64,000 nt of DNA from a virus (lineage: Duplodnaviria; Caudoviricetes): positions 1 to 64,000 of the IMG/VR virus record IMGVR_UViG_3300027782_000065. One strand, written 5' to 3'. A program made the translations under genes and the position numbers. The notes beneath the pieces were generated by a model. That model saw only the letters and a program-made list of their open reading frames with translations. It made no database searches and was not told the origin of the DNA. Shown piece after piece: positions 1-64,000 of this stretch. Every line of letters begins with the position of its first letter. Within the stretch, counting starts at the first letter, position 1.

Positions 1-85
1 CAGGTAGGATCTCATCATCATAGATGCCACCCTTATGATCCCAAACGGAATCATACTTCAATGTAACTTTTGCTTCGTAAGTCAT
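1..85 (-). CDS. small hypothetical protein, 5' part only (runs off the window)
   Basis: ATG at 85 reads MTYEAKVTLKYDSVWDHKGGIYDDEILP to the window edge; lies just downstream of a sigma70 promoter. Confidence 0.6.
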   Translation of the reverse strand, partial: MTYEAKVTLKYDSVWDHKGGIYDDEILP

Positions 86-107
86 GATTTCGTTTGATTA
101 CCTTCAT

Positions 108-136
108 ACTATAAGACCTCTCAACTGAAAAGTCAA
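108..136 (-). promoter_or_regulatory. sigma70-type early promoter
   Basis: TTGACT-17 nt-TATAGT on the minus strand. Confidence 0.75.
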
Positions 137-166
137 GAGGCAGTGGACGGTTTTTAAAGTGTCTGT

Positions 167-412
167 TTAGACTTCGTAATCTTCTTGATAATACCCACTC
201 ACGACATTATCATCCCAAGCCGTCGGCAAATTATGCTCTCGTGCTCTCATGTGATTTACCTTAGAAACTGGAAGACCCTCCAAGTCTTCTTCGTGTAAGA
301 TTCCATCCAACTGACGGATTTCGTTGAAGGTATGAGGAAACCTAAGTGCTCCTCTATGCATTCCTTCAAGGTTGCGATTAGTTCTAGACATAATGTTTGT
401 GAATAAACACAA
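167..412 (-). CDS. small hypothetical phage protein
   Basis: 81-aa ORF in a head-to-tail array of small genes; start may be the internal MSRT. Confidence 0.65.
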   Translation of the reverse strand: MCLFTNIMSRTNRNLEGMHRGALRFPHTFNEIRQLDGILHEEDLEGLPVSKVNHMRAREHNLPTAWDDNVVSGYYQEDYEV

Positions 413-423
413 TACTAATTATA

Positions 424-663
424 TCACTTATTTTCTTTTTCTGCAAACTCCTTCATAAGTTCTTTTGCTATTTTCAAAGAGTTCCTATACATAAAATACT
501 TCACAATCGGATTTCTTGGATTATGAAGCAACCACCACTTTTGTTTTTCGTATTGGAACCTTACAATCTTAGAAACTAAGGTGACGGCATACGCTACACT
601 ATCATCCGTTGCAATCAGATAAGCAACAAACACAAAGATTCCAAACCAAAAGTAATAGACCAT
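424..663 (-). CDS. small membrane-anchored hypothetical protein
   Basis: 79 aa, hydrophobic N-terminus, co-oriented with neighbours. Confidence 0.65.
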   Translation of the reverse strand: MVYYFWFGIFVFVAYLIATDDSVAYAVTLVSKIVRFQYEKQKWWLLHNPRNPIVKYFMYRNSLKIAKELMKEFAEKENK

Positions 664-703
664 TATTTCTTTACTGAATAAAGATATCTTATTTTGAACC
701 TAT

Positions 704-916
704 TTAGATGCCAAATCCCTTTACCTTCTCTTTATTTTTCTTTTTATCCAAAACCTTTACAACATCCAAATAATTGGGAATTTGGCAGTGAGACCACCAA
801 TACTCATGAGCAGCACTCCAATCATCAAAAAATACGGTTTTACCTGTTTTTAAAAGTATTTCATAATGATGCCGATCATATGGAGCATTAGATGTTTGAG
901 AAAATGTATTTGTCAC
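704..916 (-). CDS. hypothetical protein
   Basis: 70 aa ending KGFG-I, a cyanophage-like C-terminus; ATGA overlap with the upstream ORF. Confidence 0.65.
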   Translation of the reverse strand: MTNTFSQTSNAPYDRHHYEILLKTGKTVFFDDWSAAHEYWWSHCQIPNYLDVVKVLDKKKNKEKVKGFGI

Positions 917-1152
917 AAAAATGCCTCAAGTGAGGATGTGGTAGGTTTAGACTTTGGTTTTGATACTTTAATCTGCTTGTTGATATACGACTTAGCAGAA
1001 GAAAGATTTTGACAAACAGTAATCTGTTCGCCATTATGAATAATCATAAACTTCTTACCAAAAGGAACTGCTGCCCACATTCCATCTTTGGTTACATAAC
1101 CCGATGGTTCTGATGGTTTAGGATTCAGCAGTCCATGATTTTGAATGTTCAT
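913..1152 (-). CDS. hypothetical protein
   Basis: 79 aa, tightly packed between neighbours. Confidence 0.65.
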   Translation of the reverse strand: MNIQNHGLLNPKPSEPSGYVTKDGMWAAVPFGKKFMIIHNGEQITVCQNLSSAKSYINKQIKVSKPKSKPTTSSLEAFL

Positions 1153-1293
1153 TTAGAATGCAGCATTCACACTAATGACACGGGCAGTTGGATTACGTGC
1201 CAAAGCAGTACGCTTGGCATCCTGATAATCACGTGCTTCAACGTGCTCATAGAAAACTTTACCAGCAACGTAGAGTTCAACTTTGCATTTCAT
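1153..1293 (-). CDS. small hypothetical protein (46 aa, not in the ORF track)
   Basis: Manual translation MKCKVELYVAGKVFYEHVEARDYQDAKRTALARNPTARVISVNAAF*; abuts the next gene and follows a promoter element. Confidence 0.7.
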   Translation of the reverse strand: MKCKVELYVAGKVFYEHVEARDYQDAKRTALARNPTARVISVNAAF

Positions 1294-1321
1294 GGGAGGA
1301 AACCTCTTTGGTTATGTGTGT

Positions 1322-1376
1322 ATTATAAGGGCATAATCGGAAAAAATCCGATCATGGTGTGCCAGTTTGGCAATTG
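1322..1376 (-). promoter_or_regulatory. early promoter (TATAAT) with upstream GTGCCAGTT-N4-AATTG motif
   Basis: TATAAT at 1322-1327 (minus strand); motif at 1359-1376; no consensus -35. Confidence 0.55.
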
Positions 1377-1378
1377 GA

Positions 1379-2605
1379 TCACTTTTTGATGGTTGAAATG
1401 GCAACATCACCTTGCTTGAAGATGATGTCCACAACATTCTGAACTGCCCTGGCAGTATTCGTAGATGCCTTGTCAAAGGTGGGGCAAATCACTAGTCCAT
1501 AGGATTTAGTGTAAGAGGGCAGATCGCCTGCCACAAGGGCACCAGAGCGGATCCCAGCAGCATCCTGAGGGTGTAGGCGAAGAGTGCGCCCAACGGTTTG
1601 ACCGATGCCTACAACATCCATAGAGCGCATGAATACAACTGCCTCCAGAGCACTAATATTGATGCCTTCTGCCAGAATGCTGTGATGAAGAACCACAAAC
1701 TTCTTGTCGGCATCCTTACCCCATTTGTTGAGAGTGTCAAAGAACACCTCACGATTCACAATTTTGCCGTCAATAAATGCACCGTGCTTAGAAGTAATAT
1801 GCATCACAGAATAACCCTGTTCGGCAAGTTGTTGGGCAAAATTGGTTTCGGAAAGCAAACCAACAATGTGCCTGGTTGCCTTAGCACAGATCAGAATCTT
1901 GTTGACGGGGTGATCTGCAATTGTTTGCATAAGATACTCACAATCACGCTGTGCAATATCCTCACCTTGAATAGAAAGGCGCATTTCCTTCATCATCACT
2001 TTGGGGGGAATGATGTAACCACCTTCAACAAGTTGAGGTGCAGGAACCTTGGCAATAATCTGCCCATAAACATCCACATCATTCATACCAGGTTTGCCAA
2101 CCACAGAAGAATACTTGGGAGTTGCCGTAAAGAAATAAGAACGATCTGCCTCTGATGCAAAATGCTCTGTAGCAGGAAAGAAATTACGTTTGATGGAGTT
2201 GTGTGCCTCGTCAAAATAAATCGTATTCACCTTGATCTCTGCACGTTGCAGTTGCTGTAGAGAGTTGTAAGTGGTAAAGATTAGTTTGTGCCCCTCCACT
2301 TGATCATACCAGGCACGAATCACATTCGGGCGAGTGCTGCTGAAGTGATGAGTTTCACCTGTGTGAATGTGCATCACGTGAGCGTTGGTGATAAACTCAA
2401 GGTACTCACTAGACAACTGCTCTGCCAGGAGGATGCGAGGCGCCACCACTACGATGGTTTGAGGAGTTGCAGATAGAAATTGATTAATGGCATCAAAGAT
2501 ACCTACGTTGGTCTTACCACCGCCAGTAGGGAAAACACAGATGCCTTTGGAGTGCTGCTGAAGGGCATCCAGAGCAATCTGCTGGTGAGGACGGAGTTGA
2601 ATCAC
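1379..2605 (-). CDS. SF2 DEAD/DEAH-like helicase (ResIII-like)
   Basis: Q-motif LRPHQ, Walker A PTGGGKT, DEAH, TATP, and late motifs HSILAEGIN and QTVGRTLR. Confidence 0.9.
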   Translation of the reverse strand: MIQLRPHQQIALDALQQHSKGICVFPTGGGKTNVGIFDAINQFLSATPQTIVVVAPRILLAEQLSSEYLEFITNAHVMHIHTGETHHFSSTRPNVIRAWYDQVEGHKLIFTTYNSLQQLQRAEIKVNTIYFDEAHNSIKRNFFPATEHFASEADRSYFFTATPKYSSVVGKPGMNDVDVYGQIIAKVPAPQLVEGGYIIPPKVMMKEMRLSIQGEDIAQRDCEYLMQTIADHPVNKILICAKATRHIVGLLSETNFAQQLAEQGYSVMHITSKHGAFIDGKIVNREVFFDTLNKWGKDADKKFVVLHHSILAEGINISALEAVVFMRSMDVVGIGQTVGRTLRLHPQDAAGIRSGALVAGDLPSYTKSYGLVICPTFDKASTNTARAVQNVVDIIFKQGDVAISTIKK

Positions 2606-2627
2606 GTTCTTGGTTGCGTATGGGACT

Positions 2628-2680
2628 ATTATAGCAGAAAAAGGGGTCCCGAAGAACCCCTTGTGCCACTTATGAAATTG
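2628..2680 (-). promoter_or_regulatory. early promoter element with -10 box and upstream motif
   Basis: TATAAT at 2628-2633; GTGCCACTT-N4-AATTG at 2663-2680. Confidence 0.55.
2636..2662 (-). terminator. intrinsic terminator with cUUCGg loop
   Basis: Minus strand AAGGGGTTC-TTCG-GGACCCCTT followed by a T-run. Confidence 0.7.
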
Positions 2681-2682
2681 GA

Positions 2683-2904
2683 TTAGGCATTTAAAACGTA
2701 CTTTCCACCACCAACAAATATTAACTTACCAGAATCACGAATGATTTGAAGATCTCTACGAATCAGAGCCTCTGGTGTTTTGTTATTTGGATTAGTGATT
2801 GAAAGAATCGGAATAGAAACCTTATAGATATCTTCAAGGAAGAAGATCTTTCCAAACCCAAAAGTTAGAAAGAGTATTTCACGAAGGCGTTCAACCGTCG
2901 TCAT
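2683..2904 (-). CDS. stand-alone DpnI/Dam-replacing-family winged-helix domain protein
   Basis: FFLEDIY...NPNNKTPEALIRRDLQIIRDSGKLIFVGGGKY resembles the DpnI C-terminal wH pattern F.L.e.Y...N....KIRQQLQ.LRD...IEF.G.G.Y. Confidence 0.7.
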   Translation of the reverse strand: MTTVERLREILFLTFGFGKIFFLEDIYKVSIPILSITNPNNKTPEALIRRDLQIIRDSGKLIFVGGGKYVLNA

Positions 2905-3980
2905 TTGATAGAAATCAAAGTATCGGCAGGATCAGTATCCACGATGTGTGGAGGGCGAGAACCATAGATCAGGAAAGATCGGAGGATAGTACCAGTACCA
3001 TTAATCGTATCAAGATTACCAAAAATGTCATCCAATTGTGCAAGGCGATTCTCAATCATCTTAAGAATTGCCAAACCATCAGTTGCATTTGAAGTATTCA
3101 CATAGAAGTTCACACGGGTTTTGACACCATTTGCAGCATCACGAAGGAAAGTAGGAAGAAAATCGCGGATCCACACATCTTGTCCTGCTTCATAAAGGCG
3201 ATCAACAGTATCAGTTACGATTTGATCACTCTTATCAAGAATAGTGATGTTGCAGTTCTTAAACAGGCGAATGACTTGGGAACGAGTATAGTTAGTCAGA
3301 AAAGAATTCTTCTCGGTGTTGTTGAAAATTGCTTTCTTCAGATTAGTACGAACAAATGAAGTTTCATTCTTTGCATACTTATCAACCCAAACATTCACAT
3401 CTTCTTGAGTTACAACAAGATCTTTCTGTTTCTGACGCTGAACCCAGGCAATACCCCGTGCTTTATAGTCATCATAAACAGAACTGGATCCATCAGGTTG
3501 AGGTTGGTAAAGAAGTCCAACTTCGTCCAGAACATCACCTTCATCAAAACCTTCTTTGATGCAATATACATCAACAATCATCCAGGCATATCCGTTGTTG
3601 GAATACCACATCCAACGGTGATTGCCATTCACCAACCAGTTCTCAAATTCTTTGGTTTGAGAATTCCCAAGAACAATTGGAGGAAGTTTTCCTTGCTTGT
3701 AACCACGTTCAAGTGATTTTGCAACAGTTTCATATACTTTGGCATCATTACCACGCAAACGTCCAACGTTTTTACGAAGTTTGAATGAAGCAGTTGGAGC
3801 GATTTCAGTACGAACATATTCTACAGTTTCGTACTCGGGTCGTGCATAAGTTTCAATCTGTGCTTTCAGATCATACAGAGAACTGTCCTTCGGAATCGCA
3901 ACGTATTCATCGGGAATAGTAATCTGAGGAATTTCAGAAAATTTGTTTGTCATATTTAAAAAGTTCGGCAATATGTCCAT
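2901..3980 (-). CDS. ParB/sulfiredoxin-like N-terminal domain protein
   Basis: LPPIVL...LVNGNHRW resembles the ParB PI.V...l.dG.HR motif; remainder unrecognised. Confidence 0.6.
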   Translation of the reverse strand: MDILPNFLNMTNKFSEIPQITIPDEYVAIPKDSSLYDLKAQIETYARPEYETVEYVRTEIAPTASFKLRKNVGRLRGNDAKVYETVAKSLERGYKQGKLPPIVLGNSQTKEFENWLVNGNHRWMWYSNNGYAWMIVDVYCIKEGFDEGDVLDEVGLLYQPQPDGSSSVYDDYKARGIAWVQRQKQKDLVVTQEDVNVWVDKYAKNETSFVRTNLKKAIFNNTEKNSFLTNYTRSQVIRLFKNCNITILDKSDQIVTDTVDRLYEAGQDVWIRDFLPTFLRDAANGVKTRVNFYVNTSNATDGLAILKMIENRLAQLDDIFGNLDTINGTGTILRSFLIYGSRPPHIVDTDPADTLISIK

Positions 3981-4015
3981 TTTGAGTTTCGGCGGTGTGC
4001 CTCAACCACTCAGTT

Positions 4016-4044
4016 AGTATATGATGAATTTGCCGTTCTGTCAA
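4016..4044 (-). promoter_or_regulatory. sigma70-type promoter
   Basis: TTGACA-17 nt-TATACT upstream of the ParB-like gene. Confidence 0.8.
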
Positions 4045-4056
4045 CCCCCTGATTGA

Positions 4057-4470
4057 TTAGAAAAACTTTTCAATACCGATAAGGTTCCCAAATGAGTAGT
4101 CGTACTCCAGGGCATCGGCACACACATAATGAGTATGATCTACAGAAACACCAAGACGAGCACACAGTTCTTTATGATTATCTTCCATCATCTCAACGGC
4201 ATACAACATATGATTGAGAATATGTTCTTCTGTATGATATTTCAACAAACGATTCTTTAATCCAACAAGAAAGTTTCCACATCCTGCAGAGTTATCAATA
4301 AAGGTACTATTGGGATCTTGTAATATCTCTAATGAAATATCATCAATCATACTCTCAACAAGTTCTTGAGGAGTAAAGACTTCTTGTGTTTCTTTAATTC
4401 TTTCATCGGATCTTTCAATACTAGACCCTACTTCTTGATTGTGCTTATTCTTTACCATCTCTTTCTTCAA
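4057..4470 (-). CDS. N6-adenine DNA methyltransferase fragment, SAM-binding half
   Basis: Motif X EVFTPQELV and motif I IDNSAGCGNFL; no NPPY motif. Confidence 0.8.
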   Translation of the reverse strand: MKKEMVKNKHNQEVGSSIERSDERIKETQEVFTPQELVESMIDDISLEILQDPNSTFIDNSAGCGNFLVGLKNRLLKYHTEEHILNHMLYAVEMMEDNHKELCARLGVSVDHTHYVCADALEYDYSFGNLIGIEKFF

Positions 4471-5029
4471 TACATTTAATATAGGTTGAAATTAAATCAT
4501 TCTTTCCAAAATGTCGTCTTCCATTACAACTAGAAGCAACTTCTCTAAATCTCGTAGCAAATTCTACAAGGTTTTGTATCACACTAGGATCTCGTACCTT
4601 CAAAAAATGATGACCTTTGGCATAATGTGCAAAGTTTTCTGTTTTGACTCTACCACTTGGTCCCGATCCATACTCACCAACAAAAACATCTGCATCAAAT
4701 CTTTGTTCGTAAGGTAAGAACTCAAAGTCTGGATGCTCTCTCATCATAGGAATCTCACCAACTCCTACTTGAAATCTTGATGTATTTTTTACTTCCCAAT
4801 ATTGTTTAACAGCACTAATACCATTTGGAAACGTAGAAGGATCTAGATCTTCATCTATAGTACAATGAAGATGTGCTTTGATCTTATTCAAAGAAGAAGG
4901 TTTGCGTACCGAAGTTGGCAACACAAACCTGATGTCATCTGTAATTTCTGAGGTCTTATTTAAAAATCTAATAGCAAGATTACCTCCAACACCATATGGA
5001 GGATTACCAATAGCTAAGCTAAATCTCAT
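4445..5029 (-). CDS. N6-adenine DNA methyltransferase fragment, catalytic half
   Basis: Motif IV AIGNPPY at the N-terminus, then FVLPTS; no motif I. Confidence 0.8.
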   Translation of the reverse strand: MRFSLAIGNPPYGVGGNLAIRFLNKTSEITDDIRFVLPTSVRKPSSLNKIKAHLHCTIDEDLDPSTFPNGISAVKQYWEVKNTSRFQVGVGEIPMMREHPDFEFLPYEQRFDADVFVGEYGSGPSGRVKTENFAHYAKGHHFLKVRDPSVIQNLVEFATRFREVASSCNGRRHFGKNDLISTYIKCIEERDGKE

Positions 5030-5087
5030 AACTCATCTTCAAACCCAACAAAGGTATTCTAGCAGTATTCGGGTATTATGTCAAGTC

Positions 5088-8000
5088 TTAATAGAAGTCA
5101 AACCAAGACGTTCCATTATATCCTTGATGTCTATTTGTTGATGTATTGTAAATAAATGCTCCTGCTTCTGTTGCTAATCCAGCTCTTTGGGAATTATTCA
5201 ATCTCGGTGGAAGCATAAAAGCTCCTTGTATTGTATCTACAGATTTTCCGGCATCAGCAAAATCTATCATTGCTCTATAAACAGTTGTACCTATTCCTAT
5301 ACGACAATCACCTGTTGCCATAGTAATAAATGATGAATTATACATTTCCAATGCACCATTATCTACACCAATGTATCGTCCCTTAAGATAAAGTCCATAT
5401 TCTTGACCAAGAAAATTATCGAGTGTTTCTACATTAGTTACTGACGCATCTGTACCAATTGCTACGGATGATGCATATATTCCACCACCTCCCGATTCTA
5501 TATTAAATCCAAAAACATCCAATTGTGCTCTTGGCAACGTTGAACCAATTCCAATACGAGTAGTACTATCCATCAACAGTCGACCACTTGATTGAATATT
5601 AATATTGAAGAATGTGGAAACTCCAGATGTACTATTAAGATTTACATTAGATATTATACTTGGAAAAGTATATGAAACTGCAGAAATAGAATTTGCAGTT
5701 ATGTTATTGAGAACGCTAAGATTATCACCAACCCAAGAATTACCACTAATTGATGATGATCCACCAACATACAGTTTATGGGTGGTATTTGTCCCATTTA
5801 TGTTAAGATTTCCCTTATACGATAATGACATCAATACTGCATTATTTTGCCCATAAATCCATTTAAAATCTCCAGTACTAATTCCAGGATCACCAGCATG
5901 TATATAATTTGAAATATTTGCCGGATAATCGTTAATTATACTCAATTCATACGTTGTTGGATTAATTTTAAAGTATGAAGATGTATTACCACTAGAAACG
6001 GTTAATTTTGCATTAGCAGTATTGGAAATTATTGCAAATTCTGCATCACCTTGTCTTTTAAATTCAAAATCTTTGGTCGGAGCAGATGTTCCTATTCCAA
6101 CTTTGTTATTCAGACCATCAACATATAAAGTATTATAATTATAACTTCCAGATCCTATATAAAGTTTTTCTGGTAATAATAAATTATTATTTACTTTTAC
6201 GTTATCGGTAGAGGAATCTAAAATTAAATCTCCACCTCTCGTATCAATTGTTGTAGTCCCACCTACACCTATTTGAACTCCAGAAATATAAGCTTTTTCA
6301 AATGCATTATTTGATTGACCTAAGTAAGCACCTACATCAGCATCAGGAACAAGACCTAATGCAACAGTTGCGATTCCAGTTATATAAGTATTTCTACCTA
6401 CACTAAGATCATTAGAAACAGAAACTTTATTTGTGGATGCATTAAGTATTAAATCTCCACCTCTCGTATCAATAGTTGTGGTTCCTCCTACACCTATTTG
6501 AACTCCATCAATATATGCTTCGGAGAATGCCTTACCAGAAGTTCCTATGTATGCACCACCATCATCATCAGGAACAAAACCTATTGCAACATTAATAACT
6601 TGACTAAATGTAGATACTCCAGTTACAGATAAATTTCTACCTACACTAAGATCATTTGTAACAGAAACTTTTTTTGTAAATGCATCAAGTTTTAAATCAT
6701 TGGCTCCAGTATCAATGGTTGAACCATCAGTAACGGATATTTTAATATTATCAATATATGCATCGGAAAATGCCTTATCAGATTGACCCAAGTATGCACC
6801 ACCATTAGCATCAGGAACAAGACCAGTTTCAACAGTTGCAATACCAGCAAGATAAGTACCTCTGGTTACATAAAGATCATTTTCAATAGAAACTTTCTTC
6901 GTGAATGCATCAAGTTTTAAGTCTCCACCTCTCGTATCAATAGTTGTGGTTCCACCAACACCAATTCTAATTCCATCAATATATGCTTCAGAGAATGCAT
7001 TAGTGGATTGACCTAAGTAAGCACCTACATCGGCATCGGGAACAAGACCAGTTTCAACAGTTGCGATTCCAACCAGATAAGTATTTCTATCTACTTTAAG
7101 ATCATTAACGACATTAACTTTTTTTGTTGATGCATCAAGTTTTAAGTCACTGGATGATGTATCAATTGTATTTGCAGTATTGCTGATTCGTACATTACCA
7201 GAAACAATCTTTGGTGATGTTGTAACTCCAGTAGCCTCAATATCAATTGCTTTAAATGTAGTTGCCGTAGAAATTCCTATTTGAGAATATGATGATGTAA
7301 ATGTTGTGATAGTACCAATACCAACATCTAAATAATCACCCTTCACTATTCCAATTGTTGCAATACCAGATACATAAAGACTTGTGGCAGTTATAAATCC
7401 AACTGTCGTAACACCAGTAACTTGTAAATTTCTTGTGGTAGAAGTTCCAGTAACTCCTAATGTTCCAATTGTTGCAATACCAGTTACTGATAAATTTGTA
7501 GTAATTCCAGTGTTTATTTCTAATTTGTCAAAAGATACGTTTTGAGTAACTGTTAAACTGCCTATACTTGCAGTAGTTACTCCCAATGTTCCAATTGTTG
7601 CAATACCGGCATAAAGATTTGTGGCAGTTATAAATCCAACTGTTGTAACACCAGTAACTTGTAAATTTCTTGTAGTAGAAGTTCCAGTAACTCCTAGTGT
7701 TCCAATTGTTGCAATACCAGAAGAATTAATATTTGAAAATAGACTGGCAGAAAGAGTTCCGGCAGAAATATTATCAGCATTAATTGAAGTAACACCAGCA
7801 CCAGATCCAACAAAAGATTTTGCAGTAATAATGCCAGATGTTCTTACATTACCTTCTGAAGAAATTCCAAGTCCATATGCCGTTCCAACACCACTTGAAT
7901 TATTGGGATTATTTCCGATTTGAAATGTGAATCCTGGATTTGTAGTTGCTATACCAACGTTTCCTGCAGCATATATGCTAGTATAAGCAGAGGAAGGATC

Positions 8001-8318
8001 AACATCAATCCATTGGGAAGTTGGAAGACCAAGTAGATTAGACCCATCTCCATAATATGTTGCACTAATAATTCCACTCGCGGCATCCATTGTGATGCCA
8101 GTACCAACCTTAACAATACCACTAAATGTTGCAATACCACTTGAAATTGAATTAATGGTATCTAATCTTCCATTAATTTTGGCATTACCATAAACGTCTA
8201 GATCAGTTCTAGGAATGGTGGTTCCAATACCAACACGTCCAAGTGAATCTACTAGGAAGTTGTCCTGATCAACCTGGACACCATTTCTAAAATTAAATGA
8301 CTTATTATAATTTGCCAT
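5088..8318 (-). CDS. large virion structural/tail-fibre protein
   Basis: 1076 aa; repeated GIGTT/GIAT fibre motifs and GLVPD...AFSEAYIDG...TIDTRGGDL modules. Confidence 0.8.
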   Translation of the reverse strand: MANYNKSFNFRNGVQVDQDNFLVDSLGRVGIGTTIPRTDLDVYGNAKINGRLDTINSISSGIATFSGIVKVGTGITMDAASGIISATYYGDGSNLLGLPTSQWIDVDPSSAYTSIYAAGNVGIATTNPGFTFQIGNNPNNSSGVGTAYGLGISSEGNVRTSGIITAKSFVGSGAGVTSINADNISAGTLSASLFSNINSSGIATIGTLGVTGTSTTRNLQVTGVTTVGFITATNLYAGIATIGTLGVTTASIGSLTVTQNVSFDKLEINTGITTNLSVTGIATIGTLGVTGTSTTRNLQVTGVTTVGFITATSLYVSGIATIGIVKGDYLDVGIGTITTFTSSYSQIGISTATTFKAIDIEATGVTTSPKIVSGNVRISNTANTIDTSSSDLKLDASTKKVNVVNDLKVDRNTYLVGIATVETGLVPDADVGAYLGQSTNAFSEAYIDGIRIGVGGTTTIDTRGGDLKLDAFTKKVSIENDLYVTRGTYLAGIATVETGLVPDANGGAYLGQSDKAFSDAYIDNIKISVTDGSTIDTGANDLKLDAFTKKVSVTNDLSVGRNLSVTGVSTFSQVINVAIGFVPDDDGGAYIGTSGKAFSEAYIDGVQIGVGGTTTIDTRGGDLILNASTNKVSVSNDLSVGRNTYITGIATVALGLVPDADVGAYLGQSNNAFEKAYISGVQIGVGGTTTIDTRGGDLILDSSTDNVKVNNNLLLPEKLYIGSGSYNYNTLYVDGLNNKVGIGTSAPTKDFEFKRQGDAEFAIISNTANAKLTVSSGNTSSYFKINPTTYELSIINDYPANISNYIHAGDPGISTGDFKWIYGQNNAVLMSLSYKGNLNINGTNTTHKLYVGGSSSISGNSWVGDNLSVLNNITANSISAVSYTFPSIISNVNLNSTSGVSTFFNINIQSSGRLLMDSTTRIGIGSTLPRAQLDVFGFNIESGGGGIYASSVAIGTDASVTNVETLDNFLGQEYGLYLKGRYIGVDNGALEMYNSSFITMATGDCRIGIGTTVYRAMIDFADAGKSVDTIQGAFMLPPRLNNSQRAGLATEAGAFIYNTSTNRHQGYNGTSWFDFY

Positions 8319-8334
8319 CTCTTAGTCTTTCTAG

Positions 8335-11300
8335 TTATTTATCCGATAATTTTTGCTCAAGTTTTTCAACTTTATCTGCAAGTTCTTTAATTGCCTCAAT
8401 TAGGAGAGGAACAATCTTTTCATACTTAACAGTCAGATATTCTGAACTTGCTGGAGCAGGACAAACTGCTTCTGGAAGAACTGCCTGGATTTGTTGTGCA
8501 GAAACACCTACGTGAGTTATTTCTGTATTAAATCCCAAAGATTCGCCAATTTGATTAAAGTTATATGTAAATCCACTTAAACTCAGAACTTTTTCTAGAG
8601 CATTTTCAAGGGGTTTAATGTTTGTTTTAAGTCTTTCATCTGAAGCAAATGCAACGAGGTCCCCAGTAACTGACAAATCATTAGTGCTAGAATTGAAATA
8701 AATTCCAGCATCTTTATAAACATTTTGATTTCCAGTAGAATCAGGTATTAATGCAATTTTATATGTTGTAGCACCATCAGAATCAGATACATTAATCGTA
8801 GATGCACTAGTAGCATTGCCACTCAATGCACCATTGAATGTTGTGGCATACATATTTGCCCATTTAATCGCATTAGTACCAACAGTTCCAGTATTAGTGA
8901 CACCTGATGGTATAATTTCAGGAGATGCTACTTTAGTACCAACCCAAAGTTGTTTAGCAATTGCAGCACCACCTAAAGTTCTGATAGATGCAGAACTTGT
9001 GGATGCTGTTGCATCCGTATCACTATTAAATGAACTTATTCCAGTTACGGATAAAGTACTACTAAAGGTTATGCCGTTGGTAACAGACAATATGCCAGAA
9101 ATAATGGTGTCACCAGTTTCAGATGAAACAGTAAATTTATTTGTTGAGGAATTATTCTGAATTGCAAATGTTTTGCTAGATCCTTTAATTGTAACATTAT
9201 CATTAAAAGTTGCTGCCCCAGTTACTTTTAGAATATCATTTATATTGGTAGTACCACTAGTTGAATCTAGTGTTAGTTCTCCAGATGCTGTATCAATTGT
9301 TCCATTACCAGTATCTCCAATTCGAATCTCGTCAATATATGCGGCAGAGAACTTTTGAGTAGTTGATCCAAGAGTTGCATTGTTACCTGTTGTAGTATCA
9401 TAAGGTAATAAATTACCCTGAACTGTCGTAACTCCAACTACATAAGTGTTTCTACTTACTTCTAGATCATTAAGAACATCAACTTTTTTTGTAAATGCAT
9501 CAAGTTTTAAATCTCCACCTCTAGTATCAATAGTTGTGGTTCCACCTGCACCTGCAGCTGCACCTATTTGAACTCCAGAAATATAAGCTTTTTCAAATGC
9601 ATTATTTGATTGACCTAAGTAAGCACCTACATCAGCATCAGGAACAAGACCAGTTTCAACAGTTGCAATACCAACCAGATAAGTGTTTCTACTTACTTCT
9701 AGATCATTAAGAACATCAACTTTTTTTGTAAATGCATCAAGTTTTAGATCTCCACTTCTAGTAGTAACAGTATTATCAGAAGCACCTATAACAATCTCAT
9801 CAATATATGCCTCAGAGAATGATTTAGTGGAAGTTCCTAGGTAAGAAGTTTCATCAGTATTAGGAACAAGACCAGTTTCAACAGTTGCGATTCCAACCAG
9901 ATAAGTGTTTCTACTTACTTCTAGATCATTAAGAACATCAACTTTGTTTGTGAATGCATCAAGTTTTAAGTCTCCACCTCTCGTATCAATAGTTGTGGTT
10001 CCTCCTACGCCGATTCTAACTCCATCAATATATGCTTCAGAGAATGATTTAGTGGAAGTTCCTAAGTATGCATCGACATCATTATCAGGAACAAGACCAG
10101 TTTGAACAGTTGCAATACCAGTTAGATAAGTATTAGTCTTAACAAGAAGATCCAATCCAACTTGTAGATTATCAGTTACTGATGTAATTCCAGTTTTAGA
10201 TTTGAGAACAAGATTTCCGGTTAAACCTTCAATTGTTCTGTCCTGAACTTCAGTTCCTCCAGGAACTCCTTCAGTTGCAATTCCAATACCACCAATCCAA
10301 GATGATGCCCATGGTTTAGATGCAGAACCGATATAAGCATCTTCTATAGAATCTGGTACAAGACCACTATTAAATGATACTTCACCATTAAAAGTTGTAA
10401 CACCAGTAATATTTAAATTGCCACCAATATTAACACTCTTAGCAATTCCAAATCCACCTTTTGAAACTACAGAACCAGTTGTTGCAGAAGTGGAATCTGT
10501 TTGATTATTGAGTTTAACAATATTTGATGAAATTAATTCACCATTAATTTTTGTCTGCTCATTATTAACAATAATATTTTGGTTAAAGGTTACTGGTCCA
10601 TCAAATTGAGATAGAATCTGCTTTGATTTACCACCTTCAACTAGAATTCTTTCTTTAACAACAACTTCATCAAATGATACACTCAATCTTGAAGGATTTT
10701 GTCCAGTAATTGTTGGAATTGGAATGTCAAAAGTTGTTTGAGTTCCGCTAGTTGCCGAATATTTGGTGTTTCCAATGAAAAAATCACCATTACTATTCAT
10801 ACCAGTATATAATGCCGATCCACCAGATCTCTCTTGAGACTGTACGAGAAAATCTTCTCTTTCGGTAAGACTTTTGACTTGAATTTGTGGTAATGCTGTC
10901 GAATAGTTACCAGGACCATATCCAAGATATTCAAATGTATGACCAGATGCTCTTAGAATAGAAGGTCTTCTTAATTCAATTGGAATTAATGAAATCTTTT
11001 TAATAATTGATCCAGAATTGTGATTTTCTTTTGAGGTTCCAAAATAACCTCTAAGTGCTGAAATTTTATTATCTCCAGTCAAGGTACTACTGGAGATTCT
11101 TAAAATCTCATTATCAATTTGAATATAAGATCCCAAGGGGAATCTTGTTAAAGTTGAAATTCCACTATTCGGAATTGAAATTGCAAATAATGTAGTATCT
11201 GATGAATCAGTTGTAACGTTTTCTCCAAGAATTGCATATTCATTATCATAGAAATAAATTCCCCTAGATCCTAGATTCTCGAATCCAGAATCTGAAGTTA

Positions 11301-14300
11301 AATCATTTGAACTAAATCCATGCTTTAGAATTCTTACAGGTGATGATATGGTTTGATTTGTGGTTGCCGTAAATGATGTAATACCCAGAACATCCTTAAC
11401 AACAAAATCTCCTTGATTATTAGATTGTGATGCGCTGTCTGCAACAACTCTAAACTTATTGCCAGAAAGCAATCCATGTCCTGCTGAGAAGATGAACGTG
11501 CTAATTCCAGATGAAGAATTTTGAATACTTGAAGTAACTACTGATGGTCCAACATTAAAGATATATTGTCCAGTTTTAATTGTCGGATCACCAGATGTTC
11601 TTGCAATTGCAATTTGATTCTTAGAAGGAACACTAGTAATTCTATAGAGACCATCATCCACAGATCCATCACCAGTAATTTGAATAACATTCCCCACTGA
11701 AGATGAGATTGCATTGGTTGCAACTGTAATAGTGGATCCAGAAAATCCTTCAAGTTTTAGTACATCACCATTCACATATCCAGATCCACCATCACTAATT
11801 GATACTGACGATACCTTTCCACCAGAAACTATAACAGTTGCGGATGCACCATTCCAAGTATTGTCGGAATTTAACAATCTAACATTATAGTAAGTTCCAT
11901 TAGTACCAGTACTGAAATTAGTTGCTCCGTATCCAACAATACCATTTAGACCGTGCTCCAGTCCAAGAGTAATTGTTGAAATTCCGGCAGAAATTGCCGT
12001 AACACTAGAAATTGTTATGCCCAAACCAACTTTTTTAATTAAAGTATCCAGAGTTTCTCTGGTAATACTCTTTTTCAAATCGTTAGTTACAACTTCACCT
12101 AGTGGAGATACTTTAGCATAAGAAATTGCAGTCTTTGCATTATCATTTAAATTATCTCTATCTAATTGTGGATATAAATCTACAACATTTTGATTATACT
12201 TATAGTTGATAAAGTGATTGGGTACTGCAACATCAGATTTTAAAATATATGAATGATAAACGCCGTCTTGAACATTCTCAATATATGGTTTAATTATTTC
12301 AGTTCTGTAAATATAAGGATTTGATTGTAAATCATTTCTTTCAAATCTTGGCAATTCAATATCTCTTGATACTGGAGAAGAAAAGATACCAACATTATGA
12401 GATACTCTATTGTTATCAGTTGTCGAATATGTAAATGTTTTACTATTTGGAGTTGTTACAACGGTAAAATCTCCATTATATGCTGTTAAACCAATTCCAG
12501 ATATATTTGTTGAAGACTTAACATTCCTAATAAAAATCCTATCTCCAATATTAAGATGGTGTGGTTTTTCGGCAATTACCGTAACTGTTCCACTAGTTTC
12601 ACTACAAGTACTAATAAATCTTGGATTTCTTTGATAATCAAAGTTATTTCTTGTAATAGATGGAAGGGTAAATTCTGAACTATTTACTGGTCCAGTTCTA
12701 CTACTTTCTTGAACAATAAATCCTTCCGTCAAATCCTTAGAATTTGGAGATTCTTTAGGAATTGAAATTCGGAATTTAAAGATTTTTTCATCTAAACTTC
12801 TGTTATCAGCAATTCTCTTGATATAACCAACATCTGTTCTGGGCTCACCAAATCCAGCAACTCCAAGTTCCGCAATTTTATTGTAAATACCATTATTTAA
12901 TTCGACATGAACAAACCAATTTGAATTATTTGGGTCATATTGAATTGATGATCCAAGTTCTCCAGTTTCCTTATCTGAAACTCTACTTAAGATTTTAAGT
13001 TGAGTTCCACCATAAATTATAATACCAATTCCATTTACTGCGTTTGTAAATGAAGATGCAATTTTTATATTATTGCCGTCTTTAATTGCATAATACGTTT
13101 GATTTGGATTAATATTTTCTGGCAAATCACCAATTTCACTTATGATTATAATTTTCTCACCTGTCTGAATATTGTGATTTACTCCCAATCCCAAAGTATC
13201 ATAATTTGGTGCAGATGTAGAAGTAATAACAGAAAATTCTTTATAAGATGAATTTGTTCCTTCTGATACTGGGGTTGTGGAATTTACCACATTATCAGTC
13301 ATAAAGATCTTTGTACTTACAGTAGTTCTATCTGGCAAATCCAAATAAAGAACATCATTCTGTCTTGCACCTACTCTATATCCCTGAATAAGTGATGGTG
13401 GAATATTATCTGCAGTGTTAAATCCAAATAAGTAAAGATGACTAGAAATTCCAACATTGATTGTTTTTTGAACATCAAATGAAATCCAATCAACATCTTG
13501 TTCTATTGGTTGAACGTGTTTTGGTGCAATAACTGATGTAATATATGCATAATTATCTTTTAAGAAGGCATCTCTCTTAAATCCTTCCGCAGAAAGTGAA
13601 ATTTGACCAAAGTTTGAGTTAGAGTTGGTAATAGAACCATCACCACCAGATTGTGCATCAAAATGCTTGTTAAATCCAATTGCAAAAACCGAAACAATTT
13701 GAATAAAAGCATCATTTGTAAATTTAATATGACTTGGTTCCCATCCTCTTCTATAAACTGCTCCACTGTCTAGGTGATATACGGTATCACTATTAGTTGA
13801 AGCAGAACCACTAGAAAGTGCTGTTCCAGTTTCTTTTGTATATGGATATGGTCTATAAGTCCTACTGACAGGATCATATTTAACAAATGCACGGTCATCT
13901 TTTTGAAGGGAAACTGCAGTATATTGTGCAACAACCATTGATCGGAAACCTGATGCTTTATTACCATCAGCCCACATTCCGTTCATACCCCAAACTGAAC
14001 GCATTGAACAGTTGAAGATATATGGTGATGCACCTTTAACTGTATCAGTCTCAATAATAACTTCTACGTTTCCACCTGGTTCTGCTGGCGTAGAATTATC
14101 AACTGATGGAAGTAAATATGTAAAAGTTGTTGGAGTCGGAGCAGTCGAAACAACAGTTGTAATATTATATTTTGCAATTCCTGCTCCTTTGATTCTAATT
14201 GGAGTATCAACTGTCAGATTGTGTGGTATTTGTGTAGTGACACGTACAACCGTACTTGGAGTGAATTTATCTCCAGAATAAATTTCCGTAACAGCAATAG

Positions 14301-15186
14301 GATCAGTTGCAAATGCACCTACAATCTCCCATTCAGGTCTTTCTTTTGCAAATCCAGCCGGAAGAAGTGGATATTTTTGTGCCGAAGGAATTTGCCTAGT
14401 TGAACTTTCATTAAATGCATTTGAAAGTTTTGCATAGTACATATCAAGGTCACTTAGACCAGTATCAATACCATTATATGATATGTTATTTACACCATCA
14501 GCATATTCAAATACTGTTAATTTGTGGTGAGAGAATGTTGGAATGGATTGATTTCCACTATCAAGTCCAAAATATTGGGGATGTGTATAGACCGTTTCTG
14601 TCTGAAGAGCATCAAAAATTGAAAACTGCCAGAAGAAACAGTTACCAGTAATTCTAAAGATCGCAGACGGATCAATTGCATCGTCTGTTGGATTTGGAAC
14701 GTACTTTGGTCTAATTTTGGTTTTTCTAAGATCCAAACCAATCAGTGAAGTACCTCTAGGTAAGATAACTCCACCATTTACACTATTAAATTTGTAGAGA
14801 ATATTATCTTCCTGAGTTAAATCAAAATTAGATTGTAAAGATAAATTGAATACGTTTGATGCTGGAGAGGTAATTTCTCCGAATGGTGATATTGCTTCTG
14901 CCAGAGCAGGTCCCGTTTTTACAATTCTAAATCCAGGTCTATTGTCAATTATGTGATCGCCAGGATAAACTAGAATTGTAGTTCTATCATTTTTATCATT
15001 GTTTTCACCAGAAACAAATGAAAATCTTGCTGATTCTAATAATGCTCTCTGAATAGTTTTGAAGGGTTTTGTTAAGGAGTTACCCTGATTCGTAATACTG
15101 TCAGTTGCATCAAGATCGTTTGAATTTACATATAGAATTCTACCTTCATAATTCTTGATAAAATTCTCTAACTTATTAAGAGGCAT
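8335..15186 (-). CDS. giant tail-fibre/baseplate-associated protein with C-terminal peptidase S74 chaperone
   Basis: 2283 aa; N-terminus MPLNKLENFIKN.EGRILYV is cyanomyovirus-like; C-terminus SDERLKTNIKPLENALEKV...YEKIVPLLIEAIKEL is S74-type. Confidence 0.85.
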   Translation of the reverse strand: MPLNKLENFIKNYEGRILYVNSNDLDATDSITNQGNSLTKPFKTIQRALLESARFSFVSGENNDKNDRTTILVYPGDHIIDNRPGFRIVKTGPALAEAISPFGEITSPASNVFNLSLQSNFDLTQEDNILYKFNSVNGGVILPRGTSLIGLDLRKTKIRPKYVPNPTDDAIDPSAIFRITGNCFFWQFSIFDALQTETVYTHPQYFGLDSGNQSIPTFSHHKLTVFEYADGVNNISYNGIDTGLSDLDMYYAKLSNAFNESSTRQIPSAQKYPLLPAGFAKERPEWEIVGAFATDPIAVTEIYSGDKFTPSTVVRVTTQIPHNLTVDTPIRIKGAGIAKYNITTVVSTAPTPTTFTYLLPSVDNSTPAEPGGNVEVIIETDTVKGASPYIFNCSMRSVWGMNGMWADGNKASGFRSMVVAQYTAVSLQKDDRAFVKYDPVSRTYRPYPYTKETGTALSSGSASTNSDTVYHLDSGAVYRRGWEPSHIKFTNDAFIQIVSVFAIGFNKHFDAQSGGDGSITNSNSNFGQISLSAEGFKRDAFLKDNYAYITSVIAPKHVQPIEQDVDWISFDVQKTINVGISSHLYLFGFNTADNIPPSLIQGYRVGARQNDVLYLDLPDRTTVSTKIFMTDNVVNSTTPVSEGTNSSYKEFSVITSTSAPNYDTLGLGVNHNIQTGEKIIIISEIGDLPENINPNQTYYAIKDGNNIKIASSFTNAVNGIGIIIYGGTQLKILSRVSDKETGELGSSIQYDPNNSNWFVHVELNNGIYNKIAELGVAGFGEPRTDVGYIKRIADNRSLDEKIFKFRISIPKESPNSKDLTEGFIVQESSRTGPVNSSEFTLPSITRNNFDYQRNPRFISTCSETSGTVTVIAEKPHHLNIGDRIFIRNVKSSTNISGIGLTAYNGDFTVVTTPNSKTFTYSTTDNNRVSHNVGIFSSPVSRDIELPRFERNDLQSNPYIYRTEIIKPYIENVQDGVYHSYILKSDVAVPNHFINYKYNQNVVDLYPQLDRDNLNDNAKTAISYAKVSPLGEVVTNDLKKSITRETLDTLIKKVGLGITISSVTAISAGISTITLGLEHGLNGIVGYGATNFSTGTNGTYYNVRLLNSDNTWNGASATVIVSGGKVSSVSISDGGSGYVNGDVLKLEGFSGSTITVATNAISSSVGNVIQITGDGSVDDGLYRITSVPSKNQIAIARTSGDPTIKTGQYIFNVGPSVVTSSIQNSSSGISTFIFSAGHGLLSGNKFRVVADSASQSNNQGDFVVKDVLGITSFTATTNQTISSPVRILKHGFSSNDLTSDSGFENLGSRGIYFYDNEYAILGENVTTDSSDTTLFAISIPNSGISTLTRFPLGSYIQIDNEILRISSSTLTGDNKISALRGYFGTSKENHNSGSIIKKISLIPIELRRPSILRASGHTFEYLGYGPGNYSTALPQIQVKSLTEREDFLVQSQERSGGSALYTGMNSNGDFFIGNTKYSATSGTQTTFDIPIPTITGQNPSRLSVSFDEVVVKERILVEGGKSKQILSQFDGPVTFNQNIIVNNEQTKINGELISSNIVKLNNQTDSTSATTGSVVSKGGFGIAKSVNIGGNLNITGVTTFNGEVSFNSGLVPDSIEDAYIGSASKPWASSWIGGIGIATEGVPGGTEVQDRTIEGLTGNLVLKSKTGITSVTDNLQVGLDLLVKTNTYLTGIATVQTGLVPDNDVDAYLGTSTKSFSEAYIDGVRIGVGGTTTIDTRGGDLKLDAFTNKVDVLNDLEVSRNTYLVGIATVETGLVPNTDETSYLGTSTKSFSEAYIDEIVIGASDNTVTTRSGDLKLDAFTKKVDVLNDLEVSRNTYLVGIATVETGLVPDADVGAYLGQSNNAFEKAYISGVQIGAAAGAGGTTTIDTRGGDLKLDAFTKKVDVLNDLEVSRNTYVVGVTTVQGNLLPYDTTTGNNATLGSTTQKFSAAYIDEIRIGDTGNGTIDTASGELTLDSTSGTTNINDILKVTGAATFNDNVTIKGSSKTFAIQNNSSTNKFTVSSETGDTIISGILSVTNGITFSSTLSVTGISSFNSDTDATASTSSASIRTLGGAAIAKQLWVGTKVASPEIIPSGVTNTGTVGTNAIKWANMYATTFNGALSGNATSASTINVSDSDGATTYKIALIPDSTGNQNVYKDAGIYFNSSTNDLSVTGDLVAFASDERLKTNIKPLENALEKVLSLSGFTYNFNQIGESLGFNTEITHVGVSAQQIQAVLPEAVCPAPASSEYLTVKYEKIVPLLIEAIKELADKVEKLEQKLSDK

Positions 15187-15218
15187 CGGATTATATTGAC
15201 CAAAATAAATCTATGCTT

Positions 15219-15225
15219 TATTTAG
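15219..15225 (-). promoter_or_regulatory. T4-type late promoter (CTAAATA variant)
   Basis: CTAAATA about 33 nt upstream of the giant fibre start. Confidence 0.55.
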
Positions 15226-15524
15226 CTGCTCAAATCTTCCTCATTAAACTCCATAATGTCTTCTGGTAGGTCTTGTGGATTCTCTAAATCCATCTCAAAT
15301 AACAATGGATGTGCCTCTTCATCTATTAAGTAGAAAGAGTTTTTAAATAAATCTTCTGGTTCAAATGATCTTTGTTTATCTGCTAATTTGCATAGGTCTT
15401 GATCATATAAGTGCCCTTCTGGTAGTTCATCAAATGTAAATGGAATTTGATTGATAAAATACATCTTAACAATCATTGTGCCTTCATTATACCAGCAGTA
15501 TGCTTGACTGATTTGATAAGACAT
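15222..15524 (-). CDS. acidic hypothetical protein
   Basis: 100-aa ORF with phage-like codon use, co-oriented with neighbours. Confidence 0.7.
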   Translation of the reverse strand: MSYQISQAYCWYNEGTMIVKMYFINQIPFTFDELPEGHLYDQDLCKLADKQRSFEPEDLFKNSFYLIDEEAHPLLFEMDLENPQDLPEDIMEFNEEDLSS

Positions 15525-15555
15525 TTGAGTGTTTCAATATCTTATATTTATTTTA

Positions 15556-15628
15556 TAGGCGTGAGTGGATTCGAACCACCGCTGGAGGACTTTTAAGGTC
15601 CCTGTCTCTTCCGCTGGACTACACGCCC
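15556..15628 (-). tRNA. tRNA-Leu(UAA)
   Basis: Acceptor stem GGGCGTG/CACGCCT, anticodon arm GGGAC-CTTAAAA-GTCCT, T-loop TTCGAAT, discriminator A; short variable loop. Confidence 0.85.
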
Positions 15629-15640
15629 GTGTATAAGACT

Positions 15641-15669
15641 ATTATAACTCTAAGAATCATAATAGTCAA
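15641..15669 (-). promoter_or_regulatory. sigma70-type promoter for tRNA-Leu
   Basis: TTGACT-17 nt-TATAAT, embedded in the inverted repeat GACTATTA/TAATAGTC. Confidence 0.7.
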
Positions 15670-15742
15670 TGCTCGTTGTCGGTTACGATCCGACCTGTGC
15701 CGATTTATGAGATCGGTGCTTTCACCAGATAGCTAAACGAGC
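15670..15742 (-). tRNA. tRNA with CAU anticodon (elongator Met or Ile2)
   Basis: Acceptor stem GCTCGTT/AACGAGC, anticodon arm CCGAT-CTCATAA-ATCGG; the G1-C72 pair argues against initiator; atypical T-loop ATCGTAA. Confidence 0.8.
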
Positions 15743-15748
15743 ATAAGG

Positions 15749-15819
15749 TACGAATACTGGGAATTGAACCCAGACCAACCCGTTATAAGCAGGCCGCTCT
15801 ACCATTAAGCTATACTCGC
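15749..15819 (-). tRNA. tRNA-Ile(UAU)
   Basis: 71-nt cloverleaf, anticodon arm GCCTG-CTTATAA-CGGGT, T-arm CTGGG-TTCAATT-CCCAG. Confidence 0.8.
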
Positions 15820-15836
15820 ATAAAAAACTCAGAATA

Positions 15837-16010
15837 TTACTGAGCTTCGTTATTCTCCTCGGTGTGTATTCGTATAAGGTCGTCATCTGCGGGCATCATC
15901 ACTGCTGCCTGCCCGTCTTCGTTGACGATACCAAAATGTTCTCCATTTTCAACTCGTTCCATAAGTTCGTCAAATCTTTCCTGAAACTCTTCTACTGTAA
16001 AAATTTCCAT
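15837..16010 (-). CDS. Phd/YefM-like small protein (57 aa, not in the ORF track)
   Basis: Manual translation MEIFTVEEFQERFDELMERVENGEHFGIVNEDGQAAVMMP...; fits the Phd pattern (t..e.r.n...l...v..Ge...I...G...V..P). Confidence 0.6.
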   Translation of the reverse strand: MEIFTVEEFQERFDELMERVENGEHFGIVNEDGQAAVMMPADDDLIRIHTEENNEAQ

Positions 16011-16013
16011 TTG

Positions 16014-16190
16014 TCAAAGGGGGTTGGAATATTCAAGTTCGCCATGAAGTTCTGCAAGTTTGGCAGTTGCAAGGGACTCTACACAAGTCCAGAATATCTC
16101 ACCACTCACCACTTCTTGCGAACAATAGAATTCGGCAGTGTCTTCAATCAGATCAGTAAGAGCATTAAGTTGATCGTGGGTCAAAATCAT
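16014..16190 (-). CDS. small hypothetical early protein (58 aa, not in the ORF track)
   Basis: Manual translation MILTHDQLNALTDLIEDTAEFYCSQEVVSGEIFWTCVESLATAKLAELHGELEYSNPL*; directly after a consensus promoter. Confidence 0.7.
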   Translation of the reverse strand: MILTHDQLNALTDLIEDTAEFYCSQEVVSGEIFWTCVESLATAKLAELHGELEYSNPL

Positions 16191-16213
16191 GTTGGTTGGT
16201 TGATTACCTGACT

Positions 16214-16267
16214 ATTATAAGGCATCTGGAGGCACCTGTCAAGGGGTTTGTGCCAGTTCATCAAGTG
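16214..16267 (-). promoter_or_regulatory. consensus sigma70 early promoter plus upstream motif
   Basis: TTGACA(16237-16242)-17 nt-TATAAT(16214-16219); GTGCCAGTT-N4-AAGTG at 16250-16267. Confidence 0.85.
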
Positions 16268-17964
16268 TAACGTGCAGATTGAGCATTGTAATTTTTCAAT
16301 ACTTCCTCATCACTAAGTGCTTTACTGTACATTCTAATAACAGAAATTTTTCCAGGAAAATATTTTTGAATATATGTGGATGTACAGAATCCAATTCTCA
16401 TTTGAGTAGTACTTACAACACCAGTAACACTGAGATCAGATATGTTGGAAGTATTATCCAAGGATCCATTAATATAGATACGATTATTATTTCCAACTTC
16501 TCTGGAACATACAACGTGATACCAAGTATCTAAACTCAAATTACTAGAATTTACTAAACTACCATTACCTCTGGAACCAAAGTTAAGTCTAATTCCACTT
16601 GGTTTATAAATTTGAAGACCAATACCGGCAGTTGAGGTTATTCCAACAATACTTGCACCACCAGTATTAACATTTGAAGTTAATGTTGAATCATCAGTTA
16701 CTTTAAACCACGATTCAATTGTATAAGATACATTTCCATCCGTAATTCCGGTATTGTCATTAATATAAGTCTTATTCAAATCAAAATATTTGTCAAAATA
16801 CTTACCTGTGAATGAATATTGATTAAACCATACTGAAGGACCATCTGCCAAATCAATAGTTGGATTTTCAGTGGATGGAATAGCATTTACGGCATCTTTA
16901 GAAATGCTTACCCAACTCGTAACCTTATCAATACCTGTTGTATTTTCTACACTATGTTCAAGTGAATATTCTTTTGTTGAATCAAAATACATGAATAAGT
17001 TATCCAAAACAATATCATCAACAAACGAAGAAACATTTGATATTGCATTTGATAATGTTGTCTTTCTTCTTTCTATTTCTATATTAGTTCTATTTCTTCC
17101 ACGTTGCTTGATTTCTTCTAAAGTCTTATCTTCCTTTATAATGTTGCAAGCATCTAATTGTTTATTTCTAAGTTTTCTCAATTCACCAATTTCCAGTGCA
17201 AGATTTAAAATAGTATTTGCATAAGCAACACATGCCGGTACTGTTGGATCATCCACCTCAACATAATTTCCAACAGAAGATCCTGCATTATCATTTACAA
17301 TACTTTCCTTACCGGCACCAAAATTTGATGGAGTTAATGTATATGTTGTGGATCGGAAAGGATTGGCATTGTCATTATAATTTTTGAGATTATTGAATAC
17401 ATTCACACTTAATGCATCTTCATATATTGTTGCCGTTGATATTATACCACCGAATATAATATCCCCAAAGCGAACTGCTTGTCCATATCCAACAACAACT
17501 CCATTAATACTAAATGGTTGTGGTTCTGGATCAGGATCACCAAAATTTAAACTTGTTTCAAATGGTAAATCAATAGTAGAACATCCTGCACCAACTGCCG
17601 CAGATACGGTATCTAAAATCAATTGCTTTTTTTGATTTATTTGAACATTATAATTGTACATATCAGTATCATAAACCGCAGCATAATCAGTATAGTCCTG
17701 GACAACCTGATCGGAGTTTTTTTGATAATCGGATATAATTTTAAGAGGATTTTTAATTGGATCAATTTCTGTGATGTGATTCTCCCTCCACATACCATCA
17801 CGTCCCTGAACAACCTGCCTTCTTGTTACACTTTCTGGAAGAACAGTACCGTTAAGATCACTACCTTCTACACCATATTCATTGCATTTGGTTAATTCAT
17901 CCGTAAGAAATTGTGTTATTTTATATGCGGCAACTTCTTGTCTATTTTGTCCATCCATATTCAT
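16261..17964 (-). CDS. virion protein with C-terminal LamG/concanavalin-like domain
   Basis: YTIESWFK...WYHVVCSR...IYINGSL...GKISVIRMYSKALSDEEVLKNYNA. Confidence 0.85.
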   Translation of the reverse strand: MNMDGQNRQEVAAYKITQFLTDELTKCNEYGVEGSDLNGTVLPESVTRRQVVQGRDGMWRENHITEIDPIKNPLKIISDYQKNSDQVVQDYTDYAAVYDTDMYNYNVQINQKKQLILDTVSAAVGAGCSTIDLPFETSLNFGDPDPEPQPFSINGVVVGYGQAVRFGDIIFGGIISTATIYEDALSVNVFNNLKNYNDNANPFRSTTYTLTPSNFGAGKESIVNDNAGSSVGNYVEVDDPTVPACVAYANTILNLALEIGELRKLRNKQLDACNIIKEDKTLEEIKQRGRNRTNIEIERRKTTLSNAISNVSSFVDDIVLDNLFMYFDSTKEYSLEHSVENTTGIDKVTSWVSISKDAVNAIPSTENPTIDLADGPSVWFNQYSFTGKYFDKYFDLNKTYINDNTGITDGNVSYTIESWFKVTDDSTLTSNVNTGGASIVGITSTAGIGLQIYKPSGIRLNFGSRGNGSLVNSSNLSLDTWYHVVCSREVGNNNRIYINGSLDNTSNISDLSVTGVVSTTQMRIGFCTSTYIQKYFPGKISVIRMYSKALSDEEVLKNYNAQSARYT

Positions 17965-18014
17965 ACTTAATCATAATTGATAGAATATCTATAAGAGTTA
18001 TAGTGAATTAAGTT

Positions 18015-19265
18015 TTATTTCAAGACTAATTTATATTGAAAAATTATTTTACTTCCATTTCCCACAATATAAAAATCCATATTATTATTTTGGGTATTCA
18101 TGAACACTCCTTGAGGTTCTCTCTCACCAGAATTTAATGCTCCCACATATGACATATTATTACTAGGATCGCCAGTTGATGAAATATCTACTGTAGGAGG
18201 ATTTATAACATCAACAAAAGAATTATCATAATTTAACCCAAATAAAACTGCTTTAGTTACTCCGATGAAATACATCTTATTAGAATTATTATTGACGCAC
18301 ATTCCTCTAATGTTTCCATATGATCCCTCATAACTAGTACCAGTTATTAATCGAGATCCTCCTTGAATAGTATAATTTGCACTATTACTTGATATTATGG
18401 TACTATTTGCAATAGCAGCACCACTATATGCATATGATCCAATGTCAAATGGAGTTCCGCCACTTTTTAATATAAATCTATGCACTTGTTCGATTCCTAT
18501 AGGATTAGTAGTAGGAGGTTGCCTTCGTGTTCCTAAAACATAAAGATTTAGACCATCATCAGAAAAACAAAAATCACGATCTTGAAGTTTATATGAAAGA
18601 TATGCTTGGTTTGAAGCATCTGTTCCAGAAATTGTCCAAAATATTGGTGCTGGTGTGAATGGTGGAAAATTTTGCCTACAGTCGGGGAAAGATAATGATC
18701 CATCACTTAGGTCCCATGGAGTATTCAATGTAAATTGAACAATTTTGCAGTATCCTGCATTACCATCCAAAATATGCATTTTTGTTCCATCAGGACTAAA
18801 CCTTATGCCTTGACCGTCCAACAAATCATAATAACTTTTTGGACTTCCTGGATTCTGAGTTGGTGATGTATCAACCCAATTTGGATTAATATTAGTCTTG
18901 GTAGCACCAGTTGTTCGTTCAATTAAATATGAATTAAGATTACGACTACCAGTTATAGATGCTGTATCTAAAGTTGAAATGTCCCATGGTGTTAAAAGAG
19001 TATATCGATACACTTGGCGGGTATTTCTATTATAAACAAAAGCATATTTACCCAAATAATCTCCAGAACCACCAATAAATAATCCAGGAATGTCAATATT
19101 GGGATCAATACCTGTTAATGCTGGAGATTGTCCTACCTGTACATAACATTCAGGACCTCCATTAAAGGATTGTATATGTTCATTACTTTCTGGTCGATAG
19201 ATACCAAGATTAGCAGTTCTATCAGTAATTGTATTTCCAGTAAAACCCAAAAGACCTAATTTCAT
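18015..19265 (-). CDS. putative beta-propeller virion/fibre protein
   Basis: Repeats YTLLTPWDIST, FTLNTPWDLS, FSPDGTKMH, FSDDGLNLY. Confidence 0.7.
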   Translation of the reverse strand: MKLGLLGFTGNTITDRTANLGIYRPESNEHIQSFNGGPECYVQVGQSPALTGIDPNIDIPGLFIGGSGDYLGKYAFVYNRNTRQVYRYTLLTPWDISTLDTASITGSRNLNSYLIERTTGATKTNINPNWVDTSPTQNPGSPKSYYDLLDGQGIRFSPDGTKMHILDGNAGYCKIVQFTLNTPWDLSDGSLSFPDCRQNFPPFTPAPIFWTISGTDASNQAYLSYKLQDRDFCFSDDGLNLYVLGTRRQPPTTNPIGIEQVHRFILKSGGTPFDIGSYAYSGAAIANSTIISSNSANYTIQGGSRLITGTSYEGSYGNIRGMCVNNNSNKMYFIGVTKAVLFGLNYDNSFVDVINPPTVDISSTGDPSNNMSYVGALNSGEREPQGVFMNTQNNNMDFYIVGNGSKIIFQYKLVLK

Positions 19266-19271
19266 AATAAT

Positions 19272-20507
19272 TTAAAATGCAAGAGTATCGAATTGAAAAT
19301 ATCTATTATAAGCACTGTTATAATTATTAGAAACAATTAAACTTTCTTGATTATTTGAAAATGCCATGCCTGTACCAACGTACAAAGAAGCCTCTTGTTG
19401 GCTAAATGCATTAAGATAACCAAGTGTTTTATATTGTCCAACATAAAGATAACTATTATATGTTGCAGTAGTTATATCCCAAGCAGCAGAAAGATTATAT
19501 ACATATAAAGCTCCACCATAATTTCTACCAAGAAGATAAAGTGTGGTTCCATCAGAACTAAATGAAATTGACACAAGATAATTTTTACCATCAGCAAAAT
19601 CCCTTGATCCTGCCGCAGATAAATTAGCACCATCAGATCCTATATCCCAAGAAGAAGAAATATTGGATTGATATAATACATCACCTCTCAAATAATATAA
19701 TCTACTTCCATCTGGTTTGACAAAAATATCTCGCATTTTTATCTTGGTTGTATCATATGCATTAAGTGCTTGTGGACCTCCAAACGTAGCAGTTGATACT
19801 TTAACAGATTCTGTGTCTAGTGCATATTTTCTATCTGGTGCGTAACTATAAGCGACAGGAACGGAGTTAGTATATATATTATAAGTAACACCATCCAAAG
19901 TGAAAGATGAGTTGGTATTCATTGAATTTAAATTCCATGCAGTATTAAGATTATATTGGAATATAAATGGACCATAGTAATAAAAATTTTGACTTCCACC
20001 AAAACCATAAAAAACACGTATAAGATTTCCACAAATAATTAATCTTGTTCCATCTGGTTTAAATGAAATTCCGGAAGGTTCTGGATAAATTACAGTATAA
20101 CTAGCACCACCCTCTGATGATGTTCCCATTTTTAAATATTTTCTATTATAAGTTGTAGATGCTGAAATTGATTCGATGCTCCCATTATTCAGAGGCATTG
20201 ATGTAATAGAATTGTCAGCACTAGGATACTCATAAAATGGATCAGCATTTGCACCAGTTACAAATAATGTTGAATCATCTGGTTTAACAAACATTCCAGT
20301 TACAGTACCCGGATTATTATTATATACCGAATCACTACAATCAGTATAAAAAAGATGTTTTAAATTATCTTGTTTAGCATAATTTTGTATGTAAGCATTA
20401 TCTTCTGGACGATACATTCCAGATTTATATCGCCTTTGTGCCCGACTATCTACGGGAGCAGTATAATCAGAACCAATTCGACTAAGAGTACTTCTTTGAG
20501 GGCTCAT
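19272..20507 (-). CDS. putative beta-propeller virion/fibre protein (paralog of the downstream gene)
   Basis: Repeats FKPDGTRL, YNLNTAWNL, YNLSAAWDIT, FSSDGTTLY; shares the GxYRPExN N-terminal motif with 18015-19265. Confidence 0.7.
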   Translation of the reverse strand: MSPQRSTLSRIGSDYTAPVDSRAQRRYKSGMYRPEDNAYIQNYAKQDNLKHLFYTDCSDSVYNNNPGTVTGMFVKPDDSTLFVTGANADPFYEYPSADNSITSMPLNNGSIESISASTTYNRKYLKMGTSSEGGASYTVIYPEPSGISFKPDGTRLIICGNLIRVFYGFGGSQNFYYYGPFIFQYNLNTAWNLNSMNTNSSFTLDGVTYNIYTNSVPVAYSYAPDRKYALDTESVKVSTATFGGPQALNAYDTTKIKMRDIFVKPDGSRLYYLRGDVLYQSNISSSWDIGSDGANLSAAGSRDFADGKNYLVSISFSSDGTTLYLLGRNYGGALYVYNLSAAWDITTATYNSYLYVGQYKTLGYLNAFSQQEASLYVGTGMAFSNNQESLIVSNNYNSAYNRYFQFDTLAF

Positions 20508-20887
20508 GGTGGGTTTGAAATTTTCTCATAAGAAACTATGACATCAATATAATTTGTATTTCCGGCAGATGCTCTTATAGACCAACCTTCTTCTAGATAA
20601 AAATAAGTTTCTTTTGTAGAAATAATTTGTGTAGCATCTGGTGGAACATTGATGGTACTTGCAAGATAATGATCATTAGTGCCAGATGGGCCTGTCCCAT
20701 ACAGGGATATGCTGATTGTTGTGAAACTAGCCCCATTTGTATTTGCGGCAAAAATACTATTAATTTTATAAACTTCTCCACTTGCAGCACCATTTGCTAA
20801 AACTGCTGTTAGACCAGTAGGAACGTTTTTATATACTGCAGTTTTTCCAATAAGGCTACTTGGATTTCTAATATTAGGTGCTGCCAT
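20504..20887 (-). CDS. small virion structural protein
   Basis: 127-aa beta-rich protein with the MAAPNI...KINSIFAANTNG...SYEKI pattern of fibre-associated small proteins. Confidence 0.65.
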   Translation of the reverse strand: MAAPNIRNPSSLIGKTAVYKNVPTGLTAVLANGAASGEVYKINSIFAANTNGASFTTISISLYGTGPSGTNDHYLASTINVPPDATQIISTKETYFYLEEGWSIRASAGNTNYIDVIVSYEKISNPP

Positions 20888-20926
20888 TTTTTTATAGTCT
20901 TATGAGATTATTTATTATTAAAAGCA

Positions 20927-23900
20927 TCAAAATAACATTGCCAAAATAACCAAACTAACGTCATCGGAAGCAGCAAGACCTTGAGTAGATTGAACCCCTT
21001 GAAGTCCTTGAGTACCCTGATTATTACTTAATGGTCCTTGAAGTCCTTGAGTACCTTGATTACTTAAACCTTGTAGTCCTTGTAGTCCTTGAGTACCTTG
21101 GGCATTCTGAACACCTTGAGCACCTTGAGCACCTTGAGCACCTTGAAGTCCTTGAGTACCTTGAGTACCTTGAAAATTACTTAAAGAACCTTGTAATCCT
21201 TGCAATCCTTGAGAACCCTGAAGTCCTTGTCTTCCTTGAAGTCCTTGAGTACCTTGATTACTTAAACCTTGAAGTCCTTGAAGTCCTTGAGAACCTTGAA
21301 GTCCTTGAGAACTTTGAAGCCCCTGTGTTCCTTGTCTTCCTTGAGTACCTTGAGCACCTTGAGTACCTTGAGCACCTTGAGTACCTTGGTTATCACTTAA
21401 AGCACCTTGAAGACCTTGAGTACCTTGAGATCCTTGTCTTCCTTGAGTACCTTGAAAATTACTTAAAGAACCTTGTAATCCTTGCAATCCTTGAGAACCT
21501 TGGAGTCCTTGAGAACCTTGAAGTCCTTGTCTTCCTTGAAGTCCTTGAAGTCCCTGATTACCTTGAGTACCTTGAGCACCTTGAGTACCTTGGTTATCAC
21601 TTAAAGCACCTTGAAGTCCTTGTCTTCCTTGAAGTCCTTGAGTACCTTGAGCATTCTGAACACCTTGAGCACCCTGAGTACCTTGAGCACCTTGAGAACC
21701 TTGAAGTCCTTGTCTTCCTTGAGAACCTTGATTACTTAAACCTTGTAGTCCTTGAAGTCCTTGAAGTCCCTGATTACCTTGTGTTCCCTGTTCCCCCATT
21801 GGACCAAATCCAACAGAATTTAAACTTGAAAATTCTTTAAAGGAACTGTCAAGATACAGTGGAATTCCAATAGATCTTTCCGTGGTTCTGATACCCACAC
21901 CATCTTTCCAATATCTAACATTATATCCATCATAGGTAATACTGACAACTGTTGAAGTAGTATAAGATCCATGTGAATATAATGTTGAACCAAATTGATC
22001 AGTTTCATGAATTGCTAATACACCACCCAAACTAAAAAGCCACCCATAATCTATGGTGTTAAAATTAGCACTTGTTGTTGGATTTGTATTGAGACCAACC
22101 ACAATTTCAGCATTTATTTGAGATGCCTTGGCAGTAACATAAACGCCTCTAGTATAACCTTCAGTTGAATAAACTTGTCCATCAAAAACATTATTGTTTC
22201 CATTGGATTTGGTAAAAGTATTACCATTAACAATAACAACACCACCAGTTACATTTGGAGTCCATTGGGATGTTCCACTTATACCTTGAGAACCTTGATT
22301 ACTTAAACCTTGGATACCCTGAAGTCCTTGAGTTCCCTGAGCACCTTGAGAACCCTGAAGTCCTTGAGTGCCTTGAGCATTCTGAACACCTTGAGCACCT
22401 TGAGTACCTTGAGCACCTTGAGTACCTTGAGCACCTTGAGAACCTTGAAGTCCTTGATTACCTTGAGTACCTTGAGTACCTTGAGTACCTTGAGCACCTT
22501 GAGAACCTTGAAGTCCTTGAGCACCTTGAGTACCTTGAGCACCTTGAGTGCCTTGAGTACCTTGAGCACCTTGAGTACCTTGAGAACCTTGAAGTCCTTG
22601 AGTACCTTGGGCATTCTGAACACCTTGAGCACCTTGAGTACCTTGGGCACCTTGAAGTCCTTGAGTACCTTGAGCATTCTGAACACCTTGAGCACCCATA
22701 GGTCCTTGAGCACCCAATGATGAATATACTTGCCACGTAGTTCCATCATAGATAAGATCCAAAATTGTATTTCCAATATCAACTGTCAAAACTTCATCAG
22801 CATATCCCTCTATTGTATTACCATAAGTAAGGGGATTTATGAGTAAATTATTAACAGTCCAATCTGCACCATCAGCAATACGAACTATTGAGGAAACTGT
22901 TGGTGATTCTGGAAGAGTTAAGGTAAATGAACCTCCAGAAGTATTTGCAATAATTTGATCTCCATCATTCAGGGTATAATCAGCAGTCTTTACTACCCAT
23001 CCAGAAGGTTTTCCTACAATTCCTTGAATTCCCTGAGAACCTTGTCTTCCTTGAGTACCTTGTAGTCCTTGAGAACCTTGAATACCTTGTGTTCCCTGAG
23101 CACCTTGATTACCTTGCAGTCCTTGAGTACCTTGAGCATTCTGAACACCTTGAGCACCCTGATTACCTTGAATACCTTGTGTTCCCTGAGCACCTTGAGA
23201 ACCTTGAAGTCCTTGAGTTCCCTGCAATCCTTGAGAACCTTGAATACCTTGAGAACCTTGAAGTCCTTGAGAACCTTGAAGACCTTGATTTCCTTGCAAT
23301 CCTTGAGAACCTTGAAGTCCTTGAGAACCTTGAAGTCCTTGAGAACCTTGAAATCCAGAACCCTGAAGTCCTTGAAGACCTTGATTACCTTGGGATCCAG
23401 AACCCTGAAGTCCTTGAAGACCTTGATTACCTTGGGATCCAGAACCTTGAAGACCTTGAAGACCTTGAGTACCTTGTAATCCTTGAGTACCTTGGGCATT
23501 TTGAACACCTTGAGCACCTTGTCTTCCTTGAAGACCTCTGCTTCCCAGATCACCTTGAAGTCCTTGATCACCTTGAGTACCTTGAAGTCCTTGAGTTCCT
23601 TGGAGTCCTTGATTACCTTGAAGACCTTGATTACCTTGGGATCCACCTTCACCAGAACCACCAGCAAAACCCTGAAGACCTTGAAGTCCTTGAGTACCTT
23701 GGGCATTTTGAACACCTTGAGCACCTTGTCTTCCTTGAGGACCTCTGCTTCCTAAATCACCTTGAAGTCCTTGATTACCTTGTATCCCTTGAGTACCTTG
23801 AGCACCTTTTGCACCAACTCCAGATGGAGATATCCAATATCTTTTTCCGGGATATCCATCAACTGCACTTAAAATATATTTTTCTCCACTAGGTGCTGGA

Positions 23901-24040
23901 TTTACACTGACTGAAGAAACACCAACTATAGGATCACCTAAATCTGGTTCTGCCTGTTCCAATCCAAGAAATTCATACCTATCAGAGGTAATCCCCGATT
24001 GCCCAAATCTTCTTACTCGTCCAGAATTATATCTTACCAT
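20927..24040 (-). CDS. collagen-like (Gly-X-Gln) tail fibre with two globular inserts
   Basis: Long (G-X-Q)n tracts; gp34-like ANTSGGSFTLTLPESP insert; beta-sandwich insert ...ITYDGYNVRYWKDG. Confidence 0.8.
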   Translation of the reverse strand: MVRYNSGRVRRFGQSGITSDRYEFLGLEQAEPDLGDPIVGVSSVSVNPAPSGEKYILSAVDGYPGKRYWISPSGVGAKGAQGTQGIQGNQGLQGDLGSRGPQGRQGAQGVQNAQGTQGLQGLQGFAGGSGEGGSQGNQGLQGNQGLQGTQGLQGTQGDQGLQGDLGSRGLQGRQGAQGVQNAQGTQGLQGTQGLQGLQGSGSQGNQGLQGLQGSGSQGNQGLQGLQGSGFQGSQGLQGSQGLQGSQGLQGNQGLQGSQGLQGSQGIQGSQGLQGTQGLQGSQGAQGTQGIQGNQGAQGVQNAQGTQGLQGNQGAQGTQGIQGSQGLQGTQGRQGSQGIQGIVGKPSGWVVKTADYTLNDGDQIIANTSGGSFTLTLPESPTVSSIVRIADGADWTVNNLLINPLTYGNTIEGYADEVLTVDIGNTILDLIYDGTTWQVYSSLGAQGPMGAQGVQNAQGTQGLQGAQGTQGAQGVQNAQGTQGLQGSQGTQGAQGTQGTQGAQGTQGAQGLQGSQGAQGTQGTQGTQGNQGLQGSQGAQGTQGAQGTQGAQGVQNAQGTQGLQGSQGAQGTQGLQGIQGLSNQGSQGISGTSQWTPNVTGGVVIVNGNTFTKSNGNNNVFDGQVYSTEGYTRGVYVTAKASQINAEIVVGLNTNPTTSANFNTIDYGWLFSLGGVLAIHETDQFGSTLYSHGSYTTSTVVSITYDGYNVRYWKDGVGIRTTERSIGIPLYLDSSFKEFSSLNSVGFGPMGEQGTQGNQGLQGLQGLQGLSNQGSQGRQGLQGSQGAQGTQGAQGVQNAQGTQGLQGRQGLQGALSDNQGTQGAQGTQGNQGLQGLQGRQGLQGSQGLQGSQGLQGLQGSLSNFQGTQGRQGSQGTQGLQGALSDNQGTQGAQGTQGAQGTQGRQGTQGLQSSQGLQGSQGLQGLQGLSNQGTQGLQGRQGLQGSQGLQGLQGSLSNFQGTQGTQGLQGAQGAQGAQGVQNAQGTQGLQGLQGLSNQGTQGLQGPLSNNQGTQGLQGVQSTQGLAASDDVSLVILAMLF

Positions 24041-24046
24041 TTTTCA

Positions 24047-24406
24047 CTATTGTTTTGCAGTTTCTAAAATACTTAATACAAGATTTAAAGCATTATTCGC
24101 ATTTGCTTTGATTTTAATAACATCATCAGTTTCTAGTGCAAGTCTTCCATCAGAAACTAAATTTAATCCATCGTTTGATGGAATTGAAATCTCATTTGCA
24201 AAAATATAATCTGCCGGTGATTCGCTAGTTCTTGAATGAGTTGCGGTTACAGTATATGTACTTCTTGCTGCACCAGATGATATATTGCTAACCTGAGATA
24301 AAATAACAATAGATGCAACACCTGTTGGACAAGTATAAATCCCAACATTATTGGTTGTAATACTAACTCTAATTGTTCGGAACTTATTAAGTGCTACTAC
24401 TGCCAT
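24047..24406 (-). CDS. small virion structural protein
   Basis: 119 aa, MAVVALNKFRT...SILETAK, situated between fibre genes. Confidence 0.7.
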   Translation of the reverse strand: MAVVALNKFRTIRVSITTNNVGIYTCPTGVASIVILSQVSNISSGAARSTYTVTATHSRTSESPADYIFANEISIPSNDGLNLVSDGRLALETDDVIKIKANANNALNLVLSILETAKQ

Positions 24407-24407
24407 T

Positions 24408-27400
24408 TTAGTTACCTAGTGCAATGATAAGGGGTGTTACTGTATTTAATAAACTTTGACTAAATGCTCTACCAGAAATAGTTCCGGTTAATTGATTAAT
24501 TATAACATCATCTCCGATTTGAAAATTACCAGATTGATTTGTACTAGTATAAATTACTTGTCCACCATTTACCTTATAAACCTCATTATCTTGAATAGAA
24601 ACTCCACCCAAAGCAGGTTTTGCAGTATTAATATTAGTTCCAGATCCAACCCATTCTAATGATATTGATGTTGCAAGTTGCAGACTTAATCTTGAAAAAT
24701 ATGCAGTTGATCCGGCACTAACTGTATTATTTAGATTCTGTGTCAAAACGATTGTAGATATTCCTGCATTTGGTAATGTTGCACTTTCAATTCCATAATA
24801 AATTGGATCCAATACTGGAGATGCTGCAGCATTAGATCCCTCACCACCAGTAATTTGAATATTTGGATTAGTTAAGTATTGTGATCCAGAACTAATAATA
24901 TCAATAGAAGTTACTTTTCCACCCGAAATGTTTGCAGATCCTTCTGCCCTAATTCCACTTGGACCTGTTGGAGCATCAATTGTTACTATAGGAACTGATG
25001 TATAACCAGAACCACCATTAGTTACATCAATTCTCAATATGGAGTAATATAATTTATCAAAATAAACTGCCTGACCATCATAAGGACGATTTGATGCAAT
25101 TCCAGAAATAATTAAAGTATCAGTACCTTGTGATGCAGTCTGTGTTACTATTCCACTATAACGATAGATGGATCTTGAAGATGCATCCCCAATTCCATTG
25201 GAATATAACCCATAATTACCAAAAGATGCATTAGAATTGGTAATATCACATTGCCCACCACCTGCAGTATAAACCGCAATATCATCACAAATTGTAAAGA
25301 GAGAAACCAACTGAGCATATGCACCATTGGTGATGGATGCACCTATTCCACCTTGATTGTATTGAGTATATGAATCCAAACTCATAGATCCAGTTACACC
25401 AATATCATCTTGATCTCCCGGTTCTGCCTCAAATCCATTAACTTTTAAACCAATACTTTTTGGTATAAAATTAGTACAGTTTCTGATGTAAGGTCCTTGT
25501 GTAATTGGTCCAACACCTGGCGAATAAGTATTTCCTCCAATTTTTGTTGCCGACCAATTATTATTTGTTAGTCCATCATATGCTGTAGGATATGTAGTGT
25601 TAATTCCTGCACCACCAAGAGCACCCAATCCATCTCTAATAATTGTCGTAACAACACCAACACAAGAGTAAATTGCCGATACAACATTTGCACAACCACT
25701 TAAACTTTGATTACCATATGCACCATCAGATTGCATACTTAAATCTTTTATTTGTGTATAATTTCTATAATTTCCACCACCTGGTTTTGTGAAAGAAACA
25801 TTATTAATACAAGACCTTGCAATTCCGGCAGCATATGTTAGAGCATCCATTGTCTCAGTTTTTATTCCAACAATATATTGAAGTACTCCTGCATCTGTAT
25901 AATATGTCTTACCTGCTCCAACAGATTTAGAGTTTCCACCTCTTGTGATATCAAAACAAACTGCTTTCAATACTGATTTAATATCTGAGGTTGATACTCC
26001 AATTGAAAATGCTGGATTCCTATAATCAGTACTAGTTAAATATCCTACTGTTTCACTCGCAATAAAATCTAGATTCATACGAATCATTCTTGCACCATCA
26101 AAGAAACGATTTGATGAAACTCCAGATAATGGGCGGAATGCTATAACTGATGCGCCGTTTGTTGAATCTGGTCCAACAAAACTCAAATCTGTTACGTGAC
26201 AACTATTATTAACGTGGAATAAATCTAATCCAGAATTTTGTGGCGTAACAATGCAGTTTCTAAGTTCTGCCCCCTCAACAGAAACACTTTTTTCAAGAAT
26301 TATTGGATTATTTTCAACATATACTCCAGGAAAAACTTTAATTGTGTCTCCAGAACTTGCAATTCCTGCAGCAGATTTAATTGATCTTTTTGGATAATTT
26401 TCTGCTAAACCAGTATAACTATCATTGCCATTTTGTGAAACATAGATTGTTTTTCCAATTGGCGAATATGAATATACTTGAACTCTACCCTTTCCATTTA
26501 CAGGATCTAATGTAACTCCAATACCAGCAACAATCTGAGTGACAATTCCAACAAGAGTTGCACCACTACCATAATAATCAGTTGCTGTTGCAGTTCCAAC
26601 AACTGTTAAAGTATTTGTTATAACAGTTGTTCCAATTCCAATACTTCCAGTTGATGGATTGAAGACTAATTTTTCGGATGAAACAAATATTGTTGATATG
26701 GATCCACTTGATGCTGTTGAAAGACCAATATATCTCAATTCATTTGATTGATCATTTTGTACTTTAAATGATTCACTTATATTGGAACCTTGTGTTCCTT
26801 GAAGTCCTTGAGTACCTTGTCTTCCTTGAGTACCTTGAAGTCCTTGAGTACCTTGTCTTCCTTGAGTACCTTGAAGTCCTTGAGTACCTTGAAGTCCTTG
26901 TGTTCCCTGAGCACCTTGAGTACCTTGAAGTCCTTGAGCACCTTGAAGTCCTTGAGCACCTTGAAGTCCTTGTGTTCCCTGAGCACCTTGAGCACCTTGA
27001 AGTCCTTGAGTACCTTGAGATCCAGAACCTTGCATACCTTGAAGTCCTTGAGCACCTTGTAGTCCTTGAGCACCTTGTAGTCCTTGAGCACCTTGTAGTC
27101 CTTGAGTACCTTGAGATGCAGAACCTTGCATCCCCTGAAGTCCTTGAGAACCCTGAAGTCCTTGAGTACCTTGAGCATTCTGAGAACCTTGAAGTCCTTG
27201 AGTTCCCTGCAATCCTTGAGAACCTTGAAGTCCTTGAGTTCCCTGCAATCCTTGAGAACCTTGAATACCTTGAGAACCTTGAGTACCTTGAGAACCTTGA
27301 GAACCTTGTAATCCTTGAGAACCTTGAGATCCAGAACCTTGCATCCCCTGAAGTCCTTGAGAACCTTGAAGACCCTGAATACCTTGTAATCCTTGAGTAC

Positions 27401-29078
27401 CTTGCAGTCCTTGAGAACCTTGTAGTCCTTGTATTCCTTGAAGTCCTTGTATTCCTTGAAGTCCTTGTATTCCTTGAAGTCCTTGAGCACCTTGAAGACC
27501 TTGATTGCCTTGAAGACCTTGATTGCCTTGAAGACCTTGATTTCCTTGAGATCCAGAACCTTGAATACCTTGAAGTCCTTGAAGTCCTTGATTACCTTGA
27601 TTACCTTGATTACCTTGAGCACCTTGAGTACCTTGAGCACCTTGAGTACCTTGAGCACCTTGAGAACCTTGAAGTCCTTGATTACCTTGAGTACCTTGAG
27701 TACCTTGAGCACCTTGAGCACCTTGAAGACCCTGAGTGCCTTGAAGACCCTGAGTACCTTGAATTCCTTGAGTACCTTGAATTCCTTGAGTACCTTGAGC
27801 ATTCTGAACACCTTGAGCACCCTGGGTGCCTTGAAGTCCTTGCCTCCCTTGAGTACCTTGAGCATTCTGAACACCTTGAGCACCCTGGGTGCCTTGAAGT
27901 CCTTGTGTTCCCTGAGCACCTTGAGCATTCTGAACACCTTGAGCACCCTGGGTGCCTTGAAGTCCTTGTGTTCCCTGAGCACCTTGACAACCTTGAAGTC
28001 CTTGAGTTCCCTGCAATCCTTGATTACCTTGAAGTCCTTGAGTTCCCTGTAATCCTTGATTACCTTGAAGTCCTTGAGTTCCCTGTAATCCTTGAGTTCC
28101 CTGCAATCCTTGAGAACCTTGAATGCCTTGAGAACCTTGAATGCCTTGAGCACCTTGAAGTCCTTGAGTTCCTTGAAGTCCTTGCAATCCTTGAGTACCT
28201 TGTAATCCTTGATTACCTTGATTACCTTGATTACCTTGAAGTCCTTGAAGACCTTGAGTGCCTTGAGTACCTTGGTTATTACTTAAAGCACCTTGAAGTC
28301 CTTGAAGTCCTTGAGTACCTTGAAGACCCTGAGTGCCTTGAAGACCCTGAGTACCTTGAATTCCTTGAGCACCTTGCAATCCTTGAGTACCTTGAGCATT
28401 CTGAACACCTTGAGCACCCTGGGTGCCTTGAAGTCCTTGAAGTCCTTGATTACCTTGATTACCTTGATTACCTTGATTACCTTGATTACCTTGAGCACCT
28501 TGCAATCCTTGAGTACCTTGAGCATTCTGAACACCTTGAGCACCCTGGGTGCCTTGAAGTCCTTGAGCACCTTGCAATCCTTGAGTACCTTGGTTATTGC
28601 TTAAAGCACCTTGAAGACCTTGTCTTCCTTGAAGTCCTTGCCTTCCTTGAAGACCTTGAAGACCTTGAGTACCTTGAAAATCGCTTAGTGCTCCCTGAAC
28701 ACCCTGACCTGCAAATTGTCCAGCAATTCCCTGATTACTTCTTCCCTGAACACCCTGAGCTCCCTGATCTCCTCCGCCAGCGCCACCACCACCTCCAGAA
28801 GCATAGGCAAGAGCACTCCAAGCAGTTGATCCATCACCAAATTTAAACTTACGAGTATCAGATTCAATACCCATTTCACCTGCAAGAAGTACAGGATCTT
28901 CATCAATCCATTCTGCTTCAGTTGCATATTTAAGTATAATATGTTGAGCAGTTAAAACACCATTAACAACACTAAGTCCTTGAACACCACCAGTTCCAGT
29001 GACAGATAGACTATCAACCTCTAAAAAAGAAACATCTTCTGGAGGTCTGTCGGTGTAATAGACTTTAATTCTAGTCAT
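24408..29078 (-). CDS. fibre protein: Mtd_N-like domain, collagen-like GxQ tract and pectin-lyase-like domain
   Basis: EWIDEDPVLLAGEMGIESDTRKFKFGDGSTAWSAL; roughly 700 aa of GxQ repeat; IYVSQNGND...SIKSAA...GDTIKVFPGVY. Confidence 0.8.
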   Translation of the reverse strand: MTRIKVYYTDRPPEDVSFLEVDSLSVTGTGGVQGLSVVNGVLTAQHIILKYATEAEWIDEDPVLLAGEMGIESDTRKFKFGDGSTAWSALAYASGGGGGAGGGDQGAQGVQGRSNQGIAGQFAGQGVQGALSDFQGTQGLQGLQGRQGLQGRQGLQGALSNNQGTQGLQGAQGLQGTQGAQGVQNAQGTQGLQGAQGNQGNQGNQGNQGNQGLQGLQGTQGAQGVQNAQGTQGLQGAQGIQGTQGLQGTQGLQGTQGLQGLQGALSNNQGTQGTQGLQGLQGNQGNQGNQGLQGTQGLQGLQGTQGLQGAQGIQGSQGIQGSQGLQGTQGLQGTQGLQGNQGLQGTQGLQGNQGLQGTQGLQGCQGAQGTQGLQGTQGAQGVQNAQGAQGTQGLQGTQGAQGVQNAQGTQGRQGLQGTQGAQGVQNAQGTQGIQGTQGIQGTQGLQGTQGLQGAQGAQGTQGTQGNQGLQGSQGAQGTQGAQGTQGAQGNQGNQGNQGLQGLQGIQGSGSQGNQGLQGNQGLQGNQGLQGAQGLQGIQGLQGIQGLQGIQGLQGSQGLQGTQGLQGIQGLQGSQGLQGMQGSGSQGSQGLQGSQGSQGTQGSQGIQGSQGLQGTQGLQGSQGLQGTQGLQGSQNAQGTQGLQGSQGLQGMQGSASQGTQGLQGAQGLQGAQGLQGAQGLQGMQGSGSQGTQGLQGAQGAQGTQGLQGAQGLQGAQGLQGTQGAQGTQGLQGTQGLQGTQGRQGTQGLQGTQGRQGTQGLQGTQGSNISESFKVQNDQSNELRYIGLSTASSGSISTIFVSSEKLVFNPSTGSIGIGTTVITNTLTVVGTATATDYYGSGATLVGIVTQIVAGIGVTLDPVNGKGRVQVYSYSPIGKTIYVSQNGNDSYTGLAENYPKRSIKSAAGIASSGDTIKVFPGVYVENNPIILEKSVSVEGAELRNCIVTPQNSGLDLFHVNNSCHVTDLSFVGPDSTNGASVIAFRPLSGVSSNRFFDGARMIRMNLDFIASETVGYLTSTDYRNPAFSIGVSTSDIKSVLKAVCFDITRGGNSKSVGAGKTYYTDAGVLQYIVGIKTETMDALTYAAGIARSCINNVSFTKPGGGNYRNYTQIKDLSMQSDGAYGNQSLSGCANVVSAIYSCVGVVTTIIRDGLGALGGAGINTTYPTAYDGLTNNNWSATKIGGNTYSPGVGPITQGPYIRNCTNFIPKSIGLKVNGFEAEPGDQDDIGVTGSMSLDSYTQYNQGGIGASITNGAYAQLVSLFTICDDIAVYTAGGGQCDITNSNASFGNYGLYSNGIGDASSRSIYRYSGIVTQTASQGTDTLIISGIASNRPYDGQAVYFDKLYYSILRIDVTNGGSGYTSVPIVTIDAPTGPSGIRAEGSANISGGKVTSIDIISSGSQYLTNPNIQITGGEGSNAAASPVLDPIYYGIESATLPNAGISTIVLTQNLNNTVSAGSTAYFSRLSLQLATSISLEWVGSGTNINTAKPALGGVSIQDNEVYKVNGGQVIYTSTNQSGNFQIGDDVIINQLTGTISGRAFSQSLLNTVTPLIIALGN

Positions 29079-29080
29079 TG

Positions 29081-30031
29081 TTATGTTGTGGTATTATATG
29101 GATAATAAAAACTATAAGGATTATTTAATGAATTACTAGAATTTACAAATTCTTCAGTATTTCTATTAGATATTGCTGCCATACCAGAAGATGCATATTC
29201 CCTATTATCTCCAGGATAATCATCATAAGTTCCTTCATATTCTGGAATATTTTTTCCAGTATCTGCTCTTTCACCATAAACAGTATAATAACAATTAATT
29301 GTAGAACCAGAATTATTTTTAATTAAAATTCTAGTTCCCCATTCAATTTTATCAACATATAATTCTTGATGTGCTGCAATCGGAGTCAAATTTACAGTAA
29401 TCGTTTCGGGATCAACTAAATTTTTCCAATATTCTGGAAGTTCAATTACGTTTGAACCCTTAAGTTTTCCTCTCACATATACATCTGCCGTTGGACCTTC
29501 AATACAAACGTGTCTCAATCTCCATCCACTTTTTGTTGGATGTGGAATATCAAATGGTTTTTTTGCAGTCCACTCTGCAGCTTTTGCAAACCAATCCAAA
29601 CCACCAATATTAATACTCATACCTTCTATTGTTACTTTCAATCCTTCAACACTTACACCCGTTGCACCAGTAATGAAAGCTTTATCGGTAGTAACATTAA
29701 AACTTCCAGTATTAAAAGATGCAGTTGTCGTACTACAATCCATTAATGCGCCAGAAAGTTGAGTGTGACCTAATACAAACATAGAACCATTCTGATTATG
29801 AACTCCAGTAAATGTAGAGGCACCAGCAAGCACTTGTGAAAGTGGTGCTGTTGGAGATGGTCCTACAGCAAGTGAGGCAAGTTCAAGTCCAGTAACTTTT
29901 CCAACAGAAATATTATATAAATTACAATATCCACTTTTATAAAAAGTAGTGGGAAGATCCACAGAAGCCCCAAATAAGGAATTGACTCCTTCTATATTTC
30001 CAAATGCTACTGAATCAAAATAATGCGTCAT
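29081..30031 (-). CDS. baseplate/fibre-associated protein with chaperone-like C-terminal domain
   Basis: KPFDIPHP...LRHVCIEGP..DVYVRG...IELPEYW...ITVNLTPI. Confidence 0.65.
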   Translation of the reverse strand: MTHYFDSVAFGNIEGVNSLFGASVDLPTTFYKSGYCNLYNISVGKVTGLELASLAVGPSPTAPLSQVLAGASTFTGVHNQNGSMFVLGHTQLSGALMDCSTTTASFNTGSFNVTTDKAFITGATGVSVEGLKVTIEGMSINIGGLDWFAKAAEWTAKKPFDIPHPTKSGWRLRHVCIEGPTADVYVRGKLKGSNVIELPEYWKNLVDPETITVNLTPIAAHQELYVDKIEWGTRILIKNNSGSTINCYYTVYGERADTGKNIPEYEGTYDDYPGDNREYASSGMAAISNRNTEEFVNSSNSLNNPYSFYYPYNTTT

Positions 30032-30043
30032 AATACTATCCTC

Positions 30044-30643
30044 CTAAATTATTGAAACACTTCCACAAGATTTTGTTAAACCTTCAATCAAAGCTCCCCA
30101 GTTTCCGGCAACAAGATTTTTAATTGCAGAAACTGCGGTTACTGGACCAAATGCTTTTAAATCTCCAGACATATTAATAAAATTTCCACTTACAATATTT
30201 ACACCTGCTGTTCCATTAATACAAATCCTAGTTCCGGCAAGGCGAACCTCTTCGGTGGAAGCCAAAACAATGTATCCATTAGAAGTTAGTAAAAAATTTC
30301 CTTCTGGTGATGTTCCATTTGTTTCCATTAAAATATTTTTCGCTATCAGTTTAATATTTCCTTTTTCGGCATTTATAACAATATCTCCAGAATGGGCAGT
30401 TATTGATCTTGCAATTGCTTCATTTTGTTTAGGATTTTTACCTAAACCAGAAACTTCTTTCCAAGCTCCTTCTATGTGTTCGGTTTTATTGCCGTTTTTA
30501 TAATGAGCAATATGATTTCCTCCACCCCCAGTAATAATAGTCAGATCTCTTCCATCATCCTCTTTATCGGATCCTATTGGACCACAATGTATAAGAGCGT
30601 GTGGATTATTTGCAAGGGTAAAATCTGGTGCTGGGTTTGCCAT
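30044..30643 (-). CDS. baseplate hub/spike-associated protein (gp5 C-terminal beta-helix-like)
   Basis: Beta-strand repeats such as ITAHSGDIVINAEKGNIKLIAKNI; position downstream of the gp5-like genes. Confidence 0.55.
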   Translation of the reverse strand: MANPAPDFTLANNPHALIHCGPIGSDKEDDGRDLTIITGGGGNHIAHYKNGNKTEHIEGAWKEVSGLGKNPKQNEAIARSITAHSGDIVINAEKGNIKLIAKNILMETNGTSPEGNFLLTSNGYIVLASTEEVRLAGTRICINGTAGVNIVSGNFINMSGDLKAFGPVTAVSAIKNLVAGNWGALIEGLTKSCGSVSII

Positions 30644-33015
30644 TATCTAGTAATACAATCTATAACTTGGACTAATTTCTGTGGACCAATTGCTGATAAT
30701 TCTAATTGTTTTTCAGTAATAAATTGTCCAATAGGAGTGAATTTAAGATTCAATCTAAACCTTGCTCCTACGCCAGTATCACTATTTATTACCATATCAG
30801 GAATGGTGACAAATCCATATCCAGGAGAAATAACTTTTACATTAACAATTTGACCTGTAGGTGTAAGTTCAAGTTCAAAATCTGCCCCATTATTTCCTCC
30901 AATTATTTCGACAGTATCTTCTGGCAAATATCCAGTCCCAGTATCATCAATTATGATGACATCATCAATTTCGGAAATGGCATCATTTGGATTATATTCA
31001 TTTACATTAGGAGTTTCGCCACCAGCACCAATATCAGCAGGAACACCATCCCCAGGATCAACAATACCACCTTCACCATCAATACCACCAATATCCGGAG
31101 GTACTAGCAATGATCCAGTACTCACTTTCTTTACTATTTCAACAGAAATTGTATTAGTAACAACTCTTTGACCGATAGGAGCATTTGAATTTTCTGCGGT
31201 TAAAGTATATGTTTGAAATAACTTACTCCCATCTGCAGGAAATTTTAAATCTGATGGTACAACAAAAGATATTGCCCCATCAAAAGGAACCGTTTCAAAT
31301 CCAGGAATATTAAGAGAGACTTTTGTTGTGTTTGATGTTTGCCAGTTGAGTGTTAGTACATCACCCAATGATAAAACTTTTGGATCTGGCTCAAACAAAT
31401 CAATTGTTGGAGGATTTGCATTTATATCCGCATTGAGATTCTGATCTTTAGTCACAACAGTAATTTCCAAATCTCTAGTTACAATTTGATCCTCGGATTT
31501 ATCATTTTTATTTTTTGCAGTAAGTGTATATGTTACTTTTGCTTCTGTTTCACCCGGAGCAAAGTAGACGTCCTCCTCATAAATTGGTAAAGATATTGAT
31601 TGGACGGGTGAAAGATCACTATAACCAGGAACATTTAATGAAATTTTTGATGCATTTCTAACATCCCAAGATAAAATTAATGCTGTTCCAACAGTGATTG
31701 GATTTGGAGATCCATCAAAGGAATTAATAATTGGGGGACCACCATTAAACTTGTCACTATAACCATATCCCGAACCAATAATAATAATTTTTTCAACTTC
31801 ACTTTTATTATCATTATTTGGATCAGGTGGTCCTAAAACGGAATATGCGGATGCATTTACTCCACAACCCGCAGGATCCACAATTGAAACAAAAGGTGGC
31901 GAAGTGTATCCAGTACCTTTAAAGAATAGGTTGGCACCAATCACTTGCCCGATAGAATTGACAACTGCACCCGCAACGGCACCAGAACCTCCACCGCCAA
32001 AAATTTGAATCTGAGGAATGCCACACTCAAAAGATCCAGAATAACATCCACCAGGAGATAAGTATTCTTCATCTCTTGGTCCAAAGAAATCATTCATCCA
32101 ACCTTCAACATTCTTATTATTAATTACATTTGAAATTTTTAAAAAACCAAAATCAAGTTTTGAATCTTTTTCAGATTCTTCGGATCCTCCAGTTTTATAT
32201 TCCTTTACTTCTGGACATTTTGGTCCTTTACATAAGAACCCCTCAAATCCAAGAACAAAATCTATTGCTTGAAATACCGATGCAGTAATCTGACTAACAC
32301 CCCCCAAAACTTGATTAATTTGAGCAAAAATTGGATCCAATGCTCTCTGAATATCATTTGCAACTTTGTTTAAGAGAGCATTGACAAAATTCTCTGCGGC
32401 ACATAAAGGGGCATTGATAATTTGCCCAACCAAAGAGTATAAAAATTCTGCAACCAATTTAGCAAGATTGGCAATAATCTGTTCAAACTTACAAAAAAGT
32501 TGATCTATAAGTGTCTTCAAAACACCACTCTTAATTTGTTTAAGTAGTGGTGGTAAGATCATATTTAATATGTCTTCTATACCTGCTCGTATTTTTTTTA
32601 AAATCCATTCCCTAATTCTTTGAACAATACTACGCATAGCAGATGCTATTACTTCTATTGTGGAACGAATTTCTCCCTCCAAATCTTGAATGGCATTGAT
32701 TGCTCCATTAATGTATTTGTCTGCAAATTTCTTAACTTTCTTTAAAAATTTAAACAATCTTTGAAGAGCTCTATTAATCTTAGAAAACTTATCCTTACCA
32801 CAAGGATCTCCAGTACTATAAGACACCTCACAATAACCATTATTCTTTTCAAGTGCAGCAGTAAGTGCTATTTTTTGGCGTATTGCAATTACCTGTTCTT
32901 CAGTGACTGGGCCACCACCCAATTTAATTCTTGCCTTTTCATCAAGTTCTTTTTGAACTTCTTTTGTAAATTGAGTTAGATCAGAATTAATAGCATCTGA
33001 ATTTTTTTTTGCCAT
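30643..33015 (-). CDS. cyanophage-type gp5-associated baseplate hub protein
   Basis: Coiled N-terminal half, then FGGGGSGA...G.GY..PPFVSIVD.CG, ending LVQVIDC; directly follows the gp5 OB-fold gene. Confidence 0.7.
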   Translation of the reverse strand: MAKKNSDAINSDLTQFTKEVQKELDEKARIKLGGGPVTEEQVIAIRQKIALTAALEKNNGYCEVSYSTGDPCGKDKFSKINRALQRLFKFLKKVKKFADKYINGAINAIQDLEGEIRSTIEVIASAMRSIVQRIREWILKKIRAGIEDILNMILPPLLKQIKSGVLKTLIDQLFCKFEQIIANLAKLVAEFLYSLVGQIINAPLCAAENFVNALLNKVANDIQRALDPIFAQINQVLGGVSQITASVFQAIDFVLGFEGFLCKGPKCPEVKEYKTGGSEESEKDSKLDFGFLKISNVINNKNVEGWMNDFFGPRDEEYLSPGGCYSGSFECGIPQIQIFGGGGSGAVAGAVVNSIGQVIGANLFFKGTGYTSPPFVSIVDPAGCGVNASAYSVLGPPDPNNDNKSEVEKIIIIGSGYGYSDKFNGGPPIINSFDGSPNPITVGTALILSWDVRNASKISLNVPGYSDLSPVQSISLPIYEEDVYFAPGETEAKVTYTLTAKNKNDKSEDQIVTRDLEITVVTKDQNLNADINANPPTIDLFEPDPKVLSLGDVLTLNWQTSNTTKVSLNIPGFETVPFDGAISFVVPSDLKFPADGSKLFQTYTLTAENSNAPIGQRVVTNTISVEIVKKVSTGSLLVPPDIGGIDGEGGIVDPGDGVPADIGAGGETPNVNEYNPNDAISEIDDVIIIDDTGTGYLPEDTVEIIGGNNGADFELELTPTGQIVNVKVISPGYGFVTIPDMVINSDTGVGARFRLNLKFTPIGQFITEKQLELSAIGPQKLVQVIDCITR

Positions 33016-33020
33016 GTCTA

Positions 33021-33509
33021 CTATTTTCTAAAAAATTTGAAATCAACTGGAGCATTTGTCTGATTTGAGCGATTTGATTTTACCAAAACTAGATATTGTG
33101 CCGGAGTTAAGGAACCAAACCAATTTAAAGTTGTTTTATATTCGCTACTTTCACCATTTTTTACCTGACTTCCAGTAATATTATAAGAAGGATCAGTTCT
33201 TCCCAGAACACCAATAATCATAGGTTTTTCATAATCATCATCAAGAAAGATACCAACTACCCATTCACCACCAACAATTCCAGTACTCATTTTATTTAGA
33301 GACCCATGAGAAGTGTGGCGAAGAACAATTGCCCAGGGCAAATCTTTATCTTTTAATATAGATCCTTCTGCAGGTTGATATCCCATAATACGAACCTTAA
33401 CTCTATCGGCCCATCCTTCAGGATTTGTTTTATTTTCAGTTTGATCTAATGGAACTTGTCCAATAAACCAACGAGGTGGATTTTTACCAAAAAAACCTGG
33501 TTTAAACAT
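33021..33509 (-). CDS. gp5 N-terminal OB-fold (baseplate hub)
   Basis: WFIGQV...RVKVRIMGY...LPWA...GEWVVGIFLD...PMIIGVL. Confidence 0.8.
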   Translation of the reverse strand: MFKPGFFGKNPPRWFIGQVPLDQTENKTNPEGWADRVKVRIMGYQPAEGSILKDKDLPWAIVLRHTSHGSLNKMSTGIVGGEWVVGIFLDDDYEKPMIIGVLGRTDPSYNITGSQVKNGESSEYKTTLNWFGSLTPAQYLVLVKSNRSNQTNAPVDFKFFRK

Positions 33510-33516
33510 TTGCTAA

Positions 33517-34836
33517 TTATCCTCCACCTGTATATAGACCATAAGTATCACGAACTAATGTTAATGATGTAAAGGATCTTTTTGTATCAAAAGAGTGGCA
33601 GAGATGCATAATTAAATACTTTCCACTCTTAGATTCTTCAATAGAACCCTCTGCCTTATTTCCGAAAGTTGTTTTTTCAAATTCACAAATTATATTATCC
33701 CCAGCTTTTAACTTCGGATTACAAGGAATCATCATAGTCAAAACTTGAGTCATCAATAGATTATATCTCATTACTGCCTTTGCCTGATATTCTCTAGGAT
33801 CGTTGTTGATTTTATTACTAATTCCAATTTCCATATTTCCAGGATCAAGTATAAAATGATGTGTTCTGGTGAAGGCATCTTTTGCATCAAATTCTCCAGG
33901 ATACTCTGGTTCTGATCCCAAATTTATTAAACCTGCCTTAGATAATGAGAGATAAATTTCAGTATATTCAAAATTATATGGATTAAAGAAAACATTTTTT
34001 GTTTTATATGAACCAGTCTGCAAAGCATTTAACATATTATGATCTTTTTGAGAACTATATGAATAAATTCTAAAGTCATTATCATCATTATCATAACTAG
34101 TTGTCGCAACTCCATAATATTGATATGTTGCTACAGGAGAAGCACCAATTAAACTATCAATGGATCTGAAATTAAATCCAACTCTATTCTCCCAAAATAA
34201 AAATCCAGCAGAACCTTGAACAGGAATTGATTTAGAGCATAAAGAATTAATTAGTGAAAATGGAGATCTACTAGATCCAGTAAATGCATATGAATTTTTA
34301 GTTTTTTCTACAGTAAGTTTATTTGAAGGAACATTTAATTCTTTAGTAAGAATTTGATTTACAGTCTCTCCAATATTATTGTAATACTTCTTATAAAGTG
34401 TTGCCGTTTCATTTTCAATTGCTGCTCTTGATGATAAGGACAGCATTGTTGCTTGGCGCAATGATTCTTGAGTTGGTGTTGTTGCGGCAATTACATATAA
34501 TGGATATGACCTAAAATCAAGTTTTCCCAATTTACTGTTTATAATAAATTCAAATTTTTCATTTCCCCGAATTGGAAGAGATGATGTAAGTGTTCCTGCT
34601 CTTTCAGAAACGTCCTCCGATTTATTAGCACTTACTGCATTACCCAAATCAGTATAAATTATGTTTGCGGTTACATTTGGATGGAAAAGACTTTCATAAT
34701 ATGAAAAATTATTAATGGTAATTTTCTTATCTAAATTTACAAAATTAACTCTTTCACCATTTTTATCAATGGTCATATGTTCATACTTTGATGCTTCCGA
34801 TGCGTGTTTTGTGCTCATATTATGCTGATACGACAA
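33517..34836 (-). CDS. baseplate hub/tail protein (gp27-like)
   Basis: YYESLFHPNVTA...FLFWENRVGFNFRSIDSL...LKAGD...SGKYLI.HLCH...LTLVRD. Confidence 0.7.
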   Translation of the reverse strand: MSYQHNMSTKHASEASKYEHMTIDKNGERVNFVNLDKKITINNFSYYESLFHPNVTANIIYTDLGNAVSANKSEDVSERAGTLTSSLPIRGNEKFEFIINSKLGKLDFRSYPLYVIAATTPTQESLRQATMLSLSSRAAIENETATLYKKYYNNIGETVNQILTKELNVPSNKLTVEKTKNSYAFTGSSRSPFSLINSLCSKSIPVQGSAGFLFWENRVGFNFRSIDSLIGASPVATYQYYGVATTSYDNDDNDFRIYSYSSQKDHNMLNALQTGSYKTKNVFFNPYNFEYTEIYLSLSKAGLINLGSEPEYPGEFDAKDAFTRTHHFILDPGNMEIGISNKINNDPREYQAKAVMRYNLLMTQVLTMMIPCNPKLKAGDNIICEFEKTTFGNKAEGSIEESKSGKYLIMHLCHSFDTKRSFTSLTLVRDTYGLYTGGG

Positions 34837-37273
34837 TTGGTTGGATTATTCTATTATTTACCAGTATAGTTTTCTGATTTGGATCTCCAGTATTTAATCG
34901 GGAAGCAATCATATTACCATCTTTACCTACAGTTCTAATTGATGCATTGCCACCATAATTACGGTAATTTTCTGGTGGTTGTTTATTTTTATAATATTTA
35001 AGATCGTTTAAAAGTTTCTTTAAAGTTTCTAAATTATCTTTATTCTTAACATCAACATTAATATCCCATAAACCCAAGACATCTAAAGCTCCCAATGGAC
35101 CTTTTTTCTCAACTTTTAGATTGGTGCCATCAAGAGTTAATGTATAAGGACCCAATTGTAATATATCTTTCTTAAGATCTTGCATAGTATGAACAATTTC
35201 AGTCAATGGAGGAAGATTTTGTTTTGCTACTTTTGGGGCAGTTTTGTTTGCACCCAGATCTTCCAAAAATTTAACTGGATTCACTGTTCCTGCATATCCA
35301 TAAGTTGTAGATTTACCTTTTCTAATTTCATAATGTATTACCCCGGTTGCAGATAATCCCTGTACAACTTTATCTCCAGGATTAACCGAATCTCCTTTTT
35401 TAACTAAAACTTGTCTTCCTTCGGCAATTCTTTCAGTCACATTAAGTTTTGAATTATAAATGTCAATATAATTTCCATATCCTTTTGGAGATGGATCAAA
35501 ATCCTTATAAGTAACTACTCCACCAATTCTACTATAAAAGTAGTCATTTTCACCTATTGGAAAATCAACACCAGCGTGTTGTCTTTTTTTACCGTCTTTA
35601 CCTATTCTTTCGGCACCATATTGTTGACCAGATAAATTTCTTTCTGGAAGTGGGGGAAGTTTTCTTTGACTTACTTTAGTAATTGCTTTTGGAAGCTTAC
35701 CTTTGTATTTTTTATAAAAACCTCTTGCATAATTTTGACGCTTTGTAAGACCATCGCTTGCTACCTCATATTTTTCATACCAAATTTGAGCTGCCTCTTC
35801 AGGAGTTTTTGCATTTTTAATCTCATTATAAGCAGTATTATAACTTCCTTCCAATTCGACCCAAGTCCATTCCAATTGAGTGTCAATATTTTCTGGATCG
35901 TATTTCTTTTTCTTGGCCCATTTTACCAATTGACCCCATCTATCACCATCACCACCATTTCCCCATTGAAATATTCCAATAAATTTGCCACCATTTCCTC
36001 TTTGAGAATGGGCAATCGTTGGATTAAATCCACTTTCTTGTTGAGCATTTCCCATAATTCCCGAAACAGCGATATCAGATAATTTTTTCCCCTTAAAGAA
36101 ATTCCAAACTCTGTCGGCACCTTGTCCTTCAAAAACTGTTGCTCCCTCAAGTCCACCACCTCCATTACCATCTCCAGTATCATTAGGATTTCCTCTATCA
36201 GTAGCATTTCCACTTTTATCATCTTTAAGTTTTGATTTTAACTTATTAACTGCTTTCAATCTTTCTGTAATATCTTCAAATTTATTAGTATTTTCCTCAC
36301 TCATCTTAGTGTTTCTTTCCGAATTTTTAGTATTCTTATTAAATGCTCCAAAATAATTGACAGATTGAACTGCCTTTCTTCCTTTTGCAGTCCCACCAGG
36401 TCTAGCAAATGGTGAGGTTGCAACTGTTGATGTTCTTGTTTCTGGTCGTGCTGAAGTTCCCACAGCATTTGATCTGGAACTAGATACAGTGCCACCAGAA
36501 GCAAGTTTTTGCTTTGGTCTTTTCTGTTGTTGTATTGATGTAATTTGTTGTTGGGCACCATTCATAACTTGAGGATTTTTTAATGCTGTTGCATAATTTG
36601 CATATGTTTTTCCAGTTGTGCTCGAATAATATTTTCCTTTACTTTTAGCATATGCTTGTGCCGCAGTTGCAGATGCTGCTGTCGATGGTTTTGCTGTTGG
36701 TTTTGGATTAAAGAATGAAGTCCATTTAGTAATTAAATCTTTAATTTCTTTTTCTGAGTTATTGTATAAATTACCCAAACCATCAATTTGTTTTTTTATA
36801 TCTTGAGTGGTTTTAGCAATAGTGGCATAAGTTCCTCCAGCAAATTTGGAAAAATTATTAACTAAATCAATAAATCCCAGTATTCCCTTTCCAATTGTTT
36901 TAATAGTCCATTCAATAGTCTTAAGAATCCAAGGATTATTGCCAAAAAATTTCTGTAGTCCTGCAATAATTTTGGGAAGATTATTCACCAATAATCCAAA
37001 AACAATAATTGTAAGAAATTCCTTTATCTTATCAAGAATACTCATTGGACCAGCAATTAGTCTTTGTTTGATATTAGATCCTATGGATTTAATTTTCTCT
37101 AGAGGACTTTCAATCTTATTTTCCTTTTCATTTTTTTTATTTTCACTTTCTTCTTTGGAGAAGAAACTTTTTCTATCCGATCTTATTTTCTTAGATTGCT
37201 TGCCATAAGAAAACAAAGAACTCTTTATATTAGTAACGTTTAGTTTTAATTTTTTTAATTCTGTAGTTTTCAT
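34820..37273 (-). CDS. tail-associated lysin: phage-tail-lysozyme domain plus M23-like domain
   Basis: GIMGNAQQESGFNP...GIFQW...QLEWTWVEL; later HAGVDF...GYGNYIDI...IHYEIR. Confidence 0.8.
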   Translation of the reverse strand: MKTTELKKLKLNVTNIKSSLFSYGKQSKKIRSDRKSFFSKEESENKKNEKENKIESPLEKIKSIGSNIKQRLIAGPMSILDKIKEFLTIIVFGLLVNNLPKIIAGLQKFFGNNPWILKTIEWTIKTIGKGILGFIDLVNNFSKFAGGTYATIAKTTQDIKKQIDGLGNLYNNSEKEIKDLITKWTSFFNPKPTAKPSTAASATAAQAYAKSKGKYYSSTTGKTYANYATALKNPQVMNGAQQQITSIQQQKRPKQKLASGGTVSSSRSNAVGTSARPETRTSTVATSPFARPGGTAKGRKAVQSVNYFGAFNKNTKNSERNTKMSEENTNKFEDITERLKAVNKLKSKLKDDKSGNATDRGNPNDTGDGNGGGGLEGATVFEGQGADRVWNFFKGKKLSDIAVSGIMGNAQQESGFNPTIAHSQRGNGGKFIGIFQWGNGGDGDRWGQLVKWAKKKKYDPENIDTQLEWTWVELEGSYNTAYNEIKNAKTPEEAAQIWYEKYEVASDGLTKRQNYARGFYKKYKGKLPKAITKVSQRKLPPLPERNLSGQQYGAERIGKDGKKRQHAGVDFPIGENDYFYSRIGGVVTYKDFDPSPKGYGNYIDIYNSKLNVTERIAEGRQVLVKKGDSVNPGDKVVQGLSATGVIHYEIRKGKSTTYGYAGTVNPVKFLEDLGANKTAPKVAKQNLPPLTEIVHTMQDLKKDILQLGPYTLTLDGTNLKVEKKGPLGALDVLGLWDINVDVKNKDNLETLKKLLNDLKYYKNKQPPENYRNYGGNASIRTVGKDGNMIASRLNTGDPNQKTILVNNRIIQPIVVSA

Positions 37274-37277
37274 ATAA

Positions 37278-39503
37278 TTAACCTATCCCCTTTCCTATTC
37301 CCAAACTAGTCATCCAACCACCCATAGCTTCCGCAAACAGTCCATTAATTGGTGATATGTTGGGCAATGGAGTAGGATCTCCTCCAGATACTGGAACACT
37401 TCCTACTTTGTTTTTATTAGTAAGATCAATAGCAGAATTTGTTTCTACCATATTAAACACTTTTATAGAAGGTCCTGATGGTTTTAGTGATTCTAGGTTT
37501 TTTCTATTGGCAGAAAATAGACTACTTAGATTATCTGTAGATGGATTTTTAGTTTTGAACGGCAATAATCCAATAGGAGATGCTGTTGATTCTGGTGATG
37601 CTGATGATGTTGTTGGTTTTGGTTTTGGTGGTGGAAGATTACCAACTTGTTCCCCAATTCTAGGAGAGTTTGGATTTCCAGGATCTCCTAGTGCTCCAGG
37701 TTTGCTGGCATCTGGCATCGCTCTATTATTACCACCACCTCCACTAGTTGGAGTAGGGGCAGCAGCACCACCACCACTAGTTGCAGGAGCACCACCACCT
37801 CCACTAGTTACAGGAGTAGGAGCAGCAGCAGGAGCAGGAGCACCACCACCTCCACTAGTTACAGGAGTAGGAGCAGCAGCAGGAGCAGGAGCACCACCTC
37901 CTCCACCAGAACTACCACCTCCACTAGTTACAGGAGTAGGAGCGGCAGGAGCACCACCACCGCCACCACCGCCAGGACGTGTTGGTTTGTTCTTCAACAT
38001 CGTATCATTATATTTTTTACGCAATCTTCTTTCTTCTTCCTTTAAGACCTTATCATAATCTTCAAGAACTTTAGAAAATCTAGTATTATTTTCTGCCTGA
38101 ACAGTATTTGTAGATTCTTGTTTCTTTATACCTTCTGCAAATTTAAGCCACTCTCTGCCACCATTACTATTAATGTCTTTCAGAAGTGGTCTGAAAAGCA
38201 TCGCTGCACTAGTTTTGATAACTTCTTCACCCTCATCAAGCATTACTCTTCTACCGCCACGAACCATTGCTGGAACGGTATCTGTTCCTGGGCGATCTCC
38301 CTTACCAACTGTTCCACCTGTTGAAAAATGTGGAAACATAGAACAAGAAGTGCATTTCTTTTTGGGTTTTTCAATTGTTCCACCTTCTGCTTTGGCGTCG
38401 GCCGACGCAAGAGCAGAAAAAATATTCCATAAGGTACTAAAAGTTGCTGCCGTAATAGCACCTGCTCCAGTAAGTGCGGTTGTGTCTATATTTCCCATTC
38501 CTTGCACAATACCATCTATCCAAGAAGGATTTCCTTGTGATTGGAAGGCAGGTTGAGGTTGGGGTTGGGGTTTTCGTGTAGGTATTCCAGCTACAGGAGG
38601 AAGATTTAGTGGTTTTCCTGCAGGGCCAAGTAAAGGAGGTACAACAGGAACTGGAGGTATAGAAGCACCTCCAACTAAACCTTTTGCACCTTGTACGAAA
38701 ATAGCATTTTTAAGTAAATTTTGTGCTAAAGATGTTACATTAGCAGGATCACCAAAACAACTCAACATTTGATTACAAATGTTAGGAATACCTCCTCCAC
38801 CACCGGGAGGTTTCTTTTTGAATAGATCAATAAGACCTTTAAGAGCCTTAGCAGCACCAACTACCTTGAGTAGAACACTTAAAAGTTTGGCGGTTCCTAA
38901 TATAATTAAAATTTCTTTCCAATGATCAACTACAAAATCAAAAAATTTCTTTAATTTTTCTCGGTTTTCTTTCTTTGATAACCAATTAAATGCATTATTG
39001 ACAATTAAACCAGTAAGTATTATTGAAAAGAAATCTATTAACTTTTGAAATATACTCTTTATTGGTGCAGTAACTCTATCAAAAATTCTTTCTGCAATAT
39101 TTTTTTTAGGTTCTTCAATCTTTTTCTCTTTATCCGATACTTTTTTTCTTGATATTCTTTTCTTATCTTTTTCTAATTGTAATTTTTCTGCTGCAATTCT
39201 ACTTAAATGATCAAGTGCTAATTGATTTTGAACTTGTACTAAAATTTTATTTGTTGATCCAAGAAAAGATTCTATGATAGAAAATTTCTTATCAGTATCT
39301 CCTTCTTTTTTTAGAATTGGTCCTAAACTTTCTGTGGTAAGACCTTCTTCTATTTTTGGTTTTACAAAAGATCTGGCAAAACTAAAATTTGTTTTCTTTA
39401 ATGCAATCTGTGGTTTAATGGCACCAGTAATTAGTGCAGACTTAATGTTCCTTCTGCCTAACTTGGGTATTGCTGGTGCCGAATAAACCTGATTAAGATC
39501 CAC
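37278..39503 (-). CDS. tape-measure-like/baseplate hub protein with Pro/Gly/Ala-rich linker
   Basis: Coiled N-terminus, GG...GTDTVPAMV...GEEVI motif, tandem GGGGAPAPAAAPTPVTS repeats. Confidence 0.6.
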   Translation of the reverse strand: MDLNQVYSAPAIPKLGRRNIKSALITGAIKPQIALKKTNFSFARSFVKPKIEEGLTTESLGPILKKEGDTDKKFSIIESFLGSTNKILVQVQNQLALDHLSRIAAEKLQLEKDKKRISRKKVSDKEKKIEEPKKNIAERIFDRVTAPIKSIFQKLIDFFSIILTGLIVNNAFNWLSKKENREKLKKFFDFVVDHWKEILIILGTAKLLSVLLKVVGAAKALKGLIDLFKKKPPGGGGGIPNICNQMLSCFGDPANVTSLAQNLLKNAIFVQGAKGLVGGASIPPVPVVPPLLGPAGKPLNLPPVAGIPTRKPQPQPQPAFQSQGNPSWIDGIVQGMGNIDTTALTGAGAITAATFSTLWNIFSALASADAKAEGGTIEKPKKKCTSCSMFPHFSTGGTVGKGDRPGTDTVPAMVRGGRRVMLDEGEEVIKTSAAMLFRPLLKDINSNGGREWLKFAEGIKKQESTNTVQAENNTRFSKVLEDYDKVLKEEERRLRKKYNDTMLKNKPTRPGGGGGGGAPAAPTPVTSGGGSSGGGGGAPAPAAAPTPVTSGGGGAPAPAAAPTPVTSGGGGAPATSGGGAAAPTPTSGGGGNNRAMPDASKPGALGDPGNPNSPRIGEQVGNLPPPKPKPTTSSASPESTASPIGLLPFKTKNPSTDNLSSLFSANRKNLESLKPSGPSIKVFNMVETNSAIDLTNKNKVGSVPVSGGDPTPLPNISPINGLFAEAMGGWMTSLGIGKGIG
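37793..37894. repeat. 51-bp in-frame tandem duplication with degenerate flanking copies
   Basis: CCACCACCTCCACTAGTTACAGGAGTAGGAGCAGCAGCAGGAGCAGGAGCA occurs twice. Confidence 0.8.
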
Positions 39504-39666
39504 TTTGATTCTTTGCGTTTTCTTCTTCTATATGCTGTTGTAAGAGAGATACATAGATATCTCTTTCCCAAGGAAGCATATTTTCAATATCCCATAATGA
39601 ATATTTATGATGCTGCATCAAAGCAAAATTAATTTTAAAATATGACTCAAGATTGGTATGAGCCAT
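39493..39666 (-). CDS. gp51: baseplate hub assembly protein gp51 (57 aa, not in the ORF track)
   Basis: Manual translation MAHTNLESYFKINFALMQHHKYSLWDIENMLPWERDIYVSLLQQHIEEE...; directly after gp26. Confidence 0.8.
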   Translation of the reverse strand: MAHTNLESYFKINFALMQHHKYSLWDIENMLPWERDIYVSLLQQHIEEENAKNQSGS

Positions 39667-39668
39667 TA

Positions 39669-40391
39669 TTAGGTGAAAAAACTTGCTAAGCCCTCCAGTA
39701 CTACTTCACTTTCAATTTCAGTCTTAGGATTTTTTACTACAATTGTATGAGACAACTTAGGCATAGTTGTAAAGAAAGATTCAATTTCTTTAAACTGCTT
39801 GGTATTCATTTGCTCAACAAATTCCTTAAGTTCTTTCTTGGTGCAATCCTTAGAAGACCAAGATTCTTCGGCATTATAAACCATATCAATACAGGATGTG
39901 ATCATCATTAAAGATTTATCAACATCAGTTTCTTCTTCACTGAATTCAAAGTTATTTTCAATAAATTGATCCAAAGAAGGATACTTCATTTTCATTGAAA
40001 GAGTATCATCAAGTTTTACAATACTGTTATGATTTGGATCTCTCTGAACTTTAATCGTATCAATATCAATTTCCATTGATACTTGAGTTTCTCCATCATC
40101 TGGGCAAGTAATATTAACTTCAATAGTTTCCCCAACTGATTTGGCACGAACATTCAGGAACAAATATTCAATGTCAAATGTAGAAAGTTCGGAAATCTTC
40201 ACACCCTTACTAAGAATACATTCTGTCAAGATCTGAACAATTGCATTAGAAATCTGTTTCATATCTTCAGATTCCAATGCCATAATCAGAATTTTTTCTT
40301 CTTTAACTAGAAATGGGCGATATCTGATCTTTTTTTCATTTGAAGGCAATTCCAACTCATATGTTGGTGTAGAAATTTTTGGTAAAGGCAT
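39669..40391 (-). CDS. gp26: baseplate hub subunit gp26
   Basis: MPLPKI.TPTYEL.LPS..K.I.YRPFLVKEEKIL...DIEYLFLN.RAKSVGE...CPDD. Confidence 0.9.
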   Translation of the reverse strand: MPLPKISTPTYELELPSNEKKIRYRPFLVKEEKILIMALESEDMKQISNAIVQILTECILSKGVKISELSTFDIEYLFLNVRAKSVGETIEVNITCPDDGETQVSMEIDIDTIKVQRDPNHNSIVKLDDTLSMKMKYPSLDQFIENNFEFSEEETDVDKSLMMITSCIDMVYNAEESWSSKDCTKKELKEFVEQMNTKQFKEIESFFTTMPKLSHTIVVKNPKTEIESEVVLEGLASFFT

Positions 40392-40420
40392 AATGACCTA
40401 TAGAATTCAGGTTTAGTTAT

Positions 40421-41209
40421 TTATTGGGGAAAATCTTTTATTGTAATCGTGGGTTGTTCTGGACCAAGTACTGCATCATAAGCTCTTTGTAAATCATCAC
40501 CCTGAAAAGAACCTGGTGGATTAACAACCGGAGCATATTCTCTTCTTGCAATATAACGATCATAGTTCATAGTAACTGTTACTTTTAATACTTCCGATTC
40601 ACCATAAGATACTGATAGTGAAGAAACAGATTTTGGAAATGCATTTATCAGTTGAAAAGAAATATTAGGAGCATTTGAAGTTTGCCAATCTTTTTCAAAC
40701 TTTTTAATATAAATTCCACTCTTATTCTTATAAAGATTGGGATAATTAAATCTTCTATAATAATTACCAAGTTGCAAAGCATTATCATTATCTATAGCAA
40801 CTTTTGCTCCACCAGAAATAAAATCCATCCAAGCTTCAAAAAAACCTAAAACCTTATATTCTCTGTCAATATAAAAAGTAAAATCAATATCCGTATTAAT
40901 TCTTGTATGGGCAAACTCTTGGGATACTCCCATAAAATTATCTTTTACTTCTGAAGTTGCATAAGATGATGTCGGAATAGTTGCTTCAGAACATAAAAGA
41001 CCTAAAGTATTTGAAAAATCATTTTCAAAATTAATTACACCATACCTACTGGCACCTTTTTTTAAATGTGTTAAAAAATTTTGCTCCGTTGCATCACGAC
41101 CAATTCCCCACTGTGGAGTAATATAAACCTGATACAAATTGGTCCTTGCCAAGTTAAGAAAACTTGGCAAAGTAGTCATATTGACTTGTCCAATTGGTGG
41201 AATTGCCAT
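40421..41209 (-). CDS. tail tube-like protein (gp19/gp54 family)
   Basis: LARTNLYQV...CSEATIP...DFTFYID...FFEAWMDFI...LINAFPKSV. Confidence 0.8.
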   Translation of the reverse strand: MAIPPIGQVNMTTLPSFLNLARTNLYQVYITPQWGIGRDATEQNFLTHLKKGASRYGVINFENDFSNTLGLLCSEATIPTSSYATSEVKDNFMGVSQEFAHTRINTDIDFTFYIDREYKVLGFFEAWMDFISGGAKVAIDNDNALQLGNYYRRFNYPNLYKNKSGIYIKKFEKDWQTSNAPNISFQLINAFPKSVSSLSVSYGESEVLKVTVTMNYDRYIARREYAPVVNPPGSFQGDDLQRAYDAVLGPEQPTITIKDFPQ

Positions 41210-41210
41210 C

Positions 41211-41218
41211 TATAAATA
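41211..41218 (+). promoter_or_regulatory. T4 late promoter TATAAATA
   Basis: Exact consensus upstream of gp4; a divergent CTAAATA lies on the minus strand at about 41243-41249. Confidence 0.7.
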
Positions 41219-41249
41219 TTTCTATAACACTATATTATAAAGTATTTAG

Positions 41250-41687
41250 ATGTCTTATAAGGGAAAATATCAACCATCATTTCCCCAAAAGTATAAAGGA
41301 AATACCACAAATATTGTGTATAGATCTTTATGGGAAAGAAAATTTATGGTGTATTGTGATACTAATGAAAATATTTTGGAATGGGGAAGTGAAGAAATTG
41401 CACTTCCTTATAGATCCCCAATAGATAATAAGATTCATAGATACTTTCCAGATTTCTATATTAAAACCAAAGAAAGTAATGGGGAAGTTAAAAAATATTT
41501 GATTGAGATTAAACCAAAAAAACAAACAGTAGAACCAATACCACAAAAAAGAAAAACAAAAGGATATATCTATGAGGTTTATGAGTATGTCAAGAATCAG
41601 GCAAAATGGAAAGCAGCAGAAGAGTTTTGTAAGGATCGTCAGTGGGTGTTTAAAGTTCTCACCGAACAAGATTTAAATATAAAGTAA
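41250..41687 (+). CDS. gp4: head completion nuclease gp4
   Basis: Y.G.Y.P..P.KY.G...IVYRSLWER.FM..CD.N.NI..W.SEE...YFPDF...IEIKP..Q. Confidence 0.9.
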   Translation: MSYKGKYQPSFPQKYKGNTTNIVYRSLWERKFMVYCDTNENILEWGSEEIALPYRSPIDNKIHRYFPDFYIKTKESNGEVKKYLIEIKPKKQTVEPIPQKRKTKGYIYEVYEYVKNQAKWKAAEEFCKDRQWVFKVLTEQDLNIK

Positions 41688-42226
41688 TGGCACTTACAGG
41701 ACTTGAAAAACCATTAGAACAATATAATAGGGACGACATTCGTAAGATTGCGGTTCTTTATGGAATTCCATTAAACAAAATTATTAGTCAAAAACTTACC
41801 AAGGCACAGGTAATTGATGCGATTCGCAATAGTCCAAAATATCAGGAGAAACAACAAAGAAGACCCACAGATGATAACAGTAATCGTGTTCGCAATATAA
41901 TTAATAATTTAATTGGAAATGAAGATCCAGATGATTTGATGGTTGAAATAATATCAGTTTTAAGTGAAAGTGGAAAGGTTCCTAGTGCAGGAAAATATTA
42001 TGTATTTGTCTATAATCCCAAAACACCAAATATTCAATATGATCAGAATCCCCTAGTAGCAGTTACTGATGTTTTTTCTTGGGGATTTAGAGGAATTAAT
42101 TTTCATTGGGGAGAAATTCGCCAATACACTTGGGATGAAGTTGCTAAAGGAATTTATGAAGTTTATTCTTGGGAAATAAAAGATCTTCAGGCAATACCAT
42201 TTGGAAAATTTCGTCTAAATAGTTAG
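41687..42226 (+). CDS. conserved phage protein (possibly DNA end-protector gp2-like)
   Basis: GKYYVFVYNPKTP...YDQNPLVAV...GINFHW; located between gp4 and gp48. Confidence 0.6.
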   Translation: MALTGLEKPLEQYNRDDIRKIAVLYGIPLNKIISQKLTKAQVIDAIRNSPKYQEKQQRRPTDDNSNRVRNIINNLIGNEDPDDLMVEIISVLSESGKVPSAGKYYVFVYNPKTPNIQYDQNPLVAVTDVFSWGFRGINFHWGEIRQYTWDEVAKGIYEVYSWEIKDLQAIPFGKFRLNS

Positions 42227-42235
42227 AAAAGGATA

Positions 42236-43177
42236 ATGACACAGGTATTAAGATATCCTTATGAAGCTATAACCGATAGTACCGACTATTTGCAGATTAC
42301 TATTTCGGCATATACACCTCCAGGAACAACTCTTGTTAGAACTAATATCCTAAACAATGCAGATGCGGTTAATGTTAGTGAAACTAGACCCATTACGGAT
42401 AAAAATATACAATCTTTAACTCAAGATGGTGTTATATTATTACCAATGCCGTCCAACATTCAAGATGGAAATTCAGTAAGTTATGGTGAGAGTAGTGTAG
42501 ATGCTTTTACGGCAATTGGGGCTGCGAGTGCAGGAAACATGATGAATACCGATTTTACAAACGCAAAGACTGTCAATAACAAAAAGGTATTTGATATCAC
42601 TGGAGGATTAAGCAAAATTGCAACTGAAGGTATAGAAGCAATAAAAGATCTTCAAGATGCTGGTGCTCAAAAAATGATTTTAAAGGCATTAGCTGCAGAG
42701 GCTGTTAGTGTTTTTGGGGGAAATATTACTGCTAATCAATTACTTGCAAGAGAAAGTGGACAAATATTGAATCCAAATATGGAACTTCTATTCAATGGAG
42801 TTACCTTAAGGACATTTAGATTTTCATTTAAGATGACTCCAAGAGATGATAAGGAAAGTGAGCAAATTAAATATATTATGAGAAGTCTTAAAAGAAATAT
42901 GGCAGCAAAAAGTGGCGGTGAAGGTAAAAATACTTTTTTAAATGCTCCCAATATTTTTGAACTTACATATAGAAAAGGTAATAATAATCATCCATTTTTA
43001 CATAAATTTAAGCCGTGTGCATTGACAGATATGGCAGTTAATTATACTGGCGAAAATGTATATGCAACTTATCATGATGGAACTCCAGTTTCAATGACTA
43101 TGGATTTGACATTTAAAGAATTAGTTCCAATTTATGGCCTTGATTATAAAGATTCAGACACAACAGTAGGATACTAA
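42236..43177 (+). CDS. gp48: baseplate tail-tube cap gp48
   Basis: LRYP...ILLPMPSNIQDGN...NPNMELLFNGVTLRTFRFSFKMTPR...FK.CALTDM.VNYT. Confidence 0.9.
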   Translation: MTQVLRYPYEAITDSTDYLQITISAYTPPGTTLVRTNILNNADAVNVSETRPITDKNIQSLTQDGVILLPMPSNIQDGNSVSYGESSVDAFTAIGAASAGNMMNTDFTNAKTVNNKKVFDITGGLSKIATEGIEAIKDLQDAGAQKMILKALAAEAVSVFGGNITANQLLARESGQILNPNMELLFNGVTLRTFRFSFKMTPRDDKESEQIKYIMRSLKRNMAAKSGGEGKNTFLNAPNIFELTYRKGNNNHPFLHKFKPCALTDMAVNYTGENVYATYHDGTPVSMTMDLTFKELVPIYGLDYKDSDTTVGY

Positions 43178-43178
43178 A

Positions 43179-43907
43179 ATGGGATACTTCAGAGAACTAC
43201 CAGATTTAGAATATCTCTCACCACTTTCAGAAAGAACTTCTTCTTCTGATTATGTTCTGGCAAAAAATCTTTTTAGAAGAGTTAAGTTAAGAACAGATTT
43301 ACAAAATATTTTTACAGTCTTTGACAAATACCAAATTCAAGAAGATAAAAGACCAGATCAAGTTGCAGAAGAACTTTATGGATCAGCAAATCTTGATTGG
43401 GTAGTTTTAATTACTGCAGGTATCACTCATATCAGAGATCAGTGGCCACTATCCAATAAGGACATTTATGATTTTGCATATAATGTTTATGGAAATAATT
43501 TAACCAGCACACATCACTACGAAACAAAAGAAGTCAAAGACTCAAGTGGGAAATTAATTTTACCTGCTGGTCAAATTGTGGATTATAATTTCAAATCTCC
43601 GAGACCAAAAACAAAATTTGATGATAATGGAAATATTATTCCCGAAGAACCAACGAGTTCATATGTCAGATATTATGATTCTGCTTCTGGCATATATGTT
43701 AGAAAAGATAACATAACCATTTCAGTAACCAATTTGGAATATGAAATTAAAAAGAATGATGAAAAAAGAGGAATATATGTATTGAAACGTGGATATCTAC
43801 AACAATTCTTAAATGATACTAGAAATATAATGATATATCCAAAATCTTCCCAATACGTGAATACTCGCTTAATTAGAGGCGATAACGTTAGAATCAAGTC
43901 CCCATAA
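43179..43907 (+). CDS. gp53: baseplate wedge protein gp53
   Basis: MGYFRELPD.EY...KNLFRR...RPDQVAEELYGS..LDWVVLI...HHYET. Confidence 0.9.
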   Translation: MGYFRELPDLEYLSPLSERTSSSDYVLAKNLFRRVKLRTDLQNIFTVFDKYQIQEDKRPDQVAEELYGSANLDWVVLITAGITHIRDQWPLSNKDIYDFAYNVYGNNLTSTHHYETKEVKDSSGKLILPAGQIVDYNFKSPRPKTKFDDNGNIIPEEPTSSYVRYYDSASGIYVRKDNITISVTNLEYEIKKNDEKRGIYVLKRGYLQQFLNDTRNIMIYPKSSQYVNTRLIRGDNVRIKSP

Positions 43908-43931
43908 AAAAGGGGAGATTTCTCTCCCCGT
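43905..43931 (-). terminator. intrinsic terminator between convergent gp53 and gp32
   Basis: GGGGAGA/TCTCCCC stem followed by a T-run on the minus strand. Confidence 0.7.
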
Positions 43932-43936
43932 TCTTA

Positions 43937-44851
43937 TCACTCGGCAAGTTTTGCAAAGTAACTCAGAGTATCATCATCGTCTTCATCATAAGAAGAAGAT
44001 TTGGTAGAACTCAGATTACTCAGTTCTGTACGAAGATCTTCATCAAGGTCACGAACCGGACCACGGGAAGTTGATTCCTCATCGGCAACCTCAGGATCTT
44101 GACGACGAGTTCCTTTGTTACCAAGAACATAATCAAGACGCTTCTTCAGTTCATCATAGGACTTGAACTGATCAGGAGCAACGAGTTCTGCAAGAGAATA
44201 CTGCTTCTTCCAGATTGCTTCCATTGCATCATCATCGTCCAGAAGAGCACCTTGTGCGGCAAACTCACTGGAATCATAGTTACGATACCCAGCAACGTTC
44301 TTTGCTTTCAGTTTGAAGTTAGCACCCTGCCAGAAGTCAAACGGATCGATAGGAGTCTCATCCTCAAACTCAGGTTGCATTGCGGCAGTAATCTTATCAA
44401 AGATTTTCTTACCGAACTTATAAAGGAAAACTTTACCTTCGTTATCAGGATTTGCGGGATCCTTTACGACATAGATGTTGCTTACATAAGTCAGCTTACG
44501 CTTTTGCTTACGGGCAATCTCTTTACCAGCATCAGTACCATTGTTCCAGAGTTCAGAGTTCAGTTCCGACACAGGATCTTTCTGATTCAGTGTAGTCAAA
44601 CTGTTCTCAATGAACCAACCACCAGGACCTTGGAAGGCGTGTGAGTACAGTTTTACAAACGGCAGATCTTCGCCGTTAGGAGCAGGAAGAAAGCGAATAA
44701 CGGCATAACCATTGCCGCTCTTATCACATTCTAGTTTCCAGATGCGATCATCACCAGATGATGCGCTATTATTCATTTTTTCTACTTCTTTAACCAGTTT
44801 CGCAGTCAGCGAACCAAGTTTGGATTGTTTCTTAAGATCAGAAAAAGACAT
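43937..44851 (-). CDS. gp32: single-stranded DNA-binding protein gp32
   Basis: MSFSDLKK...D.SGNGYAVIRFLPAP...HAFQGPGGWFIENSLTT...YKFGKKIFDKI...acidic tail ending YFAKLAE. Confidence 0.95.
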   Translation of the reverse strand: MSFSDLKKQSKLGSLTAKLVKEVEKMNNSASSGDDRIWKLECDKSGNGYAVIRFLPAPNGEDLPFVKLYSHAFQGPGGWFIENSLTTLNQKDPVSELNSELWNNGTDAGKEIARKQKRKLTYVSNIYVVKDPANPDNEGKVFLYKFGKKIFDKITAAMQPEFEDETPIDPFDFWQGANFKLKAKNVAGYRNYDSSEFAAQGALLDDDDAMEAIWKKQYSLAELVAPDQFKSYDELKKRLDYVLGNKGTRRQDPEVADEESTSRGPVRDLDEDLRTELSNLSSTKSSSYDEDDDDTLSYFAKLAE

Positions 44852-44894
44852 TTGGATTTTTTGGGTAAATTGGATTTGTTGGATTTACTTAGAT

Positions 44895-44923
44895 ATTATA
44901 ACAAAAATGATCTCATTTGTCAA
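44895..44923 (-). promoter_or_regulatory. consensus sigma70 promoter for gp32
   Basis: TTGACA-17 nt-TATAAT. Confidence 0.85.
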
Positions 44924-45245
44924 TAAATTGTTTGAGAGATTCAATCGTTTTAGTCATACTATTGAAAAGTAAATTCATATCTGTGTCGGGAGGAAATCCC
45001 ATAATTGCCACAGATTTGCGGAGATTCTCTTTCATCTCAACCGCTTGTGGGTCATCAGAAAGAGAAAGTCTTGTGTACATAATACGTTGCTTTTCCAGCA
45101 ACTGAGACAGTTTATCAATGTGTTCCAGTTTATCTTCACGGGTCATTGAACCGAATGATAAAATACTTCCATAAATGAACTTTTGAAGATCATTAATCTC
45201 CTCAAGTTCATCCTGAATCAATTCAGAATCAAAGAATTTACTCAT
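44913..45245 (-). CDS. conserved cyanophage protein (DUF1825-like)
   Basis: FFDSELIQ.EL.EI..LQ...LLEKQ.IMY.RLSLSDDP.A; located between gp59 and gp32. Confidence 0.75.
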   Translation of the reverse strand: MSKFFDSELIQDELEEINDLQKFIYGSILSFGSMTREDKLEHIDKLSQLLEKQRIMYTRLSLSDDPQAVEMKENLRKSVAIMGFPPDTDMNLLFNSMTKTIESLKQFIDK

Positions 45246-45828
45246 TTACAATTTCCCGCAAAAGTTTTTTGTACTGAAACTTATCAATATTTAGAAACGG
45301 TTTGTACTTCTTGATTTTTAAACTTACGGTTTCCCATACAGGGTCCATAAGTTTCTTATCAAACACATTCCCAAACTGAAAGATTATATCATAAATTACT
45401 AGTACTTCAGGTGAAATCTTCCCACCCAGGAACTTTTTTAGAACTGGTGGATGACCTTTCGAGCAGTTGAAAGCATCTTCTAATTTTGTTTCCGAGAGTA
45501 ATTCTTCCGATTGTTCTTTGAACAAGTAGGTCAAACTCTGCTGTCGTTTCATCCACTCTGTGTAAGTCCTTTCTCCAGAGTTTATGATTTCTCCAATCCA
45601 TATGTTTTGTGGGTTGTCTGTGGCAACAAAGTTTGATACAAGAAAATCTACAATTTCCTTATCAGAATATTTCCTTGAAGATTTTTCAAAAAAATACTTA
45701 TCCTTGCGTTTGTTAAAGGAAGTCAGAGTTGCTCTAGACTTCCCACCATATTTAAAGAAATCGTATTTTGGATTTGTAAAATGACTTTTAAGTGAAAGAT
45801 AATGTTGATATGTCTCAAATGGACTCAT
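45238..45828 (-). CDS. gp59: helicase loader gp59
   Basis: PFE.Y..YLSLKSHFTNPKYDFFKY.GK...F.KRKD.YFFEK. Confidence 0.9.
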   Translation of the reverse strand: MSPFETYQHYLSLKSHFTNPKYDFFKYGGKSRATLTSFNKRKDKYFFEKSSRKYSDKEIVDFLVSNFVATDNPQNIWIGEIINSGERTYTEWMKRQQSLTYLFKEQSEELLSETKLEDAFNCSKGHPPVLKKFLGGKISPEVLVIYDIIFQFGNVFDKKLMDPVWETVSLKIKKYKPFLNIDKFQYKKLLREIVNE

Positions 45829-46157
45829 AGTGGAAGTTTTGCTCTTGAAGTTTTCTTCATAAAGTTTAGATTGATGGCATCATACTTCAATCTTTCCTTA
45901 AGAGGTTTAGATACAAGTTTTGTAACAGAATCTACCTCAATACCATTAATTTCACAATAGTGACAAATAGCGTCAATATAATTCATATTCTCCTCCACAA
46001 CAATCTTCTCTATTTCAAGAGAAAACTTAGAAGGAGTTAGAAACTTATCCTCTATTGCTTGTTGTAAGGTTTCTTCATACTTCGGAGAGTATTCGTAAAA
46101 AGAGTCATTTCTTACATTAGACTTTCCATCTTTTCTTAGCGTTTTATCTGGTTCCAT
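45825..46157 (-). CDS. gp33: late-transcription coactivator gp33
   Basis: KFSLEIEKIV....NYIDAI..YCE.N.IE..SV.KL.SKPLKE.LK.DA..LNF; start moved to the MEPD codon to avoid a long overlap. Confidence 0.85.
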   Translation of the reverse strand: MEPDKTLRKDGKSNVRNDSFYEYSPKYEETLQQAIEDKFLTPSKFSLEIEKIVVEENMNYIDAICHYCEINGIEVDSVTKLVSKPLKERLKYDAINLNFMKKTSRAKLPL

Positions 46158-46830
46158 ACTGCTCAAGTTTATCTCCAACAAACTTTCTAATATATTGGAC
46201 GAGCAATTTGAGGTATTTTGCTTTGTCGTATTCTTCATAAACTACACATTCTCCATTTTCACAAGACATGATGATAACAAATTTTTTGACTGATATTCCA
46301 GTCAGTTCATAAAACATTGCTGCATAGGCACAGCACTGGACAAAATAATGATCAATCCACGCACGTGGTTTGGGTTTTTTGGAAGTCTTAAAGTCGATGA
46401 TTGCTAGTTCGCCATTATATTCGGCAATGCAATCAACCGTTCCCGCAATACCTAATTGCTTACTATATAGGGAACCTTCAAGAGAGTGAATATTATCAAT
46501 ATTCTTGAGAGTTGATTTAGCAATATTAAAAAGAAACTCTGAAATTGGTAGAATATCCGTAGGAAGATCTTGATTTTTCAGAAAATACTCAGTAAGAGTA
46601 TGCATATCCGTACCACGACTTGTTGCAAGTTTTGTGATACGGTCTGCTTCCTCATCACCAACTCTCTTCCGCCACTTCACAAAAATTTCTTTATTAAAAT
46701 GACTTGTAACAGAAGTAATTGAAAATAGTTTTAGAATCTCATCTTCATCAGGAACTTTATAATATCGAATACCATCTATAGTCTCCCGTTCAAGTTGCGG
46801 GAGAATCATATCAATATGATTAAATTTCAT
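46144..46830 (-). CDS. PD-(D/E)XK exonuclease
   Basis: SITSV...RGT.MH...AGTVDCIAEY.GELAIIDFKTS...Q..AYA. Confidence 0.9.
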   Translation of the reverse strand: MKFNHIDMILPQLERETIDGIRYYKVPDEDEILKLFSITSVTSHFNKEIFVKWRKRVGDEEADRITKLATSRGTDMHTLTEYFLKNQDLPTDILPISEFLFNIAKSTLKNIDNIHSLEGSLYSKQLGIAGTVDCIAEYNGELAIIDFKTSKKPKPRAWIDHYFVQCCAYAAMFYELTGISVKKFVIIMSCENGECVVYEEYDKAKYLKLLVQYIRKFVGDKLEQYGTR

Positions 46831-47537
46831 TTATGTAAAAATTTAAATGGACATTTTTTTATAGGCGTTTTTGAAAATAATTTAGATTTCCAATTATCTC
46901 TACTCATATCAAGATTACGATATTCTAATATATACTCATCAATTTTTTTTTGATCTAATTCTTTTTTTAAGATAATTCCATCATCTAAGTTTGGAGGATA
47001 AAAAGATAGTCTAAAAAGAGGATCTCCTTTTTTTATTGTTATTGGTTTTGTTTCATCTATCATGGTTACTACCAAAGCAATATTCCTTTTCCAGTTAGAT
47101 AAGTTAAACCATCCAGAAACAGCAACAAAATTATTATTTAAAGATGTCATTGGATGATCATTAAATTCCATCCAAATATTCGGAATATCTGTCCAAAAAA
47201 ACAATCGCGGATAACTTATTTCAAATAATGGTGAGGGACCATCCAAATTAAATGGATAAAAATTTAGTCCAGAATCAGATTCAAAAATATCCCGCGATTG
47301 CTCATAATTTATAAAATTTTGATCACCAACACTAATTAATTTATTTTTCCTATCAATTTTAAAAGAAAGGTCAAAGGGAGATATTCCAACAAAAGTTCTA
47401 TTACTTTTATGATTAAAAACTGGACAAGTTGAATATAAAGATTTGCTATCAATTAATTTTGTATTTCTAATTAATATTTCATTCAATTCAGTTTTATTAT
47501 TTTCAGAAATTATACAATTAATTTTAACATTACTCAT
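46827..47537 (-). CDS. hypothetical protein (possibly dUTPase-like fold)
   Basis: CPVF...SPFDL...GWFN...W.RNI...IKKGDPLFRL; AT-rich gene inside the core block. Confidence 0.5.
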   Translation of the reverse strand: MSNVKINCIISENNKTELNEILIRNTKLIDSKSLYSTCPVFNHKSNRTFVGISPFDLSFKIDRKNKLISVGDQNFINYEQSRDIFESDSGLNFYPFNLDGPSPLFEISYPRLFFWTDIPNIWMEFNDHPMTSLNNNFVAVSGWFNLSNWKRNIALVVTMIDETKPITIKKGDPLFRLSFYPPNLDDGIILKKELDQKKIDEYILEYRNLDMSRDNWKSKLFSKTPIKKCPFKFLHK

Positions 47538-48292
47538 TAAAGACCTACTTCTAATTTTGCAATAATATATTCTTTGACAAGTCCAGAACGGACAATATCA
47601 TCAACACCAAACTCTATTATATCAATAGATGGCATTTTACGCAAGATGTTCATAAAATCAACAATTCCATTACGCTCATTAGATTTCTGCAAATCCGACT
47701 GAGAAGCATCTCCACAAAACATAATCTTAGAGTTCTCACCAACACGAGTAATGATTGAATCCAGTTCATGTGCTGTGCAGTTTTGGAATTCATCTACAAT
47801 GACGATAGAGTTATCAAGTGTGGTTCCTCTTAAGAATGAGGTGCTCCAGAATTTAATAGTCTCCTGTGACTTAAGATTACCATAGAGCATCTCAAACTCG
47901 GCATCAGAAGGCATCTGGAACATATACTTCACCATATTCTTATAAGGAATCTGGTAGATGTCTGACTTATCCTCATAGGAACCAGGAAGGAAACCAATCT
48001 CTCTGGTAGCAACTAAAGAACGAACAAGATAAATTTTCTCATAAGGAGTTCTTTCATCAAGAACTTCACGAAGAGCATTGTAAAGAGTGATGAAAGTCTT
48101 ACCCGTTCCTGCACATCCATAGGCAACAAGGTGCTTACCTTCGGCATATGCATCAAAAAGTTTTCTTTGATTGTCTGTGAGTGGGTCAATATCTAATAGA
48201 TATTCACTCCCAAGTGCCTTTTTTCTTTTCATCTGACGAGTTGTAAGACCAACACCGATTGGTTGATCATTCGTTCTTTTTCTTCTTGCCAT
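47537..48292 (-). CDS. phoH: PhoH-family ATPase
   Basis: GCAGTGKT, RSLV, IGFLPG, SFLRGTT, IVDEFQN, TRVGENSK, GDASQSD. Confidence 0.95.
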   Translation of the reverse strand: MARRKRTNDQPIGVGLTTRQMKRKKALGSEYLLDIDPLTDNQRKLFDAYAEGKHLVAYGCAGTGKTFITLYNALREVLDERTPYEKIYLVRSLVATREIGFLPGSYEDKSDIYQIPYKNMVKYMFQMPSDAEFEMLYGNLKSQETIKFWSTSFLRGTTLDNSIVIVDEFQNCTAHELDSIITRVGENSKIMFCGDASQSDLQKSNERNGIVDFMNILRKMPSIDIIEFGVDDIVRSGLVKEYIIAKLEVGL

Positions 48293-48301
48293 ATTAGTAG
48301 T

Positions 48302-48544
48302 TTAGATTTTCTTTACTATTGACCCAGGCATTTTCTGAGCACGACCCAATACATCATTCCATCCAGGATTTTTTGCGACGAGTTTATCTTTCCACTCACC
48401 GACTTCTCCCGGACTTGCGGATCCCTGCGACCAATCCCTTTTCCATTCAGGATTGTCCTGATACCACTGTGTGATATCATGAACACTCATTTCAATCACT
48501 TTAGTCTCACCAGTTTCTTTGTTTATAATGGGATATATTGCCAT
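48302..48544 (-). CDS. conserved small phage protein (FmdB-like position)
   Basis: MAIYPIINKETGE...W...NP.W...GW..VL; immediately upstream of phoH. Confidence 0.7.
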   Translation of the reverse strand: MAIYPIINKETGETKVIEMSVHDITQWYQDNPEWKRDWSQGSASPGEVGEWKDKLVAKNPGWNDVLGRAQKMPGSIVKKI

Positions 48545-48574
48545 TTTTTTTAATAATGTGTATGGTTATTTAGA

Positions 48575-49327
48575 TTAAGGACTCAACCTTGCCTTATGAA
48601 GTCTCTTCTCTTCATAGTATGCCCAAACATTTGGAGTCCATTTTTGAAGTTCTGGTGCAAAAGAATCACACAATGCTTGAATCTCAAGTTGTGCGTCAAG
48701 TTTAGAACGAAGATCCATAAAGTGAAGTACAGAACGAAGATTGAATGAAACTACAAAGTTCTGGCGAATTGCTTGTGCAAGATAATCACGAATGTGCTCT
48801 TCACACATACCCTTATCATACTTTACAGCATAACGCTTACACCCCTCCAGAATCCACTGTAGTTCATCTTGCCGATCTTCTCCTGTCCACTCATACTTCT
48901 TTCCCTTACGGTTGGTATAGAACCCCACAGGGCGCACATAGAAGACTTCTTCAACATCTAGTTCCCCACTGGCAACTTTAACTACACGCTTACCAGTATA
49001 ACGCTGAGATTGAACATCCCAGGTAGTTCCGATACGATGAGTTCTTGCCTGAACCATTACATTATGAACAAATCCAGCACAAGAAAATGTAATTTGTGGA
49101 TGCTCTAAAGGTCCCCAATGTCCCCTTTCATTTGCCAGAAGTTGTTCTACAACCCACTCACCACATTTTTGATTGCTAGGAACTTCCACTTGATGAATAG
49201 GAACTTCAGAATAATCACCCTTACCTGCTTGCCAAATTACTTGCTCTGGAATTGGGTAGCATTGAAGTTTTACTACCTCAAGATTCTTATCAAGTTCAAG
49301 TAGATCTTTTGATTTAATAGGTCTCAT
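48575..49327 (-). CDS. thyX: flavin-dependent thymidylate synthase
   Basis: GHWGPLEH, QARTHR..T.DVQSQRY, NLRSVLHF..LR...AQLEI. Confidence 0.9.
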   Translation of the reverse strand: MRPIKSKDLLELDKNLEVVKLQCYPIPEQVIWQAGKGDYSEVPIHQVEVPSNQKCGEWVVEQLLANERGHWGPLEHPQITFSCAGFVHNVMVQARTHRIGTTWDVQSQRYTGKRVVKVASGELDVEEVFYVRPVGFYTNRKGKKYEWTGEDRQDELQWILEGCKRYAVKYDKGMCEEHIRDYLAQAIRQNFVVSFNLRSVLHFMDLRSKLDAQLEIQALCDSFAPELQKWTPNVWAYYEEKRLHKARLSP

Positions 49328-49479
49328 TTCTTTCCAAATCCTTTATATTCTTTTGATTTTTGCTTTTCTAATTCTAGCACAGAAAGTTGTGTCTTCATAA
49401 ATTGAAGTTCTTCACCAGAATACAAATGGTCTTGTTTCAGTGCTTGCTTAATTAATTGAATTGCCTTTTTAGTTCTCAT
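49324..49479 (-). CDS. small hypothetical protein (51 aa, not in the ORF track)
   Basis: Manual translation MRTKKAIQLIKQALKQDHLYSGEELQFMK...KGFGKK*; ATGA overlaps at both ends. Confidence 0.7.
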   Translation of the reverse strand: MRTKKAIQLIKQALKQDHLYSGEELQFMKTQLSVLELEKQKSKEYKGFGKK

Positions 49480-49631
49480 TCAAAATCCTCAAAAATTTCG
49501 TCGTAATCTAACTCTTTTGGTGTAATATCATCAAACTTATATTCCGGAATATCAGAATATAATTCTGTTTTTAAGGAATCGACAAGAAGTTCCATATTAC
49601 GAACAATAAGTTTTACTTTTTCCTTATCCAT
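49476..49631 (-). CDS. small acidic hypothetical protein (51 aa, not in the ORF track)
   Basis: Manual translation MDKEKVKLIVRNMELLVDSLKTELYSD...DYDEIFEDFE*. Confidence 0.7.
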   Translation of the reverse strand: MDKEKVKLIVRNMELLVDSLKTELYSDIPEYKFDDITPKELDYDEIFEDFE

Positions 49632-49662
49632 AAGTTAAAATTGTTTCAATTCATTTTAGCAT

Positions 49663-49689
49663 AAAAAAAGGAGGGAATCAATCCCTCCA
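49663..49689 (-). terminator. intrinsic terminator after the 30-aa ORF
   Basis: GGAGGGA-TTGAT-TCCCTCC followed by a T-run. Confidence 0.75.
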
Positions 49690-49694
49690 GATAA

Positions 49695-49787
49695 TCAGCG
49701 CATTGCCATTGCAAGTTTTGCTTGGTGTTTGCGTTGTTCCTTTTCCTTTTGTTGTTTAATTAAAATAAGTTGCCAATTGTTTTTCAT
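49695..49787 (-). CDS. 30-aa basic peptide downstream of the glutamine riboswitch
   Basis: AAAGGAG Shine-Dalgarno, then MKNNWQLILIKQQKEKEQRKHQAKLAMAMR*. Confidence 0.7.
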   Translation of the reverse strand: MKNNWQLILIKQQKEKEQRKHQAKLAMAMR

Positions 49788-49817
49788 AAGAGGTGCTCCT
49801 TTACTTTGTGGGTATTG

Positions 49818-49868
49818 GTGCGTTGCTTCCCTTATTGGTACTTCCACTGGTTTCCCAGTCAACGTTTG
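49818..49868 (-). promoter_or_regulatory. glnA-motif (glutamine-I) riboswitch
   Basis: CGTTG-ACTGG-GAAA-CCAGT-GGAAGTA-CC-AATAA-GG-GAAGCAACGC; the conserved core CGUUG..GGAAGUA..GAAGCAACGC matches the cyanobacterial glnA RNA as recalled. Confidence 0.85.
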
Positions 49869-49870
49869 GA

Positions 49871-49878
49871 TATTTATA
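49871..49878 (-). promoter_or_regulatory. T4 late promoter TATAAATA
   Basis: Exact consensus immediately 5' of the riboswitch. Confidence 0.75.
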
Positions 49879-49964
49879 TAATTAATTTTGTAACATTTGA
49901 TACAATTTTAAAAACCTTCGCGTGAGAAAATTTTTGGAGGAATTTTTTCCGACTATTTTGAAAA

Positions 49965-50363
49965 TCACTTTCGCTTTTTCCTTTCGGGTGCCTTGTATCC
50001 CCAGACTTTTGGACTAACTCTTCCATCTGCCCATCTAAATTCCTTTAGATCTTCACGAAATTTATCCCAATACATATCAAACAAACTAGTTCTTTTTGAA
50101 CATCTTGTAATATCATAACAAAGTTTTCCATCAAGAACATAAGAAACTAAGTATGCATCAAGAGGTAACTGTGGATTTTTAGAATCTTTTACATTACAAT
50201 TTTCGTGCAGTATTTCACAACCATAACGTGATTTGGAAATTTCTCTTTCTTGCAATGTCCAAACTTCCAATTTTTCTTTCTTAGATACCTCTTCATTTTG
50301 TATTGACATCTTTTTTCTTGGTGCAGTATTATTTTCCATTATATCAATTTCAATGTTTTTCAA
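49965..50363 (-). CDS. conserved hypothetical phage protein
   Basis: YGCEILHENC...LP.DAY.V.Y...YDI.R...FDMYWDKF...GRV.PK.WGY. Confidence 0.75.
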   Translation of the reverse strand: MKNIEIDIMENNTAPRKKMSIQNEEVSKKEKLEVWTLQEREISKSRYGCEILHENCNVKDSKNPQLPLDAYLVSYVLDGKLCYDITRCSKRTSLFDMYWDKFREDLKEFRWADGRVSPKVWGYKAPERKKRK

Positions 50364-50984
50364 TCAGGTCCTATTACCCCATTTAATGTCTGGATAAGCA
50401 TCCGAAACAATTTGCTTGGTAATCTTATATTTTGTTTCTAGTTTTTTATCTTTAACCAGAATAAGAATCTCTGCCTCAAGTGGATGCAGTCCCTCAAGAA
50501 CATTAATGAACATTGTTTCTCTACGAAGAGAACTTAGTCCATCATTACCTCCACGAATAAAATTATAAAACCGTGTATATTCTTTGCGAATTGTAGATCT
50601 ACCTTGATCATTCATACCAAGTGAATTAGATCCCATTTCAGACATTTTACTGACTGCATCATTAATTTTACCACTAACAGTCCCACCAAAAGAATTTTGC
50701 TCCCCAACACTTGCATAAGGAACATCCCCTTCAGGAAGCATAGAGATTAAACTTTCATCAAAATTCCAAATAAACAGAGCCTTCAGAGAAGGATCTCCAT
50801 ATTTTTTAAGAACTTCAACTTTTTTTGCATTTGTACGCTGTTTTGATGCAAGATTCAAAACTTCATATGCAAATGGATTTTGTGGAAGTTCTATGATTGC
50901 TGTAGGTTCTTTTACAACAATTTCTTTAGTCTTCGTCTTCGGCGTCGTCGTAGTCATAATTTTCGTTTTCAAATCTAAAAGCAA
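50364..50984 (-). CDS. conserved T4-like hypothetical protein
   Basis: LK.LFIWNFD...LPEG.VPY...LRRETMFI..LEGLHP.EAE.L..VKDK.L; probable start at the internal MTTT. Confidence 0.8.
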   Translation of the reverse strand: MLLDLKTKIMTTTTPKTKTKEIVVKEPTAIIELPQNPFAYEVLNLASKQRTNAKKVEVLKKYGDPSLKALFIWNFDESLISMLPEGDVPYASVGEQNSFGGTVSGKINDAVSKMSEMGSNSLGMNDQGRSTIRKEYTRFYNFIRGGNDGLSSLRRETMFINVLEGLHPLEAEILILVKDKKLETKYKITKQIVSDAYPDIKWGNRT

Positions 50985-51153
50985 TTACTTCGTCAGGAAT
51001 AATATTCCCATTGTTATCAAAAAATTCAGGATGCACTTTTGGTCCTTCCTGATAGTTCATCATATATTCTCTAGCGACCCAACCCGCGAGCAGTCCAACA
51101 ATAAGAAACAGAGTGGTTATTAAACAACCGATTACTAAACTTGTTGCTAACAT
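50926..51153 (-). CDS. small membrane protein
   Basis: One transmembrane helix, then HPEFFD.NGNIIPDE. Confidence 0.7.
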   Translation of the reverse strand: MLATSLVIGCLITTLFLIVGLLAGWVAREYMMNYQEGPKVHPEFFDNNGNIIPDEVIAFRFENENYDYDDAEDED

Positions 51154-51170
51154 TTTTTTTCTCCTGGGAA

Positions 51171-51356
51171 CTACTTAGTTTTCTTTATCGATAAAGAAAA
51201 TTCAAAATAGATGGTCACCTCCCTTTTTAGAAAGCAAACCAACTTTTCAAAAATAATATGGAAATTCTTGGGTTGCCTTCTCTTACCTCCAGTTAAGATA
51301 AGTTCTAAACCACGATTAATGTGATTGTCTAAGTTATTTATGTTTGAATCAGACAA
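51171..51356 (-). CDS. small hypothetical protein
   Basis: 61 aa; ATG overlaps the glutaredoxin 3' end. Confidence 0.65.
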   Translation of the reverse strand: MSDSNINNLDNHINRGLELILTGGKRRQPKNFHIIFEKLVCFLKREVTIYFEFSLSIKKTK

Positions 51357-51585
51357 CTTGCATCTCTTTCAAAAATTTAACGGTATCAGTACATCCACCA
51401 AGTTTTTTTTCATCACAAAGAACCTGGGGAAAGGTAGATCCTTCTCCAAATTCAGCATAAAACTCCTCTTTCGTAAAGTCTTCATTCAGATTATACACTA
51501 CAAAGTTATTCCCCGTCAACTCAAGAACTTTTTTAACTTTGTAGCAATATGGGCATTCTGGTTTTGAATAAACTGTAAAATTCAT
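51349..51585 (-). CDS. nrdC: glutaredoxin
   Basis: CPYC active site, TFPQV, GGCTD. Confidence 0.95.
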   Translation of the reverse strand: MNFTVYSKPECPYCYKVKKVLELTGNNFVVYNLNEDFTKEEFYAEFGEGSTFPQVLCDEKKLGGCTDTVKFLKEMQVV

Positions 51586-51616
51586 AGTTTGTTTAATTCT
51601 ATTATAATTTATATAA

Positions 51617-51643
51617 GAAAAAAGAGGAGATTTCTCTCCTCTT
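51617..51643 (-). terminator. intrinsic terminator
   Basis: AAGAGGAGA-GAAA-TCTCCTCTT followed by a T-run. Confidence 0.8.
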
Positions 51644-51723
51644 ATTATACCACCAACTCACTTCTTCCCACCACAGAAGAAGGTCTTGGTCCCGAAGTCA
51701 CAGGGAATCATCAAGACTCCTAT

Positions 51724-51752
51724 ATTATAAAGGATTTAGTTTCAAATGTCAA
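51724..51752 (-). promoter_or_regulatory. consensus sigma70 promoter
   Basis: TTGACA-17 nt-TATAAT. Confidence 0.85.
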
Positions 51753-52593
51753 TCCCCATATTTCTAAAAATATCCAATACTTCATCATAAAAACATGAAT
51801 GACCTTTATATTCATCAATACTAAAGTGCTTGCTCGGCCATTCAAAATCTATGACATCTTTTGGAAAAGATAAAAATGCTTTGGTAATTGTTTGAATGGA
51901 TACATCTTGAGAATGATACCAATAGATGGCACCATCATACAAAGACTTATCAGGTGTTAAAATCAAATTATTAATCTCATCATTAAATTTAGCACAGTAG
52001 TGAGCACCAATATAAGTTTCTGTTCTTATAAAATGATTATAATATTTGTGCAGATGTTGTTTAGTAACTTTGATTTGATCTATCAATCCATATTTTTCTA
52101 AGGGAATATCAAAAAGGTCAATTAGGTCTTCAGTATAACCCCAGAAAATATGGTCCCTAGGGGAAAAAAGCAAATTGAGAAAAATACCGGCAACGAATAT
52201 TCTACCTTTGGGTTTATTCTGATCATATTGATATGAAGAAACTTTATCCTTATTCATCATAAAAAAATCAAACATTTTCATCATACTATCGTATGTGTAT
52301 TTTTGATCAGATCTCATCTTCACAGAATACATTGTATTTGATTTTTTTAATCCTTGAAGTGATGAATAAATTTGAAGATTTCTATTATCAGTTCCTGGAG
52401 ATTCTGGGTACTCATTTATTACAAATTGGACTCTATCGGAAAAATATTTTGGATAGACTGGACCTTTATTATCTTCCCAACAGGAAACAATAATATCATT
52501 TACACAAGGTATATTCAGATAAGACTCAATAATCTGATCCGAATACTCATCATATTTTCCTTGAAGGATTATATTTACTTTATCTTCAATCAT
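51742..52593 (-). CDS. WavE-like lipopolysaccharide synthesis protein
   Basis: IILQG...IIVSCW...NRNLQIYSS..GL...KMRSDQ...PRDHIFWG. Confidence 0.7.
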   Translation of the reverse strand: MIEDKVNIILQGKYDEYSDQIIESYLNIPCVNDIIVSCWEDNKGPVYPKYFSDRVQFVINEYPESPGTDNRNLQIYSSLQGLKKSNTMYSVKMRSDQKYTYDSMMKMFDFFMMNKDKVSSYQYDQNKPKGRIFVAGIFLNLLFSPRDHIFWGYTEDLIDLFDIPLEKYGLIDQIKVTKQHLHKYYNHFIRTETYIGAHYCAKFNDEINNLILTPDKSLYDGAIYWYHSQDVSIQTITKAFLSFPKDVIDFEWPSKHFSIDEYKGHSCFYDEVLDIFRNMGIDI

Positions 52594-52608
52594 GGTTAGA
52601 AATATAAA

Positions 52609-55554
52609 TCATAAAACTGGTGTAACTGGTTCTCCAATCTTTTCAAGATTTTCGTAAATTGCTTTAAGATGTTTTGAATCTATTTCTTTATATTCTGAAA
52701 GAATTTCTTTCAATAAACTTTTTGTCTCTTCGGATTTTCCCCACTGCCATCCTGATATAGCCTTTTCAAAAAGTAATCCATATTTTCCAGGATATTCAAC
52801 ATTAGTTTTTAGCGGAGGGCAATCAAAATTACAATATCTCAATGCAAGATCAGCATTCATATAACAATCTTGCCACCACTCTCGTTTTTCTGCAAATCGA
52901 CTTAACAGAAAATATGCTTCTGGACGCTGTGGTAAAAATGCCTGTGCTTGCCAAAGTAATGACCTAGCACTACCATCTCTAGTTCCCTGCTTCTCATAGC
53001 AATATGATCCACGAATTAATGCTTCATAAGCAAGATCTTCATCCTCTGCTCGTTCTGCACATCTCAGAAAATATGTCAGTGCTGGTGCAGTATGTCCTTG
53101 ATTCTCATACCAAACACCTAGTGCAAAATTATTTTCTGCATTTTCAGTATCTAAAGAATAAGTAGTAATTAATTCTTCAATTTCAGATTTAACAATAGGA
53201 TTTAAATTGATTTCTTTTTCACTTCTATCTTTATTTTTCCACCATTCTAACACAAGATCTCTTGCAACTTTATGATTTGTTTTTTGCCCACCATTCACAT
53301 CATCATCATTATTTTCAAATGTAGAAACAAACTCAGTATTCTCAACAAATAATGGAATTGTATAAGTTTTTCCAAGAGAAGTAAAAATAATATTTTCAAT
53401 TAGTGGCATTACATCATAATTTACAACCTCTAAATGATAGGTGTCTCCTTTGATATAATTATCAATGATTTTTTTGGCATAATCTCTAGTCAAAATATAT
53501 GCAGTTGCTGCCCAATCGTCCCAATATCTTTCACGAATCTCAAAAGTGTCAAAATTACTTCTAATAGTCAATAACTGAACACAATCAGCATCTTCTGGAA
53601 GAGAATCAATGAATTCATCCCAAGTAAAATCCCAATAATCCACAGTTTCTAAACTTAAATCATCTTCACAGAAGAATCCATAATCTTCTTGAGTATTTTC
53701 ATACCAATCTTTAATTGCCTTTAAATGAGAAACGCAGCAACCTTTTGTACCATCATTTAAAGTATGTAAGTGCTTTCCAGTTACGATATCATTAGATTCC
53801 GAAAATCTTTTTGATATGATTGATTTTGGAGAAATATTATATTTTTCAAATTGATCTTCAATACTTTTCTGCCTATCAACACATTCTTCTAAACTCATGT
53901 AATACACAGATACAAGTCCATCTAATTTATTTTTCATATTAATTTCTTCTGCAAAATAATTTTGATCGTCCATTTGAACAATATTCCAATTAGTTTTGGG
54001 TTTTACATAATAATCGGAAATTTTACCGATCATATTTTTATTTTCCTCAATATGTTTTTGAGATAATGCATATTCAACTTGCCACTCCAATTCCCGACCA
54101 CTATAATTAGGACTTAAATTTTCACGAATCATATTCTTATAATTTTCATCCCAACCAAATCCTTCAAAATTTTCAGTTCTTTTGCCATCTGGATGTGGCA
54201 AATGAATTAAATAATTATCATAATCAAGTTTATTCTCATTTAATCCCATATATCTAAGACGTTGAAATATTTCATCATCCTCATAAGAATAACACTTACC
54301 AAGATTTTCATTATAACCACCAATCTTATTGTAATTTTCTTTTGAAATAAACAAGAGACCTGTTAGATATAAGAAGTATGGACTATAAGAATTAAAATAT
54401 TCTTTTAACTGCTCATCACTCATTTCATGCTTATTAATCATATAAAGACCAGTCTCAGGATCCAAATACTCTGGACTATTGGTATTATAAGATCCAGAAG
54501 TAAATGAATTATGATCTGGAAAATATTTTTCTACAAAATTATAATAAGGATTGATCAAATAATCAGTATCTAGTTTAAGAATATAATCACCAGTTGCAAG
54601 GCTTGCGGCAAGATTTAAAGGTTGTGGTTGATTGAAATATTTTTTATCTTCAACTCTTACTATCTTAATTCTTGAATCTAATTTTGTAAGATGATTTAAA
54701 GGTTCATCCGAACTCCAATCAACAATAATTATCTCCTGGATATTCTTAATTGACAACCAAGAATTTAATGATACTCTAAGAGAATCGTATCTATTTTTAC
54801 ATGCACAAATTACTGAAATACTCATATTTGGTGAATTGGAAACATCAAGATTTTCAGAGTGAGGGATAATTTTAATATTTGAATCTTCTTTATGAAATGA
54901 AAGTGTGGCAATAAACAAATTTACTCCATTTTGATAAATTGGAGAATAATCAATATGCTCATATTCTTTTTGATACTCACTTGTCAGTTTTAATCCAGAA
55001 GACTCTACAATTTTAATTAAATTTTCTGGAGAAATAAATTCTCCAGGATCTGGAATAAGAGTAACATCGGTAGAAGAAATTAATCTACCGTTAGGTTTTA
55101 AAACTCTATAAACTTCATCCGCAATATTTTTCCATCCCCAATTTTCAATTCCGTGTCCCCATACAGGTTCAAAACAATGTACGGAGCAACTGTCAATCAC
55201 AACATCTACACTTGCATCCTCCATTTGTTTCAGTTCATATAAGGCATCACCAAGAATCATTTTACTTAATCCTTTAGGACACCAATGATCAACAGAATTT
55301 AAATCTATTCCAGTAACATCATTTCCCCAACTAGCAATAATATGAGGAACACAACCATCTGCAGATCCCAATTCAATTACTTTTAAATTATTTTTACCAA
55401 TTGACTTGAATTCCTCTAATATTGTGACCCATTTCACCATCGCAGCATCTATGTTCCAAAATTTATGGTGAAATCCAATCTCATCCCATTTTTCTTGTTC
55501 AAGTATATTTCTACATTTAGAAATATCTTTATCAGTAAGTACTCTATTATACAT
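52609..55554 (-). CDS. multidomain glycan enzyme: SAM methyltransferase, GT2, GT25-like and TPR-like domains
   Basis: VIELGSADG; ISVICACKNR..IVDWSS..LKLDTD..GYNE..YEDD; YYMSLE..DRQ..GCCVSHL..FFCEDD; ALTYFLRCAE. Confidence 0.85.
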   Translation of the reverse strand: MYNRVLTDKDISKCRNILEQEKWDEIGFHHKFWNIDAAMVKWVTILEEFKSIGKNNLKVIELGSADGCVPHIIASWGNDVTGIDLNSVDHWCPKGLSKMILGDALYELKQMEDASVDVVIDSCSVHCFEPVWGHGIENWGWKNIADEVYRVLKPNGRLISSTDVTLIPDPGEFISPENLIKIVESSGLKLTSEYQKEYEHIDYSPIYQNGVNLFIATLSFHKEDSNIKIIPHSENLDVSNSPNMSISVICACKNRYDSLRVSLNSWLSIKNIQEIIIVDWSSDEPLNHLTKLDSRIKIVRVEDKKYFNQPQPLNLAASLATGDYILKLDTDYLINPYYNFVEKYFPDHNSFTSGSYNTNSPEYLDPETGLYMINKHEMSDEQLKEYFNSYSPYFLYLTGLLFISKENYNKIGGYNENLGKCYSYEDDEIFQRLRYMGLNENKLDYDNYLIHLPHPDGKRTENFEGFGWDENYKNMIRENLSPNYSGRELEWQVEYALSQKHIEENKNMIGKISDYYVKPKTNWNIVQMDDQNYFAEEINMKNKLDGLVSVYYMSLEECVDRQKSIEDQFEKYNISPKSIISKRFSESNDIVTGKHLHTLNDGTKGCCVSHLKAIKDWYENTQEDYGFFCEDDLSLETVDYWDFTWDEFIDSLPEDADCVQLLTIRSNFDTFEIRERYWDDWAATAYILTRDYAKKIIDNYIKGDTYHLEVVNYDVMPLIENIIFTSLGKTYTIPLFVENTEFVSTFENNDDDVNGGQKTNHKVARDLVLEWWKNKDRSEKEINLNPIVKSEIEELITTYSLDTENAENNFALGVWYENQGHTAPALTYFLRCAERAEDEDLAYEALIRGSYCYEKQGTRDGSARSLLWQAQAFLPQRPEAYFLLSRFAEKREWWQDCYMNADLALRYCNFDCPPLKTNVEYPGKYGLLFEKAISGWQWGKSEETKSLLKEILSEYKEIDSKHLKAIYENLEKIGEPVTPVL

Positions 55555-55563
55555 ATGATTTAT

Positions 55564-56034
55564 TCAAACAATTTTTTTATAAAACAAAGGTTTATCGGTA
55601 CAAATACCATAACTGTTTTTTATATATTCAATTCCGTGAGGAAAACTGTACAATGAAATACTTTCAGGCAAAACAATTACAGATTTTGAATATGGATATT
55701 GACCAACCAACACCCAACCAATGCCTTTACTTGTTAAGGTATAACGATCAGTTTCGTGCCAAAAATAATTAAATGCGGTTTTAGAAAATTCAGAAAGTGC
55801 TTCTAAATTTTTACAATGAACCCATAAATTTTCCCTATATTGACTTAACCAATACAAACTGACAACATATTGTGGTTCATCATGCCCCAAATAAAAACAC
55901 TTATCTTTATTATCATAACGCACATCAATCTCCACATCAAATCCTTGGGATAATGCTTCTTCAATATATTCTGGACTATTTTCCCTCAGTGGATTAGGTC
56001 CATTGAGATTTCCACGATGAGAAATAATTTTCAT
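55564..56034 (-). CDS. glycerophosphodiester phosphodiesterase-like protein
   Basis: ISHRGN...ENS...GFDVEIDV...LGHD; start reassigned to MKII, 2 nt after the RLP stop. Confidence 0.75.
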   Translation of the reverse strand: MKIISHRGNLNGPNPLRENSPEYIEEALSQGFDVEIDVRYDNKDKCFYLGHDEPQYVVSLYWLSQYRENLWVHCKNLEALSEFSKTAFNYFWHETDRYTLTSKGIGWVLVGQYPYSKSVIVLPESISLYSFPHGIEYIKNSYGICTDKPLFYKKIV

Positions 56035-56035
56035 A

Positions 56036-57274
56036 TCAAAACTCCAAAATCCATTCGGGGAGAGATCCACCACCAGTTTCATATCCCCATTTATCTATGG
56101 CGGCACGAAACTCTGGTCCAGGGGTTTTATCAATTGCCTGTCTCATTGCCAGAGCACCTGCCAGAGTGCCCTCAGGATGCCCGTGAATGGCACCTCCACA
56201 GTTGGCAAGGAAATCTGTACCAAACTTCTCTGCTGTGGTATTAACGATGCCTGGATGCATCCCACAACTCAATGCTGGAAGTACATTGCGATTATGAAGT
56301 GTTGCAAGAGTTTGACGAAGTTCATTCTCATCATCACTCAGATAACCACCCCACATTCCAGCATGAATCGTATCAACACCCATCAATCCGGCAAGATCAC
56401 AAATCACATCCCAGTCTATTCCAAATGCGTGGCGTTTATCGGTAAGAATTTTGTCGCCACTCTTTTGAAAGTGTTGAAACATCGGTAGATCAAGTCTACG
56501 AATAGAGTTATAAACACCCAAACCACTCCAAAAATTAATATGGATACCGTTTCCACCATTATTAGAAACGAACTTAGCCCTTTCAAGAATCGTGTGGTGA
56601 TCCCCATTAATACAGAACGCATAGATTACATTCCTCCCACAGTTATTCACAATATTTGAAATCAGTTCTACACGATCTTCAAGACGGCAGAACGATGGAT
56701 TTGCCAGAATCTCATCTTCCTTAATGAAATCTACACCACCATCAAGAAGTTCTTTCACCATCTCAGAAAGAGTTTGTGGCGAAATACCAGTCTTTGGTTT
56801 TACAATAGCACCAGAAAGTGGTTTGTCATAACGATTTACAAACTTACGGATTCCATCAATACCATACTTGGGTCCAAGAAACTGTGCTTCCACATCAGCA
56901 GGGAATTCAAGTTTCTGAAGACGACAAGATTTGAATACATCAATATCTAATTGACCTCCCATTACCTGACAAAGAAGATGAGAAATACCATCACCTTCCC
57001 AATCTGTATTTACTTTAGGAAAACCAATTTTTACTACACCTTCTGTGAGTTGTGAGAGTTCATTTTCATCTGCGTAGATAACACAAGATGATAGTTCAAA
57101 CAGTTCATCGTTTTCCCAACGATTACGAACTTTTGGATTACCCACACTCTGCCCAATAGCAAGATTCCAAGCAGCATCACGAAGATTGCCAACATTGGAA
57201 TATGATTCAATATAATATGTTGCTACTACACAACGTTCTCTTTCTTGATCTGTTAGTTCTCTAAAAAATTTCAT
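56036..57274 (-). CDS. RuBisCO-like protein (form IV type)
   Basis: GPKYGIDGIR, IVKPKTG, GVDFIKEDE, GVDTIHAG, PALSCG, GGAIHGHPEGTLAGALAMRQA. Confidence 0.9.
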   Translation of the reverse strand: MKFFRELTDQERERCVVATYYIESYSNVGNLRDAAWNLAIGQSVGNPKVRNRWENDELFELSSCVIYADENELSQLTEGVVKIGFPKVNTDWEGDGISHLLCQVMGGQLDIDVFKSCRLQKLEFPADVEAQFLGPKYGIDGIRKFVNRYDKPLSGAIVKPKTGISPQTLSEMVKELLDGGVDFIKEDEILANPSFCRLEDRVELISNIVNNCGRNVIYAFCINGDHHTILERAKFVSNNGGNGIHINFWSGLGVYNSIRRLDLPMFQHFQKSGDKILTDKRHAFGIDWDVICDLAGLMGVDTIHAGMWGGYLSDDENELRQTLATLHNRNVLPALSCGMHPGIVNTTAEKFGTDFLANCGGAIHGHPEGTLAGALAMRQAIDKTPGPEFRAAIDKWGYETGGGSLPEWILEF

Positions 57275-57597
57275 TGATCAACCTCAAACTTATCTCCAGG
57301 AATAGATGGAACTTTAACTACAACCACAACACAGTCTTCTAAAAATACAGGATTTGCAACTTCACCTTTTTCAAAAACAAACACATCTCCAGAGTTAAGT
57401 TCTTTACTCTGAATAGTCATTTTACCCTGCACAAGAACATTATATTCTACACTTTCTTTATGATAATGGGGTGCCCAATATTCACCTTTTTGGTGAGTAA
57501 GAACACCGACTTCAAAATCTTTAGTTCTCAAAAGTGATGGTTCAAAGTCTCCAATAAACCATCCACGATGATAATCCTTCAATTGAGTTACATTCAT
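57271..57597 (-). CDS. cupin-fold protein
   Basis: RGWFIGDF, PHYHK..EYNVLVQGKM...GDVFVFEKGE. Confidence 0.8.
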   Translation of the reverse strand: MNVTQLKDYHRGWFIGDFEPSLLRTKDFEVGVLTHQKGEYWAPHYHKESVEYNVLVQGKMTIQSKELNSGDVFVFEKGEVANPVFLEDCVVVVVKVPSIPGDKFEVDQ

Positions 57598-58307
57598 ACT
57601 TTACGAATAAAATTTTCAAGATCTTCAGGTACTCCAACAGGATTATGTTGCCAGGATGGAATATGATGAATGCCAACTTTTAATCCAGCACCAATCATAT
57701 GATTATATGTTGGTCCGACATAAAATTCACCATTCGGTGCCCTATCATTACATTCTATCATATTTTCCGTACTTTGTACAAAGTATTTCCCCTTTCTCCA
57801 ATAATGAATCCCATTCAATGATATATCACTTATGACTTGCTTTTCTTTAATTTCTTGCACAAATCCATTTTTATCAAGTCTAGCATAACTATTTTTTGGA
57901 GTGTCTGTACTATAAGTAACAACTAACCCATCATACTTATAATACCTAGCAGTTGTAAGAAACAGATCTGCATCCCACCACATAATTTGATCACAATTTG
58001 CAATCACCAATTCCTCTTCACTATTAATAAAATCTTTAAATAAAAGACAACTTGAGGCAGGACCTTCTGTAGTTTCTTCTACGCTAATAATTTTTGCCGA
58101 TGGGAGAAGTGAATGTAAAAGAGTACAGACCTGATCATAGTAACTATCTTTTCTAATTACAAAGTGATAAGTTCCCACTAATCCTAACGATTGTATTGCT
58201 CGTTGAATCATAGGAATTCCATCAATTTCTATTAATGGTTTTGGAATTTTATAGGTATCTCTGGGAAATCTAGTCCCTTCACCTGCCATTGGAATTAAAA
58301 TATTCAT
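57594..58307 (-). CDS. sugar nucleotidyltransferase-like protein (BcbE-like)
   Basis: ILIPMAGEGTRF...PKPLIEIDG.PMI...IANCDQ...EIKEK..IS...GIHYW...NGEFYVGP.YN. Confidence 0.85.
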   Translation of the reverse strand: MNILIPMAGEGTRFPRDTYKIPKPLIEIDGIPMIQRAIQSLGLVGTYHFVIRKDSYYDQVCTLLHSLLPSAKIISVEETTEGPASSCLLFKDFINSEEELVIANCDQIMWWDADLFLTTARYYKYDGLVVTYSTDTPKNSYARLDKNGFVQEIKEKQVISDISLNGIHYWRKGKYFVQSTENMIECNDRAPNGEFYVGPTYNHMIGAGLKVGIHHIPSWQHNPVGVPEDLENFIRKV

Positions 58308-59119
58308 TCCTTAAAAGAGTATGTTAATTGATATACTAGATTATGGAAATCATCAGAGATGAATGGAGTTTCACATTCTCCAGTCAAATAATAATTATAA
58401 TACCTTTTTATGGATTCTTCCAAAGGATCACTACCTATAATAATTTCAGTACCTTCAAAATTAATAGTATTAAAGGTATTAGATTCTATTATTTTTTCAT
58501 CTACAATAAATCTAGTATAAGTTTTATTTGAAAATCCAAACTCAAAAGTAATATTTTTATTATCCAAAATAAATTTTGATTTATAAATGGTAGTGCTTAC
58601 TTTTTCAACAGAATGTAACGTAACATCATCCAATTCAAGTGATTTTAAAATACAAATCATGTGAGGTAAAAAATCTTCCAATATGGTCAATTTTCTATCA
58701 ACATAATTAGCAGAAAAAAATTGAATATCTAAATTTAGAAAATTATTAGGTATAATTTCTTTAATTTTTTTTATTTTTGATGAATTATACCAAAGGTAAT
58801 TTACATAAGGATTATTTTTATACGAATTTTTTTTATTTTTAATATTAAAAGGTTTTTCAACAAAAACTTTTTTATTAAAAAGTGATATTATTTCATGATG
58901 ATATAAAGGTCCAGTAAGAATAAAAGTTGGTAAATTTTTATCAACCTCTTCTATAAGATTTCTTGTAAGTATATTTTTACAATTTACAAAAACATCTTTC
59001 TTATCGGTAACTAAATTTTGAATTTGATATCCACTTGATTCTAATTTTTTTGCAACTCTAGATCCCCAATTCCCATACCCAATGATGTTAATTGGAATAT
59101 CACAATTAAAACTATCCAT
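58304..59119 (-). CDS. Gfo/Idh/MocA-like oxidoreductase
   Basis: IIGYGNWG Rossmann motif, VFVEKPF, D..PH. Confidence 0.7.
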   Translation of the reverse strand: MDSFNCDIPINIIGYGNWGSRVAKKLESSGYQIQNLVTDKKDVFVNCKNILTRNLIEEVDKNLPTFILTGPLYHHEIISLFNKKVFVEKPFNIKNKKNSYKNNPYVNYLWYNSSKIKKIKEIIPNNFLNLDIQFFSANYVDRKLTILEDFLPHMICILKSLELDDVTLHSVEKVSTTIYKSKFILDNKNITFEFGFSNKTYTRFIVDEKIIESNTFNTINFEGTEIIIGSDPLEESIKRYYNYYLTGECETPFISDDFHNLVYQLTYSFKE

Positions 59120-59957
59120 TAGTAACCTCGTTTAAATATTCATTAACTTCTCTTGGTAAAATGTCTGCCATCCAGTTTCTCATTCCACCAAAATATCTAT
59201 TTAATTTATGAGCAAGTGCCCCACCTGCTTGATGTAAAACTTTAATATGCATTATATCATTAGTCACTGGATCGTTCAAATATAGTTGATTGTCCTTAAT
59301 ATACATCTGCTTCCAACTTTGCCAAGGATCATATTCTGGTCCCCATCCATTGTTGATTCCATAAGATAAATTACTACCTATTGGATCAACAATTTCAGAA
59401 GTATACTTGTTAGAATGAAAAATTAAATTTAAAACCCATTGTTCGTCAAGACATTGCTCAGGTTTATCTGAAAAATAATGATTAACATCATGCCAGTGAT
59501 ACCAAAATTCTTTATTGTTAGATGCCAAAAGTCCACCACAAACATATTTTTGCGTTGGTATAATATCCCCATTTCCGAATGGGGGATGGTGGGGAAGTTG
59601 AGTTGGAGACCATGCTTGTGCCAAATTAAAACTATTATAACATCTAGAACTTATAATATCAGCATTACTATTAAACAACTCATCCATCGGACCTGTTATG
59701 GTTGAATCAGCATCCATATGGATCACCATATCATAATTTTCAATAAATGGGATACAACTTGGGGGAGTCATCCACTTATTTTTTTTTGGTTCTATCCATG
59801 AATATTTTCCATATACTTGATTACTCATTTCTGTATTAAAAATAATACAATCAACTTCCGGATGAAAATATTTAATTGAATTGATTAATTTATTTACACC
59901 CAAAAAATCTGCATAGTCATCAGTACACCAAGTTGTAATAAGAATTTTTTTACTCAT
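59112..59957 (-). CDS. GT-A fold glycosyltransferase (GT8-like)
   Basis: HMDADS DxD motif, GGLL, DEQWVLN, HQAGG. Confidence 0.75.
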   Translation of the reverse strand: MSKKILITTWCTDDYADFLGVNKLINSIKYFHPEVDCIIFNTEMSNQVYGKYSWIEPKKNKWMTPPSCIPFIENYDMVIHMDADSTITGPMDELFNSNADIISSRCYNSFNLAQAWSPTQLPHHPPFGNGDIIPTQKYVCGGLLASNNKEFWYHWHDVNHYFSDKPEQCLDEQWVLNLIFHSNKYTSEIVDPIGSNLSYGINNGWGPEYDPWQSWKQMYIKDNQLYLNDPVTNDIMHIKVLHQAGGALAHKLNRYFGGMRNWMADILPREVNEYLNEVTNG

Positions 59958-60666
59958 AATCTAGAATTACTTCGATTGTTTTTGTATTCATATAATTCTT
60001 GAGAATTTTTGCATTTGGAATAACACAATGACCTCCAATTTTTTTAGTTGGATAAAGAACTGGTCTAACCACATTTTCTTTTCCTAATTTTATATAACCT
60101 TCATTATACGATTGATTATAAAGAGTCATAACTTCTTCAAAATCAATCTCTTCATTTTTACAAAGATTTGCAACATCAGAATGAAAAGCAATGCACATCC
60201 CATAATAAGTTGTATCTAACAGTTTAGCATATTCAGTTGTCTTACTATCTTTGCAAATATGACTTCTAATTCCAATACTATCTAAATGCTTTTTATATAG
60301 TATGGCGGAATTATCATCTTCTGGTCCAATATATTTCAAAAAAGTTTTCATACCCAAATCAAGATTAGGATGCAATCCCCTCATAGGTGAGTGACAAACT
60401 TTACCACCAATAAGTTTAGTTGTTCCAGGAGAAACAGTGGAGTGAATGATTGTATAGTTTGGATTTGCTTTTGCAACATATTCTTTAACAATATCCACAA
60501 AGTTATCGATGGATGGAATACAAATATTAAGTATTTCAACTCCATTAATATCATCATCAAAATTTTGAAATGGATCTACTACTCTAATATCAAATCCACC
60601 AAAAGATCTATACACTTTTGCAATGCTGCTACCAATTTCTCCATGTCCAATGATTCCGATTTTCAT
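59950..60666 (-). CDS. UDP-glucose/GDP-mannose dehydrogenase family protein (short form)
   Basis: GIIGHGEIG, ICIP, HSTVSPGTT, EYAKL, GGHCVIPN; start reassigned to MKIG (TGATG overlap). Confidence 0.8.
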   Translation of the reverse strand: MKIGIIGHGEIGSSIAKVYRSFGGFDIRVVDPFQNFDDDINGVEILNICIPSIDNFVDIVKEYVAKANPNYTIIHSTVSPGTTKLIGGKVCHSPMRGLHPNLDLGMKTFLKYIGPEDDNSAILYKKHLDSIGIRSHICKDSKTTEYAKLLDTTYYGMCIAFHSDVANLCKNEEIDFEEVMTLYNQSYNEGYIKLGKENVVRPVLYPTKKIGGHCVIPNAKILKNYMNTKTIEVILDYE

Positions 60667-61643
60667 CAAACACAAACTCCATTAATATAGTATTCTACCA
60701 CTTCTTGAATAACTTCGTCAACCCCTTTAGTCGGACTCCACCCAAGCCTTTCTTTAATTTTTTCACTATCGGGAATTTTTTCCGGTGCTTCTGCAAAAAG
60801 TGGTCCATGAAGATCTATTGGATCAACATGAAGAATTTTTGATTTAGTTTGAGTCATTTCTTTAACTTTTTCTGCAAGGTAAAGAATTGTTCTTTCATTA
60901 TTTTTATTACCAATATTCCACTCCTCATTCCAATCAGAATCATTAGCAGTGGAAGCAAGATAAATTCCATCCACAATATCTTTAACCCAAGTGAATGCTC
61001 TCAACTGCAGACCATCATAATAAACTGTTATGTCTTGATTGTTTAATGCCTGATTAACAAATCTAGGAAGAACAAATCCACCATTAGGAAGTTGATATTT
61101 ACCAGTGACATTAAATGGTCTGATAATCTGATATTTAAAATCAGAGTCAATTTTTGCATGATTCGTTAAAACAATTTCAGATAATAATTTAGCAACTGCA
61201 TATTCATTTCTAACAGTAAAATCACCATGAAGAACTTTATCACTCTCTTCTTTCAAATAACTTTTACCGTCCCTATGTCCATAAATTTCTGAAGTAGAAA
61301 TAAATATTAAAGGACATTGATTATACTTGGCAGTATTAATTGCCCAGTAAATATCATCTAAGATAATTCTTGCCATATTACCAGAGTGTTTTAAAACACC
61401 CACAGGTCCTACAGGAGAAGCAAGATGAAGAACTAAATCAAATTTGGGTAAAGATTTATAATCAACATCTAAAATATTTTTTCCAATAACATCAACATCT
61501 TCAACCAAATGATAATCTGTAGGTATAGCATTTGTAGATAAATTATCTATGACACAAATGTCCCAACCTTCAGATTTCCATTTTTCAATGCAGTGTGCTC
61601 CAATGAATCCTAATCCACCAGTTATTAATATTTTTTTATTCAT
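60666..61643 (-). CDS. NAD-dependent epimerase/decarboxylase (UDP-glucuronate decarboxylase-like SDR)
   Basis: TGGLGFIG, HLAS, STSEIYG, YAVAK, RPFNVTG, RAFTWVKD. Confidence 0.85.
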   Translation of the reverse strand: MNKKILITGGLGFIGAHCIEKWKSEGWDICVIDNLSTNAIPTDYHLVEDVDVIGKNILDVDYKSLPKFDLVLHLASPVGPVGVLKHSGNMARIILDDIYWAINTAKYNQCPLIFISTSEIYGHRDGKSYLKEESDKVLHGDFTVRNEYAVAKLLSEIVLTNHAKIDSDFKYQIIRPFNVTGKYQLPNGGFVLPRFVNQALNNQDITVYYDGLQLRAFTWVKDIVDGIYLASTANDSDWNEEWNIGNKNNERTILYLAEKVKEMTQTKSKILHVDPIDLHGPLFAEAPEKIPDSEKIKERLGWSPTKGVDEVIQEVVEYYINGVCV

Positions 61644-62394
61644 AATTTTTAATTATTTGTCTTTCATTAAGCATTTTTGATGCAGAATTCCATAATGGAT
61701 TCAAATTTCCATTGTTAAGTAACTTATTTACTTCATCATAGTAAATGTTTAATTTAGATTCTTTCCAGGAATTCCAGGAATTTGATATTTCAGGAACAGA
61801 ATTTTCGATAAATTTATCCCAATGGTTGTAATTTTCTTCTGGAATATTTTTATATATAACGCTATTATCATACTGATTATATTTACTTTGCCAATGAACT
61901 GTAGCATCAATAGAAGAATTAGTTAATGATGTTTTCCAACTATGGTCATATGTGGATTCTAAACTTTCATAAATCGCAAAATCATTCATGTATATTCTCC
62001 AGACCCAATCACGATCCTCCCAACCAGAATGTGTAAATCTTTCATCCCACCAACCAATTTTCCTAACCAATTCTTTAGAAAATCCCATGAATCCGACATT
62101 ATATAAAAGAACACATGCAAATCCGCTTTCTAATAAATCAATCATTTTTTCCACTTCTTCTACTGTTGGAAGTGTTCTATCATTAATTAATATCATCCAC
62201 TCTGTAGATGAAGTTGCCACAGAATGATTAATTAATTTAGAATAAGAATCATATATTTCAGGGTGACGATCAATTCTATTATTCCAATGAACTTTATATT
62301 TTTCTTTTAAAGGTTCTAAAATTTTAATTTGATTATCTACAACTTCTCTGCTGCACCCACAATGAAGACATATGGTAAATTCTTCAATTTTTAT
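61636..62394 (-). CDS. GT2-family glycosyltransferase with no ATG at its apparent 5' end
   Basis: Frame open from ATA at 62394 (IKIEEFTICLHCG...); SYSKLIN...WMILINDR, WWDERF..SGWEDRD. Confidence 0.7.
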   Translation of the reverse strand: MKIEEFTICLHCGCSREVVDNQIKILEPLKEKYKVHWNNRIDRHPEIYDSYSKLINHSVATSSTEWMILINDRTLPTVEEVEKMIDLLESGFACVLLYNVGFMGFSKELVRKIGWWDERFTHSGWEDRDWVWRIYMNDFAIYESLESTYDHSWKTSLTNSSIDATVHWQSKYNQYDNSVIYKNIPEENYNHWDKFIENSVPEISNSWNSWKESKLNIYYDEVNKLLNNGNLNPLWNSASKMLNERQIIKNYE

Positions 62395-63641
62395 TTTTTT
62401 TTTATCTTAACAAATCCGATCCCGTGATCTTTAGGGCAACAATTTTCAATTACATCCCATTTTGTTCTATCTAAATGTTCTAGAAAAATTTTAGGACCAG
62501 GATGGCAAGAGGTATCGTGAAATCCAACAATTCCATCATCTGCAAGAAGATTTGTATATTCCCAATCTAATAGTACTTGATTAATGCTATGCCATCCATC
62601 AATAAAAATAAAATCAAATTTTTCTACACCAATCTGTTTAAAAATATTCAAATTCTCACTATAATTTGAACTATTATTTTGAATCGTATAAATGTTATTT
62701 TCAGAATCTCTTAAAAAAGATCTATCATCTATATCAATACCAACATAGATTGTTTCTTTCTTTTTATTATTAAAAAATACATGACAGAAAGATTCTGTCG
62801 AATTTCTTCCTATTCCAATTTCAAGTATTGCTTTAGCATTATCTCGTAGTTTGTTAAATTGTTCCAACAAATGATATCTATTACAATCAGTAACTTCAGC
62901 ATCATAAATTTCATTTTGATTATCATCAATGCCACGAAATCCATATCCATAAGGATGTGGTAAAGACCAATCTCGATCATCAAATTCAGTGAAGGTCCTA
63001 ATATCTTCAATTAAATCTTGATTAAATTTCATTTCATCAAACTCCTTTATGTTTTTATTTTCAAATGCACAATCATATTCATGTAAGGAAGGAACCTGCT
63101 CATATCCCATTCCCCTTAACATACATTCAAGATTGTATTTATAATCCCCAAGATGTTTATATTCAAACTCTATTTTTTTAATTTTATACTTTTTCCAATT
63201 AAAATTCAAAAGTATTTCAGATTCTATTCCCTCAATATCAAGTAGAAGATAATCCAAATAGTAAATATTATATTTTTCAAATAGTTTATCTAATGTTAAG
63301 CAAGGAACTTTAAACGATTTAATTTCACCATCTGCTAAACCAGGATTCCATCTCTCATCAGAATGATTTAAAACATGCGATAACTTAGAAGAACAAATCT
63401 GACCAAAAATATCTGCAGTATTATAAAAAATTTCAAGTTCATTCTCCTTTTCAAAGGGAGATTTTATTGCAATATTTTCAACATTTACATTATCATAATT
63501 TGAATAAGATTCTTTTATCTTATCAATAAAGATAGAATTTGCATCTACAAATAATCCAAATTCTATCTTAGAATAATTAGATTTTAAATATCTTGATAGA
63601 TCATCTTCTCCATCATTTGTGCCAATTTGAACTACCCTCAT
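62391..63641 (-). CDS. tandem methyltransferases: FkbM-like plus Methyltransf_24-like
   Basis: VQIGTNDG..FVDAN..LLLDIEGIE..FE; LEIGIG..IDID..DFIFIDGWH..GFHD. Confidence 0.85.
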   Translation of the reverse strand: MRVVQIGTNDGEDDLSRYLKSNYSKIEFGLFVDANSIFIDKIKESYSNYDNVNVENIAIKSPFEKENELEIFYNTADIFGQICSSKLSHVLNHSDERWNPGLADGEIKSFKVPCLTLDKLFEKYNIYYLDYLLLDIEGIESEILLNFNWKKYKIKKIEFEYKHLGDYKYNLECMLRGMGYEQVPSLHEYDCAFENKNIKEFDEMKFNQDLIEDIRTFTEFDDRDWSLPHPYGYGFRGIDDNQNEIYDAEVTDCNRYHLLEQFNKLRDNAKAILEIGIGRNSTESFCHVFFNNKKKETIYVGIDIDDRSFLRDSENNIYTIQNNSSNYSENLNIFKQIGVEKFDFIFIDGWHSINQVLLDWEYTNLLADDGIVGFHDTSCHPGPKIFLEHLDRTKWDVIENCCPKDHGIGFVKIKKK

Positions 63642-64000
63642 TATAAAAATCTCTCCACTATTTTTTTAGTTGTTAAATTATTTTTAGTATGATTGAAAAT
63701 ATAATCATTAATCCAGTCATAATTTGGATGGACTTCATACCTTCTAGCGTATTTATTAGTTTCCAAAAATACTTCTTTTGGAAAATCCATCATCACAAAA
63801 GGAGGACAATCCCCAATATCCGGAAAATATGGAATACATTTATTTGCAAGAATTTCAAGATGCCTCATACAATTCCATTGACCTTTTTTCCAAGTCATCC
63901 CATAATAAGATTTTGCATAATCATTATAATATGATTCTTCATCATTGTAAATGTATGTTTTTCTATCTCCAGGAATAATATCTGCAAATATTTTTTCCTT
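63641..64000 (-). CDS. glycosyltransferase-like protein, 3' part (5' end outside the window)
   Basis: Frame open from the window edge: KEKIFADIIPG...MTWKKGQWNCMRHLEILANKCIPYF. Confidence 0.6.
   Translation of the reverse strand, partial: KEKIFADIIPGDRKTYIYNDEESYYNDYAKSYYGMTWKKGQWNCMRHLEILANKCIPYFPDIGDCPPFVMMDFPKEVFLETNKYARRYEVHPNYDWINDYIFNHTKNNLTTKKIVERFL

Follow-up and report, generated by a model that had tools for sequence, protein, structure and literature searches.

RuBisCO-like proteins (RLPs) are a textbook case of a well-known enzyme fold put to other chemical uses, and all the RLP functions known to us belong to salvage or catabolism. What, then, does such a protein do in a phage, amid genes for glycan synthesis? 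This question is raised by the window examined here, a 64,000-nucleotide stretch of DNA that is part of an 81.6-kb IMG/VR record and comes from a T4-like marine phage. A phage RLP as such is not new, as about 80 have already been reported, with no function assigned (Jaffe et al. 2019, PMC6389311).

The glycan island and its phage setting

The RLP gene lies in a putative sugar-activation cassette of five minus-strand genes (window positions 55564-59119), which is surrounded by further genes of the same orientation:

58304..59119, minus strand: Gfo/Idh/MocA-type NAD(P) oxidoreductase, 271 aa (ESM Atlas features, structure)
57594..58307, minus strand: stand-alone sugar-/alcohol-phosphate nucleotidyltransferase (NT), 237 aa (PF00483, 4evw profile match)
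57271..57597, minus strand: single-domain cupin, 108 aa (fold model, HxH...E motif)
56036..57274, minus strand: RLP, 412 aa, assigned to the 'form IV-like' phage/cellular clade (PF00016)
55564..56034, minus strand: miniature GDPD-type phosphodiesterase (mini-GDPD), 156 aa (motifs, profile, Foldseek)
52609..55554, minus strand: methyltransferase, GT2 and GT25 fusion, 981 aa (domain search)
51742..52593, minus strand: WavE-family LPS-synthesis protein, 283 aa
51622..51643, minus strand: terminator-like hairpin, 9-bp stem followed by a T run, the first convincing one downstream of the island
59112..63641, minus strand: upstream genes of the same co-directional island, including a 281-aa protein without family, a truncated NDP-sugar-dehydrogenase-like protein (241 aa), a 194-aa protein without family and an FkbM-type methyltransferase (416 aa)
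60666..61643, minus strand: NDP-sugar epimerase/dehydratase, 325 aa, within this upstream part

The ATGA overlaps that a preliminary description had noted from the oxidoreductase through the NT and the cupin to the RLP were read directly in the sequence at all three junctions (58307/58304, 57597/57594 and 57274/57271). It had also placed the mini-GDPD start 2 nt past the RLP stop; the spacing is indeed close, but a single base separates the TGA (56038-56036) from the ATG (56034), a trivial difference. The open reading frame of the mini-GDPD spans 55564-56082, and its real start at 56034 gives the 156-aa product. The cassette genes belong to a series of 12 ORFs in the window that all point the same way, and a scan of this series revealed no convincing terminator between the cassette and the hairpin at 51643-51622. 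Downstream, the 981-aa fusion is a candidate user of the activated unit, and WavE proteins recur beside the cassette in 29 loci.

Tail and baseplate genes are located at 30-39 kb, and past the island come tail fibres and a structural protein of the virion (phrog_5838, 1043 bits), so that phage genes flank it on both sides. The cassette layout was also seen again on dozens of viral contigs, independent of one another and as long as 197 kb. Both observations speak against a mis-assembled host contig, a possibility raised in the preliminary description.

Active site and relatives of the RLP

The match of the RLP to the catalytic TIM-barrel domain PF00016 (150.2 bits vs a cut-off of 30.1, E=1e-43) places it in the RuBisCO large-subunit superfamily and bears out its earlier description as an intact 412-aa homologue. 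The N-terminal domain (PF02788) scores slightly under its cut-off (19.5 vs 20.7), and the best solved relative is the form III RuBisCO 2cwx (E=7e-41). To locate the active-site residues, the RLP and a clade set of 127 sequences, which extends down to 36% identity, were aligned with 22 bona fide RuBisCOs. In RuBisCO numbering, K175, K177, K201, D203, E204, H327, S379, G381, G403 and G404 are retained, which confirms what had been proposed for the two lysines, the metal/carbamate site, H327 and the phosphate loops. In the numbering of the RLP itself, the lysines are K159/K161, the Mg/carbamate site is K185, D187 and E188, and the P1 phosphate loops are likewise kept.

Four carboxylation residues are changed (E60->G41, N123->G107, H294->Q270 and K334->Y311), as are T65 (N), R295 (K), H298 (D) and G380 (C). 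The loss of the four had been correctly noted, except that E60 is replaced by G41 and not by glutamine, which is the next residue (Q42). G41, G107, Q270 and Y311 are invariant across the 127 clade members, whereas E, N, H and K stand at these positions in the 22 true RuBisCOs. With these residues replaced, the RLP cannot be a carboxylase, as previously concluded, and the invariance of its non-canonical signature, set against the canonical residues of the RuBisCOs, indicates a selected, different chemistry on the shared enolisation core.

The NCBIfam equivalog cut-offs for RuBisCOs were not reached by the RLP (rubisco_III, 196 bits vs 497; form II, 109 vs 489), nor were those for MtnW/YkrW (TIGR03332, 131 vs 513.6; NF007095, 173 vs 409) and OiaX (155 vs 700). 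It therefore stands apart from the methionine-salvage RLPs, a distinction that the preliminary description had singled out as a test. The RLP resembles MtnW/YkrW in its fold, its carbamate/Mg site and its predicted enolisation without carboxylation, and a phosphoesterase (MtnX) and a cupin (MtnD) take part in methionine salvage as well. This moderate profile similarity, 173 bits to MtnW and 155 bits to OiaX, would suit a known-type salvage or catabolic enzyme (DK-MTP-1-P enolase, MTRu-1-P isomerase or apiose/hamamelose-pathway decarboxylase) whose position in the island is incidental. Such an assignment is very improbable, since the scores lie far under the cut-offs of 409-700 bits, the active-site signature is peculiar to the clade, and the linkage of the RLP is to NT and glycan genes. 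No mtn genes were found beside the RLP among the clade members examined, and no methionine-salvage or apiose-pathway gene adjoins it in any of the loci with annotated neighbours. OiaX (3-oxo-isoapionate-4-phosphate decarboxylase) and apiose-pathway RLPs act on branched or keto sugar-acid phosphates (Carter et al. 2018, as cited in PMC6389311). OiaX-type enzymes differ further from the RLP in being encoded in catabolic operons and not beside an NT.

According to Jaffe, Castelle, Dupont and Banfield (2019, PMC6389311), 'form IV-like' RLPs are found on IMG/VR myovirus-type contigs and in phages of about 200 kb, group with Beckwithbacteria and have key residues unlike those of known form IV proteins. 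In our tree, the RLP clade was monophyletic (100*) against form II/III and III-like sequences and included the Beckwithbacteria sequence L094 (51% identity to the window's RLP). Judged by its phage carriage and this grouping, the window's RLP is assigned to the 'form IV-like' phage/Beckwithbacteria clade. The clade comprises members from at least 227 viral contigs (IMG/VR), SAR11, Legionellaceae, CPR, DPANN and one giant-virus-like contig, and a tblastn search of 50,697 deposited phage records returned no RLP.

The top-scoring solved relatives are form III RuBisCOs and the closest cellular homologues come from SAR11 (65-67% identity), which could be taken to mean a true CO2-fixing RuBisCO, or host DNA mis-assembled onto a phage. 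This is scarcely credible, given the invariant replacement of E60, N123, H294 and K334, the virion genes on either side of the island, the recurrence of the arrangement on viral contigs and the position of the window's RLP in an all-viral subclade.

Conserved neighbours and interchangeable partners

An NT gene was found within 3 kb of the RLP gene in 96 of the 98 clade loci with enough flank, compared with 0 of 15 loci of other RuBisCO forms. The conserved neighbourhood, which the preliminary description had named as the key test, thus exists and is very strong, and the NT is a near-obligate partner of the RLP. The cupin (65/98) and the mini-GDPD (69/98) are frequent additions. The conserved unit is therefore RLP plus NT and not five genes, and the 'five-gene operon' first described does not hold as a unit, given that its genes belong to a longer run and that 82 other loci, 80 of them viral, have no such oxidoreductase next to the RLP. 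The oxidoreductase, assigned to Gfo/Idh/MocA from its ESM Atlas features (0.96) and its structure (TM 0.8), is an accessory gene particular to the source phage, translationally coupled to the NT.

Gene order varies (NCRG, GNR, RN, RCN, GNRN, where the letters denote NT, cupin, RLP and mini-GDPD) and the linkage persists. Two independent metagenomic proteins (P0121, P0122) are RLP-NT-cupin fusions, and on the giant-virus-like contig the RLP is fused to a GT-like domain and adjoins an NT-cupin fusion. The cassette is located in glycan gene clusters of both phages and cells: LPS-core heptose genes lie nearby in Pelagibacter, a GT2 in Turneriella, and WavE, GT11, methyltransferases and NDP-sugar epimerases in phages. 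The linkage and the fusions support the proposed functional tie of the RLP to NT and glycan genes, so that the earlier interpretation is upheld on this point and on the loss of carboxylation, and fails on the five-gene unit. In the available text of Jaffe et al. 2019 (PMC6389311), compared by description, there is no mention of NT/cupin/GDPD linkage, of fusions, of an alternation with HAD, RpiB or RibB, or of SAR11 or Legionella members.

With regard to the partner proteins, the NT matches PF00483 (33.3 bits vs a cut-off of 21.2), carries a conserved N-terminal G-x-G-x-R motif (G9, G11, R13) and aligns over its full length with 4evw (1.9e-32), its nearest solved relative, which we take to be itself uncharacterised. 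Its profile is nearer to sugar-1-phosphate NTs (GDP-mannose pyrophosphorylase, RmlA) than to IspD, LicC or inositol-phosphate cytidylyltransferases, and it reached none of the NCBIfam equivalog cut-offs. The cupin falls under the Pfam cut-offs, but its model (pLDDT 94.8) shows the double-stranded beta-helix cupin fold, its closest Foldseek matches are cupin phosphomannose isomerases, KdgF and sugar-phosphate-isomerase cupins (probability 1.0), and H44, H46 and E51 of its HxH...E metal motif are invariant. Its likely function is that of a metal-dependent isomerase or epimerase of sugars or sugar phosphates.

With some 90 residues fewer than a normal GDPD and no Pfam match, the mini-GDPD represents a divergent miniature form. 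It displays HRG, EN, ExD and GHD motifs with H6, R7, E35, D37 and H51 invariant, and its profile matches the GDPD 7e0v over the first 50 residues (E=1.5e-4). The top Foldseek matches of its model (pLDDT 94.6) are all GDPDs (probability 1.0, TMq 0.5-0.57). It therefore possesses the catalytic His-Arg, Glu/Asp metal ligands, second His and TIM-barrel-type fold of the superfamily. As GDPDs are hydrolases, a trimming or catabolic role may apply.

An NT adjoins the mini-GDPD in 56 of the 56 viral loci inspected around this gene. It is a free protein in each of the 12 loci that contain an RLP, and 41 of the other 44 have it in fused form; domain searches over all 80 loci revealed 46 HAD_2-NT and 10 NT-RpiB fusions. 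The constant pair in phages is thus NT plus mini-GDPD, and the RLP is one among several interchangeable add-ons, the options being an HAD-NT fusion, an NT-RpiB fusion with a cupin, and a free NT with cupin and RLP. Five cultured cyanomyophages carry modules with an NT of the same subfamily as that of the window (30-42% identity), all in phage glycan islands and all without an RLP. S-CAM9 (HAD-NT, gp067), DSL-LC03 and B23 encode an HAD-NT with a mini-GDPD, SynMITS9220M01 encodes an NT-RpiB (PF02502, 4e-33) with a cupin and a mini-GDPD, and S-SKS1 encodes an NT-RibB fusion (PF00926, 5e-65). The mini-GDPD (153-209 bits) is shared with the window by all of them except S-SKS1, the cupin by SynMITS9220M01, and a DUF7796-like neighbour by S-CAM9, DSL-LC03 and SynMITS9220M01.

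Ribulose-5-phosphate is a substrate of RpiB as well as of RibB, and both enzymes proceed by enediol chemistry. The alternation of partners therefore suggests that the RLP is an enediolate isomerase supplying a pentose-phosphate-derived unit for activation, and a cupin common to the RpiB and RLP versions would be expected if the two enzymes did equivalent jobs. The context points weakly to the pentose-phosphate pool, by way of domains fused to NT homologues that share only 30-42% identity with the NT of the window, and the branched-sugar, ketose or polyol products put forward in the preliminary description are speculative. The cassette versions may also differ in product.

Proposed function and alternative readings

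Taken on gene content and conservation, the RLP is probably the enzyme that marks one version of a mobile cassette for activating sugars in surface-glycan synthesis. Its carbamylated-lysine/Mg2+ site would enolise a ketose phosphate, most likely from the ribulose-5-phosphate/pentose-phosphate pool, and isomerise it instead of carboxylating it. A second isomerisation or epimerisation would be catalyzed by the cupin, the NT would couple the product to a nucleotide, and the mini-GDPD would make, move or trim a phosphodiester bond in the activated unit. The neighbouring transferases (the GT2/GT25 fusion, WavE-like and DUF7796-like proteins) would then load this unit onto a glycan. In the source phage only, the additional oxidoreductase may reduce or oxidise an intermediate. 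The island could serve to remodel the surface of the infected cell or to glycosylate virion parts.

Some observations count against sugar activation. The RLP version of the cassette contains no kinase or mutase, which leaves the source of an NT-suitable phosphate unexplained. The Legionellaceae loci lack both cupin and mini-GDPD, and on a Verrucomicrobiae chromosome the RLP-NT-cupin trio is apart from obvious glycan genes. The more specific proposal falls somewhat short of an even chance: that the RLP clade performs a new RuBisCO-fold reaction, an anabolic isomerisation or rearrangement of a ketose phosphate from the pentose-phosphate pool, whose product is nucleotide-activated and incorporated into surface glycans, the RLP being a non-homologous replacement of HAD, RpiB or RibB.

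It is also conceivable, if unlikely, that the cassette product is a phospho-alcohol or phospho-ketose head group, linked to CDP or NDP and transferred as a phosphodiester, as in LicC/LicD and TarI/TarJ, and not a glycosyl donor; the mini-GDPD or LicD would then be the phosphotransferase. LicD (PF04991) adjoins RLP-NT in four Legionellaceae loci that have no mini-GDPD, a likeness to the LicC/LicD pathway, while the mini-GDPD keeps all residues for phosphodiester chemistry and an oxidoreductase is coupled to the cassette in the source phage. The CDP-ribitol (TarI/TarJ, Bcs1) and LicC/LicD pathways similarly pair an NT of the same fold class with a ribulose-5-phosphate enzyme, and the NT-RibB and NT-RpiB fusions resemble CDP-ribitol synthase, which is an NT-reductase fusion. 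Nevertheless, a reductase is not conserved across the clade, the NT fits sugar-1-phosphate NTs better than IspD, LicC or inositol-phosphate cytidylyltransferases, and we know of no GDPD that works as a biosynthetic transferase.

Still harder to sustain is a role of the RLP after activation, in which the NT would make a common NDP-sugar, a dehydratase or oxidoreductase would convert it to an NDP-keto-sugar, and RLP and cupin would enolise, isomerise or epimerise the nucleotide-bound form. The 3,4-ketoisomerases and 3,5-epimerases of NDP-keto-sugars are usually small cupins, NDP-sugar epimerase/dehydratase genes lie near the cassette in 34 loci, including the one at 60666-61643 here, and the NT of the source phage is coupled to a Gfo/Idh/MocA enzyme. 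However, the dehydratase is absent from minimal loci (Legionella RLP-NT, Verrucomicrobiae RLP-NT-cupin), and the domains that replace the RLP (HAD_2, RpiB, RibB) work on free sugar phosphates. To our knowledge, every RuBisCO-superfamily enzyme characterised so far accommodates a small sugar phosphate or keto-acid phosphate within a closed pocket, and the RLP has kept its P1 phosphate loops.

The linkage of RLP and NT in surface-sugar clusters thus points to a putative sugar-building job for the RuBisCO fold. If true, this would be the first biosynthetic role of an RLP and the first function for the widespread phage RLPs, a question that has stood since 2019 and now becomes a defined experiment with a set of two to four proteins, a short substrate list and cultivable carriers (Legionella species). 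It could also mean that SAR11, Legionella and marine phage-host systems bear a nucleotide-sugar or phospho-sugar decoration that has yet to be described. Should sugar activation hold, it would provide a new route to an activated sugar, and abundant marine phages would be shown to possess exchangeable modules with which the glycans of the cell surface are remodelled, a matter of relevance to how phage and host recognise each other in the ocean.

Gene linkage of the RuBisCO-like protein

Five minus-strand genes occupy positions 55564-59119 of the window.

Genes of the run and the basis of each assignment
58304-59119, minus strand: Gfo/Idh/MocA-type oxidoreductase, 271 aa (ESM Atlas features and structure)
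57594-58307, minus strand: sugar-phosphate nucleotidyltransferase (NT), 237 aa (Pfam NTP_transferase)
57271-57597, minus strand: cupin, 108 aa (model and fold match; no Pfam match above cut-off)
56036-57274, minus strand: RuBisCO-like protein (RLP), 412 aa (Pfam RuBisCO_large, 1e-43)
Starting at 56034, minus strand: GDPD-type protein (mini-GDPD), 156 aa (model; no Pfam match above cut-off)

Three junctions of the run are ATGA overlaps, and the mini-GDPD starts one base past the RLP stop codon. The preliminary description had regarded the run as a five-gene operon, and its compact arrangement is indeed present. As a conserved operon, however, the five genes were rejected, since the oxidoreductase is found in this phage only and has no counterpart at 82 other loci that were compared, of which 80 are viral.

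The cupin and the 156-aa protein were modelled from alignments of their respective relatives, with pLDDT values of 94.8 and 94.6, respectively. The cupin model is similar in structure to KdgF and to small sugar-phosphate isomerases of the cupin type. With regard to the 156-aa protein, only glycerophosphodiester phosphodiesterases (GDPD) were found at the top of the match list, and the HR, ExD and HD catalytic motifs are retained; it is a predicted GDPD, approximately 90 residues below the usual length. The mini-GDPD, a 281-aa protein and a 194-aa protein had no match in Pfam or NCBIfam.

Linkage was assessed by searching all loci with HMMs of the four proteins, and the loci counted were those flanked on each side by at least 2.5 kb. 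Within the 'form IV-like' group of phage and cellular RLPs that contains the RLP of this phage, hereafter the clade, an NT was found at most 3 kb from the RLP in 96 of 98 loci, whereas none of 15 loci belonging to other RuBisCO forms showed this arrangement. The preliminary description had raised the question of a conserved RLP neighbourhood in homologues, and this comparison answers it positively. The cupin was present in 65 and the mini-GDPD in 69 of the 98 clade loci. With N, C, R and G standing for NT, cupin, RLP and mini-GDPD, the gene orders were NCRG (43 loci), GNR (12), NCR (10), RN (7), GNRN (5), RCN (3) and others, the linkage persisting despite this shuffling.

RLP, NT and cupin are fused in two distinct metagenomic proteins (813 and 817 aa). 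A third fusion, on a giant-virus-like contig, joins the RLP to a domain that shows weak indications of a glycosyltransferase, and is adjoined by an NT-cupin fusion. These two genes lie at 8001-10175 and 6581-7936 of locus L165, taken from this 59-kb contig, which also exhibits ankyrin repeats, DUF5899 and matches to Nucleocytoviricota hypothetical proteins. Given these fusions, the cassette (RLP and NT, often with cupin and mini-GDPD) seems to reach eukaryotic giant viruses.

Other common neighbours are WavE-family proteins, NDP-sugar epimerases/dehydratases, FkbM methyltransferases, GT11 and DUF7796-like proteins. The cellular contexts are glycan loci, comprising LPS-core heptose genes in Pelagibacter, LicD in Legionella, GT17/GT61 in a SAR11 single-cell genome and GT2 in Turneriella; on one Verrucomicrobiae chromosome, the RLP-NT-cupin trio stands alone. 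As PSI-BLAST and BLAST searches with the Legionella LicD found this protein at Legionellaceae loci only, LicD is not a general partner. A literature search returned no paper joining an RLP, a nucleotidyltransferase, a cupin and a polysaccharide.

Distribution and active site of the clade

Approximately 2,700 relatives of the RLP are present in the protein database, and at least 227 IMG/VR contigs, with lengths up to 197 kb plus one of 518 kb, encode such relatives. Phages were already known to carry RLPs, since approximately 80 'form IV-like' RLPs, grouping with Beckwithbacteria and with no assigned function, have been reported on phage contigs (Jaffe et al. 2019, PMC6389311). A tblastn search with the RLP against 50,697 deposited phage genomes gave no match, and therefore no cultured phage can model the RLP version.

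A cellular scan of one genome per species identified the clade in Pelagibacteraceae (including a closed genome), Legionella nautarum, L. drozanskii, L. maceachernii, Francisellaceae, Turneriella, Azospirillum, Verrucomicrobia, Beckwithbacteria and other CPR, and DPANN archaea. In a FastTree phylogeny rooted with CPR/DPANN form II/III and III-like sequences only, and built without characterised RLP sequences, the clade was monophyletic, the cellular lineages formed deep branches and the RLP of the window fell within an all-viral subclade. Where the clade stands with respect to YkrW, DeepYkr, Photo and NonPhoto was judged from profile scores. Two short MAG contigs carry the full NT-cupin-RLP-GDPD cassette: one of 4.6 kb from a Methanobacteriota MAG, whose RLP is 84% identical to that of the window and is enclosed by the viral subclade in the tree, and one of 3.3 kb from a Crocinitomicaceae MAG, whose RLP is 69% identical. 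Both look like phage fragments mistakenly binned into cellular MAGs.

For the active site, 127 clade members were aligned with 22 bona fide RuBisCOs of the form II/III and III-like types, which the same genome scan had supplied. In RuBisCO numbering, K175, K177, K201, D203, E204, S379, G381, G403 and G404 are retained in the clade, and H327 mostly so. Six residues are always replaced in the same manner (E60 by G, T65 by N, N123 by G, H294 by Q, K334 by Y and G380 by C); H298 is also always replaced, mostly by D, and R295 is nearly always K. The earlier residue calls were right overall, except that the equivalent of E60 is a glycine, with the glutamine one position further on. As this signature is constant down to 36% identity, it indicates, at the level of sequence, that the clade has been selected for another reaction that makes use of the shared enolisation core.

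Two known types of activity were considered for the RLP. A carboxylase was rejected, as E60, N123, H294 and K334 are all replaced. A methionine-salvage or apiose role was rejected on account of the MtnW and OiaX equivalog cut-offs of NCBIfam, neither of which the RLP reached; the cut-offs for form III and form II were not reached either.

Alternative partners of the nucleotidyltransferase and mini-GDPD

At least 589 viral contigs carry the mini-GDPD, a higher number than for the RLP. All 56 mini-GDPD-centred loci with good flanks contain an NT, which is free in the loci with RLP and cupin (12/12) and forms part of a fusion with another domain in 41 of 44 RLP-less loci. Domain searches across all 80 loci revealed 46 HAD_2-NT and 10 NT-RpiB fusions; in the flank-filtered set, those fused NTs whose size corresponds to NT-RpiB are accompanied by the same cupin.

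RLP-less versions occur in cultured cyanomyophages. S-CAM9, DSL-LC03 and B23 exhibit a HAD-NT with the mini-GDPD, whereas SynMITS9220M01 combines an NT-RpiB fusion (PF02502, 4e-33) with the cupin, the mini-GDPD, a GHMP kinase and a HAD phosphatase. In S-SKS1, the NT is fused to a RibB-type 3,4-dihydroxy-2-butanone-4-phosphate (DHBP) synthase (PF00926, 5e-65), implying that this cultured cyanophage would make a nucleotide-activated four-carbon keto-phosphate or something related. Ribulose-5-phosphate is the substrate of both RpiB and RibB, and their reactions proceed via enediol intermediates, a chemistry akin to that of the RuBisCO core. The NT and the mini-GDPD form the constant pair, often with a DUF7796-like protein, and the RLP is one among several partners that replace one another.

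Some of these genes are labelled differently in their records. The S-SKS1 protein SWZG_00042 (L164, the S-SKS1 locus, 6001-7428), which holds the NT-subfamily and RibB-type parts in one protein, is labelled as DHBP synthase only. In the SynMITS9220M01 locus (L168), the gene at 3992-5149 annotated 'phosphatase' is the fusion of NT and RpiB (ribose-5-phosphate isomerase B), and the cupin ORF at 5146-5466 scores 124 bits against the cupin profile, while the record annotates 5326-5466 only.

The DUF7796-like protein of this phage lies in the same island just outside the window (L162, the continuation of the record, 2904-3659; record 66904-67659), and shares 54% identity with its counterparts next to the cassette, which occur on 41 viral contigs. 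Weaker relatives are found in the S-CAM9, DSL-LC03 and SynMITS9220M01 modules. This protein may be a further constant member of the cassette, and is possibly the transferase.

Viral setting and proposed pathway

The window is the first 64 kb of an IMG/VR virus record of 81.6 kb, which is 38% complete according to CheckV. Baseplate, tail and tape-measure-like genes are located at 30-39 kb, and a virion structural protein (phrog_5838, 1043 bits), tail fibres and further glycan genes follow past the window end; given the virion and tail genes in both regions, host contamination was rejected. The phrog_5838 protein is 45-47% identical to its counterparts in T4-like Synechococcus myophages, and it is solely from this identity that we infer the host. 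No psbA gene was found in the 81.6-kb record. A ferrochelatase-like auxiliary gene (phrog_2954, 1e-56) is located between tail-fibre-like genes (L162, 7896-8708; record 71896-72708). Two very long ORFs, 8335-15186 (2283 aa) and 24408-29078 (1556 aa), share their strand with the tail module and probably encode giant virion or fibre proteins.

The five genes sit within a longer co-directional island, with 12 ORFs inside the window and its first convincing terminator at 51643-51622. Just downstream of the island, a perfect promoter-like site (TTGACA-17-TATAAT, 51724-51752, minus strand) is found approximately 100 nt from this strong terminator-like hairpin (minus strand), which matches the 'orphan transcription unit' noticed earlier; promoter-like sites show no excess over shuffled sequence. 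A DUF6433 protein (2e-37) is also encoded just downstream, at 50364-50984, with homologues near the cassette in 18 other loci. An Rfam search of 40000-64000 at gathering thresholds found no family, including at 49663-49878, where a glutamine riboswitch had been proposed.

In the pathway that we propose, the NT and mini-GDPD pair would be served by one of several enzymes preparing a phosphorylated substrate, here the RLP and cupin; beyond the gene linkage and the residue pattern, we infer all of this reading. The RLP, most likely an enediolate isomerase, would act on a ketose phosphate drawn from the pentose-phosphate pool, and the NT would activate the product of RLP and cupin. The island transferases (GT2/GT25 fusion, WavE-like) would then use the activated product, and the role of the mini-GDPD could be to transfer, cyclise or trim a phosphodiester. 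The final product would be either a glycosyl donor or a head group of the phospho-sugar or polyol type, the latter being suggested by the LicD gene next to the cassette in Legionella.
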